From a virus, in the IMG/VR virus record IMGVR_UViG_3300030248_000076, positions 1 through 57,595 of that record: a stretch of DNA of 57,595 nt. The stretch is one strand, 5' to 3'. The notes under the pieces are model-generated. The model was not told the DNA's origin, made no database searches, and worked only from the letters and a program-made list of their open reading frames with translations. The translations under genes were made by a program, and so were the position numbers. Numbering within the stretch: the first letter of the stretch is position 1; each line of letters begins with the position of its first letter. Shown here one piece after another: positions 1 to 57,595 of the stretch.

Positions 1-9
1 CCCCCCCCC
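1..9 (+). repeat. Poly-C homopolymer (9 C) in the 5' end of the glycosyltransferase gene; same tract as 57473-57481
   Basis: Read directly. It lies between upstream ATG codons and the GT25 body. Confidence 0.9.
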
Positions 10-123
10 AACCAACATTCTTCGTTTAGTGGTTAACCTTGATCGCTCGGCCGAGCGCCTAGAATCGATTTCAAAACAACTTTCCGCGCAGGGCCTCTCC
101 TTCCAACGCATCCACGCTATAGA
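1..123. repeat. Terminal direct repeat, copy 1 (identical to 57473-57595); circular-assembly overlap
   Basis: Base-by-base comparison of the window start and end. The repeat cuts through a gene, so it is not a physical genome end. Confidence 0.95.
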
Positions 124-781
124 CGGTCGTAAATTGAGTTCTGAGGAACTCGCCCGGCTAGAGGCCCCCTACGATGCCCCCGAGAAATTCGTCTTCAGAA
201 AAGCGCTGTGGCCAACTGAGATTGCATGCTTCCTATCGCACGCAGCCTGTTGGGAAAAGCTCGTAAAAAGCAACTGCGAATGGGGCTTGATCATGGAGGA
301 CGACATCGTCCTATCGCCCCGCTTCAAGCTGTTCGCTACCTCTTCCGATTGGATTCCTCAAGGGGTCCACGTCATCCAGCTCCACGGGTCCCGTCAAACG
401 TTCACTGTCGGAGAAAACTATCCAGTTCATGACACGGAATTGTTTCGGATCATCCAGCCAACACCGCTTTGCACCTTTGCGTATCTGATTCATCGCGAAG
501 CCGCTGCCTACGCATTAGCTACCTATATGCCGATACCGGCTCCCGTCGACGACTGGCTGTTCTGTCCTTACTCCGACTTCGCGAAACGTTTCCCTCCGCA
601 TAGATTGCTTTCGGCTTGCGTCTGGACGCTTGATGGCCCATCGAACATCGGAGACCGAGCCTGCCGCAGACGCCTACCGACGAGCGTAAAAGTGCGTTTG
701 CTTCGTGCCATCAAGTCCGGTGGCTATCGCCTTACAACGATGTTCCAAAAGAAACGTTCTTTAACGCTGACGCACGATTGA
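29..781 (+). CDS. Glycosyltransferase family 25 (LPS/LOS beta-1,4-galactosyltransferase-like, LgtB/Lic2 type). The GTG-29 start is only the frame limit in the 9-C state.
   Basis: VVNLDRSAERL...IHAIDG...EIACFLSHAACW...LIMEDDIVL matches the LgtB/Lic2-type layout. The frame stays open upstream through the poly-C tract. Confidence 0.8.
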   Translation: MVNLDRSAERLESISKQLSAQGLSFQRIHAIDGRKLSSEELARLEAPYDAPEKFVFRKALWPTEIACFLSHAACWEKLVKSNCEWGLIMEDDIVLSPRFKLFATSSDWIPQGVHVIQLHGSRQTFTVGENYPVHDTELFRIIQPTPLCTFAYLIHREAAAYALATYMPIPAPVDDWLFCPYSDFAKRFPPHRLLSACVWTLDGPSNIGDRACRRRLPTSVKVRLLRAIKSGGYRLTTMFQKKRSLTLTHD

Positions 782-835
782 GGATCGTCCTATCGCCTAG
801 AGCGGGGGTGCCAACTTTCTCGATAGTTAACGCCG

Positions 836-1300
836 TTATGCCCGCTCGTAAGGTCTAGGCCAGAGCTCACACATTGTCCCTACGGACTTTGCAAACGCCT
901 CTTTCAGTTGCTCAAGCGTGACTGTCGCGACCTCGTCGTTTGCCAACACCCAGTCGAAAGACGAGAGCCCTGAAATCTCAGCCGCGCGAATAGCGTTCCC
1001 CATTCTAGTTTGGGCACGCTCTCCACCATCAAAGACCATCCCATCGACCTCGACGAGGATTGCGCCAACCTGCTCAGCTCTCTCGCGCTTTGCTTCTGCG
1101 AGATGCCTTGCCTCCAACTCTTCATCTGGAATCTCAGGCTCATAGCCCGCGACGTAATAGCGTCCATCGTAGGCTTGCTCTACTTCTCCAACTTCCGTAT
1201 AACCCATTGCTTCGAACCACTCGATGTCCTCACCAATGGCAATAAGCACCTCTTTGGTGTTCTCATTTTGAATCTTGTATCTTTGGGTCATAATATTCAC
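836..1300 (-). CDS. Tail fibre assembly chaperone (DUF4376-like)
   Basis: Last gene of the fibre module. Acidic N-terminal half, and the C-terminal ...FDGGERAQTRM...WVLANDEVATVT pattern is typical of Tfa-type chaperones. Confidence 0.6.
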   Translation of the reverse strand: MNIMTQRYKIQNENTKEVLIAIGEDIEWFEAMGYTEVGEVEQAYDGRYYVAGYEPEIPDEELEARHLAEAKRERAEQVGAILVEVDGMVFDGGERAQTRMGNAIRAAEISGLSSFDWVLANDEVATVTLEQLKEAFAKSVGTMCELWPRPYERA

Positions 1301-1923
1301 ATCATTTTATGGAAATAAATCTTGCCTGGATTGCTAACGGTATATGTTTCTCCGGCTCGTACAGGGAGCATCATTGTCGCATTCCCAGGGTATCTGTTTT
1401 GATAGAACTCAAGAATTAAGGCACCGCTGGCTTTGTGTATGACTTTCCCGCCCGTATAGTCACCGCTATTCATATTTTCGAGTCTCAGCCAACCATCTTC
1501 GCTCGGAGTGTAATCCCCTGCACCAATTTGAACGTACGATCCATAGTTAGGCATCATCCGTGCCGTAATAGGAATAGTTACATTCCCATCAGTTCCCGGC
1601 GAAATTCCGTTGACACTACGAACGAGATTGGGCTTACCGCTCACGCCCGTCCAAGGCACCGTATCCGCCGTTCCTGCGGTCTTCGCCTTGGCGTTGATGC
1701 CCAAGTACGTCGAGGCGGCGTCGGCCTTCGTGAGGTACGGTGTCAGGTTGGGTGCGGGTGCCTCGGCCGCCGAAATCGCCCCAATGTTCTTTCGCGCCTG
1801 CGCTTGCTGAGCGGCAGTCAGCGTCTGAGGCGTTAGCAGCACAACCTCATCCTTAAGCGCCAGTTTGGAGAAAAGCTGCTGCTTGAAGTAGGTCAGGCCA
1901 GCCAGATCGAGAAATGAAGCCAT
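1297..1923 (-). CDS. Tail fibre / receptor-binding protein (short fibre)
   Basis: N-terminus MASFLDLAGL is shared with the upstream fibre gene. Overlapping stop/start with the chaperone gene. Confidence 0.6.
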   Translation of the reverse strand: MASFLDLAGLTYFKQQLFSKLALKDEVVLLTPQTLTAAQQAQARKNIGAISAAEAPAPNLTPYLTKADAASTYLGINAKAKTAGTADTVPWTGVSGKPNLVRSVNGISPGTDGNVTIPITARMMPNYGSYVQIGAGDYTPSEDGWLRLENMNSGDYTGGKVIHKASGALILEFYQNRYPGNATMMLPVRAGETYTVSNPGKIYFHKMM

Positions 1924-1942
1924 GAGACTTTTCTCCTAGAGA

Positions 1943-2803
1943 TTAAGCAAAGAGAGCATCAATGTCGGCGGTGGCAACTGCCGTGACGGAGAACGAACCA
2001 CCCAACGGATCCCAAGTCGGCGTATCGCCGCTAGTGCGAGCGACGTTCGTGCCCGCGGGATAGGTCTGACCATCGAGATCAAACGCCGCTTCGATGTTGT
2101 ACGTGTCACCGACAGCCGCATCAGCCGGAAGATCAGTAAAGGTGGCAACCGTGCCCTTCCAAGAAAGCACGCTGGTAAAGTCAGCCTTGAGCGCGTAGCC
2201 CGAAAGATCAATGTTCACGCCCTTGGAGTTGATCGGGAGAGCATTGCCATTGACGCTGACGGCTTCAATGACGTTTGCCTGAGCACCAGCTGCAATGCCT
2301 TCAAGCTTCGCAAAGTCAGCCTTAGACATCAGGCCGTCAGCAGTAGCAGAAGCAAGGCCGTAAGTCGTGTCCTGAGCCGGGATGCCGAGAGCGGTAATGT
2401 CTGCTTTCGTGACAGCCGTAGCGGTCGAAACGGCGCCGGTTTCAGTGACGGTGATCTTGTACAGAGCGGCATCTTCATGAGCTGTATAGGTAGCAGGCTC
2501 ATAGACGACAACTTCCGTACCGTTGATCTTGACGTTGCCGTTGGTCGTAGATTCTTCGACCTTCGTGGCGCCTGCGGCAATGCCGGCAAGCTTGGCGAAA
2601 TCGGCCTTTGACATAAGACCGTCGGCTGTTTCGGTCGCGAGAGAGTAGACCGTGTCCGGAACCGTGAAGGTGCCGAGAACGGCGCCCGAGATGGCGCTGA
2701 GCGTTACTACCTTGCCGGCAATGGAGATACCGCCCGCGGAGACGGCCTTGATTTTGGAGTCGTAGTGGGAAAGACCGGCAAGGTCAAGAAACTGTGTGGC
2801 CAT
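1943..2803 (-). CDS. Tail fibre protein with a repeated ADGLMSKADFAKLxGIAAGA motif
   Basis: N-terminus MATQFLDLAGL. Two copies of a phage fibre repeat motif, and the position is within the fibre module. Confidence 0.65.
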   Translation of the reverse strand: MATQFLDLAGLSHYDSKIKAVSAGGISIAGKVVTLSAISGAVLGTFTVPDTVYSLATETADGLMSKADFAKLAGIAAGATKVEESTTNGNVKINGTEVVVYEPATYTAHEDAALYKITVTETGAVSTATAVTKADITALGIPAQDTTYGLASATADGLMSKADFAKLEGIAAGAQANVIEAVSVNGNALPINSKGVNIDLSGYALKADFTSVLSWKGTVATFTDLPADAAVGDTYNIEAAFDLDGQTYPAGTNVARTSGDTPTWDPLGGSFSVTAVATADIDALFA

Positions 2804-2823
2804 AATTTTCTAATTCCTGGTCG

Positions 2824-3108
2824 TTAAAAAAGGTTGTCAATAAGATTGGTTTGGATCGCGGTGGGCTTGTCGGATTTGATCTTTACGATCTCCTCCGCGT
2901 TTTTGTCGACGCCCGCATCCGTCTGATTAAGTCGCTTTGCCGTGATGAGATCGCCGGGCTGCCAGTTAACGGGATCGTAGGTGTCCTCGGGCACCTCCTC
3001 GTCCGTCACTGCCAATACCTGCGCTCGCACTGCGGGCGTGGCGGCTTTGGTTGAAAGGCGCTTTAAGCTCCGCCTTTCAGGAGCAGAAATGGTCCGAATG
3101 ACGTTCAC
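2824..3108 (-). CDS. Small fibre-module protein, function unknown
   Basis: 94-aa ORF. Its WQPGDLITAKRLNQ motif resembles the N-terminus of the collagen-like protein at 19969-20544. Confidence 0.45.
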   Translation of the reverse strand: MNVIRTISAPERRSLKRLSTKAATPAVRAQVLAVTDEEVPEDTYDPVNWQPGDLITAKRLNQTDAGVDKNAEEIVKIKSDKPTAIQTNLIDNLF

Positions 3109-3125
3109 ATTGCTTCTCTCCTCTC

Positions 3126-4160
3126 TTAGTTAAAGACTGAGTCAATTTCTTCTTCGGTCATTGGCGTGAACGATGAGGCCGCGTCTTCGGCGCGTTTTGC
3201 GGCATCTTCTGCATCCGTGGCGGATTGGGCCGCAGCTTCTTCTGATTTCCCGGCATTAGTTTCGGAAGTTGTGGCGGCGTCCTCACTCAACTTGGCAGCC
3301 TCCGCGGATTTCTCTGCCGCAGAAGCGGCGCTAGTGGCGGTTGTGGCCGATGTTTCTGCGCCCGAGGCACTTGCTTTGGCCTGCTCCGCGTACCATTTGG
3401 CGGAATATTCGTATCCATCAACGGTGTAATCGAGCGGCGCCGTTGGGTCGTCAGGATCTTCTGTCCCAGTCGTCCACGTCGCCCACTTCTTCGCCAAGTC
3501 CGCGTTTGCGGATGACTGACTAGCGCTAGATGCTGAATCCTGTGCAGACGTTTTGGCATTGTTCGCTTGAGTGGTGGCCTCGTCTTTCAAAGTCGTCATG
3601 ACTTCAATGGCCGCCTCGGTATCTACAACCGCCTGCTGCGCTATTTGTTTGGCTTCGCTCGCGGTAGTTTGCGCATCGCTCGCAACGTTTACTGCGTGAT
3701 TCGCTGCATCAAGCGCCGAACCGGCGGTAGTAACCGCGTCGGTTGACAACTCAAGAGCTGAATCTGCCGTGGTAACCGCGGTGTCGGCTGTCTTTATGGC
3801 TGTTTCGCTGTTTGCCTTCGCCTCATTTGCCGTTGATACCGCCGTTGCAGAATTCGACTCGGCAGTAGTGATTCGCTCATTCCACGAATTCACCACAGTG
3901 GTCAAAGAGGTCACCTGACTCAGAGCTGAATTGGCTGTATTGACTGCCGCGGAGGCCGCAGACTGCGCTGAGTCGGCGGTGGTGAGCGCCTGATTGGCAA
4001 TTCTTAGTGCTTCTTCGGTATTTGCGACGATCTGGTACGTGTACTCTCCGACCTCGTTAATCGCATCTTCGGTCTGAGTCAGGACGCTTTGACCGTCAAT
4101 TGTCCCGACTGAGTTCCGAACGTAATGGAACTGGAACTTTTTCGTATCAGCAGAGGCCAT
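3126..4160 (-). CDS. Ala/Thr/Ser-rich fibrous tail fibre protein
   Basis: Low-complexity coiled/fibrous sequence plus a KWATW...YSAKWYAEQAKASA fibre-type motif. Follows the terminator after the main fibre. Confidence 0.6.
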   Translation of the reverse strand: MASADTKKFQFHYVRNSVGTIDGQSVLTQTEDAINEVGEYTYQIVANTEEALRIANQALTTADSAQSAASAAVNTANSALSQVTSLTTVVNSWNERITTAESNSATAVSTANEAKANSETAIKTADTAVTTADSALELSTDAVTTAGSALDAANHAVNVASDAQTTASEAKQIAQQAVVDTEAAIEVMTTLKDEATTQANNAKTSAQDSASSASQSSANADLAKKWATWTTGTEDPDDPTAPLDYTVDGYEYSAKWYAEQAKASASGAETSATTATSAASAAEKSAEAAKLSEDAATTSETNAGKSEEAAAQSATDAEDAAKRAEDAASSFTPMTEEEIDSVFN

Positions 4161-4183
4161 TTGCGCCCTCTAGGAAAATTGGT

Positions 4184-4209
4184 AATAAAAAAGGCCGATT
4201 TCTCGGCCT
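4184..4209 (-). terminator. Intrinsic terminator after the tail-fibre/invertible region
   Basis: Stem aggccga/tcggcct with a 4-nt loop, followed on the minus strand by TTTTTTATT. Confidence 0.75.
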
Positions 4210-4232
4210 GTTTGAATCTTTTTTGTTGAGTG

Positions 4233-4251
4233 AGATTCCATCACACACCCA
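4233..4251. repeat. 19-bp inverted repeat, left copy (agattccatcacacaccca)
   Basis: Exact reverse complement of 4989-5007. Same codon phase (IPSHTH) in both fibre tips. Confidence 0.9.
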
Positions 4252-4618
4252 TTCGGGCGCTACGGGCAGCGCCGGCTCGCATTCTCATAATCGCGGGACC
4301 ATGAATATCACCGGCAAAATTTTGGGATGCAACGAAGAAGATGCCTATCCGGGTGCCGAAGGGGCGTTTTACCGAGACGGGATGTCGTCAGGCGGCAAAG
4401 GCGGCTTTTCTGACTACAACATTTCGTTTGATGCGTCGCGTACTTGGACCGGATCAACCAACTCAACGGGGTCGCATACGCACTCGTTGTCCCTCGATGC
4501 AACAGGCGGAGGAAAGGGACATACGCACTCCCTTACAGGTGAATCGCACAGCCACAAGATCAGCCTGCCCCTTCCTCCATTTTTTAAGTTGGCTTTCTTT
4601 GTGAAGCTCCCCGAATAA
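4235..4618 (+). other. Silent, promoterless alternative tail-fibre C-terminal cassette (127 aa)
   Basis: IPSHTHSGATGS...PLPPFFKLAFFVKLPE is homologous to the last 128 aa of the fibre at 4619-5674. No start codon or RBS of its own; the upstream part of the tracked ORF runs through a terminator. Confidence 0.8.
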
Positions 4619-5674
4619 TTACTCGGGCAACTTCACGAAATATGCGAGCTTGAAAAACGGCGGCAGCGGAAGATCAATTGCATGCGAGTGTGAGGCGCCA
4701 TCAAGCGAATGTGAGTGCCCTTTGCCGCCACCGGTATTGTTTAGCGACATCGTGTGTGAGTGCGATCCAGCCGCACTGGTTGAACCTGTCCAATTTCGAG
4801 CGGCGCTGAAAGAGCATTTGAACGAAGCATTTTCTGAGTCTCGATTGTCACTGTTTGGGCATGTTCCGTTTGAATAAAACGCGCCTTCAACGTAACTGAT
4901 TTTGTGATCGTCAACGGGGAAGGAACCAGTGATATCCATTGTCCCGCGCGTGTGAGTGTGTCTCCCTGCCGGGGATGTTGAGCCGCTGTGGGTGTGTGAT
5001 GGAATCTGATCAATCGAGAGAATCGTTTCACCGACCGTACCGGCAATTTTCGCCTCAGCGGTCGTGACATTTTGGGAGCCTCCCGTTGCACCGGATTCAT
5101 CTACGGTTGACGGCAAAATGAACTTGCCTACGAGGTTCGGAACGGTACCGCCCAAACCATCATCGCCGCCGTCACACAGCACATAGCGCTCATCTGCAAC
5201 ACTCTCGCCCCAAGGAATCAAGCGGCGCCCATCAGAACCGCCCAGCTTGCAGTTGTAGAAGGGCGTGATCTGCCCCGCGATGACGCTGGGAGCATCCATG
5301 TTTTTCCACACGGTTTTATCACTGCCGGGTGCTACTGCGGTGGTGCTGGGCCCATTGGCCACAAGGCACCTAAACTTTTGAGAACCCTGAAAAACTTCGT
5401 TGCCGGGCTCATAGTCAAGCACAGCGGAATATTTCATGATGCCGCCCTGTTGGTACCAGACGAGAAATTGCGACAAGAGGAAGAGGGCCCCGTTGAAGTC
5501 TTCGCGCTTCGGCGGGATGCCGCCCTCGCCGATCGGCATGGCGTTGACGGGGCCGAAGCCCACTTCTTGCGAGAAGCGGCCCGTACCTGCCTCCATCGCG
5601 GTGCTCGGCGGGATCGTCTTGTCGCCGCTTTCGGCGATCGCCGCCGTCAGAAAGTGTTGAGGATATTTGCTCAT
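4619..5674 (-). CDS. Tail fibre protein with an HxH-repeat C-terminal tip
   Basis: Start MSKYPQHF chosen over the longer tracked ORF. Conserved fibre N-domain, and a tip with SHTHS/RHTHT/SHSHT/GHSHS/SHSHA motifs. Confidence 0.8.
   Translation of the reverse strand: MSKYPQHFLTAAIAESGDKTIPPSTAMEAGTGRFSQEVGFGPVNAMPIGEGGIPPKREDFNGALFLLSQFLVWYQQGGIMKYSAVLDYEPGNEVFQGSQKFRCLVANGPSTTAVAPGSDKTVWKNMDAPSVIAGQITPFYNCKLGGSDGRRLIPWGESVADERYVLCDGGDDGLGGTVPNLVGKFILPSTVDESGATGGSQNVTTAEAKIAGTVGETILSIDQIPSHTHSGSTSPAGRHTHTRGTMDITGSFPVDDHKISYVEGAFYSNGTCPNSDNRDSENASFKCSFSAARNWTGSTSAAGSHSHTMSLNNTGGGKGHSHSLDGASHSHAIDLPLPPFFKLAYFVKLPE
4989..5007. repeat. 19-bp inverted repeat, right copy, inside the expressed fibre gene
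   Basis: tgggtgtgtgatggaatct is the reverse complement of 4233-4251. Confidence 0.9.
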
Positions 5675-5733
5675 GATTCCCCTGAAAAAAAGCAAACCCC
5701 GGAAGGTGTGATTCTTCCGGGGTTCGATGCCCA

Positions 5734-6384
5734 TTAAGGTTTCCTATGCGATAGCCTGCTTGGCTTTGCCAGATCTTCTCCTGACCACCTCAGCTTGACG
5801 GCCCTCTGATACACAATCCAGTAAGACAGCCCTGTCATTTCTGAGATTTCCGAGATCGTTCTCTTCTTCCCTCTGAAATAGATGCGTAAGGTTTTCGATC
5901 GGTTGTTCGAGTTCTCCTTCCGTGTGACCCATTGACAATTCTGAGGACTGTATCCCTTGTCGTTGTCTATGCGGTCAATCTCTAGATCATCACTGTACCC
6001 AGACGCATCAGCCCACCGCTTGAAAGACAAAAAGTCTTCTTTCCACTCCTCGCAGACGGTGATTCCTCTTCCGCCGTACCGAGAGAACTCCTTGTGGACG
6101 GGCCTGTAGCATCGGTTTTTCATGGCGCACCAAATCGAATAGATCCTCGGCCTGTTTGTCCGAGAGCCGAACCCGTGCGTCATTAAGCGGTCTCTTGCCT
6201 TTTCGCTGTGATAGCAACCGCAAGACTTCGTGTTGCCGCTCTTCAAAGATGGGCCGTAAACATCTAGCTCATTCCCGCAGTCACACACGCAGTGCCACCT
6301 GACGCGACCAGAGGAGGTTCGCTCCCCTTCCCTTGTCACCGTGAGACGCCCAAAGCGCTGCCCAAAGAGATCATCTTTCCGCAT
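5734..6384 (-). CDS. Free-standing HNH homing endonuclease (HNH_3-like) with a C-terminal HTH
   Basis: GRLTV...RWHCVCDCGN...SCGC zinc motif, LEIDRIDNDKGYSPQNCQWVTRKENSNN HNH motif. Inserted between baseplate and fibre genes. Confidence 0.8.
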   Translation of the reverse strand: MRKDDLFGQRFGRLTVTREGERTSSGRVRWHCVCDCGNELDVYGPSLKSGNTKSCGCYHSEKARDRLMTHGFGSRTNRPRIYSIWCAMKNRCYRPVHKEFSRYGGRGITVCEEWKEDFLSFKRWADASGYSDDLEIDRIDNDKGYSPQNCQWVTRKENSNNRSKTLRIYFRGKKRTISEISEMTGLSYWIVYQRAVKLRWSGEDLAKPSRLSHRKP

Positions 6385-6430
6385 GTTTTCACCTTTTATA
6401 TAAATGAAACATACGGTACATTGTAATGCG

Positions 6431-7066
6431 TTACCCTATTGGAATACTTCTCCCCGGATTGAAAACGCCCTGATTGAACGGAAGAAGTTGGCTTCCCTCG
6501 AACCCGAAAATCTGTTCATCGGGATAGATGATCAGGTAGTTGGCGAGGACGCCAGCTGGTCTATTTAGAAGCCCGTAGGTCGACAAAATCTGCGACTGCA
6601 TATCGGGAATCGCGCCGATGATGACGACCGATGAAATTGCCATGTCTTGGTAGTCGACGACAAAAACTACCGTATCAGTAAGCATCGAAAGAAGCCGATT
6701 TGCCGCATCGGCGGTGGCGTTCGCAATGTTGCAAAGCGCTCGATAAAAAATCAGGAATCGATAGTAGTCATCGTCAAAGCGAACATACTCGCCGTTCACT
6801 TTGATGTACCGATCTACGCCTACGCGCTTGCCCCACCAATCCAAAAAAACGCCGTAGGCAGTCTGCGGATCTGCTATTGCTTGATGAAACTTGTCGACGT
6901 CCTTCGTCGCGTCAATCCCATCCCGCACTGCCAGAGATAAGTTTTGAAACTGTTGGGAGTGGGAGTATTGGGACTGGATGGCAGCAGAAGCAAGCGAGCT
7001 CACATCAGCCATCGCGTCGACGTCTGCTACATCTTCAAAGTTCTGCCACGTTTCAACATCTGCCAT
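6431..7066 (-). CDS. Baseplate/fibre-attachment protein (DUF2612-like, gpI position)
   Basis: Start MADVETW with a GGAGTGAGG RBS. Follows the Baseplate_J gene; DWWGKRVGV...YYRFLI motif. Confidence 0.6.
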   Translation of the reverse strand: MADVETWQNFEDVADVDAMADVSSLASAAIQSQYSHSQQFQNLSLAVRDGIDATKDVDKFHQAIADPQTAYGVFLDWWGKRVGVDRYIKVNGEYVRFDDDYYRFLIFYRALCNIANATADAANRLLSMLTDTVVFVVDYQDMAISSVVIIGAIPDMQSQILSTYGLLNRPAGVLANYLIIYPDEQIFGFEGSQLLPFNQGVFNPGRSIPIG

Positions 7067-7070
7067 AGCC

Positions 7071-8282
7071 TCACTCCGTGGCGAAAACAAGCGAGATCGT
7101 ATCCGCCGAGATCGATGGTTCGATGTTGGCAGGGATCTCTACAAACGTCCCTTTCTCCCCTGTACCCAAGCCAATAACGACGTCTCGCAAGGGCGTATCT
7201 GTCGCTTTTTGGACGATTGGATAAAACCGAGAGGCATAGGCCGTAGTGGCAAGCTTGATGCGCGGGTTTGTCCCTTCACCCAAAAAATCAGCGATGATTG
7301 CTTCTTTGACAGCTATCTGATCTTCATCTGACATGCCAGTTTCAAAGAAGGTCACTTGAACCTTGAAGTCCTCTGATTCCGGACGTGTTATTTGATAGGT
7401 GTATTTAGCGTCGAAATGGTCCTTCGCCACATACCCGACCGAATAGTTGCCGGTCGTCCCGCACCCCAAATCCTTACTGCGGTAAATCGCCTCAGCTATA
7501 TCGCCATCTTCGCCGCCGACAATGCAGATTGCGATCGAATGGGGATCGATCCGGATGCCGTACTTGGTCTGATACTCGTTCGTGAAGTTTTCTAGAACCA
7601 CACAGTCAAGCACGCCGTCAACGCTTGAAAGCTTTGCCTGAATCGCTTCGAGCGAGCCCAGAGCGTTGATTGCGTAGCTCTGCATGATGCGATTCATGTA
7701 TTCCCCGTCCGGCTCTTTCACGCGTCCTGTGGCGCCGGAGTCGGGGTTCGTGATCGAATCCCAGCCGGCCACAATGGTCACGATTTTCGTAACTGAGTCC
7801 GGCAAAACCTCAATCTCACCATGCTCAACGCTTGAGAAAGTCGTTTGAACCGTCCCCGTTTCGCCGATCGAGGCTCCGCCCGCAGCCGAATGCCTGAATT
7901 GATTGCCCAAAGAGTCCTGCACGATTGCGCCATAGGGAATCGTCGTTCCCTTGAGACCTGTACAAATACAAGTCACGATCGTCGGCTCGGAAAGTTTGCG
8001 CTCTACGCCATACAGCGAACCGAGTGCATCTAAAAAAGCCCCTCGGCTGGTGCTGAGTGAGGACATGGCCGCCAAAAAGGCGATTTCAGAATTCTTCGCC
8101 TGAACCTCTGCGGCAATGATGTCCACCACCTGCCCCATCGGAGAGGTCGCATCTGTATCGAGGACGGGTTGCAACGGATCTGTGCGAAAAGCTTCTTGTA
8201 CTGAGGCCGCAAGATCCGTTCGAACATCTTGCGTCTCGGGGATGACAACGCCTTTGTTGCTATCGAAGTTCAGCTCGGCCAT
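7071..8282 (-). CDS. Baseplate J-like wedge protein
   Basis: Start MAELNFDS. N-terminal region is typical of the Baseplate_J/gp47 family, and synteny follows the gp25-like gene. Confidence 0.8.
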   Translation of the reverse strand: MAELNFDSNKGVVIPETQDVRTDLAASVQEAFRTDPLQPVLDTDATSPMGQVVDIIAAEVQAKNSEIAFLAAMSSLSTSRGAFLDALGSLYGVERKLSEPTIVTCICTGLKGTTIPYGAIVQDSLGNQFRHSAAGGASIGETGTVQTTFSSVEHGEIEVLPDSVTKIVTIVAGWDSITNPDSGATGRVKEPDGEYMNRIMQSYAINALGSLEAIQAKLSSVDGVLDCVVLENFTNEYQTKYGIRIDPHSIAICIVGGEDGDIAEAIYRSKDLGCGTTGNYSVGYVAKDHFDAKYTYQITRPESEDFKVQVTFFETGMSDEDQIAVKEAIIADFLGEGTNPRIKLATTAYASRFYPIVQKATDTPLRDVVIGLGTGEKGTFVEIPANIEPSISADTISLVFATE

Positions 8283-8628
8283 AGTCACCGTCCGTAGTAA
8301 TGATGTTGATGGAGCCCGTAAGGCGCCTTGTGTCCTGATCGATTTCAAGCTCGATCGATTCAACCGATTCGACGCCCGGCACGGCCTCCGCTGCTTCGCG
8401 CAGTCTTGAAGCTACAACCGCCCTTTGAATGGGCTTGCCGAGCTGGTCAGTAAACCAATCGATGCCGCGTTCGCTTTCAAAGTAGAGATCGTTTGTGAAG
8501 CATCGGCAGTCATTCGCTACGGCCTGACAGATCGCAGCTGTGCTTTGACACATGACGATCTGCCCCGCACTATCGATTTGAAACCCCCAGTTGTCTGTGA
8601 GCTTCGGTGTGTATGCCGTATGCGTCAT
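8260..8628 (-). CDS. Baseplate wedge protein (gp25/W position)
   Basis: 122 aa, located between the spike and J-like genes. Confidence 0.5.
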   Translation of the reverse strand: MTHTAYTPKLTDNWGFQIDSAGQIVMCQSTAAICQAVANDCRCFTNDLYFESERGIDWFTDQLGKPIQRAVVASRLREAAEAVPGVESVESIELEIDQDTRRLTGSINIITTDGDYGRAELR

Positions 8629-8642
8629 TTGTTTCTCTTCGT

Positions 8643-9479
8643 CTATTGAGGCGTCCCTGTCGTTCCGGAACCGCCCTGTACGCCACCGTGAACATGGCCT
8701 TGCAGACTGATTCCGCCCGCCTGCACATCGCCTGTGGTTTTCATGCTGCCGTCGACTGTGGCGCCAGAGCCGCCGCTTACAGCAAGACCGCCCGTGCCCG
8801 TAATTTGGCCAACAACCATCAGCGTTTTTTCAATCTTCGTATCGCCGGTGATCGTCACTTTGGGGCTGTCTACTTTCGTTGAGCCAGAAGCGTTTATCGT
8901 CGCCGTCTCGGTATTCACCGTCGCAGCACTCGAAGCATTGACAACGATGTTCTCGCAGTCAATGGTGATTTGGGGGCTTTCGACGTGCTCCGATTTCGGT
9001 GCCACGATGTGCAAGGTGCCGTCATCTTCGATATGAATGAAGGTTTTCGGCGCCGACCCCCAAAAGCCGCCGAGGAAAAAGCCATCAGAAATGTCGAAGC
9101 ATCGGAAAGACCCCGGTTGAACCGGTTCGTTTCCACCCGAAAGCACGCTTACATCCTGCTGCGCAAAGACTGCAAGACCGATATCGCCGGGCTTGGGGTC
9201 GCAAATGATTGCCGCCGAGCCGTGTTGATAGCGGAACCAACGCAACTTAGGGATGCTTACAGTCGGCAAGGCCGTTCCGTCCGCCGCGCGCATTTTTACG
9301 AGCGGCGTTGCGGACAGATATGCTGCGCCTCCGCCCTCGCCCGGGCGCTCGATTGTGTCTACGCGCACGGGGATGGCTGTATTGACCTTGTTCGTGATGA
9401 TCGACCACACAAAGAAGTTCAGCGCATTCAGCTCGCTCGATCCAGTGAAGTCGGTCGCGTTTTGAAGTCGTTCAGTCAT
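8643..9479 (-). CDS. Baseplate central spike (gpV / Mu gp45-like)
   Basis: OB-fold-like N-terminal half, C-terminal beta-helix repeats ending in GISLQGHVHGGVQGG (HxH apex). Confidence 0.75.
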   Translation of the reverse strand: MTERLQNATDFTGSSELNALNFFVWSIITNKVNTAIPVRVDTIERPGEGGGAAYLSATPLVKMRAADGTALPTVSIPKLRWFRYQHGSAAIICDPKPGDIGLAVFAQQDVSVLSGGNEPVQPGSFRCFDISDGFFLGGFWGSAPKTFIHIEDDGTLHIVAPKSEHVESPQITIDCENIVVNASSAATVNTETATINASGSTKVDSPKVTITGDTKIEKTLMVVGQITGTGGLAVSGGSGATVDGSMKTTGDVQAGGISLQGHVHGGVQGGSGTTGTPQ

Positions 9480-10332
9480 CGAGCCACATGCCTTCGAAGG
9501 AGGTTAGCCAAGCCCCAGAATTGGGAGTGTTTGCAGAGAGTTCGTGTGACAAGCTCACGATCTTCCAAACGCCAGAGGCCGACGGCACGATTGACGAAAC
9601 CCGTACTGCCGCGCCAATCCGGAGATCAGGACGAAAGTAGCTGCTGACCTGTATGCCTGTGCCGGAGAAGGTCGGATAGCCAATCATGCCGGTATCGGCC
9701 GACACAACCGGAATTCCGCCCTCTGCTTGGCGCACCTTGCCTCTGGGCACAAGGGCGATTTGATCATCATCGATGATGAGATCAGCCCCTACAGCATCAG
9801 CAACGGCGCGCATTTTTGTGATCGGATCGCCCGTTATCACACAGTCTGAAAGCGTTGCGTCAACGCCCTCGTTTTTAAACGTCTTTCCGGTCTGACTCGC
9901 GAGCATTTGCAGAACTTCGCCCACGGACTGCTGACCGGAAACCGCATACTGCGGCGTCGGATCCAAAATCGGATAGGCGCCGGTCTTTGCTTCCATTTTG
10001 AGCACTGGTGAGGATCCGTTTAAATCTGCATAAGCAGAGGTCACTTCGCCTTGAAAAATGGAAGAAAGGGTGCCGCCGCTCTCTCCTGCTTCAATCGCCA
10101 GAAGATTCCAACGACGCCCAAGCGGACGGAAGCTCAGCACCGTAAGCTGAGCCATCACGTCAAGCGTCAGGCCGTAGATTTCAATCGCACACTGCGCGAA
10201 GTCGACGCCGCCGGTCTTTGAGATCGATACGTGAGTAGCAAAACCCTCAAAGACCTTTTGGTTATTCATTCCCGACTTATCAAGAGTGACTGTGGCCCGA
10301 ATGACCTTCTTGCTGAACGTCATGCTTGCCAT
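9472..10332 (-). CDS. Baseplate hub protein (gpD / Mu gp44 position)
   Basis: Synteny between the tape measure and the spike; 286 aa. Confidence 0.5.
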   Translation of the reverse strand: MASMTFSKKVIRATVTLDKSGMNNQKVFEGFATHVSISKTGGVDFAQCAIEIYGLTLDVMAQLTVLSFRPLGRRWNLLAIEAGESGGTLSSIFQGEVTSAYADLNGSSPVLKMEAKTGAYPILDPTPQYAVSGQQSVGEVLQMLASQTGKTFKNEGVDATLSDCVITGDPITKMRAVADAVGADLIIDDDQIALVPRGKVRQAEGGIPVVSADTGMIGYPTFSGTGIQVSSYFRPDLRIGAAVRVSSIVPSASGVWKIVSLSHELSANTPNSGAWLTSFEGMWLDD

Positions 10333-10649
10333 TCTTCACCCTCAGAAAGGTAGTAGAGCTTGAAACGCGATCCCAACTCGTCGTATCTCGGATGCTCCGA
10401 GCCGAGTGTATCTACGAAAACCAAGTGACCGGAGAAGTCGTTTGTTTTGAAGGCCGGCACGGGAATTCGGTTGTTGCACAACTGTTCAGAGAACACGTCA
10501 ACCTGATCAATCGTGCCGGATGCATAAAGACCATTCCCCATCTGCCTCAACGTAATAACGCAGTTCTGCCCGTCGAGAACGATCGAGAACTGCTGATGAG
10601 GAATCGGAGTTAAAGGGATCAGCTGCAATTTATCCTCCAAAAGTATCAT
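10320..10649 (-). CDS. Tail/baseplate assembly protein, unknown
   Basis: 109-aa ORF translationally coupled within the baseplate operon. Confidence 0.45.
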   Translation of the reverse strand: MILLEDKLQLIPLTPIPHQQFSIVLDGQNCVITLRQMGNGLYASGTIDQVDVFSEQLCNNRIPVPAFKTNDFSGHLVFVDTLGSEHPRYDELGSRFKLYYLSEGEEWQA

Positions 10650-11136
10650 TCAGAATGCTGTTCTCCGGTTGTTTTCGTCCGACATCAGCTTTGCTCGCGC
10701 CGGACGGATTCTTAGGAGCCCAAACGGCGGTTGCGCCGCCCACCTGCGCACTGCGCACCTCTTGGAGCGTAAGTTCGATGATCAGCATGTTGCCCCCCGA
10801 AGAAGCCGAGCGCGTCACCGACAAACCGACAACCGTCATGCGCTCGCGCACTGAGGCGGGGGTTACAACGGTGAAAAGCTCGGTGCTTCTCAGGGCGCGC
10901 TCAACAATTGCCAAAGCGGCCTGCTGTTTGGAGTAGTCGCCGGAGAAAAGCAAAGACACGCTGATCTGATTCGGCTGCGGGACCTTGTCATATGCATACA
11001 AGGCGCCGTTTTCCTGCGGTTCTGTAGGCACAGAAGCAGATGAATCGTCTGCGAAGTCATCGATCGAGTCGTAATCGCAGATCTTTTGTCCGCTTGCCGT
11101 GACTACAGCCCACGTTGCGTTGTTGGACTGCGCCAT
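10630..11136 (-). CDS. Tail protein downstream of the tape measure (DNA-circulation/hub-associated position)
   Basis: 168-aa ORF immediately after the tape measure gene. Confidence 0.45.
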   Translation of the reverse strand: MAQSNNATWAVVTASGQKICDYDSIDDFADDSSASVPTEPQENGALYAYDKVPQPNQISVSLLFSGDYSKQQAALAIVERALRSTELFTVVTPASVRERMTVVGLSVTRSASSGGNMLIIELTLQEVRSAQVGGATAVWAPKNPSGASKADVGRKQPENSILNDTFGG

Positions 11137-11140
11137 CTTG

Positions 11141-13288
11141 TCACCCCTTCTGTACTACGCCAGTAGCGGCATTTGCGATCAGGTCCTTCCCTCGCATCAT
11201 GGCGCGGTTGACGCCCTGACTCACAGCTTCGCCGACAGCCTTGGGATCCGCATCCGTTTGAATATGCGTTTCTACCGTCACGCGAAGGTTGTTTTTCACT
11301 GATGGTGAGGAGTCTGATCCGGCTGTATGCGCTGCAATGACGCCTGCGGGAGAAGCACCAAGCATGGCCGCCGACGGCTGAACGAGCGTCGAACTTGCAT
11401 CAGAACCGCCAGTGAACATCTTGGACAGAAATTCACTGAACTGCCTGCGTTCTTCGGCCGCCTTTTCTTCAGCCTTTTGGCGCTCAACAGCCAAGTGCAG
11501 CAGTCGCTTAGTTTCTTCTAAGCTCTGCTCAACCTCCTGGGCAAACCGTTCTTCCGGAGGCCGCTCCATTTCATCAATCTGATTGTTGAGAAACGCCTCG
11601 TGCCGAGCATAAAAATCATCCTGATCGGCTTTCGGTTTTGCCCTCTTCGTTTTGGTCTGTTGCTTCGGCTCCTCTTTCTTTTCGTCATCGTCACCGAAGC
11701 CGAAGAAAGATTTCACCTTGCCCACAGCCTTATCGGCCATGCCCTTAGCTGTATCAGCAACCTTGCCAAAGTCAATATCAAAGATTGACGCGATGGCATC
11801 CTTGATCGGCGTGATGAAGATGGCTAGAAACGACTCGTACAGATGCTTAGCAAAGGCATCGAACCCGCCGCTAATGGCGCTGGGAAGACCCGTGAAAAAC
11901 TTCTCGACGCCATCCATCACCTTTACGAGCATCTTGAAAGGCGCTGCGATGAAGCTTCCAATCATGGAAGCCCCAACCTTCATGCCTTCCCAGAACTCTT
12001 TGGCGGACTTGGCCAGCCCATCGAAATTAATCAGATTGGCGAACCCTGAGACGACAGCTTTGACTTCTTGCCATCCAGCCTTAAATTGATTGGCAATGTG
12101 CTCAGGGATTTCTCCCAAAGCGACAATCCGCTTTCTCAGATTATCGATTTGCTTGTCGCTGAGCCCTAGCCAAGACAAAAATTTGCCAATAAGGCTGTTG
12201 CCGCCTCGCAAGAAGGCAAAGAGATCGTCCAGTGCAAGCCCGAGAGCAACCACCGCGGCGATTGTTGCGCCGACAGGGTTCATTGCAACGATGGCGTTGA
12301 ACCACTTCATAACCGGCATGCCGCCCTTGACGACGTTCATCAGGACAGTAAACGCTTTGGATGCCCCCAACACACTCTTGAGATACGATGCGCCGAAAAC
12401 CGCCGCGACCATGCCGCCCAAGAGCTTTACGCCCTTGGAGTGCTCGCTTAAGAACTTCACCCCATCCGACAGCGCTTTCAAGACTTTTGTCATGACTGGC
12501 ATGACAACGGTCATGAGGATACCGCCCAGTGATGAAGCCTGATTCGTGAACCACTTCCACTGCCGATTAAATTCGCGGGCTATCTTGACCTGTTCATCAG
12601 TCATAGCCACGCCTTCAAATGCTTTGGCAGCATCTTTGGCGGAATCGCGATACTTCAAAAAGACTGCGGCACTGTCTGCCGCCAAGCCTTGAGTCTTTAA
12701 AAACCTCTCGGCCTGTCGCTGATCGAGGCCCTTGATGTGTTCGCCCATGCGAAAGAACTCTTCCTCGCCCTTTCCGGCCGTAAGAATGAAGTTCTCTAAG
12801 GCGCCCTTAAAAGCCTCCTGACTGCCGCCGGCATCCTCATTTGCCTTCGCCCACGCGTCAATCTTCTGGGCTGACATGCCCAAACGATCAGACAGCTTGG
12901 CCAGAGCGTCACCGCCCTGCGAAAACTGCTGAAAGAGTTTTTGCCCGGCGAAGGCCGCTAACAGCGGACCGCCTAAGCTTTTGAGGATGTTTGTAACGCC
13001 GGACGCCTTGGCGCCGATCGTATCCATAGCTCTAGAGACAGTAAGGGCAGCCTTCTGCCCTGCCGTCCCAATTTCCATGATGCGGTCGGCCACATCGTCC
13101 GATGTCCTGCCGACAACAATGCTCGTCTTTGACGCCGTTGCGGCAATCCGGTCGATTGAATCGCTTGAGCTTTCTGCGGTAGCGGAAACGCGCTCGATAG
13201 CCGCTGAAACAGACCGTAATCCGGCCTGCATTTCAGCGACATCCAGACCGATGCGGATCATCAAATTTTCAAGAATTCCGTCGGCCAT
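11141..13288 (-). CDS. Tail tape measure protein
   Basis: 715 aa, alpha-helical with central hydrophobic segments. Located after the chaperone pair. Confidence 0.85.
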   Translation of the reverse strand: MADGILENLMIRIGLDVAEMQAGLRSVSAAIERVSATAESSSDSIDRIAATASKTSIVVGRTSDDVADRIMEIGTAGQKAALTVSRAMDTIGAKASGVTNILKSLGGPLLAAFAGQKLFQQFSQGGDALAKLSDRLGMSAQKIDAWAKANEDAGGSQEAFKGALENFILTAGKGEEEFFRMGEHIKGLDQRQAERFLKTQGLAADSAAVFLKYRDSAKDAAKAFEGVAMTDEQVKIAREFNRQWKWFTNQASSLGGILMTVVMPVMTKVLKALSDGVKFLSEHSKGVKLLGGMVAAVFGASYLKSVLGASKAFTVLMNVVKGGMPVMKWFNAIVAMNPVGATIAAVVALGLALDDLFAFLRGGNSLIGKFLSWLGLSDKQIDNLRKRIVALGEIPEHIANQFKAGWQEVKAVVSGFANLINFDGLAKSAKEFWEGMKVGASMIGSFIAAPFKMLVKVMDGVEKFFTGLPSAISGGFDAFAKHLYESFLAIFITPIKDAIASIFDIDFGKVADTAKGMADKAVGKVKSFFGFGDDDEKKEEPKQQTKTKRAKPKADQDDFYARHEAFLNNQIDEMERPPEERFAQEVEQSLEETKRLLHLAVERQKAEEKAAEERRQFSEFLSKMFTGGSDASSTLVQPSAAMLGASPAGVIAAHTAGSDSSPSVKNNLRVTVETHIQTDADPKAVGEAVSQGVNRAMMRGKDLIANAATGVVQKG

Positions 13289-13897
13289 TTTCTTCCCCTA
13301 GCTTCTGTGCCAGCCAATTGTGATAGTTCTCAATGAGTAAACATTCGTCAAGGTTGGCCGCATCTTCGAAGGTGAGCGTTGTCTTAAGTTCCGCAAGCGT
13401 TGCCAGCCGAGCGGTGATGATTCGTCCGCACATCGGAGGCACGTTGGCGAAACTCGCCGTTGCTTTTACTGCACGACAGGCTGCTGCGAAGCCGGCACCT
13501 CTGGGGAGCTTGACTTCGCGGCGTCCTGCAAAAAACCGAAGTTCGCTTTCAGCGCCTCCATTCGCAGACGAATGAGCGTTGTCGGGAGCTGCACCATGTG
13601 AAGCGCTGGCGTAACGTTTTTGCGCACGCCCTCGATGTCAATAAGGCAGCAGTCAAGCAGCTCATCCAAGAGCGGCTTGGCATCCTCGTACTTAACCTTG
13701 CAAAGCGCAGCCAACAAGTCACCAAAATCGCGCTTGTTCTGAAGCTGAACCACTTCTGCGCCCAAGAGCAGGCCGGCGCGGATCATCCACGCTTCGGCCG
13801 AAAAGGCGCCCATCTTACGAATGACAAACTTGAGCTTTCGCGTCTTTCCTTCGAAGTCGACGCCATCATCAAGCTCAATCTTGACCTCATCATCCAT
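13269..13897 (-). CDS. Tail assembly chaperone, -1 frameshift fusion product (GT-like)
   Basis: From the slippery site at 13529-13535 the -1 frame is open for 86 codons, to a TGA overlapping the tape-measure start. Confidence 0.7.
13466..13897 (-). CDS. Tail assembly chaperone (G-like, zero-frame product)
   Basis: 143 aa, acidic, between the tube and tape-measure genes. Confidence 0.75.
   Translation of the reverse strand: MDDEVKIELDDGVDFEGKTRKLKFVIRKMGAFSAEAWMIRAGLLLGAEVVQLQNKRDFGDLLAALCKVKYEDAKPLLDELLDCCLIDIEGVRKNVTPALHMVQLPTTLIRLRMEALKANFGFLQDAAKSSSPEVPASQQPVVQ
13529..13535 (-). promoter_or_regulatory. Programmed -1 ribosomal frameshift heptamer T_TTT_TTG
   Basis: Zero-frame codons are ggT TTT TTG, in canonical X_XXY_YYZ phase. 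Confidence 0.7.
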
Positions 13898-14326
13898 TTA
13901 CGCCACCTCCTGAAACTGCATCGTCCACGTGGTCGGCTGGAGTGTGCGGCCAAGCGCCGGAATAGTCGGTCCGGAAACGAGCACGCCGCGGCGGTAGACC
14001 ACGGTCTTATCCAGTGCAGGCAGAACGACAGTCAGCGTGAGCGCGTATGGCTTCTTGTTGTGCGCCATAGCGTCTCGGATCGTTTCAAAAACTTCCAAGC
14101 TCGGGGAGTTTGCTTCAAGCGTGATTGCAACCGGCTGAGGGTTGTAAATCACGCCCGCAACCAAGCGCCCATCAACGCCCTGACGAGCCTCGGTACGGTC
14201 AACAGGATCGGACGACATAACGGAGTCTGTAGAGAAGCCGTTAAGCTGCACGCCGCTCGGATAAAGAGTTTCACAAGCCAAAACCAGCTGCGCATTGGCG
14301 CTGGTTACGTCAAAATATTCGGCCAT
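13898..14326 (-). CDS. Tail tube protein (DUF3277-like)
   Basis: 142 aa, directly after the sheath gene. Confidence 0.7.
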   Translation of the reverse strand: MAEYFDVTSANAQLVLACETLYPSGVQLNGFSTDSVMSSDPVDRTEARQGVDGRLVAGVIYNPQPVAITLEANSPSLEVFETIRDAMAHNKKPYALTLTVVLPALDKTVVYRRGVLVSGPTIPALGRTLQPTTWTMQFQEVA

Positions 14327-14340
14327 TTTTTGCGCCCATA

Positions 14341-14369
14341 AAAAAGGCCGCTCCTGATGCGGGGCGGCC
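14341..14369 (-). terminator. Intrinsic terminator/attenuator between the sheath and tube genes
   Basis: Stem ggccgc/gcggcc, followed on the minus strand by TTTTTT. Confidence 0.65.
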
Positions 14370-14392
14370 GTGGGTTGGTTTTAGGTATTTGG

Positions 14393-15934
14393 TTAGAGGA
14401 CGGCGGTGACAGGAATTTCCAGTCGCTGGACGCTTCCTGCATATCCGTAGTAGACCGATACGATCGGGCTTCCGCGCTGTACTCGCACGTTGGCATCCGG
14501 CATCGCAACGCTGTACCAGTACCCGTTTGTGTACAGACTGTTCGAAATGTCTGTTCCGACCTCTTGCAGAATCTGCGTTTTCTGCGACTGGCTGAGCTCC
14601 AGACCCGTATCAATTACGCCGTTTCTCAGGCCGGTTTCGATCGGATCCTGTAGCCATGCGGAAATAAACGCTTGGCCGACCGCGTTGTACGGGGCGCGAT
14701 TGATTGACGTGAAACCGTCCATGCAAGAACGCTGGATTGCGTTGCGAAGCCAAATCGAGCCGTAAAGCGTGTCAATGAAGCCGTAATAATCACTCGTAAG
14801 CGCCCCCGTATTCATGAAGGTGAAACGAGAGTTTCGGGTGGCGAAAATGCCGTAGTACGAGCATCGGACAGCTTCCAGAGCGTCAGCCTGTGTTTCGTCG
14901 GAAACAAGCGGCGTCAGTCCAGATGAGCTCTTGGCAAACCACGCCTTGATGCCCTGTTCGCGCTGCCAATCGATCGAGGCGCCGACGGCAAGCACAAAGG
15001 CCGCAAAGTCATAGTTGCCGTAAACGCAGACCGTGCAGTTAAATTCCTTGCCCATTAAAAAAGCCGGCTTGGTGCCGGCTTGCGTCAGGGTGTTTGTTAC
15101 CTTCTCATCTGTCGTCCAGTCGACGTAGACGTAGTCATCGTCAATGTCTGCCCAAGCAGAGAATCCCTCGGCCTCGTCGGCCGACGCCTCCCACAGGGTC
15201 GTAAAGCCTACCCAATTACGCGTGACTGCGCCGACAGCTTCAAGCGCTTCGGTCTGCGTCTGGGCATCTGCGCCCTGCGACAGGACCGCGCCTTGATCAA
15301 CGGTAAGGCCGAGCATCGATGCTAGATCGGTGCCTTCAATAGCGACCGTGGAGGTGCCGACGATAGCCGATCCGACCGTTGCTCCGCCAACAGCCTCCGG
15401 CAGATCAATCGTCGCGTCCTTACCGACGGCAACCGTCGTGAATGTGAAGGTGTTGGTGTTGCTGTCGTAGCTGCCCGTCACGCCATCAATCTTGTCAGCG
15501 ATGATGGATGCCGCCTCACTGAGGCTGGTTGCAGCGCTCAAATCGATGCCCGATCCCGTAACAGTGGCGCCAGAAATAATCAGCGTCAGAGTGCCGTCGG
15601 TGACGGCCTTGAGTGCAGCAAGTGACGATTCGAGCTCTGCGCCGCGCACCCAAGCGGGCGCATCAGCCGCAACATAGCGCCCGATCACCAGCGTGTTAAT
15701 TGACTTCTGTGAGTTATTTACGCCAGTGAAGTACTGCTGAGCGAAGATCGCCTCATCGGACTCAGCGCCGAAAAGTGCGCTTACGGCAGACGCGCTGGAA
15801 AATTCCATCGCGGGCTGAGAGGACGGGAGCAAGGCGCTCTTGGTGAGCACCATACCGTTAGTTTCAAGATCGGCACTGCCGCCGCTGATTACGCGCGGAG
15901 ATACCGAGACAATGTGCGACGCAGGAATCGTCAT
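14393..15934 (-). CDS. Tail sheath protein (DUF3383-like)
   Basis: 513 aa. N-terminus MTIPASHIVSVSPRVISGG is typical of DUF3383 sheaths. Synteny fits. Confidence 0.8.
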   Translation of the reverse strand: MTIPASHIVSVSPRVISGGSADLETNGMVLTKSALLPSSQPAMEFSSASAVSALFGAESDEAIFAQQYFTGVNNSQKSINTLVIGRYVAADAPAWVRGAELESSLAALKAVTDGTLTLIISGATVTGSGIDLSAATSLSEAASIIADKIDGVTGSYDSNTNTFTFTTVAVGKDATIDLPEAVGGATVGSAIVGTSTVAIEGTDLASMLGLTVDQGAVLSQGADAQTQTEALEAVGAVTRNWVGFTTLWEASADEAEGFSAWADIDDDYVYVDWTTDEKVTNTLTQAGTKPAFLMGKEFNCTVCVYGNYDFAAFVLAVGASIDWQREQGIKAWFAKSSSGLTPLVSDETQADALEAVRCSYYGIFATRNSRFTFMNTGALTSDYYGFIDTLYGSIWLRNAIQRSCMDGFTSINRAPYNAVGQAFISAWLQDPIETGLRNGVIDTGLELSQSQKTQILQEVGTDISNSLYTNGYWYSVAMPDANVRVQRGSPIVSVYYGYAGSVQRLEIPVTAVL

Positions 15935-15938
15935 CTAT

Positions 15939-16490
15939 TTACTCCTTGGGAGGAAATTTCACGTCGACGTTTGCGATGTCGACACTGACAGAATCGAAAG
16001 ACGGCTCCTGAACTTGGAGCACTTTCTTTAGCCCAAAATGGAGCGTCAGACTCCATCGGGATACGTATTGGCCTGCGTCCATTACTACCGTAAGGTTTTG
16101 CAAGCTATCGGCGTACTGAAGATCAAGCCCGAAGGACTTGAATAGCTGGACGCCATAAGATGAGCGGGCAAAAGCTTCGTAAGCCTGTGCCCGCTGTTGT
16201 GCCGTTACGCGGTTGGTTGAGTAGCAATCAACCTGTACAGCTATGGTGAAGTAAACATTTAGCTTTACTGCCTCGCCCCCCGGATCAAACGACTCGATCG
16301 TTGTTCCGTTTCGTTCGGTAGTGATTGGCGTAAAGACGCAGAAATCGTTGCCGTCTGATGGCAAACCAACATCATTCAGAAAGCCGTTAAGCAAATGTTG
16401 GTTGTCTGCCTTGGGGAGCTTCGGCAGCGCATATGTGCCCAGATAAGCACGCATCGCTTTTGTTATTTGGTCAACGGTCAGATCGTCCAT
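15939..16490 (-). CDS. Neck / tail terminator-type protein (putative)
   Basis: Start MDDLTVDQ. Position is immediately upstream of the sheath gene. Confidence 0.45.
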   Translation of the reverse strand: MDDLTVDQITKAMRAYLGTYALPKLPKADNQHLLNGFLNDVGLPSDGNDFCVFTPITTERNGTTIESFDPGGEAVKLNVYFTIAVQVDCYSTNRVTAQQRAQAYEAFARSSYGVQLFKSFGLDLQYADSLQNLTVVMDAGQYVSRWSLTLHFGLKKVLQVQEPSFDSVSVDIANVDVKFPPKE

Positions 16491-16930
16491 GGCGTGGGCT
16501 CTCCTATGCCGTCGTTTATCCAGATCGTTTTGCGCGTTGTCTGCATTTGCACTTGCAGGCAAACCCACCCAGAACGCGTGAAATCCTCAATGACCGCATT
16601 CACCAGCCACAAGCATCCGGTCTCATCTTTGATGTAATCGCCTGTCTTAGAAAGCGGACGAAACATTGACCATGCTTTTGTATCGGCGAATAGGTACATC
16701 TTTCGCAGGGTTGCAGCCATCGAGATATCCTCGACGCGCTGAACTACGTCCGAGCCCAGCGATTGGAGCTGAGCCTTTACCGGAACACCGGCTGCAAAAA
16801 GTTGGACCGGATCTCCCTGATCGTCCTCACCGTAATCTCCAACAGAGCGGTAAAGCGTCGCTGATATGTCTGGATGCACTGAGCTGATCGCGCCGCGCAC
16901 GATGGAATGCAGATTGAGCCCTGTACTCAT
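16478..16930 (-). CDS. Neck/tail completion protein (putative)
   Basis: Start MSTGLNLH. Located in the neck module. Confidence 0.4.
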   Translation of the reverse strand: MSTGLNLHSIVRGAISSVHPDISATLYRSVGDYGEDDQGDPVQLFAAGVPVKAQLQSLGSDVVQRVEDISMAATLRKMYLFADTKAWSMFRPLSKTGDYIKDETGCLWLVNAVIEDFTRSGWVCLQVQMQTTRKTIWINDGIGEPTPWTI

Positions 16931-17043
16931 GAGAGCACCTTTGACACAAGGGCGTAAAACAACCAAGAAACGCCGCACCATGCCGCGGCCGCAATCGCCC
17001 ACGCAAAGGCTTTGCCGTAGGGCGGTAAATCTTTATTCGCCAT
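16927..17043 (-). CDS. Tiny single-TM protein (MANKDLPPYGK...)
   Basis: 38-aa ORF with a hydrophobic C-terminal half. Paralogous to the ORF at 17064-17174. Confidence 0.45.
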   Translation of the reverse strand: MANKDLPPYGKAFAWAIAAAAWCGVSWLFYALVSKVLS

Positions 17044-17063
17044 AAACATACGTACAAAACCTC

Positions 17064-17174
17064 TTAAATTAGCCAAAGACCGGCGCAAACCACAAAAAAT
17101 GCCAGCGCAGCTATGAGCAAGGCACACGAGTACACCAGCACTCTTCCGTGAAGGGGTAATTCCTTGTTTTGCAT
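17064..17174 (-). CDS. Tiny single-TM protein (MQNKELPLHGR...), not in the ORF track
   Basis: Hand translation gives 36 aa, MQNKELPLHGRVLVYSCALLIAALAFFVVCAGLWLI. Shares M-x-N-K-[ED]-L-P-x-[HY]-G-[RK] with its neighbour. Confidence 0.4.
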   Translation of the reverse strand: MQNKELPLHGRVLVYSCALLIAALAFFVVCAGLWLI

Positions 17175-17245
17175 AGCATTAGACACATCAACTGTGATTC
17201 GTACTAAAATAGATTTCATCTGAAATGAACCTTCAGATATGCAAA

Positions 17246-17276
17246 AGCCCGCGGGGAGTGATGATCCTCGCGGGCT
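17246..17276 (-). terminator. Hairpin/terminator after the tail-completion gene
   Basis: 12-bp stem agcccgcgggga/tcctcgcgggct, with only a short T run on the minus strand. Confidence 0.5.
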
Positions 17277-17298
17277 ATCTTTTTGCTTGTTGTTCAGC

Positions 17299-17850
17299 TC
17301 ATTCGAGCTTGTATGTGATTGCGTTCAGCAGTGATCCGGAAAGAACCAGCGGCTTATCCGTATCAGAATTGCCGCCTTCGCCCTTTCGATCTCCTTTGAG
17401 CGCCTGATAAAGCGCCATCGTGAGTGAGGAGCGTTTGGGAAACTTCTGTTTGGAAGTGCCGCCTTTAATGATCGTTTCGCGGATATCTTCGGCTGCGACC
17501 ATGCCCACTCGGATCAACGCAAGGTCAAAGTTGAACAGGTCGCGAGCTAAAGAGTTCTGCATGACGTCTTTCCATTTCTTCCGCTCTGCGGAGAAAGTTC
17601 CTCGTAGGAAAGGACGAGGCGGATTGACAAGCGACGAGCCCGGTGCGGGCGCTGATCCGCCCAAAACGCCCGACAAATACCGAGACTGCTTCTCTGTTAC
17701 GCGCTGAACCCAGCCGTATTCGACATATTTCGCATACTCGGCTACGTCGCTTTTGTCGTCGATGCCGACCAGCACGCTTTTGGGCATTCGCTGTTCAAGT
17801 TTTTTTTGCAGACTCGCCAGGTTGCCTGACGCCTTGATCGATATCGTCAT
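17299..17850 (-). CDS. Head-tail joining / tail completion protein (HK97 gp10-like)
   Basis: Start MTISIKAS. NPPRPFLR motif, located in the neck module. Confidence 0.6.
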   Translation of the reverse strand: MTISIKASGNLASLQKKLEQRMPKSVLVGIDDKSDVAEYAKYVEYGWVQRVTEKQSRYLSGVLGGSAPAPGSSLVNPPRPFLRGTFSAERKKWKDVMQNSLARDLFNFDLALIRVGMVAAEDIRETIIKGGTSKQKFPKRSSLTMALYQALKGDRKGEGGNSDTDKPLVLSGSLLNAITYKLE

Positions 17851-17854
17851 AAGT

Positions 17855-18277
17855 TCACCCCCACGGGTGGTACTGCTTTTGCCCGAACATCCGGCCGCCA
17901 AGGCGATACCGGGCTGTCATCATCCAATATTGAGCGCCGCAGCGCGTTTGCAGCCACCATTGCTCAGACGTTGAATTGCCTTTAATGAGATCAAAGGATG
18001 TAGAAACAGAGCCCTCGGACGCGCTCTGAACGCGACCGGTTTGCTGCATCGGCAAGGTGCTGAGCGTTGCTAGGTGGCAGAGCGCGTAGTAGAGCAGGTA
18101 TTTACGATCCTTGACTTCGGGCGGGTTGTATGGCGCAAAACTCGACTTGTCTGTATTTCCGACAAGCGCTACGGCCTGATCCCAAAGAACTTCTAAAAGA
18201 GCATCGGAAATCACTTCTTCGGTCAGCCCTGGGTACCAGATGCGGAATTCGGCCACGTCCAAAACGACGGAAGCCAT
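17855..18277 (-). CDS. Head-tail connector protein (DUF4054-like)
   Basis: Start MASVVLDV. LLYYALCHL-type motif; follows the capsid module. Confidence 0.6.
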   Translation of the reverse strand: MASVVLDVAEFRIWYPGLTEEVISDALLEVLWDQAVALVGNTDKSSFAPYNPPEVKDRKYLLYYALCHLATLSTLPMQQTGRVQSASEGSVSTSFDLIKGNSTSEQWWLQTRCGAQYWMMTARYRLGGRMFGQKQYHPWG

Positions 18278-18278
18278 A

Positions 18279-18749
18279 TCACACCTCCTGCACGGGCGCG
18301 GGTTCGATACCGGGCACAGACTTGGGATCCACAGGTGATAGCCCCGTGCGCATTTCGCCGATTTCATCGCGTCGGGCGCGGAATTCCTGCTGACTTTTTA
18401 CTTCCATCAGTAAGGGCGGGAACGACGTGAACAGCTTGGACTTGCCGTGCTTACGCTTGATGCATTCCCAATCCTGTCGGCTCATGCTTGTCAGGACAGC
18501 GTTGCCCTCACCGAGCAGAATGCCCTTTGACTTACCGGCGAGGCTCTGATTGATGCCGGGCAAGGTGATCGTCTTTGTGCCGCCGGCGCCGTTGTCTACG
18601 TCGTCGAAAGTAATGCCGAGCTGGAGGCCGCAGGCGATGTAGACCGTCTCGCCGCCGCTGGAGCCGCGAGCGCGCTTTACGGGCTCCTCGGTGGTGTCCG
18701 TAATGATGGGGGTGGTCTGAGCGGTCTGGGATTTCTTTTTCTGAGCCAT
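18279..18749 (-). CDS. Virion-module protein of unknown function
   Basis: 156-aa ORF after the capsid-gene terminator, with its own RBS. Confidence 0.5.
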   Translation of the reverse strand: MAQKKKSQTAQTTPIITDTTEEPVKRARGSSGGETVYIACGLQLGITFDDVDNGAGGTKTITLPGINQSLAGKSKGILLGEGNAVLTSMSRQDWECIKRKHGKSKLFTSFPPLLMEVKSQQEFRARRDEIGEMRTGLSPVDPKSVPGIEPAPVQEV

Positions 18750-18763
18750 GATGAAAATCCGTA

Positions 18764-18796
18764 ACGAAAAAAAGGGAGGTCCCGAAAGACCTCCCT
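18764..18796 (-). terminator. Strong intrinsic terminator after the major capsid gene
   Basis: Stem gggaggtc/gacctccc, followed on the minus strand by TTTTTTT. Confidence 0.85.
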
Positions 18797-18833
18797 AAGT
18801 GGAGTTGAATGAATTTTTTGTCGCCGACGAGCG

Positions 18834-19907
18834 TTAGACGCCGAGCATCGTGGCGACGAGATTCGGACGACGAATAACGCAGCCGAAAGTCGACGCCGTG
18901 GCCTTCTGTTCCCAAGAGGAAATCTTCGGAACGAGTCGACCGAGCATATATGCGCGGCTGTAAGCCGTTTCGCCTGTCTTGTCGCCCAGAAGCTCCGGAA
19001 CCGTGAGGTAAAGCATTTCACCGGAGGTCGTTGAGAGCTCGGGGAGCTGAACCACCGTCAGAGCTGGGTAGTTGCCCTTGAGAAGTTCAAGAGCCGACTT
19101 GCCGAAGTTGTTCGGCTGAGTCAGATAGTTCAGCTGCTTGTTGCTGATGCCCAGAATCATCGGCGTATTAGCATCGATGAGGCCGCCGTTGCGAGCCATC
19201 AGTTCGCCAATCAGCTTGTTCACGTCGTTGAAAACGAGCGTGGAGGCGTTGTTCGGATCGGCGTTGATCTTGGATTCCCAAGTCGTATTGCCGTCGATAG
19301 AGTGCGGCGTGATGGATGCTGGAAGGTTCGGGTCGTTCAGCAGACCGTAAATTTCCATTCCCTTGACGCCGTAAAGCTGGAAGGCGTTTTCGGCACGAGC
19401 CATCACCTGAGCCGAAGCGTACTGCTTACGAGCAGCCAGATTGATTTTGGCGAGCGCGGCCTTGGAAACTTCCAAATCGCCATACTTAAGCGTCGTTTGA
19501 TAGCGGAAGTTCTGGCGAACAGGATAGTTGTAGTTCACATCCACCGCGGTGCCGTTGCCGAAGTCGGCGTAGGGCGAAACCTGACCGGCGATTTCTTCAA
19601 CCATAAAGGTCGCGAAATCATCTTCGAACTTGCCAATCTGGGACTTCTCGAAGATCCGCCCGGCGTTCATGGCGCCAAAGAGCACCTCACACACGCGCGG
19701 ATCGAGGTACGTTACCAAGAACGCAGGAATGCCGATGTTAGCGGAGGTCGTCATAGCCGCGTCGTTAGCGAGCTTGGCATTGATTTCGCTCATCGGGGCA
19801 AGCGTGTACTTACCGTCTACTTCGGTGTACGGGAAGAAATCGACCGCGCTCACCGAGCCAATGCCCAGCTCCTTAGCGCGTTCGAATTCAGTAATTTTCG
19901 TGGACAT
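18834..19907 (-). CDS. Major capsid protein (DUF2184-like, HK97 fold)
   Basis: 357 aa. The N-terminal region and its position after scaffold/decoration genes fit the DUF2184 capsid family. Confidence 0.8.
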   Translation of the reverse strand: MSTKITEFERAKELGIGSVSAVDFFPYTEVDGKYTLAPMSEINAKLANDAAMTTSANIGIPAFLVTYLDPRVCEVLFGAMNAGRIFEKSQIGKFEDDFATFMVEEIAGQVSPYADFGNGTAVDVNYNYPVRQNFRYQTTLKYGDLEVSKAALAKINLAARKQYASAQVMARAENAFQLYGVKGMEIYGLLNDPNLPASITPHSIDGNTTWESKINADPNNASTLVFNDVNKLIGELMARNGGLIDANTPMILGISNKQLNYLTQPNNFGKSALELLKGNYPALTVVQLPELSTTSGEMLYLTVPELLGDKTGETAYSRAYMLGRLVPKISSWEQKATASTFGCVIRRPNLVATMLGV

Positions 19908-19917
19908 ATCTTTTCCT

Positions 19918-19945
19918 CAAAAAAAATGCCTCCCGAAGGAGGCAT
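19918..19945 (-). terminator. Intrinsic terminator between the collagen-like gene and the capsid gene
   Basis: Stem atgcctcc/ggaggcat with loop cgaa, followed on the minus strand by TTTTTTTT. Confidence 0.8.
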
Positions 19946-19968
19946 GGAGGTAATTGTTTCGTCTGGAT

Positions 19969-20544
19969 TTACGGGAGCGTTGCGATTGCAGTGCCGATCG
20001 TTGCGACGCCGGACTTTACGGCCGTGATGGCGTAAAGCTTCTTGGTAGTCGCATCAAGCACCGTATCACCTACTGCGTAAGGCAGAACTGCGTTTGAGGG
20101 CGCCAGCGCATCGGCGGCAATGTCCGCCTGATCGTCTGTGAGAGCGACTGCGGACACGCGGAAAGAGGCGCCTTGCTTGCCAGCCGCGCCGTCCTTGCCA
20201 TTGGTGCCGTTTGTGCCGTCGGCACCATCGGCGCCTGCGGCTCCGGCAGCACCCGTATCGCCCTTGTCACCCTTGTCACCTTTTGCTCCGGCATCGCCCT
20301 TGTCGCCTTTATCGCCCTTGGCTCCCTGAGCGCCTTGGGCGCCTGCAGGAATACCAAAAGCGAAAGAGCTTCCGTCAAAAGTGACGGTAGGAGCTTCGCC
20401 GGCGGCAAGCGCCGTGGCAGTGGCCGTAGCTTTCTTCAGCTCATCAACAGCAGAAGATGCGGCGGAAATGCCTTCTTCGGCATGATTGAGCAAATCGGCG
20501 GTGATCAAGTCACCGTTCTTCCAAGCAGTAACCGTGTACGCCAT
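19969..20544 (-). CDS. Collagen-like (G-X-Y repeat) protein in the head module
   Basis: About 19 uninterrupted G-X-Y triplets (GAQGAQGAKGDKGDKGDAG...GKQG), flanked by globular ends. Confidence 0.8.
   Translation of the reverse strand: MAYTVTAWKNGDLITADLLNHAEEGISAASSAVDELKKATATATALAAGEAPTVTFDGSSFAFGIPAGAQGAQGAKGDKGDKGDAGAKGDKGDKGDTGAAGAAGADGADGTNGTNGKDGAAGKQGASFRVSAVALTDDQADIAADALAPSNAVLPYAVGDTVLDATTKKLYAITAVKSGVATIGTAIATLP
20170..20343 (-). repeat. Collagen G-X-Y triplet repeat region (coding)
   Basis: Residues 68-125 of the 191-aa protein. Confidence 0.85.
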
Positions 20545-21122
20545 TACGCACCCACCTCAGCAGAACCGACCTCGGCTTCACCAACAACCGCAGCGCCCGA
20601 GGCGGCGGAGGCAGCAATCGAAACACCGAAGTTTTCATAGATCACGATGTCACCCTCGACGGCATCAATAACGCCCTGCGGCATACGAACCTTCCAGCCC
20701 GTATCCGTTGCGGCGCCGGCGTCGCCATAAGTGACCTCGCCCGTGGCAGGATCGCAAAGAACCGCCTGCCCTTCGGTGGCTGCCCCCGCCGCCACAGCGT
20801 AAAACTGACCGCGAACGGCAATGTTCAGACCAAGACCGGCCTGATAAGCGTTGGACGCTTCGACCAACGGATTAGGAAGCGTCGAAATCAAGTTGCGCTC
20901 AACGAAACCGAGGACGCGAGCACCGGCCTTGCCGGTGGCCGATGCGGCGTTAAAGCCTACAGGACCGTTTTCTTCAACGTCCTTCGCAAAAGCGAAGCCG
21001 CCGGCAAAAACCGTGCCGTCGCTGAGATAGTTAAAGGCCGTGTAGGTGGCCTGTCCCGGATTTACTTCGGTACCCGGCAAGCCAATGGCCGGCATCGAAG
21101 CAACAGACTTCTGGAAACCCAT
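20544..21122 (-). CDS. Capsid decoration/cement-type protein (putative)
   Basis: 192 aa, between the scaffold-like and capsid genes. Gly/Ala-rich beta-type sequence. Confidence 0.5.
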   Translation of the reverse strand: MGFQKSVASMPAIGLPGTEVNPGQATYTAFNYLSDGTVFAGGFAFAKDVEENGPVGFNAASATGKAGARVLGFVERNLISTLPNPLVEASNAYQAGLGLNIAVRGQFYAVAAGAATEGQAVLCDPATGEVTYGDAGAATDTGWKVRMPQGVIDAVEGDIVIYENFGVSIAASAASGAAVVGEAEVGSAEVGA

Positions 21123-21124
21123 GT

Positions 21125-22579
21125 TTACTGCTCCTTATGGATCTTGTTGAAAAGTGCGCTGAGCCGACCGGTGCCCTGCGGCTTATTGGGAGCGGCGTCA
21201 TTTGCTTCGCGGCTCGCTCCCTTTTTCTTGCCTTCTACGAAGGCTGTATAAGCGGAATGTGCGTTTTCGGGCTTGATGTTGCGGATGTTGACGCCCTCGC
21301 GCTTAAGCGCTTCAAGGTAAATATCGTCGGCGCTGTCGAAAGCTTCTGGGCGAACTCGGCCGATGGACTCCTTGCATTCTTCGGCGGCGTCATAGGCGGC
21401 GCGGATGCGGCGGAAGATTTGCTTTTCAAGCTTCTTCAGAGCTGCATCTTCACCAAGCGCCTTTTCTTCGCCCTCGGATTCGTGTTCTTCATCAAGCTTT
21501 TCGGGCTCTGCCTTTTCCTTCTTTTCACCGAAGCGCACGCCTTCGGCAAAAGCCTTCTGGACCGCTTCGGGCGCCTCATCAAGGCCGCAAGCCTTAAGAG
21601 CGTCACCGATCAGATCATCACCGTCAGCGCCGTCATCTTTATCTTCGTCGTCGGCAGCGGATTCTGGCGGCTGATCGCCGGCGGGATCTTCGTCACCCGT
21701 TTCTCCCGCGTCGGGAGCGGCTGATACGAGATCGGTCAGCTGACCTTCAAGTACAGCCAGATCGTCGTCACTCAAGCCCTTTTCCTTAAGGGAGTCAAGA
21801 ATCTTCTTGATCTCGGCGCCCTTGTCGTCGTCATTGGCGTTGGTTTCGTCGTCAGTCTTGTCCACAACATTCCCCTTTTCATCGGTCGTGTGTAGGTTTT
21901 TGATTTCTTCGGCGGCTTTACTGATCGTGTCAGCTAGCGCCGTCTCCTTCTTTTCAACCGCCGGATTGTCGTCGTTGGCGGTTTCAGGCTTCTTTTCATC
22001 GGCCATAGCGCTTTTCTCCAAAGCTGAATCCGCCACCAAAACATCGTCGCCGGCGCGACCCTCTTCAACAAGAGCTACGTGATTGGCGGAAATATCACGC
22101 ATGATGAAGTCGTAAGGCTCCCCGTTTGGGGTAGTGCCCGATTCAAAGTCGGGCGTGTATCGGTAGCTCAGACTGAGCTCACGCATCGAGCCGTCGTTAA
22201 TTCGATCGATTGCCTTCTGTACTGTGAAGTGCAGTGAGTTATCGAGATAAGGGGGATTCCATGCCGCCGTATCACCTGTGGAGCCAATACGCGTATCGAG
22301 CGCGGGCGCTTTCGGATAGTCCCGGTGGTGATTGAGCTGAATCGGTATGCCCTGAACACTTCGAATCGTCTCAGGCTTACTCAGCTCTTCGGGCGGGCAG
22401 TACCCTCGGTAAATCTTGTCCGGTTTGAGTCTGAGCTGTTCGCTGTTTGGGATCTCAAAGCCGTAATAAGGCCGCACCTGCGCTTTGGTGAGGTGCGAAA
22501 CTTTGACGTGCAGGTTGCCGTTGTCATCGATCCACCGATTCGGCTCTGACGTATCAAAAGCTAGTATTTCTTGTGTCAT
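21125..22579 (-). CDS. Scaffolding / prohead protease-like protein (DUF2213-like)
   Basis: Conserved N-terminal 190 aa, then a long, highly acidic, helical C-terminal half. Position is before the capsid gene. Confidence 0.65.
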   Translation of the reverse strand: MTQEILAFDTSEPNRWIDDNGNLHVKVSHLTKAQVRPYYGFEIPNSEQLRLKPDKIYRGYCPPEELSKPETIRSVQGIPIQLNHHRDYPKAPALDTRIGSTGDTAAWNPPYLDNSLHFTVQKAIDRINDGSMRELSLSYRYTPDFESGTTPNGEPYDFIMRDISANHVALVEEGRAGDDVLVADSALEKSAMADEKKPETANDDNPAVEKKETALADTISKAAEEIKNLHTTDEKGNVVDKTDDETNANDDDKGAEIKKILDSLKEKGLSDDDLAVLEGQLTDLVSAAPDAGETGDEDPAGDQPPESAADDEDKDDGADGDDLIGDALKACGLDEAPEAVQKAFAEGVRFGEKKEKAEPEKLDEEHESEGEEKALGEDAALKKLEKQIFRRIRAAYDAAEECKESIGRVRPEAFDSADDIYLEALKREGVNIRNIKPENAHSAYTAFVEGKKKGASREANDAAPNKPQGTGRLSALFNKIHKEQ

Positions 22580-23499
22580 GTCGTTTTCAGCAGATCAGGT
22601 GGAATGATTGATTTGTATACACATCGGCAGAACGGAAGCTCTCCGCACTGGACGCAGCGCCCCGCTTCCGAGTCGTACATCCCTTCAGAAAGCTTGAAGC
22701 GCTTGCCATTCATGGAGATGTGAGATTGCCGCGAGCTGTATTTGCCCGGAACATGAATCCAAATACCTTCGGTGATGCCGACAGCCAAGCTGTTAGCGCG
22801 CTGAATAGCCTGATTGACCTTTACCGACTGATCGAGTGCAACGCGCTGTGCACGCGCGGCATCGAAGCCCTGAGAGGTTTCAAGCGTTCTGCGTACTGTT
22901 GCGAGGTCTGCCCCGCTCGATAAACCTTCCGACAAAACGTCTTGAAGGCGTGCGAGGTCGGTGCCCGTCATTTTGGTGATGAGCGTCGTGGCATCTTCAA
23001 CGTACTTCGGCAATTGCTCTGCGGCCGGCCGAGAGATGTACTGACCACGAATAATCGGAACGTCGAACTTGCTCTTTAGCCACCCTTGCGAGATGCCTGC
23101 TGCGGCAAGCGCGCGGCGCTGGCTCAGCGTTACGTCGCGCGCCGCCGAGCGGCAAAACCAGTACGAAATTTCTTTGGCTTTCTGCTCTGCGGCAATCAGC
23201 CAGCGCGCGATTTTGACTGCGCTGATTGAGCGGATCCTTTCTCGCAGCGTCTCGGGATCGATGCCTTTGGCTAGACCTGCATTCACCTTCTCGAAAATTC
23301 GGCGTTCTCGCGCCGTCAGCTTCGGCAATGCATCCGAAGCCTCCGGAACAAGTAAGCCTTCGTTCAAAAGCTCGGTGACAATCTCGCCCATCGCTTCCCG
23401 CAGGAAACTTCGCGAGAACGCAGACAGTTTTTTCTCAAACGCTTTTCGAGTGCCGACGTTTGGCTCAATGGCTCGAATCGTCTTCACTCTTGCTGTCAT
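22576..23499 (-). CDS. Minor head protein (Mu F / SPP1 gp7-like)
   Basis: Follows the portal gene. C-terminal ...HVPGKYSSRQSHISMNGKRF...CGELPFCRC motif. Confidence 0.75.
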   Translation of the reverse strand: MTARVKTIRAIEPNVGTRKAFEKKLSAFSRSFLREAMGEIVTELLNEGLLVPEASDALPKLTARERRIFEKVNAGLAKGIDPETLRERIRSISAVKIARWLIAAEQKAKEISYWFCRSAARDVTLSQRRALAAAGISQGWLKSKFDVPIIRGQYISRPAAEQLPKYVEDATTLITKMTGTDLARLQDVLSEGLSSGADLATVRRTLETSQGFDAARAQRVALDQSVKVNQAIQRANSLAVGITEGIWIHVPGKYSSRQSHISMNGKRFKLSEGMYDSEAGRCVQCGELPFCRCVYKSIIPPDLLKTT

Positions 23500-25180
23500 T
23501 TGAGTTCATTCCTTGAAGGAGCTGGCGTCCTTCGTCAGGCGGATTGGCGGCACTTTCGGAGGACTGCGGCGCGAGTGGCACCGATTGGTTTTGCAGCAGA
23601 TCGTCCTTCCCCGAAAGGCCGCCGAATTCATTGAACATGTCATCTGGCTCAACATCCGGTGCATCGTCTGAGAGCCAGTCCAAACCCATAATCGGAGACT
23701 TTTTCACAGCCTCGCGAACCTCTTCAGCGCTGATGGCTTGGATGCTGGCAAGCTGTGTAAGCGTGCCGGCAATGGACTGCGCCGACATGGCATTCTGAGC
23801 TTCACGATCAACGCCGAGCTCGTTGAACTTCACGCTGATCGAGTCATCGAGTTCGCCGAATTCAACAATCTGAATAGCTTTGAGGCACTTCAAGATCGCG
23901 TCTCGGCGAAGCTCTTGCTTCGATTTGATGTAGTCGTAGTAGTTCGTGATGTCGCTTTGCCCGGTGGCGTTAAAGCCGCTCGGGCTGATGCCGAGCAGTT
24001 TTACCGCGGGCGTGCGGTTGATGGCCGCAATCATTTCAAGCGACTGCCGCACCACATCCGTACATCCAGCTAACGACGTCTGTATGTTCGCTACATCTTC
24101 TTCGTCCTTATCGACCGCGAAAACAGAATCATTGTCTCGATAGCGCTGAAGAACAGCCATCTTCTGATCAAGGGTCGCGATGCCGTTCGGGTCACTCATC
24201 AAAGAACTCATATTGGTCTTGTAGACCAGCAGAGAGATCTTGGTGAGCAGATTCGCCGTCGCTACGCGGCAAGAGTTCCAGTGAATGACGTAGTCCCAAA
24301 GGATCTGCGCCTGCGGAATCCCGAGGAAGTTGTAATTCGGCAGCAGCAGTTGCGGCGGCCGATTGTCGACGACGGGAATCAAGCGTGAGGCATGAACCTT
24401 CTTGCCGAGCACCCACCACGATTTCGGCTGCATGTAGTCTTTGCGGAGCGGATCTGTGGAGTTGTATTCGACTGGCGCGCAGTTAATCGGATCAACGACG
24501 ATAAAGCGAAGGGGCGTGTCCTTGCCGAGCTCCGCGCTTTTCACGTTGATAGCGAGCGGAAGTTCTAAGTCCTCCTCATCGCATCCTGTGTCAATGAAGA
24601 TGAAGCAGCCGCCCATGTACCCAGTGAGATCGATGGCGTCATGAAATACCTTTTTGAGATGGTATTTCGTCTCCTGCAAATCGTTCAGCATGTCGACGGT
24701 TTCGCCGTCGGATTCATCGCCGCCGATGATGGTCAGCCATTCACGCGTAATGTCATCGGAGACGGTTGAAATGCATGATCGAATCATGCCGTTCTGGGCA
24801 ATTTGCTGAAGGACGCCGTAACCGATAAAAGAAGTTACGGGATACTGTCCGAGATCAGAAGCGTGCTGAGTAAGCGTGTTGTAGATCGCGTCGTAGTAGC
24901 CGGCTCTGTCACACGCTTCGGCAAGCTTCTCGCGCTCTTTTCCGTCCTTGGGATACCCCAAAGTAAGCGGCGGAGCAAAGTGCTTTTTGACGTCATCGAG
25001 AGATCTCAGCACTTCGCATGTGCGCGGCGGGATGAGCATCGTGCCGGCGCTCATTGACTGAATAGCGCGTTCACGCTGAGCGCGGAACTTTTTGGCGAGC
25101 ATCTTTTCTTGCTCCTCGACCTTGCGAAACGCCTTTTTGCGCTTCTTGTCCGCCGCCTTTTCTTCTTTGGTTTTGCTCAT
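23465..25180 (-). CDS. Portal protein (DUF1073-like)
   Basis: Start MSKTKEEK chosen. 571 aa, downstream of the terminase. Confidence 0.8.
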   Translation of the reverse strand: MSKTKEEKAADKKRKKAFRKVEEQEKMLAKKFRAQRERAIQSMSAGTMLIPPRTCEVLRSLDDVKKHFAPPLTLGYPKDGKEREKLAEACDRAGYYDAIYNTLTQHASDLGQYPVTSFIGYGVLQQIAQNGMIRSCISTVSDDITREWLTIIGGDESDGETVDMLNDLQETKYHLKKVFHDAIDLTGYMGGCFIFIDTGCDEEDLELPLAINVKSAELGKDTPLRFIVVDPINCAPVEYNSTDPLRKDYMQPKSWWVLGKKVHASRLIPVVDNRPPQLLLPNYNFLGIPQAQILWDYVIHWNSCRVATANLLTKISLLVYKTNMSSLMSDPNGIATLDQKMAVLQRYRDNDSVFAVDKDEEDVANIQTSLAGCTDVVRQSLEMIAAINRTPAVKLLGISPSGFNATGQSDITNYYDYIKSKQELRRDAILKCLKAIQIVEFGELDDSISVKFNELGVDREAQNAMSAQSIAGTLTQLASIQAISAEEVREAVKKSPIMGLDWLSDDAPDVEPDDMFNEFGGLSGKDDLLQNQSVPLAPQSSESAANPPDEGRQLLQGMNSNDSKSEDDSSH

Positions 25181-25386
25181 AGGAGCCCCCAGTTTTGGAG
25201 ATGTGCAAGCACATAGCCCCCAGAAAGAACAAATGCCGAGAGTGCGATGCCCGCAGCACTCAACCAAAAAACAACTCTGAAAGCTCGGAAACTTAACGGT
25301 CGGTTGCCGATATCAGTGTTCTCAAGCATTGCGGAGGTCATACGTAACCCTGCTACAAGCCCGCCAATCGCGGTTAAAATATTCAT
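25177..25386 (-). CDS. Small two-TM membrane protein
   Basis: 69-aa hydrophobic ORF between the terL terminator and the portal gene. Confidence 0.5.
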   Translation of the reverse strand: MNILTAIGGLVAGLRMTSAMLENTDIGNRPLSFRAFRVVFWLSAAGIALSAFVLSGGYVLAHLQNWGLL

Positions 25387-25412
25387 GGTTCACCTGTCAT
25401 AGAGGTGGATAC

Positions 25413-25446
25413 GAAAAAGCCCGCGAGAGTTACAGCTCCGCGGGCT
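25413..25446 (-). terminator. Intrinsic terminator after terL
   Basis: Stem agcccgcg/cgcgggct, followed on the minus strand by TTTTTC. Confidence 0.7.
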
Positions 25447-25464
25447 TTGCTTTTGTTGGGCGCT

Positions 25465-28400
25465 TTACCGTAGGCCAAGTGCCGTTAGATTGTTCGGATG
25501 AATTTTTCGAACGGTGCCTCGGCTCATATCAGCCAAAGCCTGACTCATGCTGTCGATTTGATCGTCGTGAGCCCCTGCCGGGAAACTGAGCAGTTCTGGT
25601 ATGAAATCCTTTGCCACCCACGGATAAAGACCTGCCGGCGGAAGAAAGACGTTCTTTGCCTCCCAGAGCGGCGTGACCGCGGCCGCGCGAGCCTCTTTGG
25701 ACTCCTTCGGATTGATTGGGATGAGCCCTGAAACATGCTTTTTCAGCGTCGCGATAACAGCGGCGCCGTTTGCCTTTTCTTCCACGAGCTTTCGAAGTAC
25801 TCGCGGCCACTTTTCGGCGCAAGCAACGAACTGTTCCACCGTTTTTACAAAGTCCCACTGACCTCGATACTGATCAAGCAAGTAGAAGTTCGCGCCTTTG
25901 CGCCCCCACACCTGCCCAACGACATAGTCAGATCGTTCGGAACCCTTGAACGTCATATCCCACGAAATACACGTGGCATCGAACGTCTTTGGAAGCGTTG
26001 CGCTGTCCCAATGCTGAATCCAATCTTCTTTAAAGAGTCCGCCGCCGTCGGGCACTGGATGCTGCTGATAAAGCGCAGCCCAGTCACGGGAGCCGACCTG
26101 CTTTTGAATGCGAAGCAGCGCATTGAGGTCATAGCGTTCGGGGTGCAAAGCCTCGCCGGCCTTACGGTGCGGTTCGTCGTGTTCGGCAATGGCGGGATAG
26201 TTGATGACGCGCCACTGCTCGCCTTCGCCGGATGCTGCACGGTCAAGCAAGCGACCGACCAGATCATCGCAATTGTGAGTAGGCATCAAGCTTTTACCAA
26301 CTAGATAGATGCCGTCAACTGCGCTAGTTGTTATGCACCTACCCCACCCAGCTTCTTTAGAACTGGCCTTCCTGAAATGTACTTGCCGTTCTTTTGCTCG
26401 AATCGCTTTGCACCGCTTGTACTCCACCTTGCACGGTATGTCTACTGTTGGAGAAAAGCTGAAACGGTTGCAATCGTAATTTCGTTCATATCCGTCTTTT
26501 GCAATCGTCCCTTTGCGGTTAACAACCTCTCTGTTGTTGCAAAGCATACCGAGCGACGAAACTAAATCCTTTACGTCGGAGTACAGCCGTTCGTCGCTGT
26601 TTGCGAATCGCTGAATGTTGTTGGTTTTATCGCCGTCAGAATCAATAAGGCCAGCCAATAACGCCAAACGGTCCTCTATAGACGCGTGTAAGTAGCATCT
26701 AGGTATGTGCTTGTTAAACAGAACACCTAGTTTGACCAACTTTCCTCGAAGTCCTTGATGTCGATACCGATAGCAGTAATTGCCTACCTTATCCGTATAT
26801 CGCGTAAACGAATACGGCGTACTTTCGCAATGTGCCGTATAAGCATGTCCGCATCGAATATCGGGGCCGCTTTTCGAACCATCCCCCAGCCACAAACCAA
26901 ACCAATACGGATCAATTGGGAGGGGTTCGTTTTCTCCAAAATCTAGCGGATCAGGCCGAGGGAGAGTTCTCTGCCTGTCGTCGAGCAGGTTTCCGGCCTC
27001 TTTCAGAACGTAATTATGGGTCGGCCTGCTTTTGACCGGCCATAAATGCTTTGATCCGCAAATAACCGTTTCCGTTCGCGTTTCGACGGCAACATCACAC
27101 CAAACCGGTTCGCAAACGTGCGTAACCTCGACCGGCCTTCCGTCCATCCCGAAAACCCTATCGCCTACCTGAAGGTCGCCATGTCGTTTCCATCCTGCAA
27201 GCGTAAGTACGGGCGTATCGTCCTTAATGGGGTGCCAGCGTGTGCACATCACGATCACGCCGCCACCAGGAGATAAGCGCGTATATGCCGTCGACGTGTA
27301 CCAGTCCCAAAGCGCTTCTCGAATCGTCGCAGAATTCGCGTCGCGTCGATCTTTAATTGCGTCGTCGATAACCAAGCAATCAGCGCCCATGCCTGTAATG
27401 CCTCCGCCGACACCGGCGGCGCGGTAGGCGCCCTTATGCCCAACGATTTCAAAGAGCTCTGCGGTTCGAATGAATGAGCCGAAAGAGGTCTTTACGTTCT
27501 TTGAGTTGAGCGATGTTTCAGGGAAGATCTCGGCGTACTTTGGATCGTCGATCTTGCGCTGTACGTCACGCGAGAAACGTTGCGTCAGATCTGCTGAATA
27601 CGACGTCGCAATGATTTGAAGGTCTGGATACAGCCCAAATGCATACGCCGGAAAAGATCGAGAAACGATTTCGCTATTGTGCGTAGCAACAAAGGTTTTA
27701 CCTATTACATATAGACCATCTTCTGAATCAACTTGAATACAGTTGCCTATCTTTGGACTCTCGAGCTGCTTGACCGCAACGATCGCGTGCCTCTTTTCCT
27801 TCCGCACTCTGGTCGTTTTTTTACGCATCAAACGACACGGTATTGACTTTGTCGGGAAAAAACTAACCGTGTATACAGAGCGCTTTCCAACGATGCCGCT
27901 AGTACTCGTGGTCGGGTCAATCTTTCTAATATGAGCCGTTTCTCCGATTAAACGAATAACCTCAGCAACATCAAGAGCAAGCTTTTCTGATACGGTTGAA
28001 AAAACATATCTGCCATTGACAAACGTGCCATCGGTGTCCATCAGCCCTGCGATTAGTTCCCTCAAATTGCTTTCTGAGTCGAACTTGTATTCGTCGGGCA
28101 CATATTTCCCGTCGAACAATCTCAATCGCTTCATGTCCGCAGAAAACTTATTCCGACGCCGTGGTACTCCGCTCGCGAATGAAAACGTAACAACACCTGT
28201 AGTTGAGTGCTCCCATTCCCCCGTTATCGGCACCCCCAACTTTTCAAATGCATCCTTAACAACCATGGCATCAAGAGGTGTCATATTTATTCTTGGCGAA
28301 CTAGATGTACCATCTCCAAGCCATACACCAAGGCAATACGGCGGCAGGATGTGTTGGACCTCTTCAAACTGTAAGGGGTTTACTCTATCAATTTGATACA

Positions 28401-28974
28401 GGTATCTTCCGCCGCGCTTCCCCATTAGCCCCGTTGTTAAGCTGATGGGCTTCCCTGTTCTGGGGGAAGGTTCTATCAAGCATCTTGTTTCGACGGTTTT
28501 GTACTTTGCCTGCGGACGAGAATAAATTGTCCATTCATGATCTAAATGAACGGCAAACCTTTCGCCTGTCGACACCTCTACCTCATGAGAGGCAATGTTT
28601 TTAGGGCCTATTGCAATAACTCGAACCGGCTTCCCTGACGGAGAAAAAACTTCGTCTCCCACCTTAAGCTCTCCGTGGGTTCTCCAGCCTTTCGTCGTCA
28701 ATACCGGCGTGCTGTCTGCGCACAGCTTCCCACTTCTGGGCGGCATGCAGATGATGAGCCTCGGCGATTTCTTATCTGCGATGTCTTGCAGAAAACCGTC
28801 AAGCTCTTCGCAGATTTCGCGATGTACCCACCCCATTTGGTATCCGGGAGTGGTTTCAAGAACAAAATTCGAAAGACTTTGACGCGCTGCGCGGATTCTA
28901 AGCTCATGACGCGCAGCGAGAATCAGAGCCCTATCGATCTTCTCCTTCATTTTCGGGGAACTCCATACGAGCAA
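25465..28974 (-). CDS. terL: Terminase large subunit precursor containing two inteins (mature extein about 499 aa)
   Basis: Walker A PPRSGK|S, Walker B CLVIDD, TRWH|CDDL, and a C-terminal nuclease ending AGAHDDQIDSMSQAL. The more likely start is MKEKIDR at 28950, which has a GGAG RBS. Confidence 0.9.
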   Translation of the reverse strand: MLVWSSPKMKEKIDRALILAARHELRIRAARQSLSNFVLETTPGYQMGWVHREICEELDGFLQDIADKKSPRLIICMPPRSGKLCADSTPVLTTKGWRTHGELKVGDEVFSPSGKPVRVIAIGPKNIASHEVEVSTGERFAVHLDHEWTIYSRPQAKYKTVETRCLIEPSPRTGKPISLTTGLMGKRGGRYLYQIDRVNPLQFEEVQHILPPYCLGVWLGDGTSSSPRINMTPLDAMVVKDAFEKLGVPITGEWEHSTTGVVTFSFASGVPRRRNKFSADMKRLRLFDGKYVPDEYKFDSESNLRELIAGLMDTDGTFVNGRYVFSTVSEKLALDVAEVIRLIGETAHIRKIDPTTSTSGIVGKRSVYTVSFFPTKSIPCRLMRKKTTRVRKEKRHAIVAVKQLESPKIGNCIQVDSEDGLYVIGKTFVATHNSEIVSRSFPAYAFGLYPDLQIIATSYSADLTQRFSRDVQRKIDDPKYAEIFPETSLNSKNVKTSFGSFIRTAELFEIVGHKGAYRAAGVGGGITGMGADCLVIDDAIKDRRDANSATIREALWDWYTSTAYTRLSPGGGVIVMCTRWHPIKDDTPVLTLAGWKRHGDLQVGDRVFGMDGRPVEVTHVCEPVWCDVAVETRTETVICGSKHLWPVKSRPTHNYVLKEAGNLLDDRQRTLPRPDPLDFGENEPLPIDPYWFGLWLGDGSKSGPDIRCGHAYTAHCESTPYSFTRYTDKVGNYCYRYRHQGLRGKLVKLGVLFNKHIPRCYLHASIEDRLALLAGLIDSDGDKTNNIQRFANSDERLYSDVKDLVSSLGMLCNNREVVNRKGTIAKDGYERNYDCNRFSFSPTVDIPCKVEYKRCKAIRAKERQVHFRKASSKEAGWGRCITTSAVDGIYLVGKSLMPTHNCDDLVGRLLDRAASGEGEQWRVINYPAIAEHDEPHRKAGEALHPERYDLNALLRIQKQVGSRDWAALYQQHPVPDGGGLFKEDWIQHWDSATLPKTFDATCISWDMTFKGSERSDYVVGQVWGRKGANFYLLDQYRGQWDFVKTVEQFVACAEKWPRVLRKLVEEKANGAAVIATLKKHVSGLIPINPKESKEARAAAVTPLWEAKNVFLPPAGLYPWVAKDFIPELLSFPAGAHDDQIDSMSQALADMSRGTVRKIHPNNLTALGLR
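26272..27231 (-). mobile_element. Intein 2 (320 aa, residues 582-901) with a LAGLIDADG endonuclease, inserted in the TRWH/DDL motif
   Basis: PIKDDTPVLTLAGWKRHGDLQVGDRV...KHLW...YWFGLWLGDGS...LLAGLIDSDGD...GRCITT...MPTHN|C. Confidence 0.85.
27676..28725 (-). mobile_element. Intein 1 (350 aa, residues 84-433) with a LAGLIDADG endonuclease, inserted in the Walker A P-loop
   Basis: LCADSTPVLTTKGWRTHGELKVGDEV...DHEW...YCLGVWLGDGT...LIAGLMDTDGT...GNCIQV...VATHN|S. Confidence 0.85.
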
Positions 28975-29485
28975 TTTCTAGCAGTTCTTCGTTTGAAAGC
29001 GAGGTGACCTGCTTCGTTTCGATCTTGACTGCGCCGCCATCGGCACCGGTGACGGCAACGCGTCGGCGGTCACCGTAGTTTCGGTCGTCGCGGATGGCTG
29101 CCTCTCGATTCAGCTCTTGAACCAAGAGCTTCTGAGCCTCAACATACCCTCGCGGAAGATCTTTAACCGGCTCACCCAGAGCGTCAGTGATTTCACCTCG
29201 TAACGCCTTAACCGCCGTTTTCGCAGTTTCTTGCGCAATGCCGAGCGCTTTTTCGCGATACAGAGCGGCGCTTTCTTCGCGCGCGCGCGCGGACTGAATG
29301 CAAAATTCTTGATTGTTATCCTTCCACCGGCCAAGTGTTGAGGCGTCTGGCATTCCTTTTTGAGAGCAAATTTCCCTCTCAGACAAGCCCTCACGAATCA
29401 AGTCGCAAATCTTTTCGGCCAGCTCGGGTGTGTACTTAGTTGGTCTCCCCACCTTGCGGGGAGCAGACTTCTTTTGAGCAGCCAT
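28931..29485 (-). CDS. terS: Terminase small subunit
   Basis: Start MAAQKKSAPRKVGRPTKYTPELAEKICDLIREG is an HTH typical of terS. Overlaps the terL start. Confidence 0.8.
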   Translation of the reverse strand: MAAQKKSAPRKVGRPTKYTPELAEKICDLIREGLSEREICSQKGMPDASTLGRWKDNNQEFCIQSARAREESAALYREKALGIAQETAKTAVKALRGEITDALGEPVKDLPRGYVEAQKLLVQELNREAAIRDDRNYGDRRRVAVTGADGGAVKIETKQVTSLSNEELLEIARMEFPENEGEDR

Positions 29486-29516
29486 ACGAACCTCGCAAAA
29501 AAACGGGTGATAAAAA

Positions 29517-30098
29517 TTAAGCAGCCAAACCGACGATGCCAATAGCACCAAAGACAATTGCGCACAAGATGAGAATGTTTATGCGGCGAAGTGTTCTGCC
29601 TCGCCGGTCAAGCGTCAACTTTGCGAGTTTCCGGGCAGAGTCGAAATTTTTGAGAGCGTCACGATAAATGCTCAGGGTATCTTCCTGAGTTCCGTGAGCA
29701 GACAAAAACCACTCCGAATAGCTCTTTACTGCGCCGACCATAACGTTTGAATTGCCCATCGCCATCACGGATAGGAATAGAGCCGAGGCAAAAAGACCCG
29801 CTGAAATAGCCGGACACAGGATTTCAACCAAGCTGTTGATGCCGAAAAGTGTCCATGAGTAGACGTGAGCTACAATCATTGCCGCGGAGAACGCCTGATA
29901 GAAAGCGAGTTTTGATCGTTGCTCTGGGTACAGAGCAAAGATTCTCGTCAAGTCTTTCTCGGCCATATCAAGAAGTACCTGAGCAACTTTGAGCTGTTCG
30001 GGATAAGGATCGATTGGCGAGAATGGATCTTTTGACACGTGCGAATACTCCGGTATGAGAAGCCCGCAAGAGCTGAAAAGAAAAAAGCCCGCGCTCAT
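29517..30098 (-). CDS. Polytopic membrane protein of unknown function (cargo between the Q-like gene and terS)
   Basis: Several hydrophobic helices. The tracked start lies inside a terminator hairpin, so the real start may be internal (for example Met at 29966). Confidence 0.5.
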   Translation of the reverse strand: MSAGFFLFSSCGLLIPEYSHVSKDPFSPIDPYPEQLKVAQVLLDMAEKDLTRIFALYPEQRSKLAFYQAFSAAMIVAHVYSWTLFGINSLVEILCPAISAGLFASALFLSVMAMGNSNVMVGAVKSYSEWFLSAHGTQEDTLSIYRDALKNFDSARKLAKLTLDRRGRTLRRINILILCAIVFGAIGIVGLAA

Positions 30099-30111
30099 GT
30101 GAGTACGGGCT
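30076..30111 (-). terminator. Promoter-proximal terminator downstream of the Q-like gene (tR'-like)
   Basis: Composite stem agcccg...cgggct, followed on the minus strand by TTTTTCTTTT. Confidence 0.55.
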
Positions 30112-30152
30112 TTCTGCTTCTTCCGGGCACACCGGCGGCTCCCATAGGGACG

Positions 30153-30158
30153 ATTATC
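30153..30158 (-). promoter_or_regulatory. Candidate late promoter -10 (TGaGATAAT, extended -10)
   Basis: Minus-strand TGAGATAAT lies between the Q-like stop and the terminator. No good -35 was seen. Confidence 0.35.
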
Positions 30159-30192
30159 TCAGCGCGAGCCGGTGGTAGATTTTGGGAGCATT

Positions 30193-30597
30193 CTACTTCG
30201 GGTCAAAATAAGTTTCAACCACCTCTTGAAATTTTCTACAGACTTCATCGTGAATTTTGTGGAATAGCTTTTCACCGAGGCGCAGCTTTCTCGCACAGGC
30301 GGAATCTGACCTGCATTCACCGTATTTCAAGCGCAGAAGCTGTTTTGCCTTGACGCTCATGTACGGTGACGCATATGCCCTAGTAAGTCTTTCGGCGTCT
30401 TGCAAATCGATTGCAAGGGGTCTTTCGTCTGGTGTGAGCGGAGCGCAATCCTTGTCAAGCGGAGGGATTCCGCGTTGAAGTGCGATTGCGTCCAAAGCAT
30501 GGGCCATCGAAGATGATGTCAGGGAGCCATAAGCGCGAGGGGAGCGAATAGCGCGGCTCCAGTTGAATAACCGCCGAAGAAAGTGATCAGGAATCAT
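30193..30597 (-). CDS. Putative late-gene regulator (antiterminator Q position)
   Basis: 134 aa, directly after rusA and before a promoter-like site plus terminator. No firm motif recognised. Confidence 0.4.
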   Translation of the reverse strand: MIPDHFLRRLFNWSRAIRSPRAYGSLTSSSMAHALDAIALQRGIPPLDKDCAPLTPDERPLAIDLQDAERLTRAYASPYMSVKAKQLLRLKYGECRSDSACARKLRLGEKLFHKIHDEVCRKFQEVVETYFDPK

Positions 30598-31009
30598 CAG
30601 GTTTGTACGAGGTTATAAAGACATCAATGCCGGGTATTTGATGATAAATCTTTGTGATCGTGGATTTGACGATTTGAGAGTCGTCGTCGTATGCGAGCCC
30701 GTTTAAAGAATCTCCGCACGCCTTCGCAATATTGTCAAAATCCGGTTTTTTGGTTGGCTGCTCGCATCCGCGCAAACATGCCTCTCGCCGCTTTTTTGAA
30801 TATGACTTCGGAACTGGGAATCGCGCAATGATGGTGAGTTCTACCGGTCCTTTGATAGGTTTAAACCCCTCACGAAACGCTGCCTGCTTAAAAGTACTTG
30901 CGATCAAGCGTTCATAGTCCCTAGTTTTTTGCGGCGTATAGGCATGCCCGCGAACCACCCGAGGCCGAGCTTTTCCCTGCGGCTCTCCTTCAACGAATAT
31001 ATGCATCAC
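30587..31009 (-). CDS. rusA: Holliday junction resolvase RusA
   Basis: GEPQGKARPR...PDFDNIAKACGDSLNGLAYDDDSQI matches RusA catalytic motifs. Confidence 0.85.
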   Translation of the reverse strand: MMHIFVEGEPQGKARPRVVRGHAYTPQKTRDYERLIASTFKQAAFREGFKPIKGPVELTIIARFPVPKSYSKKRREACLRGCEQPTKKPDFDNIAKACGDSLNGLAYDDDSQIVKSTITKIYHQIPGIDVFITSYKPDDS

Positions 31010-31247
31010 TTTCCTCTTCGGCGCTTCGTTTCTGAATCTGGAACGCGGTGATTTGAAGAATTGGGACGCGAACCGGATAGACCTCCATGGTCACCATATC
31101 GTCCGAATCACGAAAACCATAGAAGTGGGAGAAACGATATTTATCCCGATAAAAAAGGCAGCGCACCCCCATCTTTGGCCATGTTGCTTTGTCCTCATGG
31201 TCAATGACGCTCCATCCCGTTAAATCTTGTGTAGGCACCGGAATCAC
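30990..31247 (-). CDS. Hypothetical nin-region protein
   Basis: 85-aa ORF translationally coupled to its neighbours. Confidence 0.45.
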   Translation of the reverse strand: MIPVPTQDLTGWSVIDHEDKATWPKMGVRCLFYRDKYRFSHFYGFRDSDDMVTMEVYPVRVPILQITAFQIQKRSAEEESDAYIR

Positions 31248-31525
31248 TCCTTTTTGAGTTTGTTGGTATAGAAAGCGAGCGCCTTAGCGCGTTTATCTCG
31301 TAATTTCTCGTCGGCTTCCTGAAAGTCGCCGCATTGGCGGGGTGCGTCTATGCGCTGAAGAACGTTCCAGTCGCCTCGCTTTACGCGCACATTGCAGTAG
31401 CCCGAGCGTCGGGCAAAAAGAAACCCTCCTTTATCGAGCAACGCGCCTGCAAAGTGCATGCAGTCAATGCATGCGTGCGGAGATTCTCCGTAAAGGCGCA
31501 TTGAAGCGCTGAAAAGATCAGTCAT
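31244..31525 (-). CDS. Hypothetical Cys-rich nin-region protein
   Basis: 93-aa ORF with CxxC and further Cys residues. Confidence 0.45.
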   Translation of the reverse strand: MTDLFSASMRLYGESPHACIDCMHFAGALLDKGGFLFARRSGYCNVRVKRGDWNVLQRIDAPRQCGDFQEADEKLRDKRAKALAFYTNKLKKE

Positions 31526-31574
31526 TCGATGACTCCCTTGGCAATGAGGGCAATGCCGATAAGAACGCTTGTCA

Positions 31575-32426
31575 TCACTTCACCGGAACGAAAGGAACGG
31601 TGCTGCCAGCGGTCATCATGTTGGGCAACTTGCCATCCCACTTTTCAATGGCGTTGAGTTGGATGATGTCTGGGTTGTCTCGAAGCGCTTTGGCTTTGAT
31701 TGCGATTGCATCGGCTTCGGCCTGAGCGCGAAGTCGAGTAGATTCAGCGATACCGCGTGCTTCTTCGATGCGCTTCTGCGCCTCGGCTTTGGACTGAGCC
31801 ACTTCGTTTTCTCGCAAAAGGGCTCGCTGAGTTGCTTCGATCTTGGCGTTGATTGAGTCTTTAACTTGTTCTGGATAGACCAGATCGGTCACCCAAGAGA
31901 GCTTCACGATGCGAATACCAACGGGTGCCAGTTTTCCGCGAATCTCGTTCTGAACGTTTTCCAAAAGATTTGTCTTTCCGCCCTGAGTTAGTGCGTTGAT
32001 ATCCATGCCGGCAGCGTGTTTGATGAGCGCATCGCTGATGTACTGGCGAAGGTTGATTTCTGTGATCTCGTCTATGCCCTTTCGATACGTTTGGAAGATT
32101 GTTGCTGCCTTTTCCGGCTCAATTGCGTACTCCAAGCCGACGCGGGCGCGAACATCCATCGCGTCAGAAGTTTGGAATGTGAAGGGCTCTTCGTAGCTGA
32201 TCAGCTGGTTGAAGGTCGGGAACTTGTAAAGCTGTTCATTAATGCCAACGAAGTAGCGTCCAGTGCCGACTACTTCGTTGTCAACGCCCTTATCTGCGTA
32301 AAGATTCACACGAACACCGACATAACCTGCCGGTACGGTTGTAAGAGATGCGAGAGCGTATCCGCCGGCGATAACGGCGAAAATTCCGGCTGCGGATCCA
32401 ATGGTCAATTTGCTCATGTTATTCAT
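31575..32426 (-). CDS. SPFH / band 7 (prohibitin/HflC-like) membrane protein
   Basis: N-terminal TM, VPAGYVGVRV start of the SPFH domain, and a C-terminal Ala/Glu-rich coiled coil. Confidence 0.85.
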   Translation of the reverse strand: MNNMSKLTIGSAAGIFAVIAGGYALASLTTVPAGYVGVRVNLYADKGVDNEVVGTGRYFVGINEQLYKFPTFNQLISYEEPFTFQTSDAMDVRARVGLEYAIEPEKAATIFQTYRKGIDEITEINLRQYISDALIKHAAGMDINALTQGGKTNLLENVQNEIRGKLAPVGIRIVKLSWVTDLVYPEQVKDSINAKIEATQRALLRENEVAQSKAEAQKRIEEARGIAESTRLRAQAEADAIAIKAKALRDNPDIIQLNAIEKWDGKLPNMMTAGSTVPFVPVK

Positions 32427-32441
32427 GATGGGAAGCTCCCT

Positions 32442-32609
32442 TTAGTGCTTGGTAAAGAAACGGTTGATTGCCCAAACGGCAGGTGCCGCCGCGCAGAAAA
32501 TGCCGAGAAGAAGCGTGGGGACAGCAGAGGTTGATAGGAGTGCCGGAACCAACACGAGGTAGTTCGCCAGCAAGATGAAAACGACTAATGCAATTTGTGT
32601 GGCGTTCAT
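32442..32609 (-). CDS. Small two-TM membrane protein upstream of the SPFH gene (not in the ORF track)
   Basis: Hand translation gives 55 aa, MNATQIALVVFILLANYLVLVPALLSTSAVPTLLLGIFCAAAPAVWAINRFFTKH. GAGGA RBS. Confidence 0.55.
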   Translation of the reverse strand: MNATQIALVVFILLANYLVLVPALLSTSAVPTLLLGIFCAAAPAVWAINRFFTKH

Positions 32610-32618
32610 TTTTTGTCC

Positions 32619-33086
32619 TCAAAAAGGTCGCTCGTCGTCGGTTGTGTTTGGGGTTGGTGAGGCGTTGTCAAAGCTGATTGGGGAGTGGGTGTGCCGATAG
32701 AAAATTCCCGGATCATTTCCTTCAAGCCGAGCCCTCACCCGCTTGAAATAGCTACGGTTGAATTCGAGCTGAACGGAGTCAACTTCCGGCCACTGACCGG
32801 CGCGTCGCGAGATGATCTCGGAGCGGCAAAACTCGCTGCGCAGAGCATCAAATCGTGATCCTGGCCATATGCCCGGAGTACCGCAGTCTTCGCAGATCAA
32901 AAAGGAGCTCATGCCAAAGGTCAGGATCGTGTCGTCTACGATTTCGTCGGGCACCTCGTCGATCTGCATTTCGAGCGCATCGACGATTCGTTCGATGTGG
33001 TACGGAGAGAGCGGCAGGCCTAGTCGCCGTTGTGCGTAGATCCATCGCATACAAGCTCGCTTCTGATCGAAGGCGGCGGGCGGCAT
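32619..33086 (-). CDS. Hypothetical protein
   Basis: 155-aa ORF after the loader gene. Confidence 0.5.
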   Translation of the reverse strand: MPPAAFDQKRACMRWIYAQRRLGLPLSPYHIERIVDALEMQIDEVPDEIVDDTILTFGMSSFLICEDCGTPGIWPGSRFDALRSEFCRSEIISRRAGQWPEVDSVQLEFNRSYFKRVRARLEGNDPGIFYRHTHSPISFDNASPTPNTTDDERPF

Positions 33087-33991
33087 CAGAAGCCCTCCAC
33101 AAACGTTTCGAGCGTGAGGCTTTTATGTCGCGCCATTCGCCAGTTCGGCCAACTAGCCGCATCAATCGAGACCGTGGAGGCCAAAAGGCGTTGGGCAGTC
33201 CGCGTCGTCAAACACTCCTCCAGCTGCTTACCAATGAGGTTGGAGGTCGCGATGATGGGTAGTCCGCGGGAGATCCGCCCGTCTACGATTTGGAAAAGAA
33301 GTTGCTGCTCGGAGGGCTTCCACGCCTGAGCGCCAACGTCGTCAAGCACAAGAACGGAGGCGCGGCAGAGCAGGCGAATTGCCGTCGACTTCTCCCCGAA
33401 AGGCAGGTCGAGCACTGCGGTCATGAGGGACGGGCAGCTCACGAAGTAGCCGGGCACGCTGAGCTGGGCGAGGCGATTGAGGATCGAGAGCGCGAGGAAA
33501 GTCTTGCCGACGCCGCAAGGTCCGCGCAGGAAGATGCCGATGGAGTTCTTCTTGCGCCATCCGAGATCTCCCGAGGCCCGGGCGAGCTCGCGTTCTTCGG
33601 CACGAATGACGAAGCGATCGGCAAATCGCTCGCAAAGAGTCTTTGCTTTTTCGACGTGTTGGAACCCAGAGGTTTTGAAGCGGTCAAAGGTGAAGCAGGC
33701 GCTCGAATCGTCTCCTCCGATGGACGGCCCGAAGAAGTTTTGCAGGGCGATGGTTGTGGCGAGCGCCTCACCTTTGATTGCCTCGGATCGGGCCATCTTT
33801 TCGCCCTCTTCGCGCTGACAGATGTAGCACTTAGGCTCGCCAAAGAGCCCGTTGCGCATGTATGTGCGAACGGTCTGGGGCCCATGGATGGGGCACTCGA
33901 TGTGCCACTCTCGGAAGGGAGGAGCTCCGGGGAGCTCGATGACCTTCGGAACGGGCTGAGTAGACGATGCGGTGACTTCAGGATGCGACAT
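33086..33991 (-). CDS. DnaC/IstB-like AAA+ helicase loader
   Basis: Walker A GPCGVGKT, Walker B VLVLDDVG, sensor ATSNL. N-terminal Cys-rich region. Confidence 0.8.
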   Translation of the reverse strand: MSHPEVTASSTQPVPKVIELPGAPPFREWHIECPIHGPQTVRTYMRNGLFGEPKCYICQREEGEKMARSEAIKGEALATTIALQNFFGPSIGGDDSSACFTFDRFKTSGFQHVEKAKTLCERFADRFVIRAEERELARASGDLGWRKKNSIGIFLRGPCGVGKTFLALSILNRLAQLSVPGYFVSCPSLMTAVLDLPFGEKSTAIRLLCRASVLVLDDVGAQAWKPSEQQLLFQIVDGRISRGLPIIATSNLIGKQLEECLTTRTAQRLLASTVSIDAASWPNWRMARHKSLTLETFVEGF

Positions 33992-35456
33992 GGCGTTTTG
34001 CCTCTTGGGCTTTTTCGTAGTTGAGGATTTCTTCGGGAAGGTCGAATTGGGCGAAGTACTCTTCGTCGCTCATTTCCCCCGCCTTGCGCATGCGCTCTTC
34101 GTAGCGCTCCTGGGCGGTCAGGTAGCGGGCATTCGTCTTCGTCGAGTCGCCCTTGCGAGTCGCGTTGCGGTACCACTCCGCGCGAAAGGCGGCCCAGCCC
34201 TGCTCGACGGCGAAGGTGACGGCAGCCTGAAAGGTGAGTCCGGCAGAAGCGGCCTCTCGGCGGACGGAGTTGAGGGCAGTTTGCGTGAGCGGCAGGCGCT
34301 TCGCTCGACGCGTCGTCAGCCAGTCGTCCCAAACCTCCTGAGAGATGTCTTCGGGCTTGTCCTTGACGACGGAGGATGAAACGCGCTTCCTCTTCGGTTT
34401 GGAAATGGCCTCAGATTTGCGTTCTGCGGCGTTCTGATCTTTGGGTGGTGTGTCGGTACCAAAAATCGAATCGGATGCCGTAGCGTTGAGAATTTCGATG
34501 TTCTCGATGGGTATTTGAGCGTCAGGAGAGAAAACGACTTCTGCGTTCACCTCGTTTTCGAAAGATTCGAGGTTTCCAGAAGCGACCAGCTGAGCCTCGT
34601 CGAAAAGACCGGCGTCAAAGGGCGGCTCTTCGGGAATCACTGGCTGAGCGCTCTGCTTGTCGTCGTCCTCCTCGTCCGCATGTTCGCAGTCGAACTTTTT
34701 TTCGACCACGTCCTCGCGTGTGTGCGTCGCGCGCGGTAGCGAACGCGAAGCGTGAGCAACCCTTCCTTGTTCTATTCCCTGTTCTATTCCCTGTTCGGGT
34801 TGAGGTTCCTCAAGGGGTCCCCTTAACTTTCCTAAAGGGGTCCCCTTAACTTTCCTCAAGGGGTTCAGCTCACAAACGTTAAGGGGTTGAGGTTCCTCAA
34901 GGGGTTCACATTCCTCGTCCGCATTTTCGACGGTCCAGTTTTTCGTACCTTCGCGCGTGTCCGCGCTCCTAATCTTTTCTTCTTCTCTATTCAGTTCTCT
35001 ATTCATTCTCATTTCGGGGTTCACTTCTGAACCCGGTCCCGGTTCACTTCTGAACCCGGTGGGGGTGCACTTCTGAACCCCCTCCCCGTTCACTTCTGAA
35101 CCCGGTTCACTTCTGAACCCGGTGCATTTCTGAACCGGGGTAACTTCATCACCCGGTTCACTTCTGAACCCGGCAATCTTTGATGGCGGCAAAAGATTCA
35201 AGTGAACTCGGTAATAGCGCTTCTCTCCGTTCTCCTGACGAAAGCTCAAAAGACCTTGGCTCACGAGCTCTTTCAGTGCGGCTCGCACCACGTTGCGTGA
35301 CTTTCTGGCAATGGTCATGATCGATGTGAGCGCCGGATAGCACTCAGATGTCAAATCGCGATCGTCAACAAAGACCGCAACCGCCTCCAGAACGTCGGTC
35401 AACGTTCCATCTTCTAGGCCGCTTACGCGTACGGAAAAGGAAGCTTTCCAACCCAT
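33978..35456 (-). CDS. Replication initiator (lambda O-like organiser) with the origin inside the gene
   Basis: N-terminal winged-helix region, a central region encoded by iterons (GFRSEPG repeats), and a C-terminal domain overlapping the loader gene. Confidence 0.7.
   Translation of the reverse strand: MGWKASFSVRVSGLEDGTLTDVLEAVAVFVDDRDLTSECYPALTSIMTIARKSRNVVRAALKELVSQGLLSFRQENGEKRYYRVHLNLLPPSKIAGFRSEPGDEVTPVQKCTGFRSEPGSEVNGEGVQKCTPTGFRSEPGPGSEVNPEMRMNRELNREEEKIRSADTREGTKNWTVENADEECEPLEEPQPLNVCELNPLRKVKGTPLGKLRGPLEEPQPEQGIEQGIEQGRVAHASRSLPRATHTREDVVEKKFDCEHADEEDDDKQSAQPVIPEEPPFDAGLFDEAQLVASGNLESFENEVNAEVVFSPDAQIPIENIEILNATASDSIFGTDTPPKDQNAAERKSEAISKPKRKRVSSSVVKDKPEDISQEVWDDWLTTRRAKRLPLTQTALNSVRREAASAGLTFQAAVTFAVEQGWAAFRAEWYRNATRKGDSTKTNARYLTAQERYEERMRKAGEMSDEEYFAQFDLPEEILNYEKAQEAKRHVAS
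34798..34904. repeat. Second origin repeat set: ggttgaggttcctcaagggg x2, aaggggtccccttaactttcct x2 (23-bp period), AAGGGG x5
   Basis: Read directly. The units contain internal dyad symmetry. Confidence 0.8.
35018..35170. repeat. Iteron array: seven copies of the dyad-symmetric GGTTCACTTCTGAACC
   Basis: Copies start at 35018, 35041, 35064, 35087, 35104, 35121 and 35155, with spacing of 23 or 17 bp. An AT-rich stretch lies at 34961-35015. Confidence 0.85.
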
Positions 35457-35465
35457 GAGGTCACC

Positions 35466-35711
35466 TCAAAAATCGCGAACTTGAGCTGTCTTCATGACGG
35501 GTAAGGTGGAATACCTTTCCCGCAAATAAAGTGCCCAAGCTCTGGGAATGCCTTCTTGCTTCCATTCAGAAACGCTCGACGCAGTAATTCCACAAAGTCG
35601 CGCAAGAGCAGAAGTGCCGCCGAGAGCCTCAACGACTTCAATAGAAATTTGGGCAGGCAAACGCTTAGGTGGCTTAGCCTGATGCTTAGGTATTTTTCGG
35701 TCTGAACTCAT
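35466..35711 (-). CDS. Cro-like HTH regulator
   Basis: 81 aa, HTH GGTSALARLCGITASSVSEW, divergent from the repressor gene. Confidence 0.7.
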   Translation of the reverse strand: MSSDRKIPKHQAKPPKRLPAQISIEVVEALGGTSALARLCGITASSVSEWKQEGIPRAWALYLRERYSTLPVMKTAQVRDF

Positions 35712-35716
35712 TATAT

Positions 35717-35807
35717 TTAGGCATACCGGAGATAAACTTTCGCCGATTATACGGCATGCCTGACTATTACAAGTGAGGAACTCACGCTAACATTTACGGC
35801 ATACCGA
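35717..35807. promoter_or_regulatory. Three 14-bp operators in the cro/repressor intergenic region
   Basis: ttaggcataccgga (35717), tacggcatgcctga (35750), ttacggcataccga (35794). Confidence 0.7.
35746..35751 (-). promoter_or_regulatory. Candidate PR -10 (perfect TATAAT on the minus strand), overlapping the middle operator
   Basis: Minus strand reads ggcatgccgTATAATcgg. The -35 is unclear. Confidence 0.5.
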
Positions 35808-35820
35808 CACGGAGGCCGGG

Positions 35821-36522
35821 ATGAGTACACTTGAAGAACGGCTTAATGAGGCATTCGCCCAAGCAAAAGAAAGCAATCCGAAGATTTCGAAGTCAGGCTT
35901 GGCTCGTGCTTGTGACGTTCGTCCGTCAAGCGTTACGGATTGGTTTAACGGCCGGACCAGAGAAATGACGGCCATAAACTCCCAAAAGGCTGCGCTTTAT
36001 CTTGGTGTGTCTTCGGCGTGGTTATCGACCGGTAAAGGATCGATGAAGTCTTCAAGCGTCACGGTGTTTGATGAAGGAGACGCGCTTGACAATGATGAAT
36101 ACGTCGAGATTCCAGAATATTCAGTAACCTGCTCGGCTGGGCCGGGACGTGAAGTGATTTTTGAAGAAGTCTGTGATTCAAACCCCGCTCGCTATCGCAG
36201 GTCTTGGTTTCAGTCCAGGGGCATTAATCCAGATCACTGCAAACGCTTTAAGGTGCACGGGGACTCGATGGAGCCGTTGCTTTGGGATGGAGACACAATC
36301 CTTGTCGACTGCGGCGTCAAGGATGTCTTAGATGGGAAAATTTATGCGTTCATGATCCGCGGTTCTATGCGCGTCAAGATTCTGCATCCGCTTTTGCGCG
36401 GTGGGTATCTCGTGCAATCGCTTAACCCCGACATCCCTGATGAAACGTTGGATGATGGTGATTTAGACGCTTTTTTCTTAATCGGACGGGTCCGCGACCG
36501 CAGCGGATCAAGCATGTTCTAA
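35821..36522 (+). CDS. CI-like repressor (HTH_XRE plus S24 LexA-type autopeptidase)
   Basis: N-terminal HTH, a C-terminal GDSMEP serine motif and an RVK lysine motif. GGAGG RBS. Confidence 0.9.
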   Translation: MSTLEERLNEAFAQAKESNPKISKSGLARACDVRPSSVTDWFNGRTREMTAINSQKAALYLGVSSAWLSTGKGSMKSSSVTVFDEGDALDNDEYVEIPEYSVTCSAGPGREVIFEEVCDSNPARYRRSWFQSRGINPDHCKRFKVHGDSMEPLLWDGDTILVDCGVKDVLDGKIYAFMIRGSMRVKILHPLLRGGYLVQSLNPDIPDETLDDGDLDAFFLIGRVRDRSGSSMF

Positions 36523-36550
36523 GCTTTTTAAATCGCCCCAGACCCACCCA

Positions 36551-36578
36551 AGCCCGCCATGTGCGGGCTTTTCTTTTG
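36551..36578 (+). terminator. Intrinsic terminator after the repressor gene
   Basis: Stem gcccgc/gcgggc, loop catgt, then TTTTCTTTT. Confidence 0.8.
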
Positions 36579-36594
36579 ACGTAACTCAAACAAG

Positions 36595-36643
36595 TTCGGT
36601 ATGCCGAAGTTTCACTGTTGCGGCGAATATTAGGCATGCCGTA
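36595..36643. promoter_or_regulatory. Two further operator copies (OL-like), with a possible promoter TTGCGG-17/18-TAGTAT
   Basis: ttcggtatgccgaa (36595), ttaggcatgccgta (36630). The promoter call is weak. Confidence 0.55.
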
Positions 36644-37078
36644 GTATTCGGTTCACGGCAAAGCGTTATTAAATGAGCGCTTGCCTAAATCGGCCTAAAC
36701 GCTTCGGCGCACGGTCGACGCAGGGGTGCGATGCCCCGGACCGGAAAGATCCGCCGACGGCACGGCGGGAACTGCGAGCGACGCCATTCGACCTATATGG
36801 CTATGTCAGAGGCCTGCCTCAGAACGGCTTTACGGTGAAGTGTACCTTCACGGCTCTGACAGAGAAAAGGCCAACCGAAGCCAGTTGCGCGGATTATCCG
36901 ACCAGCTGGCTTCCATGGGTCTTTTCAAGACATCTCATTTTTGGAACCGTAATGCATCCTGAATTAAAGCGCAGTATTGAGCATTGGGACGGAAGGATCG
37001 AAAGCCTCCCCCACTACCGTGGTTGCCAAGTTTTCCCGGGGGAGGCTGACGTTATGCCGATGCGCTGCACCTGCGGCG

Positions 37079-37429
37079 TCACCATTCTCGCGCAACGTCG
37101 GTTGCTGAAACTCCCCCTGTACTACTTGATCCGATTTCGATGGCATGCCAGATGCGCGATCCGACGCATTCACCCAGTTCTACGCTGGAAACAGCAGAAA
37201 GGTAAACAAAGAAAGGTTTGCCGGTGGATCCATGCTCTGGCACAGGATTGGGCATTTTATAGATGTGCAGCCACCAACCTCTGTTGGTGTTCGAGCCGCA
37301 CTCCAAAACCAACGCCGACAGACGTCCCAGCGTCCGATGCTGAATGTTCAGCAAGCGAAATTCATTCTGGCTCTGCTCGGCAAGAGCCTTAAACCGCTCC
37401 GCTGTAAGCGTGCAAGTTTTCGTTTGCAT
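37079..37429 (-). CDS. Hypothetical protein in the immunity region (uncertain)
   Basis: 116-aa ORF with an AGGA RBS. The first half looks coding by third-position GC judged by eye. It overlaps a 239-aa plus-strand ORF of odd composition. Confidence 0.35.
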   Translation of the reverse strand: MQTKTCTLTAERFKALAEQSQNEFRLLNIQHRTLGRLSALVLECGSNTNRGWWLHIYKMPNPVPEHGSTGKPFFVYLSAVSSVELGECVGSRIWHAIEIGSSSTGGVSATDVAREW

Positions 37430-37502
37430 ACTCTGTTTTCCTACTTAAGAGTGTGTTAACGGGGCGGGACGTGCTGCAACACGTTCCGCCCACCCTGATT
37501 GG

Positions 37503-37525
37503 CTCCGAATATTCGGGGCTTTTTT
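37503..37525 (+). terminator. Intrinsic terminator upstream of the rha operon
   Basis: Stem ctccga/tcgggg, loop atat, then CTTTTTT. Confidence 0.55.
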
Positions 37526-37526
37526 A

Positions 37527-37555
37527 TTGCCTTTTTTTGAAGAATGGGGCATACT
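37527..37555 (+). promoter_or_regulatory. Candidate sigma70 promoter TTGCCT-17-CATACT
   Basis: Spacing is 17 nt. It sits just upstream of the structured leader. Confidence 0.35.
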
Positions 37556-37562
37556 CCGCTTT

Positions 37563-37730
37563 GGTGCTCAAAACACCATGAACTAGCGTGAGTCCGCCAC
37601 GTCAGAATGCGGGTATTTTTGTATCTGCGTCTTTTGAAGACGCGGATGGCTCAGCTTATGGCCGAGCGTGAGGCTAATACAAGACCCGCAAGGGAAATAC
37701 GCCCGCCGACTAGTTCCGGTTTTGAGCGCT
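37563..37730 (+). ncRNA. Candidate structured leader RNA / ncRNA upstream of rha
   Basis: Long-range helices 37563-37574 with 37719-37730 and 37580-37586 with 37710-37716 enclose hairpins, one with a GCAA tetraloop. Confidence 0.35.
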
Positions 37731-37783
37731 TGGCCACCCTACTCAAAATGGGGTGAACATTCAATTTGAACTAGGAGTTTGCA

Positions 37784-38626
37784 ATGTCTCAGATCATTGC
37801 CGCCAACGCCTTCAAAGTCGTCGAAGGTCGCCCCGTAACGTCCAGCCGAATCGTCGCAGAATACTTCGGCAAGCAACACCATCATGTAGTTCGTGACATT
37901 CGAACTCTTATCTCGCAGAAGCCTGATTTAGAACGAAACGCCAATTTTGGCGAATGCTCTGAAACGATCAATCTTGCGAATGGAGCTACCCGACAGGTCC
38001 CTTTCTTTTGGATGGATCGAAAGGGATTCTCGCTCCTTGCGATGGGCTTCACTGGCGCCAAAGCGCTCGACTTCAAGTGCGCGTTCTACGATCAGTTCGA
38101 ACGCATGGAGGAGTCGCTGCGAGCACCGTCTGACCAGTCTGCGCTCATCACGACTACAGAGCAGTACGAAATCCGCAAGACTATCAAGTCACGTGCTAAG
38201 AACTCATCGGTTCACTATCAGACGGTCTACAACGCTCTTTACGACTACTTCAAGATCGCGAGCTACAAAGACCTGCGGCACGACCAGATGAAGGCTGCAC
38301 TCACGCTCATCGAAACCTGCACACTTAAGCCGCAGCTTCCGGCGCCGACGCTTGCGGAAGGCTCAGTCATCTTGTCCGCTCAAGAGGCCGAAGCCCTGCT
38401 CACATTCATCTATTACGTGAGATTTCTCTTTGCTGACGTCTTTGGAAAGCTTGACGGCCTTTTGCGCATAGTTGATTCGCCTTTGGCCGGAAGCTTTTGG
38501 GACGCTTTCCATGAAGTTTCTTGGGGTCGCATCCTAGAAATTCTTGCCAAGCACGGGCACGACATCAACGACATGCCCTGCTATCAGCACTGGTTGGCAC
38601 AGCAACCAAAGCGCAAAGCCGCGTAA
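37784..38626 (+). CDS. Rha-family phage regulatory protein (N-domain) fused to the C-domain shared with the Bro protein at 45297
   Basis: N-terminus VEGRPVTSSRIVAEYFGKQHHHVVRDIR is Rha-like. The C-terminal 161 aa are repeated at 45630-46115. Confidence 0.8.
   Translation: MSQIIAANAFKVVEGRPVTSSRIVAEYFGKQHHHVVRDIRTLISQKPDLERNANFGECSETINLANGATRQVPFFWMDRKGFSLLAMGFTGAKALDFKCAFYDQFERMEESLRAPSDQSALITTTEQYEIRKTIKSRAKNSSVHYQTVYNALYDYFKIASYKDLRHDQMKAALTLIETCTLKPQLPAPTLAEGSVILSAQEAEALLTFIYYVRFLFADVFGKLDGLLRIVDSPLAGSFWDAFHEVSWGRILEILAKHGHDINDMPCYQHWLAQQPKRKAA
38141..38626 (+). repeat. 486-bp direct repeat, copy 1 (shared antirepressor C-domain)
   Basis: Aligns without gaps to 45630-46115, including one 65-bp identical run. 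Confidence 0.9.
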
Positions 38627-38724
38627 CCACTCAGCACATCTGAGATCACTCTAAAAACTTCGTCGGCCGCCCTCGTGTTTTCGCGAGGGCGCTAGGCGAA
38701 CTCGTACCTAAAAAAGGACACGCC

Positions 38725-38889
38725 ATGAAGCACCTCAAGAGCTTCTTCGGCCACAACAGCCGCACGGGTTTCAGCGTCGGCGCCATCGTAGCCGTTGCAT
38801 TCGCCTCTGTGGCAGGGCTTTACGGACTGATGAGCGGCATCTTCTATTTCATGAGGTGGGCTTATCTCGCAGGTTATGCGCCATTTTGA
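38725..38889 (+). CDS. Small membrane protein (54 aa, not in the ORF track)
   Basis: Hand translation MKHLKSFFGHNSRTGFSVGAIVAVAFASVAGLYGLMSGIFYFMRWAYLAGYAPF. AAGGA RBS. Confidence 0.5.
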   Translation: MKHLKSFFGHNSRTGFSVGAIVAVAFASVAGLYGLMSGIFYFMRWAYLAGYAPF

Positions 38890-38900
38890 AGGAGCGTTCA

Positions 38901-39149
38901 ATGAGCTGGAATTACCCAGACGGCTTCGATCCGCGCCTGTTAGATCGGAAGCTTGATATCGAATCCGATTCGGATGAACTGGCGCATCAGATTCTTGAGA
39001 ACGAAGGTCCTGCGGCTAGCTGCACGCTCTTTGATGCTGGCGAGTACCTGTTCGACTTCTTCAACAACACACCAATCCCGCCTGACTTCTTAGAGGAATT
39101 CGCTCAGTTGACAACTCAAAAGATTCAAGCACTGCGAGCACAAAAATGA
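38901..39149 (+). CDS. Hypothetical acidic protein
   Basis: Start MSWNYPDG with a GGAG RBS. Confidence 0.55.
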   Translation: MSWNYPDGFDPRLLDRKLDIESDSDELAHQILENEGPAASCTLFDAGEYLFDFFNNTPIPPDFLEEFAQLTTQKIQALRAQK

Positions 39150-39511
39150 ACACAAAAACTACGACTGCACAGGTTCTGGGAAAAACATTCCCTCATCCGA
39201 TCTTTGAATTCATCGATACCGTTGCCTTTTTGGTGGCAGAAGATGAATCGCACCCAATTGAAAAAGCGGCGAAAGATGATATGGATGGCTTCCAAGCCAC
39301 ATTCATCTACATGGCCAAGGCGGCAACGCCTGTAGAAGCTGCGTCCGGAGATTACAAGTCCGTTCACGCCGCAATCCTCCAGTACGCGACCACGCTTGCC
39401 GCGTACTACTGGAAGATCAAACACGCCGACGACGACGCAGAAGATGCAGAAGTCGCGAGACGCGCATTGCCGCCGGCGATTGCACGAGCTCTGCCTTATG
39501 TCGCCGCCTAA
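39146..39511 (+). CDS. Hypothetical protein
   Basis: 121-aa ORF, ATGA-coupled to its neighbour. Confidence 0.55.
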   Translation: MNTKTTTAQVLGKTFPHPIFEFIDTVAFLVAEDESHPIEKAAKDDMDGFQATFIYMAKAATPVEAASGDYKSVHAAILQYATTLAAYYWKIKHADDDAEDAEVARRALPPAIARALPYVAA

Positions 39512-40322
39512 ACCGATTTTTTCGCCGCAGGCCGCACGAGCTTCTGACGAGAATGCTCCGATCCGCACGACCAAGTACGTTATTCCGCCTGATGCGGTTC
39601 GATTAACTCCTGACGGAAAGCTGGACGAACAGCGTTTGCAAGAGGTGATCAGTCACATCGAGCCTTTTGATAAAGGACGGAGGCTGCGGCGATCTGATGA
39701 ATTCAGGGCTCTGGTAGAAAAAGCTTTGAAGCTCTCGGTTTCGCAACTCGTAATCAGCAGAGTCACAGGGGCATCAGTCACTTATGTGCGAAGGGTCGAT
39801 GCTGAAATTAAGAGCAGATGCCAGAACAAAAAAATCAGTGAGGAGATTCGCCAACAGGCCGCTCCACTTAGAGGACCATCAAATAGATACCCCAAAGCAT
39901 TTCGCCAACTAACCGCGGAATGCATAAAAAACGGCAAGTTAAATGTAATAGAGCTGTCTCACGCTCTGGGCGTAAATCCTGAATACGTCCGGAACGTGAA
40001 ACGCGAGATGCAAGGTTTGCAAAAGCCGAAATGCGTCTCCCCTCCTGAGATCGAAGAAGAAGATCCCGTGCTTCTTCCTGAAAGACGCCTCATGAATTGC
40101 GCGTCGTCTTTCAACGTTGTGCAGTGCGGCGGACGGCACGAAATCACCTGCTTCGACAGTCGTGGCGCCCAGATCGGACGAATGATCGTCGAACTTCATA
40201 GAGAAGGCAAACCCACTCCGTCATACGTGATCGTGATCGACCAGAACGGTCGGTCAGAGTCGTACTTCAACGGCGGCGAGCGCCTCGAATTCCTGCAAAA
40301 GCTTACGGGTCAAAAGCTATGA
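39498..40322 (+). CDS. Hypothetical protein with HTH-like segments
   Basis: Start MSPPKPIF; 274 aa. Confidence 0.5.
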   Translation: MSPPKPIFSPQAARASDENAPIRTTKYVIPPDAVRLTPDGKLDEQRLQEVISHIEPFDKGRRLRRSDEFRALVEKALKLSVSQLVISRVTGASVTYVRRVDAEIKSRCQNKKISEEIRQQAAPLRGPSNRYPKAFRQLTAECIKNGKLNVIELSHALGVNPEYVRNVKREMQGLQKPKCVSPPEIEEEDPVLLPERRLMNCASSFNVVQCGGRHEITCFDSRGAQIGRMIVELHREGKPTPSYVIVIDQNGRSESYFNGGERLEFLQKLTGQKL

Positions 40323-40367
40323 ACCAATTTTTGATTTGGTTGATAACCAAATTTATGGAGTCACATC

Positions 40368-41321
40368 ATGATTGAATCTAAAGAGCTGCTTCCTGCTCCG
40401 CAGGATGTAGGGCAAGCGCTGGCCTACGCACAAGAACTGTCCAAGTCTGAGCTATTGCCGGCCATTTACAAAGGCAAGCCGCAAAACATCCTCATTGCGA
40501 TGATGTGGTCGAAATCCATCGGCATGCCGACCATTCAAGGTTTGAATTCAATCGCCGTTATCAATGGCAGACCCAGCTTGTATGGTGACGCTTTGAAGGC
40601 TCTTGTGATGTCTAGCGGGCAATGTGAAGACTTCGAAGAGAGTTTCGACGAAAAGGCGTACACAGCAACATGCAGGATCAAGCGTCGCGGCATCCCGTCG
40701 CCGACAGTAGCTACGTTCTCATATGAAGAGGCTGGCACGGCTGGCTTAACAGGAAAAACTGGACCGTGGAAACAATATCCAAAACGCATGTGCCAGATGC
40801 GCGCACGTGCGTTTGCGATACGCGACGCTTTCCCAGATCTCTTGATGGGCATTGCGGTCGCTGAAGAGCAGCAGGACGCGATGGGCGTGGAAGACGCTTC
40901 CTATGAACACCCCGAACCCGTTGCTGAGAAAAAGATGCCGCGCCGCAAGAAAAAGGAAGTTTCGCCGGAGGTTGTGGACGTAGCTGAACAGCCGGCCCCT
41001 GCTGCCGAAAAGGCAGACGTTCAGGCGGTTGATGAGGCCCCCGCAAAAAGTGACGTGGAACAGGCGCCAGAAACGGTTGAGGCGATTCCAGAAATGGATG
41101 AGGCGTCAGAAACGGTTGAGGCGATTCCGGAAATGGATGAGCCGCCATTCGAAGGCGCGCAGAGCGTCTCGGAGTTCATGGCGAAAATCGACGCGGCCAA
41201 CAGCTACGAGGAAGTCGTAGCGATCTGGAAGACTACGCCGGCTGATATTCGCCCTGTGATTCTGGAGGCATGCGCGAAGCGCCGAGATCAGCTTCAAGCA
41301 ACTTCGAAGAGGAACCCATGA
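40368..41321 (+). CDS. recT: RecT-family single-strand annealing protein
   Basis: LPAIYKGKPQNILIAMMWSKSIGM...INGRPSLYGDAL...QYPKRMCQMRARAFAIRDAFPDLL. Acidic C-tail with a 39-bp tandem duplication. Confidence 0.85.
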   Translation: MIESKELLPAPQDVGQALAYAQELSKSELLPAIYKGKPQNILIAMMWSKSIGMPTIQGLNSIAVINGRPSLYGDALKALVMSSGQCEDFEESFDEKAYTATCRIKRRGIPSPTVATFSYEEAGTAGLTGKTGPWKQYPKRMCQMRARAFAIRDAFPDLLMGIAVAEEQQDAMGVEDASYEHPEPVAEKKMPRRKKKEVSPEVVDVAEQPAPAAEKADVQAVDEAPAKSDVEQAPETVEAIPEMDEASETVEAIPEMDEPPFEGAQSVSEFMAKIDAANSYEEVVAIWKTTPADIRPVILEACAKRRDQLQATSKRNP

Positions 41322-41932
41322 TGTCAGACATCATCATCACTGGCGACATCACAGAGCCTGAGTTCGACGAAGACGGGCATGTGTATATGGTTGACGGTCG
41401 TCCGGTTCCGTCAGTTACGCAGGTCATGAGGCCTCTAACTCAGCAGGCATACGCGAGCATTCCCGCCGAAACGCTGAGGCTGGCAGCCGAGCGCGGGACA
41501 GCAGTTCACGCATGCACAGAGTATGACGACGCAGGCGAGCTCGATGAGGCATCGGTTGAAGACGGCTGGAGACCGTACCTAGAAGCGTACCGAAAGTGGC
41601 GCGCTGACGTGAAGCCTCAGATTGATGCGGCAGAACTGCGTCTCGGGTGCAAAAAGTACTGCGGGACTATTGATCGCCTCTGCACGATCAATGGCGAATC
41701 GTGGGTGATCGACCTGAAAACTACGAGCGAAATTCATCCGCACGTCGGTGTGCAGTTGGCTGCGTATGAGGCTCTGGCCGCCGCGAAGTTTGGAAAGCAT
41801 TTCCGGCGAGGCGCGCTACAGCTGAGGTCTGATGGGACCTATCGGTTTACCGAGTTCGTTAGCTACCTCGACGCAGTTTGTTTTGCCGGTTTGCTCAGCA
41901 TTAATTATTGGGAAGCGAAAAATGACTACTGA
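41318..41932 (+). CDS. PD-(D/E)XK exonuclease (recombination partner of RecT)
   Basis: Motifs GTAVH, GTIDRL, WVIDLKT and QLAAY. ATGA overlap with recT. Confidence 0.7.
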   Translation: MMSDIIITGDITEPEFDEDGHVYMVDGRPVPSVTQVMRPLTQQAYASIPAETLRLAAERGTAVHACTEYDDAGELDEASVEDGWRPYLEAYRKWRADVKPQIDAAELRLGCKKYCGTIDRLCTINGESWVIDLKTTSEIHPHVGVQLAAYEALAAAKFGKHFRRGALQLRSDGTYRFTEFVSYLDAVCFAGLLSINYWEAKNDY

Positions 41933-42608
41933 AACAATTTCTCTGGCGATGCCAGAACAATCGGCCTTGATTGCAGAGGCCGACGACGCTAAGAGCACTG
42001 CGGACTTCCTTGTCGTCACTGATGAAGAAAGTCTAAAGATTGCCAAGGACGAGATGAACGCGATGACCAAGCGCATGAAGGCGCTTGATGCGAAGCGGAA
42101 GGAGATCACGAAGCCGCTCGACGACGCGAAAAAGGCTGTAATGAACCTTTTCAAGCCGCCGATCGACACGTATCAAGGCGCGATCAACGTCATCAAATTC
42201 GGGATTGCACGATATGTCGAAGATCAGGAGCGTATCGCCGCCGAAGCTCGAATGAGAGCAGAAGCAGAGGCCGCCGCCGCGCGTGCCGCTCTTGAGGCCA
42301 AGGCTCGCGAGGCCGAGACACCGCAAGAGGCAGAAGTGATCAAAGAGGCTGCCGCGCTTGTCGTGCCAGCAGCCGTTACGGCGAAGCCCGCCGCTAAGGT
42401 AAGCGGCATGAGTACGCAGAAGGTGTGGAGAGGACGCGTCGTTGACATGGGCGCTTTCCTTGCACACGTAGCTATACATCCAGAATGCTTCGACTTAATC
42501 GAAGTGAAGCAAGGCGCACTCGACCGATTTATCCGCGCTACTGGCGGAGCAGTTGCAATCCCCGGCGTTGAGACGCATCAGGAAACAATCGTCTCCTCTC
42601 GCGGTTGA
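41922..42608 (+). CDS. Coiled-coil protein of unknown function (recombination module)
   Basis: Start MTTETISL; Ala/Glu-rich central helix. Confidence 0.5.
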   Translation: MTTETISLAMPEQSALIAEADDAKSTADFLVVTDEESLKIAKDEMNAMTKRMKALDAKRKEITKPLDDAKKAVMNLFKPPIDTYQGAINVIKFGIARYVEDQERIAAEARMRAEAEAAAARAALEAKAREAETPQEAEVIKEAAALVVPAAVTAKPAAKVSGMSTQKVWRGRVVDMGAFLAHVAIHPECFDLIEVKQGALDRFIRATGGAVAIPGVETHQETIVSSRG

Positions 42609-42844
42609 CCGTTTTTCCGCCCTGCTACTTGAGGCGAACGTAATGACTTCCCGAGCGGCGGGGCGGATTCTTAATTGGGGAAATCGGGTGACGCAGATAT
42701 TTCCGAGTTTCGCTGACCCTTCGGCGAAATCACACAAGGGCGGGCATCTGCATTGCAGGCAGGCATACGATGCCAACTCCAACCCGCCCTCCCCTATCCA
42801 CATTCCGCAAAAGAAGACGCGCCGAAAGGCGCAAAGGCGAAATC

Positions 42845-43108
42845 ATGGAAGAAGACGATATGTTCTCAGATGAACGCGATTTTCGCGTGACGCATAGAGA
42901 ATTAGTACGCAGGGTAGGCGTTAAACCTGATGAGCTCCTGGACATGCTTGAAACCCTAGATATTTGTAGGCTAGGGTTAATCAAAATGCGCGGCGGCCTT
43001 TGTTTTACTGAGAAGCAGGCGGAAATCATTGTTCATAACTTTGACTTCTTTCGCCGGATGCACGTGGACTACGTCAAACGACTTCTTAATCGCGGGTTAG
43101 CAGGATGA
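42845..43108 (+). CDS. Hypothetical protein
   Basis: Start MEEDDMFS. Confidence 0.45.
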   Translation: MEEDDMFSDERDFRVTHRELVRRVGVKPDELLDMLETLDICRLGLIKMRGGLCFTEKQAEIIVHNFDFFRRMHVDYVKRLLNRGLAG

Positions 43109-43183
43109 GGACTTGTATCGTCTTGCGTTCGAGACGCAGCCGAAGAAGATCCGGCGGCGCCTACATAAAAAGAAGGAAGTCAA

Positions 43184-43567
43184 ATGAAAAGGGATTGGGA
43201 CATTGTCAGGGAAGTGCTTGAGGCCGTGGAGAGCGGTGATGTTGCTGGGTATATCCGTTCTGAAGAATTCCGAACGCGATTTCCAGCCAACCCGCCGGCC
43301 GACTTCTTGGGCCACGTCGAAATCTTGATAGATGCAGGGATCATCAAAAACGCGTGTGTGAAAAGAAACCCCGACGGAGGGTTCGGGTTTTGGGACTTTC
43401 GCGGTGCGTTTGTCACGATGCAAGGACACGACCTGTTAGATGCTATGCGCAACAAAGAGTTGTGGCAACGCGTGAAATCGAAATCGCTTCACACTGGAAT
43501 TTCGTTGTCTTGGGAATTTATCAAGGCAGCCATCCCTGTTGTAATCACAGAGGTTTTAACCAAATGA
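43184..43567 (+). CDS. DUF2513-like winged-helix protein
   Basis: MKRDWDIVREVLEAVE...TMQGHDLLDAMRNKELW pattern. Confidence 0.6.
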   Translation: MKRDWDIVREVLEAVESGDVAGYIRSEEFRTRFPANPPADFLGHVEILIDAGIIKNACVKRNPDGGFGFWDFRGAFVTMQGHDLLDAMRNKELWQRVKSKSLHTGISLSWEFIKAAIPVVITEVLTK

Positions 43568-43809
43568 AAACCGAAAGACTTATCGCGCTGAGCGAATCCG
43601 AATCTGCACTTCTGTCTAGGCTGTCCATTTTGCCGGTCAAGATTCTTAGCCAGATCCCGCCCGATGTTCTCAAAAAAGCAACTGAGAAACTGATCGAGAA
43701 TGGGTTGTTGGAGCCTGAAGACATCCCGACCCAAGAGGATATGGAAGCCTTGGACAGGCTTGCCGACAGAATCGGAATCCCCTCACTGAAGGACGTCATG
43801 ATGAATTGA
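43564..43809 (+). CDS. Hypothetical protein
   Basis: 81 aa, ATGA-coupled to the previous gene. Confidence 0.5.
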   Translation: MKTERLIALSESESALLSRLSILPVKILSQIPPDVLKKATEKLIENGLLEPEDIPTQEDMEALDRLADRIGIPSLKDVMMN

Positions 43810-43839
43810 ACCATCAAGCGCAGGGGCGTTTATGAACAA

Positions 43840-44352
43840 TCAAATCCTTCTAACAACTTTTTCGGGTATAAGTCGTTTACGGATAACCCGCTGCCTAAAC
43901 AAAAGACGGTCAACTAACCGAGGATAGACGTGTACAGTGAGAGACTTTAACGGCTTCCTAGGGTTGATTTTGAAACAGATCGCTGGCCGGAATGGGGCAA
44001 ACTCACCATTCTTCTTATAAGCAACCGCATTTTCTTCGGATGGAATAATTTTTGGCGCATATACAAATTTACGCCATACGAGAGCCTCATTGTCTACTGG
44101 TGGGAGGCCGAACTCTGCTGAGGTGAAGGTTTCTGAAACGTCGCAACCAGAAACGCCAATCTTGAAAATTTCGTAATCCTCAGATGCAGGGATAAAAGTT
44201 AGAGTCAACTTATAGAAATTTGATGTTGGCGATGGATCATCAAGCCTCAATTTTATTTCTGGAGTCTGTCGAAGCATTTTTTGAGCATACATAAGGTAAG
44301 CAGTTATTCCAGTAAATACGGCTGTAGCTATAGTAGATATGACAACGAACAT
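43840..44352 (-). CDS. Opposite-strand cargo gene: N-terminally anchored membrane protein, unknown function
   Basis: 170 aa. The region is visibly AT-richer, has one N-terminal TM, and is antisense to the early operon. Confidence 0.55.
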   Translation of the reverse strand: MFVVISTIATAVFTGITAYLMYAQKMLRQTPEIKLRLDDPSPTSNFYKLTLTFIPASEDYEIFKIGVSGCDVSETFTSAEFGLPPVDNEALVWRKFVYAPKIIPSEENAVAYKKNGEFAPFRPAICFKINPRKPLKSLTVHVYPRLVDRLLFRQRVIRKRLIPEKVVRRI

Positions 44353-44477
44353 GTGTTCTCGGTGAGTGGTAATGGTGAGTGAAGTGAATTTACTATCTTA
44401 CCGAGGACACTACCTTTTTGACACGCGCCTCCAGATCGAGTACTCTTCCCCTGTCAGCGCGAAAGCGGCGCTGATCG

Positions 44478-44498
44478 GGCCGCAATAGCGGCTTTTTT
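44478..44498 (+). terminator. Intrinsic terminator
   Basis: Stem gccgc/gcggc, loop aata, then TTTTTT. Confidence 0.6.
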
Positions 44499-44522
44499 CG
44501 TATTTGCCTCTAGGGGAATGAA

Positions 44523-44954
44523 ATGAAGCGAGATCTTAAGACCCTCGTGACGCTGCTTGAAAGAATCGAAGACGATAACCTTGAGCAATTCATTGATCAC
44601 CCCCTTGGAGAAGACATTGACGAGCGCAAACTTGGGAAGCTCATCTCCAACAAGCGGCAAATCTTACTTGGTCACCTCCTTCTGCTTAAGGAGGCTGGGT
44701 ACACGGGACACTTGACTGTTACGGTCAACGAGGGTGAGGACGGCCTAGAGCTTTGTTGTTCGATCCCCCGCCTAACCATGAAGGGACACGACTTGCTTGC
44801 AATGCTTCGTTCAAAAACTCTTTATCAGCGAATGAAAGAGATTCTTGATGGCACCGGTCTGCCCCTTACATCGGATACGCTGGACTTGATTCAACATGAG
44901 GCCTCTGACGAGTTGATTCGAGAGTGGGCATCTAAGAAAAAACTCCAATCTTGA
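44523..44954 (+). CDS. DUF2513-like winged-helix protein (second paralogue)
   Basis: MKRDLKTLVTLLERIE...TMKGHDLLAMLRSKTLY. Confidence 0.6.
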   Translation: MKRDLKTLVTLLERIEDDNLEQFIDHPLGEDIDERKLGKLISNKRQILLGHLLLLKEAGYTGHLTVTVNEGEDGLELCCSIPRLTMKGHDLLAMLRSKTLYQRMKEILDGTGLPLTSDTLDLIQHEASDELIREWASKKKLQS

Positions 44955-45053
44955 TCACATTGACGAAAGCGCCTTGGTTCGGGTAACATCCTGCGCAATG
45001 CTTCACATGAAGCAGGACGGGATTGGCGTCCCGAACTAAACGGCGAGCATGAC

Positions 45054-45086
45054 AGGCCGCCGACCGTTGGTAAGCGGCTTTTTTGT
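45054..45086 (+). terminator. Intrinsic terminator
   Basis: Stem aggccgc/gcggctt, then TTTTTT. Confidence 0.65.
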
Positions 45087-45096
45087 TGTCTCGCGC

Positions 45097-45263
45097 ATGG
45101 GGTCGCGTTTCACGCCCCCATCCCTTAAAAAGGGGAGCCCCATTTCAGGGCCCCCTTTGCAGGCCTCCAGATTACGGTGGGGCTTGTGGGCCTCGAAAGA
45201 GGGCCGGGTCCGTTTAGCCGGTACGCCAACCCACAAGCCCTGCCACCACGATTGGCGTCGTGG
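45097..45263 (+). ncRNA. Candidate GC-rich structured RNA upstream of the bro gene
   Basis: 15-bp helix 45176-45190 with 45230-45244 encloses a GAAA-tetraloop hairpin and a second hairpin. Flanking hairpins at 45097-45121, 45122-45135 and 45246-45263. Confidence 0.35.
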
Positions 45264-45296
45264 AGCAGGATCGACACCATCTAAACGGAGGCTTCC

Positions 45297-46115
45297 ATGC
45301 AAGCTTTGAGCTTCTCATTCGAGAACATGGCCGTGCGCACGCTCGGCACACCTGAACACCCTCTTTTTGTCGCCCTTGACGTCTGTAGCGCTCTCGGTTA
45401 CGCGAAAGCGCGCAACGCAGTCGCTCAGCACGTCGACCCCGAAGACCTCATCAAGTCCGATATCGACACAAACGGTGGCCGCCAGACGATCAACTGCGTC
45501 AACGAGTCCGGTCTCTACGCCCTGATCTTTGGCTCCAAGCTCGAATCCGCAAAGCGCTTCAAGCGCTGGGTCACTTCTGAAGTTCTGCCGGCGATTCGTC
45601 GCACGGGACGATACGAATCTGCTCAGTCCGCGCTCATCACGACTACAGAGCAGTACGAGATCCGAAAGGCTATCAAATCGCGCGCTAAGAACTCATCGGT
45701 TCACTACCAGACGGTCTACAACGCTCTTTACGACTACTTCAAGATCGCGAGCTACAAAGACCTGCGGCACGATCAGATGAAAGCTGCACTCGCGCTCATC
45801 GAAACCTGCACGCTTAAACCGCAGCTTTCGGCGCCGACAATCCCAGAAGGGTCGATCATCTTGTCTGATAAGGATGCTGAAGCCCTGCTCACTTTCATCT
45901 ATTACGTGAGGTTTTTGTTTTTGAACGTCTTTAGCAAGATCTATGGCATTTTGCGAATTATGGATTCGCCCTTTGCCGGAAAGTTTTGGGACGCCTTTAA
46001 TGAAGTCCCTTGGTGGCGCATCCTAGAGATTCTTGCCAAGCACGGACACGACATTAACGACATGCAATGCTATCAGCACTGGTTGGCACAGCAACCAAAG
46101 CGCACGGCCGCATAA
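45297..46115 (+). CDS. Bro-N domain antirepressor-type protein with the shared C-domain
   Basis: N-terminal FVALDVCSALGY...ESGLYALIFGSKLESAKRFKRWVTSEVLPAIRRTG is Bro-N-like. Confidence 0.85.
   Translation: MQALSFSFENMAVRTLGTPEHPLFVALDVCSALGYAKARNAVAQHVDPEDLIKSDIDTNGGRQTINCVNESGLYALIFGSKLESAKRFKRWVTSEVLPAIRRTGRYESAQSALITTTEQYEIRKAIKSRAKNSSVHYQTVYNALYDYFKIASYKDLRHDQMKAALALIETCTLKPQLSAPTIPEGSIILSDKDAEALLTFIYYVRFLFLNVFSKIYGILRIMDSPFAGKFWDAFNEVPWWRILEILAKHGHDINDMQCYQHWLAQQPKRTAA
45630..46115 (+). repeat. 486-bp direct repeat, copy 2
   Basis: See 38141-38626. Confidence 0.9.
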
Positions 46116-46320
46116 GGAGGTGCCCGTATGAACGCCTTAACAACCACAGGGTTAACACAAGATATGGTATGTGCAAAATTTGCACATACTACCTTTGATA
46201 GGCAAATTCAAGATACTTAGCGCTTAACCGCGTAAGCGATCTGCATAGCGCCGTAGAATGAGAAGGCCCCCGGTACGAAGCATGAACCGGAGGCCTAACG
46301 AATATCCCTAACGAGGACGT

Positions 46321-47205
46321 ATGAATCATACCGAAAATCTTCCAGCGCAGGAAGTCGTCGGCGCAACCCCGCCTGACTTCGATGCTATCCGCCATTTCGA
46401 TGAAAACGGCGTGGAGTACTGGCTTGCTCGAGAGCTCTACCCTCTCCTTGGATACAGTCGGTGGCAACGATTCCTGCCTGTCGTTACGAAAGCCAAAGAG
46501 GCCTGCGTTTCCTCAAACATCAACGTCGAAGACCATTTTACCAACATGGGTAAAATGGTCGGACTCGGTAGCGGAGCTACTCGAGAGCTCGAAGACATCG
46601 CCCTCTCTCGCTACGCCTGCTACCTGATCGTCCAAAACGGAGATCCGACCAAACCTGTGATCGCGGCAGGTCAAACCTACTTCGCCATCCAGACGCGACG
46701 CCAAGAGATCGAAGACCAAGAAGCTTTCGTCGAGCTCAATGACGATCAAAAGCGGCTTTTGCTACGCCGAGAGGTTGCCGAGCACAACAAGCGACTGGTC
46801 GACGCCGCGCACGACGCGGGCGTTATCGACGCGATGGACTACGCCATCTTCCAGAACTACGGCTACAAGGGGCTGTACGGTGGACTCGGACAACGCGAGA
46901 TTCATGCAAAGAAAGGTCTGAAAAAGTCGCAGAAAATCCTTGACCACATGGGCCATGAGGAACTCGCCGCCAACCTTTTCCGAGCCACCCAGACGGAAGC
47001 AAAGCTGAGGCGCGAAGGAATTCAAGGGAAATCGCAGGCCAACCAAACGCATTTCGGGGTTGGTCGAGAGGTTCGCGAGACAATCAAGCGACTCAGCGGG
47101 ACCATGCCGGAAGACCTGCCAACCCCCGAGAAAAGCATCAAGCAGCTTGAACGCGAAGAACGGAAGCGGCTTGAGGAGAAAGACCGTGACAAGGAAGAGC
47201 GGTAA
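46321..47205 (+). CDS. dinD: DNA-damage-inducible protein D-like
   Basis: EYWLARELYPLLGY...DIALSRYACYLIVQNGDP...QTYFAIQTRRQE is the DinD pattern. Confidence 0.75.
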   Translation: MNHTENLPAQEVVGATPPDFDAIRHFDENGVEYWLARELYPLLGYSRWQRFLPVVTKAKEACVSSNINVEDHFTNMGKMVGLGSGATRELEDIALSRYACYLIVQNGDPTKPVIAAGQTYFAIQTRRQEIEDQEAFVELNDDQKRLLLRREVAEHNKRLVDAAHDAGVIDAMDYAIFQNYGYKGLYGGLGQREIHAKKGLKKSQKILDHMGHEELAANLFRATQTEAKLRREGIQGKSQANQTHFGVGREVRETIKRLSGTMPEDLPTPEKSIKQLEREERKRLEEKDRDKEER

Positions 47206-47303
47206 TGCAATCTCTCCGTCTCCTGCTCTGGGTTACGCCAAACGGGCTCTAGTCCAGCGTCCGGCACACATCGCCATATGATGTGAAATCAACAACCACC
47301 AAG

Positions 47304-47332
47304 GCCTCCGAGGAATCGGGGGCTTTTCTTTT
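47304..47332 (+). terminator. Intrinsic terminator after dinD
   Basis: Stem gcctccga/tcgggggc, loop ggaa, then TTTTCTTTT. Confidence 0.75.
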
Positions 47333-47344
47333 GGAGCATTCTCA

Positions 47345-48115
47345 ATGAATGAACTGATTCAAACATTCAAGTTCGAAGGCTCGAACCTTCGTGTCATCGT
47401 CGAGAACGGTGAGCCCTGGTTCTGCGCAATTGACGTGTGCAAGGCTCTCGGGTACTCAAACACCCGGGACGCACTCCGAAACCATACCAAAAACAAGGGA
47501 GTCGTGAAACACGACACCCCTACTAAAGGTGGCGTCCAACCCCTCGCATACCTAAATGAAGGGAACCTCTACCGTCTTGTCATGCGCTCCAAGCTCGAAA
47601 GCGCAGAACGGTTTCAGGATTGGGTGTGCGGGGAGGTACTGCCAACGATCAGAAAAACGGGGTCGTACGGAACGCGTCAAACGCCATCCCTCCCCGACTT
47701 TACAAATCCAGCGATAGCCGCACGCGCATGGGCAGAGCAGTACGAGCTTCGACAGGCTCTTGAGCACAAAGTGAGGCAGGACGCCCCAAAGATCGATTTT
47801 GCCGAGGCGGTCACTGCATCAGATGCCGAACACACCATCACCGAAGCGTCAAAAACGCTCGGCATCCGTCCAAAGAAATTTTTTGATTGGCTTCGCGCGA
47901 ACGGCTTTATCTATAAACAGGGCACGCAAGCCATGCAGTTTTCTATCAACAAAGGGCTGATGGTGACGCGTTTTCATTCTTTCACGCATTCCGATGGTGA
48001 AAAGGATCAGAAAACACACGCGCACGTCACCGGAAAAGGGATCTTTTACTTCTATCGACGGTTGTTGCAAGAAGGCTTGATCGCTCGAAATCCCAACCTA
48101 GAACTGACAGCGTAA
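47345..48115 (+). CDS. Bro-N plus KilA-C/ANT antirepressor
   Basis: N-terminal Bro-N (PWFCAIDVCKALGY...RFQDWVCGEVLPTIRKTG), C-terminal ANT-like (FDWLRANGFIYK). Confidence 0.8.
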   Translation: MNELIQTFKFEGSNLRVIVENGEPWFCAIDVCKALGYSNTRDALRNHTKNKGVVKHDTPTKGGVQPLAYLNEGNLYRLVMRSKLESAERFQDWVCGEVLPTIRKTGSYGTRQTPSLPDFTNPAIAARAWAEQYELRQALEHKVRQDAPKIDFAEAVTASDAEHTITEASKTLGIRPKKFFDWLRANGFIYKQGTQAMQFSINKGLMVTRFHSFTHSDGEKDQKTHAHVTGKGIFYFYRRLLQEGLIARNPNLELTA

Positions 48116-48129
48116 ACACAGAGAGATAG

Positions 48130-48396
48130 ATGAACCAAGAAGATAAAGAAGAGCTGATCGAAATGATCGAGTATTTCTTTGGTCTCCCCAGACCGATTAT
48201 TAATGCATATTGCGAAAGAGACGCCTCTACTGCAAGAGAACTCATTCGTCTTTATGCGCATGCGCAGGGAATGTCCACTGAAAGTCTTTTGGCTGCATCA
48301 AGGATAACGAAAAACGCATCTGTGTTTATGTTTTTTCTCGCAGAGACTATGCAGGGAATAGCTGCCAAAAGCGAGGCTGCGAATGACGAAGCTTGA
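48130..48396 (+). CDS. Hypothetical protein
   Basis: 88-aa ORF. Confidence 0.45.
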   Translation: MNQEDKEELIEMIEYFFGLPRPIINAYCERDASTARELIRLYAHAQGMSTESLLAASRITKNASVFMFFLAETMQGIAAKSEAANDEA

Positions 48397-48706
48397 TCCG
48401 AGAATCAAGGCGATTGCCGACAGGTCAGGTTTTGACCTGATTTTCTCGCGTGCGGCAGAGGAGTTTGCGGAAGCGTCCGCAGCGCTTCTGCAATACCGCC
48501 GAGCAACGTATTTCGGAGACGGAGACGCTAGTGAGAAATTCAAGGAGATGGTTTCGGAGCTGGCGGACTGCCAAGTAATGCTTGAGCAGATCTTATACAT
48601 CCTCCCAGAGCTTCAAGAAAAAATTAAACAAGTCCGCGATTTCAAAATCGAGCGCACTTTGGAGCGCTATGGAATCAACATCGAAAAGGAAAACGCAAAT
48701 GACTGA
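48383..48706 (+). CDS. MazG-like nucleotide pyrophosphohydrolase (putative)
   Basis: About 107 aa, helical, with EEFAEA...SELADCQVMLEQ motifs resembling the EExxE...ExxD layout. Confidence 0.5.
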   Translation: MTKLDPRIKAIADRSGFDLIFSRAAEEFAEASAALLQYRRATYFGDGDASEKFKEMVSELADCQVMLEQILYILPELQEKIKQVRDFKIERTLERYGINIEKENAND

Positions 48707-49094
48707 AGAAAAGATTGATCTCGTCAATCATCCGGCTCATTATGAAAAGTACCGGATCGTACTGGAGCCGGTCGACCTAACCGAGACCCTTCCCCACCCG
48801 CTCGCATCGGCCGTCGAATACATCCTTAGATCGCCGTACAAGGGCTCCGAAAAACTAGATATCAAAAAAGCCATCTGGTGGTTGAATAGATATCGAGATA
48901 GTAGGTGTGCCGGCTTTGAGGATATGCTGCCACCGCGGACGGCGACCATGATGGACTTGTTTCGCTATAAATGTGAAACGCTGAGTTTTCTCGTTATACG
49001 AGATGAAGATAATCTTTTCGTGACATCCGAAACGATAAATCGAACCATCGAAAAGCTCGAAAAGCGAATCGCCGAGATCGAAAAAGATGATTAA
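48699..49094 (+). CDS. DUF3310-like protein
   Basis: Start MTEEKIDLVNHPAHY, then ...AVEYILRSPYKG...DIKKAIWWL. Confidence 0.6.
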   Translation: MTEEKIDLVNHPAHYEKYRIVLEPVDLTETLPHPLASAVEYILRSPYKGSEKLDIKKAIWWLNRYRDSRCAGFEDMLPPRTATMMDLFRYKCETLSFLVIRDEDNLFVTSETINRTIEKLEKRIAEIEKDD

Positions 49095-49509
49095 GAACTT
49101 TCTACGCGTGCTTTTCACGCCGAGTGTGTGGATCCGGAACCACCCGACCGATGAGGGCGTCGATGCGTTCTTTCACGTCCTGCTAGACAACCTCGATGAG
49201 GTCAAACTCATCTCGTGCACTCACTATTGGATTCGGCTCGAGTTTCGCGGAATTGTCTACGACTTTTGGATAGCGAATCGCTTCTATGCATTTCTTTCGG
49301 AGACTACCGCTTATGAAAGTATTGACGAAAAGAATATGCGGAAGCTCTATAAGGTCCGCAACAAACTGCCGAGCCGCGCGACGGCATTCGCCTTTTACGA
49401 TGCTTTCCGCGACGTAATTCAGCAAGCCGAAGACTGGAATTACGCCGGGCTTAAGAGCATGGCAGAAGTGGTTAACGAGGAGAAAAAAGATGAAACCGCG
49501 AAAAACTAG
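49087..49509 (+). CDS. Hypothetical protein
   Basis: 140-aa ORF. Confidence 0.5.
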   Translation: MIKNFLRVLFTPSVWIRNHPTDEGVDAFFHVLLDNLDEVKLISCTHYWIRLEFRGIVYDFWIANRFYAFLSETTAYESIDEKNMRKLYKVRNKLPSRATAFAFYDAFRDVIQQAEDWNYAGLKSMAEVVNEEKKDETAKN

Positions 49510-49753
49510 CCTACTCCCAATTGCTCGTGGCCGCGGCGCTGAAAGAATCGTCGTGGTTCAAGGTGAAATTCCTCATATCGGCGAAGAGAGCGTTAAATTT
49601 GTGCAGCTTCAATTGCAATGGGACTCGAAGGAATACGGCGTTGAAAACGTTCATTCCGCCTATCTCTCAGCCGAGAATGTCGACGAACTCATCGACCTTT
49701 TGGTGAAAGCTAAGAACAGAGTTCCAGTTTGGAGCGATGAAGATGAAGATTAA
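49490..49753 (+). CDS. Hypothetical protein
   Basis: 87-aa ORF. Confidence 0.45.
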   Translation: MKPRKTSLLPIARGRGAERIVVVQGEIPHIGEESVKFVQLQLQWDSKEYGVENVHSAYLSAENVDELIDLLVKAKNRVPVWSDEDED

Positions 49754-50000
49754 GACGATATGCGTCACGCTTTCGGAGGCTGAAATGAACGACTTTCGAA
49801 AGGTCGCCGAGGCAAAAAGCATTTCCATGAGCGTGCTGGCGCGGCGGATTATTCGGGACTGGTTGAAAAGCCCTGAAGTGCAGGCGAAGCTCGCTAAGGA
49901 GGAGCGGCGGATCAGTCGCGACTGGCTGAGAAGTCCCGAAGTACAGGCGCAGCTTGCCAAGGACGTAGAAGAACGATTTTTAACGGAGAAATGGATATGA
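49737..50000 (+). CDS. Ribbon-helix-helix (CopG/Arc-like) protein
   Basis: ICVTLSEAEMNDFRKVAEAKSISMSVLARRIIRDWL, with a duplicated RDWLxSPEVQAxLAK tail. Confidence 0.55.
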   Translation: MKMKIKTICVTLSEAEMNDFRKVAEAKSISMSVLARRIIRDWLKSPEVQAKLAKEERRISRDWLRSPEVQAQLAKDVEERFLTEKWI

Positions 50001-50206
50001 CAACGTTCGAGACTATCGTAGGCATCTGCTCTCTACTCGCCTGCATCGGCCTAATCCTGTTTGCAAATCAGGACGTCTTAAAAGTATCTGAATCTGTCGT
50101 CCTGGGGTTTGTAGTCCCGATCCTCTTTTTAATCGCATACAGCGCGTGCTACAGCATCTTTGAGTTTGCGTACTGGTTGTGGAAGCTTACGCCGTGGAGC
50201 AAGTGA
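49991..50206 (+). CDS. Small two-TM membrane protein
   Basis: 71-aa hydrophobic ORF flanked by 21-bp direct repeats. Confidence 0.5.
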   Translation: MDMTTFETIVGICSLLACIGLILFANQDVLKVSESVVLGFVVPILFLIAYSACYSIFEFAYWLWKLTPWSK

Positions 50207-50279
50207 CAAATGCCGCAAAGTAAAGCTGAAGCCTTCCTCGCTAAGGACGTAGAAGAACGATTTCTCGCGGAGAAGAACG

Positions 50280-50489
50280 ATGAACTTTTATGACCTCACC
50301 ATTACCGAGCTGAGAGACGAAGCAAACAAGATACGTCAGTACCTGCCCTTCGCCGATCTTGATTTGTGTAAAGAACGAGCTGAAGAGCTGATTGAGGAAG
50401 GTGAAGACCTTAACAACACGATTGCATATATCTGCATACTCGAATGTCGAATCCAACAGCTCGAAAAGGATAAAGATGAAAACGCCTAG
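50280..50489 (+). CDS. Hypothetical acidic protein
   Basis: 69-aa ORF. Confidence 0.45.
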   Translation: MNFYDLTITELRDEANKIRQYLPFADLDLCKERAEELIEEGEDLNNTIAYICILECRIQQLEKDKDENA

Positions 50490-50970
50490 AGTTCTCGATC
50501 CTTGCTGCGGTAGCCGTAAGTTCTACTTCGACAAAAAGTCGGAGGTGGTGCTGTACGGAGACATTCGCGAGGATAGCTACGTCCAGTGCGACGGACGGAC
50601 GCTTGAAATAGCGCCGGACCAACAAATGGACGTCACAGATCTGCCCTTCGAAGATGAGAGCTTTTCTCTCGTCATCTTCGATCCGCCGCATCTTAGAAAT
50701 GTCGGCGAATCGAGCTACATGGGTCAAGCTTATGGCCGACTGCCTCCAGACGTCGCCAAATTCTTAAAAAGCGGTTTCGATGAGTGCTGGAGAGTACTAA
50801 AGCCAAACGGCACACTGATTTTTAAGTGGGGAGATAAAGATTTCAAGCTCCCCTTTGTTTTGCAAACGATCGGAAGAAAACCCCTGCTGGGCAACCGCAA
50901 GCCCGCAACCGAAACTTACTGGATGGTTTTCTTCAAGTCTCAGGATGTCAAAAATGAAATACCGACTTAA
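50476..50970 (+). CDS. Small SAM-dependent (probably DNA) methyltransferase, orphan
   Basis: Start MKTPRVLDPCCGS (motif I) and FDPPH (motif IV-like). AAGGA RBS. No restriction partner was seen. Confidence 0.65.
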   Translation: MKTPRVLDPCCGSRKFYFDKKSEVVLYGDIREDSYVQCDGRTLEIAPDQQMDVTDLPFEDESFSLVIFDPPHLRNVGESSYMGQAYGRLPPDVAKFLKSGFDECWRVLKPNGTLIFKWGDKDFKLPFVLQTIGRKPLLGNRKPATETYWMVFFKSQDVKNEIPT

Positions 50971-51349
50971 GGACAAAGAGCTGCAAGCCAAACTCGAGGC
51001 AATTGAGCCGGAGTTTGGTGAGATGCTATCTGGTTACTTTGGAAATAGAAGCGACAAGACCTGTCTTGCACTTTATCTATGCAACGGGATAGATATGACG
51101 CTTTTCATCAGAAATTCGGCCATTGAAGAAGTACGTGAGTACGATCCCAAAGCGTGGAATGAGTGGCCGGCTGAAGATCCGCCTGTAGATGGATATTATC
51201 GGGTTGAGTACATACACAATCAGCAATTAGTAAAAGATGTATGGGTGTGGCTCGATTGTTCGTGGGTTCGTGACTGTTCCAACTTCCCTAGTGCTTGGAA
51301 GCCAGACTTTCAAGATGTTCGCTTCAGGCCGTGGGACGACGCGCAATGA
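50945..51349 (+). CDS. Hypothetical protein
   Basis: Start MSKMKYRL (or the Met at 50954). Confidence 0.45.
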   Translation: MSKMKYRLKDKELQAKLEAIEPEFGEMLSGYFGNRSDKTCLALYLCNGIDMTLFIRNSAIEEVREYDPKAWNEWPAEDPPVDGYYRVEYIHNQQLVKDVWVWLDCSWVRDCSNFPSAWKPDFQDVRFRPWDDAQ

Positions 51350-51591
51350 AAATTCGAAAAAGACTCAAGCCGCACAGGATATCCAACGCTGAGTTTTTGT
51401 CGCGCTTTCTGATGATTCGACGAAGTGCCATCAAGATGAGCCGAAAAACTGAGAGACTGATTCGACAGTACGGAGGGAAGGCTGCTTTCGAAAAGCGCAT
51501 CAGAGAGCGCGGAGAAGAGGCTATTTGGGGACTCGACGATGACGAGTTGAATTATGAAATAGCAAATCTACACCTTACGCAGGGGAACTGA
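51346..51591 (+). CDS. Hypothetical basic protein
   Basis: Start MKIRKRLK, ATGA-coupled. Confidence 0.45.
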   Translation: MKIRKRLKPHRISNAEFLSRFLMIRRSAIKMSRKTERLIRQYGGKAAFEKRIRERGEEAIWGLDDDELNYEIANLHLTQGN

Positions 51592-51592
51592 C

Positions 51593-52303
51593 ATGGCAGC
51601 TCGCAAGAAAAAGCGCTCGAAGGCATACCGTCCGAAAGCTGTAAAAGCTCCCAATCACCTTCTAGTCAAACTCCTGCCAGAGCTCACAAAAGAAGAGCAC
51701 ACAAAGATTGAGCTCGCATCACTTCTTCCGCTCGATGCAATTCGTCGCGGCGAAGGGACGCTAGAGAACGTTGACTACGTGATGAATTCGCTGCACGTCG
51801 GATGGGTGTGTAGCGCCGCGTTCGAGCGCCAGACAAAGATCGATGCTCAATCTTTGATGATAGTGGCTTACGGCTGCATGCGTCTCGTGAGTGAGCTGAT
51901 TCAATCCGGAAAGGCTGATCAAGTGCCGGGGTGGCTGATCGAACCAGTGCAGCCAGCGCTTGAGCTTCTGGCAGACATGCAGGCGGAGATGAGCAGAGCT
52001 GAGATGCACGACGCATATGAAGTGATGTTCAAAGCTCGCAAGCATCTGTGCAACTCCGAATCAGCTGCTGCGATTCGACCAGATGATCCGTCATCGTGGA
52101 AAAAGTCGTACATGCATCATGGCTTGATGTATTTGCACGGCATCGTTCAAATCGGATTTCTCGAAGAACGCGATGGTCAGATTTTTTGGTGGGCTTATGA
52201 CACACAGACGCTCATACGCATCACTCATCCAGCAGTAATGCTTGTCAGCATACCGCTGACTAAAGAAGATCGAATCGAATTTTTAAACGGGAGAACATCA
52301 TGA
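51593..52303 (+). CDS. Hypothetical protein
   Basis: 236-aa ORF. Confidence 0.5.
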   Translation: MAARKKKRSKAYRPKAVKAPNHLLVKLLPELTKEEHTKIELASLLPLDAIRRGEGTLENVDYVMNSLHVGWVCSAAFERQTKIDAQSLMIVAYGCMRLVSELIQSGKADQVPGWLIEPVQPALELLADMQAEMSRAEMHDAYEVMFKARKHLCNSESAAAIRPDDPSSWKKSYMHHGLMYLHGIVQIGFLEERDGQIFWWAYDTQTLIRITHPAVMLVSIPLTKEDRIEFLNGRTS

Positions 52304-52596
52304 CCGATAACGCGGGAAATTTTGATCTTTTTGACCCAACGCTTCTGCCAGAGCGTCCGGTGACTGGAGCTGAGCTGCAGGCCGCTTTCGGGATTTCAGG
52401 CGATGCACTCCGCGCCGCAGTGCTTTCCGGAAAGCTGCCCCCTGCTGCGGAAGTCAACTGGATGCGCAATTGTTCGATATGGTACGTCGGACAAATTCGC
52501 GAGTTCTTTCGCGGAAAGTGTCAAGAGGCAATCCGCAAAGATCGGGCTGCCGCCAAGTCCGCACCGCCCACGTCGTGCGCGATGCCCGCGCACTGA
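52300..52596 (+). CDS. Putative excisionase / AlpA-like HTH protein
   Basis: 98 aa, HTH VTGAELQAAFGISGDALRAAV. Last gene before attP and int. Confidence 0.5.
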   Translation: MTDNAGNFDLFDPTLLPERPVTGAELQAAFGISGDALRAAVLSGKLPPAAEVNWMRNCSIWYVGQIREFFRGKCQEAIRKDRAAAKSAPPTSCAMPAH

Positions 52597-52625
52597 TCGT
52601 GCTAAAGTGATCAAAGAGAGAACGT

Positions 52626-52672
52626 CGCCCCCGGGAGTCCTGATGATCAGCTCCCGGGGGCGAAGTTTTTTT
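52626..52672 (+). terminator. Strong intrinsic terminator ending the early operon
   Basis: 12-bp stem cgcccccgggag/ctcccgggggcg plus 4 inner pairs, then TTTTTTT. Confidence 0.85.
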
Positions 52673-52679
52673 GCGGATA

Positions 52680-52936
52680 GTGGGGCAAAGTGTGGGGCAA
52701 TTTTCTGAGACGCCCCGCTCGCCCAATGAATGCGGGAAAGTCCTCATACTCAGATGTTCTAAACCCCACCCCGAGAGCAGTCCGCGATTCATCCGTGAAT
52801 CCCCCGCACTTCCCCGCGCGGGCGCCGATATACTCGGAAGAGCCCGCGCACATACCGCAGATCGGCCGGTTTTGCCCCGCAACTCGTCGCGTCTTCGTGT
52901 GGGGCAATTGGTGGGGCAAAGTTCTCTCTGCCCCAC
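52680..52936. promoter_or_regulatory. attP region with arm-type repeats GTGGGGCAA
   Basis: Direct copies at 52680, 52692, 52899 and 52911. Inverted near-copies at 52872-52880 and 52928-52936. Confidence 0.6.
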
Positions 52937-52940
52937 TCTT

Positions 52941-54158
52941 ATGCCTCCCGCTCAAAAAGTCACCGCGAAGTCCGCCCTCACGCTCCCGGATGGACGCTAC
53001 CTCGTCGAGCCGCAGCTCTATCTCGTCGTCCGCCGCGGCGGACTCTCCCGGACCTACTTCATCCGCTACACCCTAGACGGCCGCCGGCGCGATTTCAGCC
53101 TTGGAAGTGCAAAGGACAAAACCCTCGCGGTCGTCAAGGCCGAAGCCGCGCAGGTCCGATCGCTCCTCGCGCGCGGGATCGACCCGAAGGACGCCCGCGA
53201 CCGGGAGCGCGCCGAACGCGCCCGTCCACTCGTCCCGACCTTTGCAGAGTACGTCCCCGGGGCACTTGATGAGCTGAAGCATTTGAGACACTGGGCGGAG
53301 CGCTCCGCATGGACGTATCAGGCGCTCGCGAACATCGCGCTCCGCGATGCGGGATTCGCGTCCCGCCGCCTTGACGAAATCACGGTCGAGAACGTCAAGG
53401 ACTTCCTCACAGGCGTTTGGGATCAGTACAAAAACGCGCACCACTTGCGCGGGCTTTTGGAGATGATCTTCACGCTCGCGCGCCGCGACGGCTTCATGAC
53501 GATCCCGAATCCCGCGCTATGGCGTGGGAACCTCGACGCCTACCTGCCCCTCAAGACGAAAGAGCGCCGCCCAGAGCACTTTCACGCGATCTCACTTGAC
53601 GCGCTCCGGGACGCGCTCCGGGTGCTCATCACGGGGGAGTGTCAGAGCGATCCGGCAATCATCTTCCTCGCCCTCACCGCATGCCGGCGTGATGAGGTGC
53701 TTTTCATGCGATGGAGCGAAGTGGACTTCGATACGCGCACCTTCTCCGTGCCGCCCGAGCGCCGAAAGGACCGTCGGCCCGAGCCGCACGTCGTGCCGCT
53801 CTCAGATCAAGCCCTTGCGCTCCTCGCGCACTGGAAAAAAACTCGGGCCTCACTGCTTTGCGACCGGCGATTTGCCTCCAGGCGTCTAAAAAAAGTCTCA
53901 GGAGACGAAGACGCCACTCTGCACGGAATGCGATCAACTTTTCGTGACTGGTGCGCAGAGACCGGAAAGGATCCGATCCTTGCTGAGAAGTCGCTTATGC
54001 ATGCGACCGGCAACGCCGTCCAGCAGGCATATCAGAGAAGCGACCTGCTTGAGCAGCGACGTCCGCTCATGCAGGCGTGGGCAGACACGATTCTGCCCAT
54101 GGATACGCTAAAAGAAGTTCTGCCAGAAAGTATGAATACTCCGACGGAAAAGTATTGA
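52941..54158 (+). CDS. int: Tyrosine integrase, P4-like (DUF4102 N-domain)
   Basis: Start MPPAQKV. DGRYLV...LYLVVRRGGLSRTYFIRY N-domain, and C-terminal R...HGMRSTFRDW...Y catalytic motifs. Confidence 0.9.
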   Translation: MPPAQKVTAKSALTLPDGRYLVEPQLYLVVRRGGLSRTYFIRYTLDGRRRDFSLGSAKDKTLAVVKAEAAQVRSLLARGIDPKDARDRERAERARPLVPTFAEYVPGALDELKHLRHWAERSAWTYQALANIALRDAGFASRRLDEITVENVKDFLTGVWDQYKNAHHLRGLLEMIFTLARRDGFMTIPNPALWRGNLDAYLPLKTKERRPEHFHAISLDALRDALRVLITGECQSDPAIIFLALTACRRDEVLFMRWSEVDFDTRTFSVPPERRKDRRPEPHVVPLSDQALALLAHWKKTRASLLCDRRFASRRLKKVSGDEDATLHGMRSTFRDWCAETGKDPILAEKSLMHATGNAVQQAYQRSDLLEQRRPLMQAWADTILPMDTLKEVLPESMNTPTEKY

Positions 54159-54180
54159 TACTTCGCTGAAAGTATTGATA

Positions 54181-54217
54181 CCCCGCCCTGTCGACCTCCG
54201 CGTCGTCGGGGCTTTTT
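54181..54217 (+). terminator. Intrinsic terminator after int
   Basis: Stem ccccg/cgggg with an inner stem cgac/gtcg, then CTTTTT. Confidence 0.65.
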
Positions 54218-54306
54218 GATGCGCATCAATCTTGATTAATAGTGCGTATCTTTCATCTTGCTTTTTTGTCTTTGAAAGATACATACTATCAATCAAAGGA
54301 GGCACG

Positions 54307-54894
54307 ATGACTACAAACACTCGTGGGGGCGCCCGTAAAGGCGCTGGGCGAAAGCCGGCAGGAACAAGATACGTTCATGTCAGACTTTCGCCGGACCAAC
54401 ATAAACTCTTTGGCCGCCTCGGCGGATCGAAATGGATTCAGGAAAAATTGGAGAACATCATGACAAACGCAAACGACATCATCAACAACATCTTTGAAGA
54501 ACTCGCAGATGACAGCGAAACAAAAGCTGATCTTATTCAGCGCACTCGCGACGCGCTCGAAGATGGTGAGGTTCTTGGCGCGATGAATATCTCGCAAGAA
54601 GAATCAGAGGCCGCCGAGGCGGCGCTTGATGAGCTGGCTGAAAAGCCAGAAACGACGAAGCTCTTTGTCTTCGAGGGAAACTCCCTCGACTTGATGGATA
54701 AAGACGAATTTATGAGCAACTTCGGCCTCGATGGCGACTACGATTCTTGGGTTGGTCAGGGTGGCAATCTTGATGATGTAATGGACTTCAGCACGAAAGA
54801 GCAAGCTCTTACTTATCTTGATGACGCACTCGAAACGGGGCGCATCGATAAAGAAGACTATCGCGCTCTTCGCGTTCAAGCCTTACTTGCGTAA
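54307..54894 (+). CDS. Basic N-terminus plus highly acidic C-domain protein, unknown function
   Basis: Start MTTNTRGGARKGAGRKP with a GGAGG RBS. The remainder is rich in Asp/Glu. Confidence 0.55.
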   Translation: MTTNTRGGARKGAGRKPAGTRYVHVRLSPDQHKLFGRLGGSKWIQEKLENIMTNANDIINNIFEELADDSETKADLIQRTRDALEDGEVLGAMNISQEESEAAEAALDELAEKPETTKLFVFEGNSLDLMDKDEFMSNFGLDGDYDSWVGQGGNLDDVMDFSTKEQALTYLDDALETGRIDKEDYRALRVQALLA

Positions 54895-54910
54895 GAACGC
54901 CGCCAGATAC

Positions 54911-54955
54911 AAAAAAAGAGACCCCGCCCGAGCTTGATGCCCAGGCGGGGTTTCT
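54911..54955. terminator. Bidirectional terminator between convergent genes
   Basis: 8-bp stem accccgcc/ggcggggt. T runs follow on both strands, better on the minus strand. Confidence 0.7.
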
Positions 54956-55372
54956 TCATTTCTGGAGCGCGCTTACGGCGTCTGCTTTGGCGGCGCTTCT
55001 GATAGCCAGCTCTCGACCTTCAGAAAGAAGCTCTGTACTTTCTCTGAGTAGTTCTGTGCATCTTGCGAGATCGGCGCTGTCAGGCTCTTGGGCAAGGGCT
55101 TCTGCTCTGCGCAGTCGACGATCGAACGCGTCGCGCATCCGGTCAGCATCAGCGCGAGCACTATCAAGCTCGCCGCGAGAAGCAGCGACGGCATCCATTG
55201 CTGAAACCAGTCGCGCATAGTCTTTCCTCCCTTGTTCTGCTCGCGCTTCTGCGGCTTCGAGCCGATACGCCTTGAGAGCCGCATCCCCACGCGCCGAAGC
55301 GAGCTGATAGCCCGCCGCGAAAATGGCGAATGCGAGTACCGCAACGGCGGCATATTTCAACCAATTTGTCAT
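54956..55372 (-). CDS. Rz: i-spanin (Rz-like, DUF2514-like)
   Basis: N-terminal TM plus a coiled-coil periplasmic domain. Last gene of the lysis cassette. Confidence 0.75.
   Translation of the reverse strand: MTNWLKYAAVAVLAFAIFAAGYQLASARGDAALKAYRLEAAEARAEQGRKDYARLVSAMDAVAASRGELDSARADADRMRDAFDRRLRRAEALAQEPDSADLARCTELLRESTELLSEGRELAIRSAAKADAVSALQK
54973..55218 (-). CDS. Rz1: o-spanin lipoprotein embedded in the +1 frame of Rz
   Basis: MRDWFQQWMPSLLLAASLIVLALMLTGC has an LTGC lipobox. GGAGGA RBS. Confidence 0.75.
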   Translation of the reverse strand: MRDWFQQWMPSLLLAASLIVLALMLTGCATRSIVDCAEQKPLPKSLTAPISQDAQNYSEKVQSFFLKVESWLSEAPPKQTP

Positions 55373-55491
55373 TTAAGAGCATCCCGCCAGGCCTTGACTA
55401 CTTTCGCCGCCAGAAGCAATGCGAAGAGGATGCCGAAAGCGATCAGAACGCCGTAAACGCACGTCGCTTGCCACGTCAGATTCGGCTCCAT
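55369..55491 (-). CDS. 40-aa single-TM protein upstream of Rz (not in the ORF track)
   Basis: Hand translation MEPNLTWQATCVYGVLIAFGILFALLLAAKVVKAWRDALK. GGGAGGG RBS; ATGA overlap with Rz. Confidence 0.5.
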   Translation of the reverse strand: MEPNLTWQATCVYGVLIAFGILFALLLAAKVVKAWRDALK

Positions 55492-55574
55492 CACGAGCCC
55501 TCCCAGCCTTAAAAGCCGCTATGGGCAAATTGAATATGTACCCATTTAGGGTTATACAAGGTACCTCTTGACGT

Positions 55575-56126
55575 TTATTGTCGAATGTGCCATCCCTTTA
55601 TAGGATTTGCGTAGCAGGTATGGTGCTTTCGTCCTGCTTCATAAGAGCTGAAAAGCTTCCAGCCGAGCGAAACGCGAACGCAGCACGGACGCCCCAACAA
55701 GCGATAGTGCTTTACGTAATACAAATGGAAGGCAACAAGCTTCGATCCGCGATACACGCGCCGATAACACGTGCCGCTGATGCCGCTCTGATCGCCAGCC
55801 GATTCGTCACCTTCGATGATCCAGCTATCCGTTGGCAAGACCTCAACGCCAAGAACATCGATGCCAAAGCCATAGGCCACGTTTCGCAAAAACCAAGCAA
55901 GGCGCCTGAGATATGTCCAAATACCGCCCGACCGAGGCCAGCGTTCCATATGTCCCTCATCACCGTCGCAAGGGTTGTCCGGCGTTTGGAACCACCAAAG
56001 CCATCGAGGCAAATAGCCATTTTCTTGCACAAAAAAAGGCAGGATCGGTGCGATGATCCTGCCCACAATGGCCATTAGAAAATCCAGCGGTATTCGTACC
56101 GCCCACTTGAGTACACAACTAAGCAT
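55575..56126 (-). CDS. Membrane-anchored protein of unknown function inside the lysis cassette
   Basis: Start MLSCVLKW overlaps the endolysin stop (ATGA). PRWLWWFQTPDNPCDGDEGH motif. Confidence 0.5.
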   Translation of the reverse strand: MLSCVLKWAVRIPLDFLMAIVGRIIAPILPFFVQENGYLPRWLWWFQTPDNPCDGDEGHMERWPRSGGIWTYLRRLAWFLRNVAYGFGIDVLGVEVLPTDSWIIEGDESAGDQSGISGTCYRRVYRGSKLVAFHLYYVKHYRLLGRPCCVRVSLGWKLFSSYEAGRKHHTCYANPIKGWHIRQ

Positions 56127-56575
56127 CAGTACCCCCGCAAGAAGTATTCGCGTTCTTCGCGTCGGCGCTTGACTAGTCCAGCAAGCTCTTTGCCCCCCGC
56201 CTTGGTCCAATCCAAAAACTCGTCGGCGGCGCCCTCTTCATCTCCTTCATTTAGCTTGCGCAGAAGCTTAGACATCGATACAGCTCGAACGCCGACATTG
56301 AAAGCAAGTGACATCAGAGCTATAAACTGCCCGCTTGTCACTGAAACATTGAGGTACTCAATCAGCCGGTTTTGCACGTCTTGCAGATCAGAAGCTAAGA
56401 CTTGACGTGCGTTCTCCATATCGATTTGGTCGTCTGGATGAACGCCGCCGGTATGGCCGTAGCCAATGGTCCAGACGCCCGCAGGGCACAGATATGCCTT
56501 GCCGCGAAAGCCCTCATGCTCTATGACGAGAGGCACGGCAAGATCAGGGGGATACTCCCCAAAGTTCTTTTTCAT
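56126..56575 (-). CDS. Endolysin, GH24 (T4/lambda-type lysozyme)
   Basis: EHEGFRGKAYLCPAGVWTIGYGHT catalytic region. Confidence 0.9.
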   Translation of the reverse strand: MKKNFGEYPPDLAVPLVIEHEGFRGKAYLCPAGVWTIGYGHTGGVHPDDQIDMENARQVLASDLQDVQNRLIEYLNVSVTSGQFIALMSLAFNVGVRAVSMSKLLRKLNEGDEEGAADEFLDWTKAGGKELAGLVKRRREEREYFLRGY

Positions 56576-57084
56576 TTTTTGTCCTTATGGTCGTCTTGGG
56601 GATCGTCATTCAGACCAATGCCGTCAAGTTTTGAGTCGACGGCGTTTTCCAGACGCTTTTCGAGCGTCAAAAAGATCTTTCGCAGTGCTGGCGGCAAAGC
56701 CTCTCCGTACCCGGCCTTTTCTACGTTTTCAATGATTGAGCCGAATTCGCCGCATGCATAAGCGCAGAGCGTGACGCTCTGAAATACAGGCATGTCGTGC
56801 AAGATGTACCAAAACGACACATCGAGACCGTGAGCAAGAATGATGATTGCGAAGGCAAGACCCTTCTTGACCATCCCAAAACTCAAGCGCTTCGAGGACC
56901 ATGTGCCAGTCTTAATAGCTGCCCAGATGCCTGTAATTAGGTCGGCGATTACGAAGATGAGGAACCACCAAACGAGAGGCGCCACCGACTGCAAAGTGGT
57001 GCTGTAGATCAAGCCGATCCACCCACCAAGCACAGCGAGCGCTCCCTCGACTCCTCTTGGCAGGAGATCGTGCAGAGGCATCAC
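56572..57084 (-). CDS. Holin (multi-TM)
   Basis: Several TM helices and a charged C-tail, immediately upstream of the endolysin. Confidence 0.75.
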   Translation of the reverse strand: MMPLHDLLPRGVEGALAVLGGWIGLIYSTTLQSVAPLVWWFLIFVIADLITGIWAAIKTGTWSSKRLSFGMVKKGLAFAIIILAHGLDVSFWYILHDMPVFQSVTLCAYACGEFGSIIENVEKAGYGEALPPALRKIFLTLEKRLENAVDSKLDGIGLNDDPQDDHKDKK

Positions 57085-57085
57085 A

Positions 57086-57298
57086 TCACCCCATAAGACG
57101 AGCGACGTAAAAGCCAGCGGCGAATCCGACCACTGTCATGACGCCCGCAACGCTTCCCCAAAAGACGCGCGTCTTGCGACGCGTCTCCGCATCGAGCAGA
57201 GCCTTCTGGGCCTCAACCTTGGCGATGAGCTCGTCCGTCACTTCCTCGACCTTGACGCCGAGCTTGTCGAGCCATTCCTTCACTTCTTCTTTCGTCAT
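57086..57298 (-). CDS. Small C-terminally anchored membrane protein (lysis accessory?)
   Basis: Start MTKEEVKEW with an AAGGAG RBS, preferred over the tracked start at 57355, which has no RBS and overlaps a terminator. Confidence 0.5.
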   Translation of the reverse strand: MTKEEVKEWLDKLGVKVEEVTDELIAKVEAQKALLDAETRRKTRVFWGSVAGVMTVVGFAAGFYVARLMG

Positions 57299-57354
57299 TT
57301 CAGTCACCTTCTCCTTCAGCGCCTCTTTCAGCGCCTTGACAATAAAATTCCACA

Positions 57355-57379
57355 TAAGAAAAAACCGCCTAAAGGCGGT
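57355..57379 (-). terminator. Hairpin terminator immediately upstream of the lysis cassette
   Basis: Stem accgcc/ggcggt, loop taaa, followed on the minus strand by TTTTTTCTT. Confidence 0.55.
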
Positions 57380-57456
57380 GTGATAAAGTTATGTATACGT
57401 ACCATGCTCATGGGTGAGCCAACAACCGTGAGCCATTTTTTGCACCCATATCAAAC

Positions 57457-57595
57457 ATGTTTCAAGATGTCACCCCCCCCCAACCAACATTCTTCGTTTA
57501 GTGGTTAACCTTGATCGCTCGGCCGAGCGCCTAGAATCGATTTCAAAACAACTTTCCGCGCAGGGCCTCTCCTTCCAACGCATCCACGCTATAGA
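57457..57595 (+). other. 5' end of the GT25 gene across the circular junction: ATG 57457 (in frame if 10 C), ATG 57467 and 57403 (in frame if 8 C)
   Basis: Hand translation of all three frames through the tract at 57473-57481. Confidence 0.7.
57473..57595. repeat. Terminal direct repeat, copy 2
   Basis: Identical to 1-123. Confidence 0.95.

Follow-up and report, generated by a model that had tools for sequence, protein, structure and literature searches.

The tail-fibre locus described here raises the question of how a phage that encodes no invertase can switch between two alternative fibre tips. Invertible fibre segments are a textbook host-range hedge of temperate phages, and the well-studied phages that carry them encode their own invertase. 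The window, i.e. the whole stretch of DNA that was analysed, is the complete, circularly permuted genome (57,595 nt; IMGVR_UViG_3300030248_000076) of a temperate Sutterella wadsworthensis myovirus. Its locus makes two questions testable, namely who flips orphan phage segments, and whether flipping between very short repeats requires a site-specific enzyme at all.

The fibre gene and its surroundings

The expressed tail-fibre gene (4619–5674, minus strand; 351 aa) was delimited from its open reading frame, its homologues, a profile match to PDB sequences and the terminator upstream, and is laid out as a baseplate-proximal part and a tail-collar-like domain followed by the tip designated A. Positions 5008–5674 constitute the constant part, while the swappable C-terminal tip comprises 127 or 128 aa. 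The start is most likely at 5674 (MSKYPQHF), since the 371-aa frame passes through a terminator-like hairpin found by sequence scan after the HNH gene, ahead of the fibre start (5693–5726, minus strand), and the protein length is accordingly given as 351 aa. There are 1181 homologues of the fibre, some of which bear the name tail fibre. Pfam and NCBIfam returned no family for the fibre or its tips, so that the fibre is tied to solved tail fibres only through the profile search of PDB sequences, in which the family profile matched the structures 9qgo and 9nxk. A nucleotide search of GenBank phages with the fibre region gave no match, and an AlphaFold2 model of the fibre from a 21-sequence alignment was unusable (mean pLDDT 40, pTM 0.18). 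The RefSeq label of the fibre is "short-chain fatty acid transporter".

The upstream neighbour of the fibre is an HNH endonuclease gene (5734–6384), beyond which lies a gene of the DUF2612 family (6431–7090). The HNH endonuclease was rejected as a candidate catalyst, as it is a typical homing endonuclease and its gene is absent from the cassette-bearing relatives L002 and L085. On the other side, a terminator-like hairpin (4209–4192) with a T tract (4182–4209 in all, minus strand, by sequence scan) directly follows the cassette. The initial annotation had placed an operon terminator here; the hairpin does resemble an intrinsic terminator, but the end of the operon is not clear, with further fibre-like genes continuing on the same strand past it (3126–4160 and onward).

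Two alternative tips

Tip A (128 aa plus stop; 4619–5005, minus strand), which is expressed in the window, has five His-x-His motifs; the middle part, about residues 28–75 of each tip, is variable. The diverged second tip reported on the opposite strand, here tip B, is silent in the window (127 aa plus stop; 4235–4618, plus strand), and both were delimited from open reading frames and alignment. The two are 56% identical (75 of 133 aligned columns; 55–60% had been claimed), and their stop codons do abut at 4618/4619. The silent copy, which had been described as lacking a start codon, is part of an open frame that extends back to a TTG at 4100, crossing the terminator region and overlapping the start of the downstream gene. 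The late genes are on the other strand, and no promoter-like site was found in 3000–6500.

Between lineages, dN/dS was 0.10–0.20 for tip A and 0.03–0.21 for tip B, the latter including pairs in which both copies are silent, with dS in these comparisons reaching 1.4. These ratios indicate that purifying selection is acting on both tips. Decay of the second cassette, which had been named as evidence against a switch, was sought, and both tips were intact in all surveyed cassette loci but one. We infer, on family membership only, that tips A and B would bind different receptors.

The 48 nt just inside each repeat, referred to as leaders, stand out within the cassette. In the leader of tip A (4941–4988, minus strand) both diversity and gene conversion are concentrated, with a mean pairwise difference of 0.235–0.264 compared with 0.012–0.101 in the remaining tip, and that of tip B (4252–4299, plus strand) is also a diversity hot spot (0.11–0.17). 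The leaders have been reciprocally swapped in L088 and homogenised in L085, giving a 67-nt repeat, and in L093 a third tip has been recombined in and one arm has been lost. Homologous exchange clearly acts on the cassette locus.

The 19-bp inverted repeat

The proposed crossover sites are the two arms of a 19-bp inverted repeat, AGATTCCATCACACACCCA at the head of the silent tip (4233–4251, plus strand; exact match) and its reverse complement where the constant and variable parts of the expressed gene meet (4989–5007, minus strand). As had been observed, both arms are in the same codon phase, ..AG ATT CCA TCA CAC ACC CA, encoding (Q/E)IPSHTH, and the 19-mer is the sole long DNA identity between the tips, being their only exact match of at least 12 nt (the next longest is 11 nt). 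With up to three mismatches allowed, no further copy was found in the window, and 0 of 100 shuffles contained one. No dyad symmetry was seen in the 19-mer; its outer flanks are non-homologous, its inner flanks are diverged, and in most lineages the identity ends sharply at 19 bp.

The suggestion that the 19-mer is maintained at the DNA level is borne out by single-tip relatives (n = 60), in which 3–7 of the 19 repeat positions differ and the wobble positions are variable, and by the adjoining leaders, which are the most polymorphic part of the cassette. The motif QIPSHTH, which lies under the repeat, is the most conserved protein motif of the fibre family. In the surveyed cassette contigs the arm at the fibre junction is always the exact 19-mer (one distinct sequence across 33 loci), and the 19-mer shows no variation in any arm other than a single arm in each of L001, L118 and L123, where one base is changed. 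It is also kept in L088, even though the 700 nt on each side are at 68–78% identity and the segment itself is at 79%. The outer flank of the 4233–4251 arm, ttgaatcttttttgttgagtg, is unchanged in single-tip relatives and one base off in L104/L108. In exact-match scans of viral and metagenome collections, the only occurrences of the 19-mer outside this phage group were single copies on unrelated contigs. Five environmental contigs with a single copy in an unrelated context were taken as chance, and L090, an unrelated phage that shares the 19-mer, was rejected as a second cassette system, its weak second arm lying in an unrelated gene.

Inversion among related phages

Related phages had been proposed as the place to look for both orientations, and these were found: among 41 public contigs with the cassette in the S. 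wadsworthensis prophage group, tip A is expressed in 22 and tip B in 19. The runs and samples from which the contigs of this analysis derive include ERR13612424, SRR24045206 and SRR34508166. Every cassette locus has exactly two tips and two repeat copies, and the invertible segment, in which the tips lie tail to tail (4252–4988), is 737 bp in all but L111, which has a 1-nt deletion. In two pairs, L126 with L130 and L103 with L127, the cassettes are reverse complements of each other at 775 of 775 positions, and the flanks compared are identical. L112 and L122 differ by one mismatch in the inverted segment and six in 12 kb of flank, and in L001 exactly window positions 4233–5007 are reversed, with flanks 97.6–99.3% identical. 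The breakpoints in close relatives are at the repeats, in agreement with the predicted inversion of about 775 bp with the 19-mer as crossover.

The in-frame fusion predicted for the flipped state of the window's fibre is matched exactly, residue for residue, by P0140 in public assemblies, which is listed in 116 blocks of the collection, and for two further genotypes both isoforms are present in public data. The inverted relatives and the exact fusion protein support the core reading of the initial annotation, a two-state invertible host-range cassette, and at the level of sequence comparison they demonstrate that precise inversion at the repeats happens in nature. Among the samples listed there was no overlap between those with one form and those with the other. 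Rare flips amplified by selection would be expected to produce the same comparative picture. A deletion derivative that lacks recT and the exonuclease gene carries a chimeric fibre, the flipped isoform of which is absent from the collection, the native form itself being present on only four contigs, too few for this absence to carry weight.

Recombinases in the phage genome

The reported absence of an invertase from the genome held in six-frame and profile searches, in which the only recombination proteins were the integrase, RusA, an exonuclease and a RecT-like protein. When the six frames were searched by tblastn with Gin, Hin and gamma-delta resolvase, the best match had an E value of 0.036 and lay within a structural gene. 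Across about 50 open reading frames of at least about 130 aa, Pfam, PHROGs and NCBIfam returned no Resolvase domain and no serine or second tyrosine recombinase, and the recombination and nuclease matches comprised only the four proteins above and homing endonucleases. A diversity-generating retroelement does not fit, as the Pfam scans gave no reverse-transcriptase domain and the two tips are coding sequences in opposite orientation with 56% identity.

The sole site-specific recombinase found is a P4-type tyrosine integrase (52941–54158, plus strand; Pfam Arm-DNA-bind_3, Phage_int_M and Phage_integrase, and NCBIfam), which adjoins attP and, measured around the circle, is separated from the cassette by about 9 kb. 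As no tRNA was found in the window or in seven relatives, attP (52680–52936, plus strand) was placed from prophage junctions, with GTGGGGCAA arm-type repeats either side of the core TCAGATGTTCTAAA (52750–52763). A synteny break with L001 at window position 54913 was rejected as an att site, being a module boundary at a bidirectional terminator. The RecT/Bet-like annealing protein (40368–41321, plus strand) was assigned from weak matches to Pfam RecT and NCBIfam bet_lambda, neither of which reaches the curated cut-off, and the exonuclease that is presumed to be the partner of this RecT-like protein is encoded at 41832–42608 (plus strand; PHROG 10477, E = 3e-30).

Proposed mechanism and alternatives

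A site-specific recombinase acting in trans, to which we give about an even chance of being what flips the cassette, is favoured over short-homology recombination. Conservative recombination between the 19-bp inverted repeats would flip the 737-bp segment, so that the other tip is fused in frame to the constant part and the first tip is moved to the silent position. The recombinase would recognise the asymmetric 19-mer and, given that the phage encodes no invertase of its own, would be supplied in trans, most likely by the host chromosome or a co-resident element; the catalyst is presumably host-encoded or non-canonical. The shortness of the repeat, its lack of dyad symmetry and its position at the constant/variable junction were counted for site-specific exchange, as was the sharp end of identity at 19 bp in most lineages, which speaks for such exchange over a homology-driven one. 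A global host invertase might be expected to act on other loci with the same repeat, and none was found in exact 19-mer searches. The invariance of the repeat is expected under a homology-driven mechanism too, since a change in one arm breaks the identity on which flipping would depend.

The same switch could possibly, though with lower probability, be flipped by short-homology recombination with no site-specific enzyme, the candidates being the phage RecT-like protein with the exonuclease, host RecA, or template switching in replication; along one conceivable route, a single strand with inverted 19-nt ends may anneal in inverted orientation to the strand of the same polarity at a replication fork. 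The phage's complement of a RecT-like protein, an exonuclease and RusA, with no invertase, is consistent with this explanation, as is the placement of the repeat on QIPSHTH, where diverged tips would most easily keep DNA identity. The leader swaps, the 67-nt repeat and the recombined third tip point to frequent homologous exchange at the locus, both orientations occur regardless of the integrase module, and rare events would suffice to account for the comparative data. However, RecA and Red usually need more than 19 bp of homology to recombine efficiently, and the RecT assignment is itself weak and below the Pfam cut-off. Longer repeats should also be favoured by such a process, whereas most lineages keep 19 bp of identity beside the most diverged stretch of the cassette. 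The best-studied comparable case, pneumococcal spnIII, argues in the same direction, in that inversion at its 15-bp repeat strictly requires the locus-encoded CreX and does not occur without a recombinase, while repeats of 85 and 333 bp invert without any recombinase or RecA (PMC6620402).

That the P4-type integrase doubles as the invertase, with the 19-mer serving as a secondary core-type site during lysogeny, we consider unlikely, despite its being the only site-specific recombinase in the genome. Work by Dorgai et al. from 1993 reportedly found Int-catalysed inversion in HK022 lysogens, which would be a precedent, and TCAGAT is common to the att core and the fibre-side repeat arm taken with its two upstream bases. 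This hexamer is, however, the full extent of the likeness; the GTGGGGCAA arm-type sites cluster at attP, the only other exact copy in the window being at 6828–6836 and none lying in the cassette; and in some loci (L118, L124 and L120) the available sequence contains no integrase at that position. Moreover, in near-identical sister phages with the same 19-mer the integrase is replaced by one that is 42% identical and has a different attB, and both orientations are found with each type. We hold it possible rather than probable that no dedicated invertase is needed, whether through re-insertion of the segment in reverse by the RecT-like protein and exonuclease, by way of its 19-nt inverted ends, or through a moonlighting integrase; if true, this would be a programmed host-range switch run by general-purpose recombination enzymes and a minimal 775-bp cassette. 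It is very improbable that no inversion is ongoing and that the two orientations are either old alleles exchanged through recombination in the flanks or errors of assembly. The high mosaicism of these phages would fit such exchange, but old separate alleles would have diverged, whereas opposite-orientation segments are identical or 1 nt apart; in addition, lineages with differing flanks each hold both orientations, and the silent tip is under purifying selection. As to assembly, the k-mers and reads typically used are longer than a 19-bp repeat, and both forms occur in contigs whose names indicate several assembly pipelines. There is similarly little likelihood that a new kind of phage recombinase is present among the unannotated open reading frames, such as 39396–40322 or 51593–52303. 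Several frames of 170–310 aa do lack a match in Pfam, PHROGs, NCBIfam and PDB sequences, and two helix-turn-helix-like stretches can be made out by eye in 39396–40322, but serine- or tyrosine-recombinase motifs were seen by eye in none of them, none lies near the cassette, and there is no positive evidence for such a role.

Implications

The phage is a member of a prophage lineage that is common in the human gut and abundant there in both forms, and its cassette consists of two tips and two 19-bp sites. Natural variants offer useful material for tests of a trans-acting recombinase and its alternatives, including the 19-nt and 67-nt repeats, L093 with one arm lost, the one-base arm change of the L001 group, the two integrase types, and the deletion derivative without the recT and exonuclease genes. 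Catalogues of gut phages will mis-call the locus, with the A- and B-forms of the same phage looking like different receptor-binding types.

Comparison with known inversion systems

The likeness to the Mu G and P1 C segments that had been pointed out was upheld along with its three differences, i.e. no invertase, no gix/hix-like site and no chaperone genes. Mu G/Gin, P1 C/Cin, e14 P/Pin and p15B Min likewise have a constant 5' part and opposed alternative 3' parts, and in these Din-family segments, as in the Sutterella phage cassette, the inverted repeats are placed at the junction, within the reading frame, and inversion alters the receptor-binding end, presumably with an effect on host range. 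However, Din-family segments have a serine invertase beside them, whereas the Sutterella phage genome is without one; their sites are 26 bp and dyad-symmetric, unlike the 19-mer; and they also hold fibre-assembly genes, whereas the 737-bp segment contains tips only, with no room for others. A scan for gix/hix/cix-type sites with a loose consensus matched at 3 places in the window, about as often as chance predicts (2.6), and none of these was near 4233 or 5007.

The shufflons provide a second comparison. The sfx site of R64 is 19 bp long. In the bifidophage Rin shufflon the 11-bp rix is at the constant/variable junction (PMC6109161), and both the Rin and R64 shufflons have short asymmetric repeats where the constant N-terminal part of an adhesin or receptor-binding protein meets alternative C-terminal parts, as is seen here. 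The Rin/Rci shufflons nevertheless have a dedicated adjacent tyrosine invertase, whereas no recombinase adjoins the Sutterella phage cassette, and they have several cassettes where there is here one segment with two tips and an unrelated repeat sequence.

A closer parallel is the orphan inverted locus of the bifidobacterial prophages 689b-1 and Bb423phi2, of about 500 bp with an 8-bp repeat and known from one prophage pair, in which a small gene in opposite orientation, together with the 3' end of a structural gene, is inverted between relatives, as here, with no flanking recombinase and with an invertase in trans proposed (PMC6109161). The genes of that locus are of unknown function, whereas here the gene is a recognisable fibre with a 19-bp repeat, and the present data cover 41 loci with pairs in exact inverse orientation, show selection on both cassettes, and include a whole genome in which no invertase is encoded. 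An orphan inverted phage locus had thus already been described (Mavrich 2018, PMC6109161), and the architecture has more precedent than the initial annotation suggested. The literature search on Sutterella invertons found nothing.

In sections of the survey of bacterial reference genomes by Milman et al. 2023 (PMC9881135), inversions are described that share with the present locus the inverted repeats, the opposed partial gene copy and the within-species variation in orientation; tail-fibre proteins are there enriched targets and DUF2612 proteins enriched neighbours, recombinase genes are usually nearby, and the Sutterella phage locus is not named in those sections. The spnIII hsdS genes (De Ste Croix et al. 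2019) are also similar, in that coding-sequence inversions occur there with the catalyst in question. With inverted repeats on either side of a gene's 3' part and its oppositely oriented, homologous partial copy, and with both orientations in close relatives, the cassette is a gene-altering programmed inversion in minimal form, which resembles Mu G and P1 C in function and stands outside their family.

Organisation of the fibre cassette and surrounding genes

The window is the complete genome of a temperate phage (57.6 kb; 53% G+C) and is circularly permuted, as sequence in relatives is continuous across both window ends. The minus-strand late region includes genes for baseplate J (7071-8363) and a DUF2612 wedge protein (6431-7090), followed by an inserted gene for an HNH homing endonuclease (5734-6384), which separates the wedge and fibre genes and has its own terminator (5726-5693). 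This insertion is found in L001 and in relatives of the L087 type, whereas L002 and L085 lack it. The 351-aa fibre gene comes next, most likely starting at 5674 and ending at 4619, and its family profile matches the solved tail-fibre structures 9qgo and 9nxk in a collar-like region and at the extreme C-terminus.

Directly after the fibre stop, another version of the final 127 codons (tip B, 4235-4618) is encoded on the opposite strand, with 56% protein identity to the expressed C-terminus (tip A, 4619-5005) and abutting stop codons. The sequence AGATTCCATCACACACCCA occurs at 4233-4251 and its reverse complement at 4989-5007; both arms are in the same codon phase and encode IPSHTH, and the tips share no other exact match of more than 11 nt. 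With up to three mismatches allowed, no further copy was found in the window, nor any in shuffled sequences. The initial annotation had described this arrangement of opposed tips and an in-phase 19-bp inverted repeat correctly overall, but erred on the gene start, on an open frame upstream of the silent copy and on an 'operon terminator' after the cassette: a terminator-like hairpin is present 3' of the cassette (4209-4192, minus strand), but further fibre-like genes continue downstream on the same strand.

Five genes follow the cassette on that strand (836-4160): one for an Ala-rich coiled-coil protein (3126-4160), three ORFs (94, 286 and 208 aa) and one for a DUF4376 protein, with a tail-collar-domain protein replacing the 208-aa ORF in relatives L002 and L086; the phage may carry a second, exchangeable fibre set. 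Just past these genes, on the plus strand, a family-25 LPS glycosyltransferase gene (29-781) suggests lysogenic conversion of LPS and hints at LPS as the fibre receptor. In the large terminase subunit (25465-28974, minus strand, 1169 aa), LAGLIDADG_3, Hom_end and Hint_2 matches interrupt Terminase_6N/Terminase_6C, suggestive of one or two inteins with homing endonucleases.

Both orientations occur among related phages

A protein search returned 1181 fibre homologues, some of which were labelled as coming from Sutterella or Duodenibacillus, or as a gut Caudoviricetes tail fibre, and the closest clusters carried the RefSeq name Sutterella wadsworthensis. RefSeq entries for the fibre in this species (WP_418866355.1, WP_410106277.1 and WP_418872186.1, the clusters of proteins P0001, P0003 and P0002, respectively) are named 'short-chain fatty acid transporter', a mis-annotation that hides the locus. 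Scoring of each homologue against the constant part, tip A and tip B revealed close relatives with tip B on the same constant part, such as P0003, with a constant part 98% identical to that of the window and a tip 93% identical to B. On its contig, L001, the flanks were collinear with the window (97.6-99.3%) and exactly 4233-5007 was reversed.

Protein look-up and exact 19-mer scans of viral and metagenome collections yielded 41 loci with the cassette, and both orientations were found, with tip A expressed in 22 and tip B in 19. The segment between the arms was 737 bp in every locus except L111, the only damaged cassette among those surveyed, in which a 1-nt deletion in an A6/T6 run approximately 35 nt before the stop of silent tip B, which may be a sequencing error, shifts the last codons out of frame. 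In the pairs L126/L130 and L103/L127, inversion was the sole difference in the compared sequence, with the cassette matching as reverse complement at 775/775 positions and the flanks identical over 1400 nt upstream and 1114 or 347 nt downstream. Loci L112 and L122 differed by six mismatches in 12 kb of flank and one in the inverted segment. A 57,596-bp contig in the B form, 1 bp longer than the window (L125; ERZ28641085, scaffold_331), differed from the window at one position in the 6 kb upstream and at one in the inverted segment, and probably represents the same phage in its alternative state.

The in-frame fusion of the constant part to the alternative tip, predicted from the sequence of the window, matched an existing protein (P0140) residue for residue, found in 116 blocks of the public collection, which also includes the window's own fibre protein (P0123) and both isoforms of two other genotypes. 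An assembly artefact is not a credible source of the orientation difference, given that typical assembly k-mers and reads are longer than the 19-bp repeat and that both orientations occur in contigs which, judging by their names, came from several assembly pipelines.

Maintenance of the tips and the repeat

Decay of the silent copy had been proposed as evidence against a switch; instead, both tips were intact reading frames in all but one cassette locus surveyed. Between-lineage dN/dS values ranged from 0.10 to 0.20 in tip A and from 0.03 to 0.21 in tip B, including comparisons in which B is silent in both genomes, with dS up to 1.4; both tips are thus in use.

The 19-mer was invariant in every arm except for one C-to-T change in one arm each of L001, L118 and L123, and was unchanged in the L088 lineage, where 700 nt on each side had diverged to 68-78% identity and the segment to 79%. 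Sixty single-tip relatives without the silent copy shared the IPSHTH motif but had 3-7 differences from the 19-mer, most of them at wobble positions, showing that coding alone is insufficient to impose the sequence and bearing out the earlier suggestion that it is kept at the DNA level.

Homologous exchange and natural variants

The leaders, the 48 nt just inside each arm, were the most polymorphic part of the cassette, with a mean pairwise difference of 0.11-0.26 versus 0.01-0.12 elsewhere in the tips. Leaders were swapped between tips in L088, and in L085/L086 an identical leader on both tips extends the repeat to 67 nt. In L093 (3250-4750), a third tip type has recombined onto the fibre, with a crossover within approximately the last 30 nt of the tip, a stretch that matches the end of tip B in the window. 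One arm is lost, the fibre-side arm now differing from the 19-mer at five positions, and an intact, orphan silent copy of tip A (99.8% identity to that of the window) is kept with a single arm, such that this cassette is probably locked. These leader exchanges and the third tip show that homologous exchange shapes the locus on evolutionary time scales, alongside precise inversion.

A 13-kb deletion derivative (L106/L091/L066, two contig records) lacks window positions 5637-45819, with 5636 joined to 45820 at a GCCGAAAGC microhomology. The joint creates a chimeric fibre N-terminus (P0174, four contigs), and the cassette and both repeats are intact; no flipped isoform of P0174 was found in the collection, where the native form itself is on only four contigs. 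The fibre gene of an unrelated phage of 46% G+C (L090, equivalent to L098; 10241-10267) shares 27 identical nucleotides, ATTGATCAGATTCCATCACACACCCAC, with the window at the same IDQIPSHTH motif; the match occurs only once there, and no opposed tip is present. One 19-mer copy was also carried by each of five other environmental contigs, in a different context common to them.

Candidate catalysts of inversion

No invertase was found in the window by six-frame tblastn with Gin, Hin and gamma-delta resolvase queries, or by Pfam, PHROGs and NCBIfam annotation of the roughly 50 ORFs of about 130 aa or more, in agreement with the initial annotation, and the window contained no gix/hix-like site. Annotation identified a single tyrosine integrase (52941-54158, plus strand), a weakly matching RecT/Bet-like protein (40368-41321, plus strand), an exonuclease (41832-42608, plus strand), RusA (30587-31009) and homing endonucleases. 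The attP site (52680-52936), located from prophage junctions, has four exact GTGGGGCAA arm repeats (52680-52919) around the core TCAGATGTTCTAAA (52750-52763), and the corresponding attB is formed by the 3' end of a metallophosphoesterase gene of the host.

A site-specific recombinase supplied in trans was given about an even chance of being the catalyst. The repeat is short, without visible dyad symmetry, and sits exactly at the constant/variable junction, a placement shared with the tyrosine-invertase shufflons, and in most lineages only 19 bp of identity adjoin the most diverged stretch. This explanation is favoured by the pneumococcal spnIII locus, in which inversion at a 15-bp repeat requires its recombinase, whereas 85- and 333-bp repeats invert in its absence (PMC6620402). 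Recombination at short homology is the other live option, held more tentatively: genes for a RecT-like protein and an exonuclease are present in the phage, the locus evidently undergoes frequent exchange, the repeat coincides with the most conserved motif of the family, and a frozen repeat would also be expected if identity alone matters.

That the phage integrase itself acts as the invertase is doubtful. The attP core shares only TCAGAT with the fibre-side arm and its two upstream bases, and the single further exact GTGGGGCAA copy in the window (6828-6836) lies outside the cassette. Both orientations also occur in sister phages with the same cassette and either an integrase only 42% identical at another site (in near-identical sister phages, next to hicB/ahpC, with the last ~75 aa shared) or a different, AcrVA2-like/ParB/PAPS-reductase module at the integrase position, although module shuffling weakens this argument. 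A phage recombinase hidden among the few ORFs without any annotation is very improbable, as none appeared recombinase-like by eye, and there is equally little likelihood that the two forms reflect old orientation alleles exchanged between phages, or assembly errors, with no ongoing inversion.

Comparison with known systems

The observation made in the initial annotation was confirmed, and its interpretation as an invertible fibre-tip switch without a phage invertase was supported. The literature yielded nothing on this group of Sutterella phages or on invertons in Sutterella, and the locus is of interest chiefly for its missing catalyst and for the set of natural variants through which it can be tested. 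The Mu G and P1 C segments serve the same function, a host-range switch, but every testable defining feature of that family is absent here, namely the invertase, the site type and the chaperone genes within the segment, the three differences noted initially. The tyrosine-invertase shufflons resemble the present locus in having a short repeat exactly at the constant/variable junction. Among their sites, sfx is 19 bp long. The rix site is 11 bp (PMC6109161). The locus fits the general class known as gene-altering programmed inversions; tail fibres have been recognised as targets in this class and DUF2612 genes as neighbours, and the existence of invertible regions that have no recombinase close by is accepted (PMC9881135). 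The nearest precedent in the literature is an inverted locus of ~500 bp in a pair of bifidobacterial prophages; it has no recombinase, and an invertase acting in trans was put forward for it (PMC6109161). Given this precedent the present locus is not a new kind of system, but the support for it is much stronger and a complete genome is available.

Follow-up and report, generated by a model that had tools for sequence, protein, structure and literature searches.

In a temperate gut phage, the gene for the large terminase (terL) is split by two related inserts, I1 and I2, both of which are, with high probability, class 3-type inteins, each combining a HINT splicing domain with a predicted LAGLIDADG endonuclease; the assignment is drawn from sequence signature, homology and modeled fold. 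The gene lies on the minus strand of the window, the stretch of 57,595 nucleotides that was analyzed. The program-made open reading frame (ORF; 25465–28974, 1169 residues, TTG at 28974) is present as the earlier note described it, and every motif quoted there was found at its residues, including HEW and HLW, Cys412 and Cys880, and two LAGLIDADG blocks per insert. However, homologues and the deposited protein begin at the ATG at position 28950, which is the likely start in place of the TTG. The precursor thus comprises 1161 residues and the spliced product 491, whereas the lengths of 1169 and 499 residues given earlier hold for the longer ORF. Feature coordinates are listed in Table 1.

Table 1 Features of the terL gene and its two inteins. 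Residues are numbered along the 1169-residue ORF; a slash in the text marks a splice junction.
Feature	Position	Strand	Description
terL precursor gene	25465..28950	-	1161 aa; stop codon 25465-25467; Pfam Terminase_6N and Terminase_6C
N-extein	28726..28950	-	aa 9-83; ends in Walker A PPRSGK (28726-28743); from alignment with intein-free homologues
I1	27676..28725	-	350 aa, Leu84-Asn433, between Walker A Lys83 and Ser434; LCADSTPVLT...ATHN
I1 block A	28684..28725	-	LCADSTPVLTTKGW; starts with Leu (non-nucleophilic)
I1 block B	28531..28539	-	HEW, aa 146-148: His146 (B:10), Glu, Trp148 (B:12)
I1 first LAGLIDADG motif	28306..28338	-	YCLGVWLGDGT; Pfam LAGLIDADG_3
I1 second LAGLIDADG motif	28024..28056	-	LIAGLMDTDGT; Pfam LAGLIDADG_3, aa 304-368
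I1 Cys412 (block F position 4)	27739..27741	-	Predicted initiating nucleophile; aligns with the Cys of RC(V/I)EVD in 6bs8 and 6rix
I1 C-terminal junction	27673..27684	-	Thr431 (G:5), His432, Asn433, then Ser434 (+1)
Middle extein	27232..27675	-	aa 434-581; Walker B CLVIDD 27361-27378; CTRWH 27232-27246
I2	26272..27231	-	320 aa, Pro582-Asn901, between TRWH and Cys902; PIKDDTPVLT...PTHN
I2 block A	27190..27231	-	PIKDDTPVLTLAGW; residue 1 is Pro
I2 block B	27040..27048	-	HLW, aa 643-645: His643 (B:10), Leu, Trp645 (B:12)
I2 first LAGLIDADG motif	26875..26907	-	YWFGLWLGDGS; Pfam
I2 second LAGLIDADG motif	26629..26661	-	LLAGLIDSDGD; Pfam Hom_end and LAGLIDADG_3
I2 Cys880 (block F position 4)	26335..26337	-	Predicted initiating nucleophile; aligns with the Cys of class 3 DnaB RCVEVD
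I2 C-terminal junction	26269..26280	-	Thr899, His900, Asn901, then Cys902 (+1)
C-extein	25468..26271	-	aa 902-1169; holds the Terminase_6C nuclease domain

The terL gene and its genomic setting

Pfam profiles matched the ORF with Terminase_6N (PF03237, 1.4e-14, residues 435–584, over the middle extein) and Terminase_6C (PF17289, 3.8e-12). These domains, the 4812 TerL homologues found, and the neighboring genes, TerS (Sf6_terminase) upstream and portal downstream, identify the protein as a Terminase_6-type TerL. In the inserts, Pfam recovered the endonuclease parts, with LAGLIDADG_3 in two stretches (1.7e-12) and Hom_end (1.3e-5), but the Hint models gave matches below threshold only. The window is a temperate element and also encodes an integrase and a CI-like repressor. 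The identical 1161-residue precursor (WP_418785897.1-like) occurs on 84 contigs of a public collection, and one contig with the exact precursor is 55 kb long with a coverage of about 500x. The AT-richness of the inserts that had been judged by eye is real although modest: I1 has a GC content of 0.471 and I2 of 0.491, within the bottom 1.9% and 7.3% of windows of 1 kb, respectively; the exteins have 0.51–0.56, and the window as a whole averages 0.534.

Splice junctions

Removal of residues 84–433 and 582–901 in silico leaves a 499-residue TerL that is 97% identical to an intein-free TerL of 492 residues (P0001), with alignment gaps exactly at the junctions proposed earlier. Alleles whose exteins are 93–98% identical carry no insert (P0001), I1 only (P0004 and P0026) or I2 only (P0129), and all four occupancy states exist; I2 is also present in P0042 and P0047. 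A DNA alignment of four alleles contains in-frame gaps of exactly 350 and 320 codons, and the junctions read GK/L...THN/S for I1 and TRWH/P...THN/C for I2. The inserts are therefore precise, in-frame and located at conserved sites (Walker A GK/S and TRWH/C). The intein blocks A, B, F and G are present in both, His B:10 included; each insert ends in His-Asn, and the next residue (+1) is Ser or Cys. The singly occupied and intein-free alleles fix residue 1 as Leu84 in I1 and Pro582 in I2, which bears out the non-nucleophilic first residues reported in the earlier note.

Class 3 signature, homology and fold

Class 3 inteins have been defined and their mechanism described (PMC2807308, PMC5222942, PMC7664689). 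The Trp-Cys-Thr (W-C-T) combination recognized earlier withstands a broader comparison: His B:10, Trp B:12, Cys F:4, Thr G:5 and the C-terminal His and Asn are invariant across 22 related inteins, and residue 1 of the relatives is L, Q, A, P, E or K, with Leu1 and Pro1 both common. The block B HEW and HLW of I1 and I2 align with HQW of the solved inteins 6bs8 and 6rix. The block F Cys (Cys412 or Cys880) precedes the terminal Asn by exactly 21 residues in both inserts, and THN ends 178 of 184 related C-termini. The +1 residue of I1, Ser434, is the Walker A Ser and fits the Ser or Thr typical of class 3. However, I2 is followed by Cys902, whereas its same-site relatives have Thr or Ser; Cys+1 occurs at 3 of the 184 C-terminal junctions, and in intein-free alleles the site is occupied by Met, Leu, Thr or Cys.

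Sequence searches with phmmer matched I1 and I2 to class 3 DnaB inteins with E values of 4e-9 and 2.6e-7, respectively. For both inserts, two class 3 inteins, Msm DnaB1 and Mch DnaB1 (6bs8/6own and 6rix/6riy), are the best PDB matches by sequence and the nearest solved relatives; the alignments with class 3 DnaB inteins are in register from residue 4–5 onward and the W, C and T columns coincide. The second LAGLIDADG region of I2 also yielded a weak phmmer match to residues 291–353 of PI-SceI. I1 and I2 are related to one another along their full length (E = 3e-41, identity about 28–32%), as had been proposed. In a neighbor-joining tree of 20 sequences, built without a class 1 outgroup or the InBase set, both inserts group with W-C-T Ala1 DnaB and dCTP-deaminase inteins; the P-loop and C-motif inteins of TerLs cluster together with 99% bootstrap support, apart from the Ala1 DnaB and dCTP-deaminase inteins.

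AF2 models of I1 and I2 have pLDDT values of 92.1 and 89.9, respectively. Foldseek returned PI-SceI as the top match of both models (TMq 0.72–0.75) and, for the splicing domain, class 3 mini-inteins with TMt up to 0.85. Further matches to the Tli and Pho VMA inteins, PI-PfuI and hedgehog Hh-C are those of a HINT fold. The predicted LAGLIDADG domain of each insert contains two motifs with conserved acidic residues, and its fold, of the double alpha-beta-beta-alpha-beta-beta-alpha type, resembles PI-SceI and I-DmoI.

Mobility and origin of the pair

The DNA of I1 is identical to that of the I1-only allele (1050 of 1050 nucleotides), as is the DNA of I2 to that of the I2-only allele (960 of 960), whereas the extein DNA flanking the inteins is only 88–98% identical between the same alleles. 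Identity ends 17–36 nucleotides outside each intein, and among the intein-linked flank variants are five codons near I1 that are recoded synonymously and a change from ATG to TGC at the +1 codon of I2. Identical intein DNA, diverged exteins and short shared flanking tracts point to recent homing, and in the alignments the spread of both inteins among phage variants is visibly still under way. In comparisons with diverged orthologues, the Hint and endonuclease parts alike gave pN of 0.12–0.32 and pS of 0.72–0.92; synonymous sites are saturated in this comparison and no formal dN/dS is computable.

The earlier note suggested ectopic spread within the gene, a proposal that did not hold. In other TerLs, P-loop inteins share 55% identity with I1 and C-motif inteins 51–54% identity with I2, values well above the identity between I1 and I2. 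Because the relatives at each site are so much closer, and because each intein is found singly with its own co-converted flanks, any site switch would be ancient. By these comparisons, the pair was evidently not born by duplication inside terL and each intein entered the gene separately.

Alternative interpretations

An ordinary class 1 intein starting at Cys85, with Leu84 retained in the spliced TerL (GKL-SEIV), would account for the Cys at position 2 of I1 (LCADS...), and LC is common among the relatives (15 Leu1 inteins). However, intein-free alleles with 97% extein identity read GK/SEIV without Leu, and a retained Leu would disrupt the Walker A GKS. Position 2 of related TerL P-loop inteins varies among C, V, L and I; a Cys there is thus not conserved. 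Moreover, residues 1–7 of I1 match up in register with the ALALDTP segment of Msm DnaB1, a class 3 intein, and the block F residue of I1 is Cys where class 1 inteins usually have Asp. This shift of the junction, which the earlier note had named as its own possible refutation, was rejected on the intein-free alleles and the variable position 2, and has next to no probability. The Cys+1 of I2 raises a different doubt, namely that Cys902 attacks the N-terminal junction directly, as the +1 residue does in the class 2 KlbA inteins, with the block F Cys not an obligate first nucleophile. Although the rarity of Cys+1 in related inteins is compatible with such a departure, I2 keeps the complete W-C-T triplet and its nearest same-site relatives (51–54% identical) carry Thr+1, and class 2-like splicing is considered improbable. 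Class 3-type chemistry is thus the favored reading for both inteins.

A defective prophage in which at least one of the inteins is a relic unable to splice, the 1161-residue ORF giving no active TerL, is conceivable for a temperate element with integrase and repressor genes, and the class 3-like Arsp-FB24 Arth_1007 intein is a documented pseudogene. Yet Arth_1007 lacks Cys F:4, whereas every catalytic residue of I1 and I2 is intact. The ORF is unbroken and recurs on the 84 contigs, which include phage-sized ones at high coverage; both inteins show a pN much lower than pS; and identical intein DNA within diverged exteins implies recent transfer among replicating phages. We therefore regard decay as very improbable. 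A recent ectopic duplication within this same terL gene, in either direction, draws on the full-length paralogy of the two inteins and on the single clade of TerL P-loop and C-motif inteins. It conflicts with the low I1–I2 identity, with the closer same-site relatives in other TerLs and with the sister alleles in which each intein stands alone between its own co-converted flanks, and is extremely improbable. Separate arrival of two functional, mobile inteins remains the preferred interpretation.

Relation to known inteins

The class 3 set (Bethlehem DnaB, Msm and Mch DnaB1 (6bs8 and 6rix), Dra Snf2 and Catera gp206) has the signature of I1 and I2: a first residue that is no nucleophile, the W-C-T triplet (B:12, F:4 and G:5), His B:10 and the terminal His-Asn. 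The prototype, from mycobacteriophage Bethlehem DnaB, begins with Pro1 as I2 does, and Msm DnaB1 likewise has a Cys 21 residues ahead of its terminal Asn. Phage origin and ATPase host proteins are also common to class 3 inteins and the present pair. Nonetheless, identity to the solved class 3 mini-inteins is low (22–29% over the splicing domain), and the host protein and sites differ.

Since 2010, TerL P-loops have been known to harbor class 3 LAGLIDADG inteins, and those of actinobacteriophages (TerL1-c, -d and -e) were described by Kelley et al. 2016 and surveyed by Gosselin et al. 2025; these share the TerL host, the ATPase-motif site, and the class 3 splicing domain with a LAGLIDADG endonuclease. 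Gordonia phage APunk, with GK/LVAH...HEW...RCVEVD...PTHN/S, has the architecture of I1, and homologous, unclassified inserts occur in the TerLs of Bacteroides phage B124-14 and of Porphyromonas and Gordonia phages. Identity to the TerL inteins of deposited phages is 31–38% over the full length by tblastn, and the search with the inserts found no deposited phage more than 60% identical. The host differs here: it is a TerL of the Terminase_6 type, from a proteobacterial phage of the gut, and contains two such inteins.

The TRWH motif is also interrupted in the homologous TerL gp6 of mycobacteriophage Chandler (30% identity, E = 4e-37), where it corresponds to the C-motif in the terms of Kelley et al.; the TRWH of the present terL aligns with it. 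The Chandler TerL6-f C-motif intein has been shown to splice. However, it is of class 1 (Cys1...SHN/Thr), lacks a recognizable relation to I2 and lies four residues upstream (MILIQ/TRWH versus TRWH/C). The closest parallel for the +1 residue of I2 is the Burkholderia vietnamiensis IcmO intein, the one characterized class 3 exception to Ser/Thr+1, which has W-C-T, no N-terminal nucleophile and Cys+1, so that both branched intermediates are thioesters. Unlike I2, which bears an endonuclease, resides in TerL and is 320 residues long, Bvi IcmO is a 142-residue mini-intein in a plasmid gene, and the Thr+1 or Ser+1 of the same-site relatives of I2 also sets the two cases apart.

Paired inteins in one enzyme are less unusual than the earlier note supposed. 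The protein library repeatedly contains TerLs with two or three such inteins: 32 of the 150 best representatives carry at least two inteins of this kind, in a ranking that favors multi-intein proteins, and all eight top matches checked are TerLs, six with at least two. A TerL of the crAss-like Delta group, with two Hint-Hop inteins of unstated class, is a published precedent. The essential ATPase DnaB of M. smegmatis also contains two inteins, but only one is class 3, whereas here both are of class 3 type and paralogous.

Proposed mechanism and implications

In this reading, two independent mobile inteins interrupt an essential packaging ATPase, I1 within Walker A (GK/S) and I2 after TRWH in the C-motif region. 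The signature suggests class 3 splicing for both: Cys412 or Cys880 of block F would attack the peptide bond preceding Leu84 or Pro582 to give a thioester branched intermediate, and the N-extein would then be handed to Ser434 or Cys902. Cyclization of the terminal Asn and an acyl shift that remakes the normal peptide bond would yield a 491-residue TerL with intact PPRSGKS Walker A and TRWH-CDDL motifs. Both inteins would presumably have to be removed before TerL works. That terL is essential, that the identical precursor is widespread and that pN lies far under pS are indirect signs that splicing takes place. The endonucleases, which are probably active, may each drive spread into empty alleles and take along short stretches of flanking extein DNA, which for I2 would include the Cys+1 codon in place of Met.

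Elements of this kind are already well described, and the finding is less new than the earlier note held; its uncommon features are the Cys+1 of I2 and the insertion of I2 directly after TRWH.

Architecture of the terL gene and placement of the junctions

The 1169-aa terL open reading frame claimed in the earlier note is present when counted from the first TTG, and each of the quoted motifs was found at its assigned position. TerL displays the anatomy of two inteins, I1 and I2 (see table). The TTG at 28974 is a mechanical ORF start that lies farther upstream than the ATG at 28950 (MKEKIDRAL...) used by the homologues and by the deposited protein, and the real precursor is therefore 1161 aa long; residue numbers below refer to the 1169-aa ORF. 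Pfam models matched to the ORF are Terminase_6N, Terminase_6C, LAGLIDADG_3 (two stretches) and Hom_end, with Hint models below threshold only. The inteins had been judged AT-rich by eye and are somewhat so, with GC contents of 0.471 (I1) and 0.491 (I2) compared with 0.51–0.56 for the exteins, which places them in the lowest 1.9% and 7.3%, respectively, of the 1-kb windows of the stretch. The exact 1161-aa protein occurs on 84 contigs of human-gut metagenome assemblies, including phage-sized high-coverage contigs and a 470-kb bacterial contig, and its deposited name is just "phage terminase large subunit". A megablast search of GenBank phages with the terL gene returned no match.

Features of the terL region and of the neighbouring genome
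Feature	Position (nt)	Strand	Remarks
terL ORF	25465-28974	-	1169 aa from first TTG
I1	27676-28725	-	aa 84-433; LCADSTPVLT...ATHN, then Ser434
I2	26272-27231	-	aa 582-901; PIKDDTPVLT...PTHN, then Cys902
I1 flank codons	28726-28743, 27673-27675	-	five consecutive synonymous changes
terS ORF	28931-29557	-	Sf6_terminase; overlaps terL start by 20 nt
Antisense/out-of-frame ORFs	28016-28396, 25735-26304, 28595-28882, 28675-29007	+	within inteins
Antisense/out-of-frame ORF	25953-26267	-	within inteins
CI-like repressor	35821-36519	+	HTH_3 + Peptidase_S24
Rha regulator	37784-38623	+	
Bro-N regulator	45297-46112	+	
Tyrosine integrase	52671-54155	+	
Low-GC patch	43300-44900		lowest GC in window, down to 0.445
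DUF2513 ORFs	43184-43564, 44523-44951	+	in low-GC patch
ORF	43843-44352	-	in low-GC patch

The in-silico spliced TerL sequence was used as query and retrieved 4812 homologues. These include intein-free TerLs of 490–492 aa with 85–97% identity (P0001, P0003, P0005 and P0006), proteins with I1 only (P0004 and P0026) and proteins with an I2-type insert (P0042, and P0047, whose insert is a 136-aa mini-intein). Word-indexed protein searches queried with the inteins missed the window's own TerL cluster, and same-site relatives were collected by the extein search and by cluster look-up, the latter adding the I2-only allele P0129. Alignment to the intein-free TerLs left gaps exactly at the claimed junctions, GK↓...↓SEIV for I1 and TRWH↓...↓[M/L/T/C]DDL for I2 (arrows mark intein boundaries), and no other placement preserves the terminal His-Asn together with the extein sequence. 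I1 thus starts with Leu and I2 with Pro. The earlier note had named Cys85 as the residue that, placed first in I1, would overturn this assignment. That placement fails on three counts: the intein-free alleles have no Leu following GK, position 2 of related P-loop inteins is C, V, L or I, and residues 1–7 line up without any shift with the ALALDTP of DnaB1, a class 3 intein from M. smegmatis.

The antisense and out-of-frame ORFs within the inteins matched no Pfam family: the opposite strand codes for nothing, and there is neither a separate nor an antisense endonuclease gene. No Rfam family was detected across 24500-30000, which leaves no role for a group I or group II intron.

Class 3 signature, fold and proposed splicing route

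The proposed Trp-Cys-Thr combination was upheld by comparison with 22 related inteins, in which His B:10, Trp B:12, Cys F:4, Thr G:5 and the terminal His and Asn are invariant. The first residue of these inteins is L, P, Q, E, G or A; C, S and T do not occur there. The residue-1, B:12, F:4 and G:5 set comprises the defining features of class 3 inteins (PMC2807308, PMC5050341). The best sequence matches of both inserts among solved structures are class 3 DnaB inteins (6bs8/6own and 6rix/6riy; E=4e-9 and 2.6e-7), whose HQW, RCVEVD and PTHN align with HEW/HLW, NCIQVD/RCITTS and ATHN/PTHN of the two inserts. AlphaFold models computed from family alignments were confident, with pLDDT values of 92.1 and 89.9 and pTM values of 0.89 and 0.88. 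The top Foldseek match of both models is PI-SceI (TMq 0.72–0.75), followed by other endonuclease-bearing inteins; the splicing domain resembles class 3 mini-inteins (TMt up to 0.85) and the endonuclease domain resembles I-DmoI. The GDG/DxDG acidic residues are kept in both LAGLIDADG motifs of I1 and I2 alike, and are presumably the counterparts of Asp218 and Asp326, the catalytic residues of PI-SceI.

With Walker A split by I1 and the conserved TRWH directly followed by I2, TerL would be able to hydrolyse ATP and package DNA only after both inteins had been excised. The TRWH of the window TerL aligns with that of mycobacteriophage Chandler gp6, where it is the ATPase coupling (C) motif (Kelley et al.). 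An extein profile matched nothing among PDB sequences at E ≤ 0.01, and the C-motif assignment leans on the Chandler gp6 homology and on Kelley et al. We infer from the signature residues that I1 and I2 splice by the class 3 route (PMC2807308, PMC5222942, PMC7664689). The peptide bond preceding Leu84 or Pro582 would be attacked by Cys412 or Cys880, respectively, and the N-extein handed to Ser434 or Cys902. Cyclisation of Asn433 or Asn901 and an acyl shift would then produce PPRSGK-SEIV and TRWH-CDDL.

Probable homing and purifying selection

Alleles of near-identical phages were compared as DNA: the fetched loci L006 (no intein), L007 (I1 only) and L008 (I2 only), and the window (both). The gene order terS, terL, small ORF, portal and Mu F-like gene is common to all four. 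I1 DNA is identical between the window and L007 over 1050/1050 nt within extein DNA of 88.5–96.4% identity, and I2 DNA is identical between the window and L008 over 960/960 nt within extein DNA of 88.3–98.0% identity. The identity tracts stop 36 and 17 nt beyond I1 and 26 and 33 nt beyond I2, and intein-linked variants are restricted to these immediate flanks. Identical inteins in diverged exteins, with short flanks, are the footprint that would be expected of endonuclease-mediated homing with short co-conversion tracts. At the I1 flanks the five changed codons are CGT to AGA (Arg), TCC to AGT (Ser), GGA to GGG (Gly), AAA to AAG (Lys) and TCG to AGC (Ser+1), a pattern which suggests that the flanks came with I1 from a distant donor. 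The +1 codon of I2 is TGC (Cys) in place of ATG (Met), and a few neighbouring sites change along with it; this shows that I2 supplies the +1 nucleophile itself.

In the L006-type intein-free allele the I1 site reads ...ATGCCACCGCGTTCCGGAAAA↓TCGGAAATTGTTTC... and the I2 site reads ...TGCACACGGTGGCAC↓ATGGATGATCTGGTC... (arrows mark the insertion points). Both Ser codons at the I1 flanks switch between the TCN and AGY families when intein-containing and intein-free (L006, L008) alleles are compared.

Against diverged orthologues (P0026 for I1 and P0042 for I2), pN is 0.12–0.32 and pS 0.72–0.92 over the splicing and endonuclease parts, the two proportions being given in place of a formal dN/dS since synonymous sites are saturated. 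The values indicate that both parts are under purifying selection. The alternative of dead inteins was rejected, as it would not account for a pN well under pS, nor for identical intein DNA across diverged alleles. Mini-intein derivatives devoid of the endonuclease occur in both lineages, P0047 at the C-motif site (136 aa) and P0151 at the P-loop site (163 aa), and represent a degenerate stage of the homing cycle.

Relation to known inteins

Phage TerL class 3 inteins, mainly in ATPase P-loops, already figure in the class-defining paper, and two surveys cover actinobacteriophage TerL class 3 LAGLIDADG inteins. The prototype intein of class 3 has Pro as residue 1. A tblastn search located full-length homologous inserts of 31–38% identity in 450–726 deposited phage genomes, for example Gordonia phage APunk (GK↓LVAH...HEW...RCVEVD...PTHN↓S), Bacteroides phage B124-14 and Porphyromonas phages; no insert in these genomes exceeds 60% identity. 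A profile of I1 and I2 run against 1.84 billion representative proteins gave 20,208 matches at E ≤ 1e-3; the 3,299 library representatives at E ≤ 1e-30 reveal thousands of class 3-like inteins that lack annotation. In the best 150 representatives the inteins start with L (55), Q (34), A (33), P (20), E (12) or another residue, S (148), T (33) or C (3) follows at +1, and 178 of 184 inteins terminate in THN. The P-loop GK↓ site holds 122 inteins in this sample and the RW[HS]↓ site of I2 holds five, with Thr or Ser at +1.

The earlier note regarded two inteins in one terminase as unusual. This was not borne out: 32 of the best 150 representatives carry at least two inteins of the family, in a ranking where summed scores give multi-intein proteins an advantage, and a crAss-like TerL with two inteins has been published. 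The top multi-intein matches are Terminase_6-type TerLs by Pfam, one with three inteins. Judged by the survey counts and precedents, nothing is exceptional in sequence space about members of this family with Leu1 or Pro1, or about double occupancy. Among the library proteins P0185, P0186, P0193, P0194, P0190 and P0188, P0185 is a three-intein TerL and P0188 is an 1896-aa protein with three class 3-type inteins; several other library TerLs carry two class 3-type inteins, at the P-loop and Walker B region or at the P-loop and C-motif.

Less ordinary is the Cys+1 of I2, which, with its endonuclease, appears to represent a second lineage of the rare class 3 Cys+1 type; with Cys at +1, both of its branched intermediates would be thioesters. 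The one characterised case is the Bvi IcmO intein, where replacing the Cys+1 by Ser blocks splicing, and no later report of a class 3 Cys+1 intein was found in the literature. The TerL6-f intein of Chandler gp6 (locus L065) is of class 1 type (CMTGDTPVL...SHN↓T), unlike the class 3-type I2. Its insertion point, MILIQ↓TRWH, precedes the TRWH↓C of I2 by four residues, and its TerL is 30% identical to that of the window. The I2 site, the second less ordinary point, adjoins the described C-motif site yet differs from it. Two further, unrelated Cys1-type inteins occupy other sites in the same TerL family (P0016, P0025, P0073 and P0085, and P0002, P0019, P0091 and P0060, in alignment A1). One lies at the Walker B site (GA[DE]↓C...HN↓C; PF07591 and PF14890) and the other in the nuclease domain (AHDDQ↓CF...VHN↓CDAMTQ), the latter being present in P0002, whose exteins are 93–94% identical to those of the window, and in a Parasutterella prophage. 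Once the Chandler site is counted, intein insertion points in the TerL family number at least five.

Origin of the intein pair

The two inteins are paralogous over their whole length (E=3e-41). The earlier note attributed the pair to spread within this gene, a proposal that did not hold: the two are 28–32% identical to one another, whereas I1 is 55% identical to P-loop inteins and I2 51–54% identical to C-motif inteins of other TerLs. A recent intragenic duplication is rejected on the same grounds, as each intein is nearer to same-site inteins elsewhere. In a neighbour-joining tree, whose sampling is limited and biased to relatives of the queries, inteins of the P-loop and C-motif sites of TerL fall into a single clade (99% bootstrap) that excludes the Ala1 inteins of DnaB and dCTP deaminase. 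The C-motif group stands either beside the P-loop group as its sister or inside it, with weak support for either. These relationships fit an ancient site switch within TerL, after which each intein would have homed into the window terL independently.

Host and neighbouring genome

The CI-like repressor, the tyrosine integrase and the Rha and Bro-N regulators identify the window as a prophage or temperate phage, and no tRNA gene turned up in it. A scan of genome contigs with the full precursor gave 13 pattern matches and no relatives, and with the extein alignment it gave only TerL relatives of at most 69% identity (Sutterella, Parasutterella and Anaerobiospirillum). Among species-representative genomes, Sutterella and Parasutterella have the nearest TerLs (68–69% identity), and the host is probably a gut member of this group. 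The low-GC patch may be a separately acquired module. Upstream of terS, L008 carries a HicA/HicB toxin-antitoxin pair (1736-2383 of that locus) where the window and other variants have RusA and nearby small ORFs.

Implications

The observation made in the earlier note is borne out, and its core interpretation is supported. One joint reading, which we consider improbable, is that I2 belongs to a C-motif lineage with Cys, Thr or Ser at +1 of a single site, brings the Cys+1 codon in place of Met at every homing, and with I1 forms a redox switch on packaging. TerL maturation would then hinge on two catalytic cysteines inside the inteins plus Cys+1, that is three thioester/thiol steps, and DNA packaging could be redox-gated in an anaerobic gut host. 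Redox gating has reportedly been seen with the M. smegmatis DnaB1 intein, also of class 3. On this reading the double intein would be a conditional packaging switch and not a pure parasite.

The pair is a clean natural example of a known principle, in which two paralogous class 3-type inteins share one essential enzyme of a widespread human-gut temperate phage. I2 and its close same-site Thr+1 and Ser+1 relatives constitute a natural series on the tuning of the +1 nucleophile in class 3 splicing. The population-level record of homing is unusually clear for this pair: public metagenomes contain alleles of all four kinds (empty, I1 alone, I2 alone, both), and since the intein DNA is identical across diverged alleles, homing, co-conversion and loss could be followed in gut viromes.

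Follow-up and report, generated by a model that had tools for sequence, protein, structure and literature searches.

This locus raises the question of whether a run of nine C residues at the 5′ end of a phage-borne family-25 glycosyltransferase (GT25) gene acts as a translational switch, i.e., whether the number of C residues decides if the gene is read in frame. The DNA analysed here, referred to throughout as the window, is the whole of a 57,595-nucleotide viral record (IMG/VR IMGVR_UViG_3300030248_000076). The contig is circular: positions 1–123 of the window repeat positions 57473–57595, which leaves 57472 unique bases, and the first base of this 123-bp overlap is the first C of the tract. 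Three features are needed from the outset:

Positions 1 to 123, no strand: terminal overlap of the circular assembly, identical to 57473–57595.
Positions 57473 to 57481 (the same as 1–9), plus strand: poly-C tract, nine C here; putative hypermutable element, 7–15 C long in near-identical copies (17 C as deduced from the called protein P0053, which has six prolines).
Positions 29 to 781, plus strand: GT25 body that can be called as a gene at nine C, from GTG 29 to the TGA at 779–781; the complete gene would run from 57457 across the junction to 781.

Length variation of the poly-C tract

The nine consecutive C residues named in the original prediction can be read directly from the window. They form its sole homopolymer of nine or more residues, all other C or G runs being shorter than seven, and dinucleotide-preserving shuffles give an expectation of 0.15 such runs per window. 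The tract begins 16 nt past ATG 57457, i.e., at the 5′ end of the GT25 gene, so that a run long enough to slip lies within the 5′ coding region. When read in frame, it encodes a run of prolines within a disordered N-terminal tail.

A BLASTN search of phage sequences in GenBank with the GT25 end of the window retrieved no described relative, only a 69-bp match at chance level. Near-identical copies of the locus, 44 in all, come from a Sutterella wadsworthensis genome and from human-gut metagenomes, and their tracts are 7–13 or 15 C long. The original prediction had named a single tract length in all relatives as the outcome that would speak against switching. What is found is 7, 8, 9, 10, 11, 12, 13 and 15 C in copies with 0–2 mismatches over at least 1.3 kb, and 62 contig pairs among the 44 copies differ by no more than two mismatches over at least 1.3 kb yet have unequal tract lengths.

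A sample blind to tract state was obtained by scanning IMG/VR with a protein pattern and metagenome contigs with a DNA pattern; together with the window and the isolate genome, these scans gave 21 near-identical copies. The tract has 7 C in five of these, 8 C in three, 9 C in six, 10 C in five, and 11 and 13 C in one each. Over the 800 bp downstream, a stretch that covers the whole gene, 18 of the 20 relatives have 0 mismatches to the window. The gene bodies of copies that differ in their tracts are identical or almost so, i.e., tract length is polymorphic among otherwise identical alleles. Contigs retrieved through called proteins supplied further tracts of 9, 10, 11, 12 and 15 C. The tract is also variable, from 6 to 12 C, in lineages whose protein is 83–89% identical. 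Some members of the 89% cluster have interrupted tracts (read as PPLTN, PSSTN or PPPPKKNQ), which points to the site being an indel hotspot in general.

Some sequencing platforms make frequent errors in homopolymers, and one could suppose that the tract has one fixed true length, with the variation and the OFF frame both being artefacts of sequencing or assembly. Several of the contigs have low coverage (about 4–7x according to their NODE names), and the isolate genome may be an older assembly. However, the lengths range from 7 to 15 rather than lying one above or below a single value, and each length is repeated in independent assemblies produced by different assemblers (MEGAHIT k141, SPAdes NODE, Logan and scaffolded MAG sets), with 10 C found in 15 or more contigs, 9 C in 11 or more and 11 C in four or more. 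No comparably variable position exists elsewhere in the 1.3-kb flanks, and each of the three frame states has been called as a gene on tens to hundreds of contigs. The spread of lengths, their recurrence across assemblers and the silent flanks thus rule out sequencing error as the main cause, and we consider one fixed true length very improbable.

The original prediction had also pointed out that the assembly breaks exactly at the tract, as would fit reads of differing tract length. The window's break is indeed there, and 5 of 29 linear relatives end within 200 nt of the tract, against 0.87 expected (Poisson P ~0.002). K-mer assemblers are expected to break contigs in this way where one sample holds several variants of a site, and the excess is indirectly suggestive of such heterogeneity. 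Among the contigs listed for P0041, P0043 and P0044, no sample was common to two of the tract states. The length variation is recorded between samples, and from it we infer fast, reversible switching within a clone.

The GT25 enzyme and its chromosomal relatives

The gene matches PF01755 over profile positions 4–197 of 199 (E = 1.3e-27; 97.4 bits, the cut-off being 24), which bears out its assignment to GT25. An NCBIfam search with the GT25 protein matched no family. The residues E105-D106-D107 are invariant in 16–17 homologues, down to 25% identity, and other residues are likewise invariant. For the structure, AlphaFold was run on P0002, a real 10-C allele with 89% identity. The core of the resulting model has pLDDT >90, and its best PDB matches are the bacterial GT25 beta-1,4-galactosyltransferases 8xkd, 8xgx, 8xlz and 8xc8 (E = 3e-9) together with human COLGALT1. 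A sequence search matched the same PDB entries, i.e., the GT25 galactosyltransferases and COLGALT1. The protein thereby combines a predicted GT-A fold with an acidic DXD-type motif.

In the model, strand beta-1 is formed by residues 12–18, with pLDDT of about 92. The variable prolines sit within residues 1–8, which are predicted to be disordered (pLDDT <50) and are not conserved, so the gain or loss of one proline should be tolerated.

The ratio dN/dS is 0.10–0.20 between phage lineages and 0.06–0.14 against a chromosomal paralogue, values by which the GT25 gene is judged to be under purifying selection. A reading of the gene as a pseudogene was considered and ruled out by these ratios and by the intact gene bodies.

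The closest homologues that lack the tract are 76–78% identical, chromosomal and without any C run. At their locus the gene order is GT9, GT25 and then GT90/GT2/GT4, located between a Na/Ala symporter gene and valS, and this neighbourhood of GT9 (the heptosyltransferase family), GT90, GT2 and GT4 genes points to the Sutterella core-LOS cluster. By way of this cluster of tract-less paralogues, the phage GT25 would indirectly be taken to act on the LOS core as well. The 7-C phage allele is collinear with one chromosomal gene. Judged from these comparisons, the phage gene is derived from a host chromosomal LOS-core GT25 gene, and the C run appears to have replaced three or four ordinary codons after the gene's move to the phage.

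Candidate starts and reading frames

Three upstream ATG codons have to be considered as starts:

Positions 57457 to 57459, plus strand: putative primary (ancestral) start ATG, in frame with the GT25 body at 7, 10, 13 or 16 C and homologous to the start of the tract-less paralogue.
Positions 57467 to 57469, plus strand: secondary ATG, in frame with the GT25 body at 8, 11, 14 or 17 C; possibly a weaker or alternative ON state.
Positions 57404 to 57406, plus strand: upstream ATG (MLMGEPTT...), in the frame of ATG 57467.

In the window, the GT25 frame (GTG 29 to the stop at 779–781) is open upstream only as far as 57432. The original prediction held that this open stretch has no ATG, and we find that at nine C it also has no GTG or TTG before GTG 57501, which is the same codon as GTG 29. 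Both ATG frames stop early at nine C, just as had been expected: ATG 57457 gives MFQDVTPPQPTFFV and stops after 14 codons, and ATG 57467 gives MSPPPNQHSSFSG and stops after 13. Frame translation agrees as well that at 10 C ATG 57457 and the GT25 body share one frame. With every allele translated, changes in tract length were seen to shift the gene between in-frame and out-of-frame. Lengths of 9, 12 and 15 C would be OFF on this reading, no start being in frame in the window's lineage.

The start of the paralogues favours ATG 57457 among the candidates. The paralogue N-termini M-L-N-D-V-V-D-S-N-D-I-L-R-L... and M-L-G-N-D-V-L-T-N-N-G-I-L-R-L... align with M-F-Q-D-V-T-P-P-(P)-T-N-I-L-R-L of the phage protein, and by this homology ATG 57457 is the ancestral start, so that 7, 10 and 13 C would restore the ancestral frame. 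At this start, ATGTTTCAAGATGT is almost invariant between lineages. In ATG-TTT-CAA-GAT-GTT-ACC, the changes seen (GTC for GTT in the window; GAC for GAT in L016, L017 and L064) are all synonymous when read in the primary frame. The secondary ATG 57467 is best regarded as a by-product of the Asp-Val codons that are conserved in that frame. It is lost in sublineages, where it reads ATA (L001, L002 and L033) or ACG (L016, L017 and L064), the local sequence being GATATT or GACGTT. The further upstream ATG, which the original prediction had put at 57403, is actually located at 57404–57406, and it does share the frame of ATG 57467 as claimed. In the 89% lineage this ATG falls in the third frame, as a T5 run stands there in place of T6; its use as a start is therefore not conserved.

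The proposal of an ON state at 8 C stands in part. ATG 57467 does join the GT25 frame at that length; the ON state itself is less secure, this ATG being non-conserved. We therefore word "ON at 8 C" as plausible, not as secured, and frame B as a whole (8, 11, 14 and 17 C) is perhaps an alternative ON state or a weaker one. The original prediction had conceded that its ATG codons have no convincing Shine-Dalgarno sequence, and indeed no candidate start has a match, though most genes of this phage have one. All candidates being alike in this respect, the comparison does not distinguish between them, and translation from any of these starts is probably weak and Shine-Dalgarno-independent.

These starts bear on the possibility that the tract is hypermutable but has no consequence, either because translation begins at a tract-independent start (GTG-29, or a TTG at −9) or because the gene is a decaying passenger. 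GTG-29 opens an intact 250-aa ORF that gene callers accept (P0041 on 139 contigs), it is no worse than the ATG codons in having no Shine-Dalgarno sequence, and OFF-type alleles are very common. However, in the structural model a start at GTG-29 would remove I12-L15, i.e., four of the seven residues of strand beta-1, along with the first five positions of the Pfam domain. This fits the earlier expectation that the N-terminus restored by the tract supplies the first beta-strand. Neither of the two fallback starts is conserved: the 83% lineage has GTA in place of GTG-29, and the window's own lineage has TTA in place of the TTG at −9. Lineages differ by synonymous changes alone in the ILRL codons that separate the tract from GTG-29, which shows that these codons are translated. 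Decay is made unlikely by dN/dS of 0.1–0.2 and by dozens of copies being otherwise undisrupted, and a tract of at least 6 C has been kept in every phage lineage while being absent from the chromosomal paralogues. GTG-29, which the original prediction had itself singled out as the start that could make tract length irrelevant, is thus a poor candidate, and we find a tract without consequence unlikely. In our assessment it is highly probable that the tract is genuinely hypermutable and that it determines in which frame a functional gene is read.

We also counted how often each frame occurs. With frame A standing for 7, 10 and 13 C and frame C for 9, 12 and 15 C, the state-blind ratio of frames A:B:C is 11:4:6 in the near-identical lineage (P = 0.16) and 18:8:8 in all lineages (P = 0.053). 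These counts are non-significant and give no clear sign of selection for or against any frame state. In a large protein index, the OFF-type 250-aa product with the exact window sequence is indexed in 244 blocks, the 11-C allele (P0043) in 60 and the 10-C allele in 30; these block numbers are not like-for-like, as the ON alleles are split across many exact sequences. All three frames are common in public assemblies, as expected of a switching locus.

A further reading is a graded or three-state switch in which two of the three frames yield enzyme from different ATG codons and the length of the proline run tunes output through EF-P. The second ATG is lost in sublineages whose tract is still variable, the frame of the upstream ATG is non-conserved, and neither has a Shine-Dalgarno sequence, all of which weigh against this reading. 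On its side, tracts of 8, 11, 14 or 17 C bring both ATG 57467 and ATG 57404 into frame, and such alleles are common (P0043 with its 60 blocks, and P0046–48 too). Moreover, the first eight residues are disordered in the model and non-conserved, so the enzyme should tolerate changes in tail length, and polyproline stalling is established biochemistry. We regard three states as possible but somewhat doubtful. Such a reading is compatible with a contingency locus, i.e., it refines that explanation and does not replace it.

The phage cassette, a proposed mechanism and known systems

The genomic setting of the gene involves three more features:

Positions 836 to 1300, minus strand: last gene of the tail-fibre block, with DUF4376 and tail-fibre PHROG matches; convergent with GT25.
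Positions 57364 to 57379, minus strand: terminator-like hairpin and T-run of the intrinsic type; left border of the GT25 cassette, where homology to a different phage background (L018) starts.
Positions 57381 to 57389, plus strand: candidate promoter TGATAAAGT, extended −10-like (TGnTAAAGT), proposed from conservation; its leader would be about 60 nt long.

The window is the genome of a temperate myovirus with an integrase (52671–54158), a CI-like repressor, a RecT-like protein, terminase, portal, sheath, tape measure, baseplate, holin and endolysin. Its tail-fibre genes occupy 836–5734 on the minus strand. Between the tail-fibre and lysis blocks, no gene other than GT25 is on the plus strand, and GT25 is thus convergent with the end of the late operon, here its tail-fibre end. 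The original prediction was right both in calling the phage temperate and in describing GT25 as convergent with the late operon. On one side, the cassette is followed by an 89-aa ORF and then the holin and endolysin genes, and on the other by a tail-fibre-associated gene.

A copy with 100% protein identity is located inside a 365-kb supercontig of Sutterella wadsworthensis 2_1_59BFAA, i.e., in an integrated state, which links the phage to this host; the tract of this strain has 8 C as assembled. S. wadsworthensis is a common betaproteobacterium of the human gut, and human-gut assemblies are the source of many related contigs above 100 kb in length. Homology between phage backgrounds ends at the GT25 stop codon, which forms the right border of the cassette, and in the second background the cassette again adjoins tail-fibre genes. 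With a temperate genome, a discrete insert and an integrated copy, the locus has the makings of a lysogenic-conversion cassette (moron) with a putative promoter of its own. A two-hexamer sigma-70 promoter scan found nothing near the GT25 gene. GTGATAAAGTTA is invariant in 5 of 5 aligned lineages despite diverged flanks, and the extended −10 is accordingly a proposal drawn from that conservation.

Taking the evidence together, we think it likely that this is a repeat-tract contingency locus on a temperate myovirus of S. wadsworthensis, and the most likely consequence, as read from the alleles, is that the gene flips on and off at random. That the locus is an adaptive LOS phase-variation switch is a somewhat less certain step, which we still hold to be reasonably probable. 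The proposed mechanism would operate as follows. A moron cassette of about 0.9 kb would comprise the hairpin, the putative extended −10 promoter, the leader of about 60 nt and the gene, and would be dispensable for phage growth. In the phage copy of the host GT25 gene, the codons just past the start would have been turned into a poly-C run. Polymerase slippage during replication would then add or remove one base or a few at a time, far more often than substitutions occur. At 7, 10 or 13 C, ATG 57457 would be in frame and yield full-length enzyme with two, three or four prolines in its disordered tail. At 9, 12 or 15 C there would be no usable start, both ATG frames stopping after 13–14 codons, and the gene would be OFF. 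At 8, 11, 14 or 17 C the second, non-conserved ATG would be in frame, maybe giving an alternative or weaker ON state. If switching within a clone is reversible, and if the candidate promoter and the presumed LOS acceptor are as proposed, lysogen populations would become mixed for the addition of one LOS sugar, to some presumed selective benefit.

Neither state need be absolute. On CCC-C runs, tRNA-Pro can slip by +1 to some extent, and the translation of polyproline depends on EF-P. The OFF state may therefore leak slightly through such slippage or through transcriptional slippage, and the output of the ON state may depend on run length.

As to the benefit, the position of the cassette beside the tail-fibre genes suggests receptor masking or superinfection exclusion, weighed against pressure from antibody or other phages; these two, and evasion of antibody as a third, are speculative candidates. 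Going further, the phage would have captured a host LOS-core gene and then evolved the tract, so that the prophage and not the chromosome generates random LOS heterogeneity; this could be a bet-hedging device by which the phage gates its own receptor (superinfection exclusion) against antibody or a competing phage, possibly with three states. We put this fuller account forward tentatively, as one with nearly as much for it as against it. If it is true, temperate phages can deliver ready-made surface-antigen bet-hedging switches to commensals. The locus is widespread, being found in hundreds of blocks of public gut assemblies, so the tract state should be readable from existing metagenomic reads and could then be compared between hosts, over time or with phage activity.

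Phase variation of LOS transferases by repeat tracts is textbook knowledge for Neisseria, Haemophilus, Campylobacter and Helicobacter, where it is a chromosomal trait of pathogens. In the Neisseria genes lgtA, lgtC and lgtD (poly-G) and lgtG (poly-C), and in the LOS and LPS transferases of Campylobacter and Helicobacter with poly-G/C tracts, homopolymer slippage in the coding region is the switch. The lic2A gene of Haemophilus belongs to CAZy family GT25 and has its repeat tract at the 5′ end of its reading frame. Phase-varying LPS modification by phage-borne genes is, to our knowledge, known only through epigenetic control (e.g., the Salmonella gtr operons). In the literature that we searched, coverage of which was incomplete, no case of a phage-borne, tract-switched LOS transferase was found. 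Nor was any paper found on phase variation in Sutterella (wadsworthensis), with the same incomplete coverage, those combining Sutterella with the term homopolymeric being unrelated. A 2025 review of phase variation does not mention prophages.

The closest counterpart is lic2A of Haemophilus influenzae, in which 10 CAAT repeats are ON and 11 or 12 are OFF (PMC6479036). It is also described as having multiple functional initiation codons (Dixon et al. 2007, as cited in PMC6479036). Like the phage GT25, lic2A encodes an LOS glycosyltransferase, in its case a galactosyltransferase, whose ON or OFF state is set by repeat number. The two differ in that lic2A is chromosomal, has a tetranucleotide repeat and belongs to a Pasteurellaceae pathogen, whereas the phage GT25 has a mononucleotide C run and is located in a temperate-phage cassette of a betaproteobacterial gut commensal. 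The transferases of Neisseria, Campylobacter and Helicobacter (for Neisseria, a survey of repeat tracts in PMC5084427; for Campylobacter, PMC8437040) share with it a homopolymer inside the coding region. Unlike the phage GT25, these loci are chromosomal, form part of large phasomes in small-genome pathogens and mostly belong to other GT families.

Two further systems share the phage setting. The gtrABC genes of P22 and Salmonella, which are lysogenic-conversion genes of temperate phages, bring about a modification of LPS and are subject to phase variation (PMC2909390). Their switch is epigenetic and transcriptional, by way of Dam and OxyR, and GtrA, GtrB and GtrC are membrane components that act on O-antigen in the periplasm (PMC2909390). 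The phage cassette and its neighbours do not have this three-gene architecture: in place of three membrane proteins there is a single GT25 gene, which would encode a cytoplasmic GT-A enzyme with a translational repeat-tract switch. In Bibersteinia trehalosi, prophage DNA methyltransferase genes carry (CAAG)12 in the 5′ coding region (PMC4996451). They thus resemble the phage GT25 in having a simple repeat in the 5′ coding region of a prophage gene. They differ from it in that a methyltransferase is not surface-modifying, and that the report on them presents neither length variation nor expression.

What is different at the present locus is that two ideas are joined, i.e., a prophage cassette bears a hypermutable tract, which would have been acquired after the gene was copied from the host core-LOS cluster. 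By analogy with lic2A and the lgt genes, the mechanism would be a classical one, and it is the carrier that is unusual: a phage accessory cassette adjoining tail-fibre genes.

Sequence variation in the leader and tract of the GT25 gene

57435-57440, T6 run in the leader; T5 in the phage copies at 89% protein identity (contigs L010 and L011)
57404-57406, upstream ATG

The original prediction placed the upstream ATG of the phage-borne glycosyltransferase (GT25) gene at 57403, a coordinate that is off by one. In L010 and L011, the T5 run shifts this ATG to the third frame, and in the 89% lineage an upstream ATG opens a long ORF even when the tract has 9 C (P0003, 290 aa). The protein cluster of this lineage (P0056-P0068) also contains interrupted or rearranged tract regions, i.e., the variants MFQDITPNQ, MLPPPSTN, MLPPPSSTN, MLPPPPKKNQ, MLPTPTN, and MFQDITPPLTN. 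The tract site is a general hotspot for indels and substitutions, beyond run-length change alone.

Cassette borders and neighboring genes

57364-57389, left edge of the cassette, a hairpin followed by a motif (L018 counterpart at about 2640-2700)
57086-57355, minus strand, ORF of 89 aa that adjoins the cassette on its upstream side
25465-28974, minus strand, large terminase ORF of 1169 aa

The edges of the cassette are sharp, the left being a minus-strand terminator hairpin, after which GTGATAAAGTTA is invariant, and the right being the GT25 stop codon. A second, otherwise unrelated phage background (contigs L018-L020) also carries the cassette, and there too tail-fiber genes directly adjoin it. 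The 89-aa ORF, which precedes the holin and endolysin genes, had no match in Pfam or PHROG. Its upstream half varies among otherwise near-identical phages, and the contrast of ~74 mismatches in 400 bp there with 0 in the GT25 gene suggests a recombination boundary adjoining the cassette.

Elsewhere in the window, domain matches to the terminase ORF placed Terminase_6N at residues 435-584 and Terminase_6C at residues 1003-1147. Because two further domains accompany these, LAGLIDADG_3 at 304-368 and the homing-endonuclease domain Hom_end at 757-813, the ORF may contain an intein or homing-endonuclease insertion, or two of them.

Nonsense allele of the chromosomal paralogue

L040 5686-6489, nonsense allele of the GT25 gene that lies in the chromosomal LOS-core cluster, on a metagenome scaffold of Sutterella sp.

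This paralogue carries an in-frame nonsense codon (TGG to TAG, changing YEWAL to YE*AL), and the identical allele is found in the MAG contig L041/L028. The nonsense-bearing gene (P0026) is called as two pieces of 101 aa and 162 aa. Because of the TAG codon, some Sutterella strains lack the chromosomal enzyme; the phage GT25 could in principle stand in for it.
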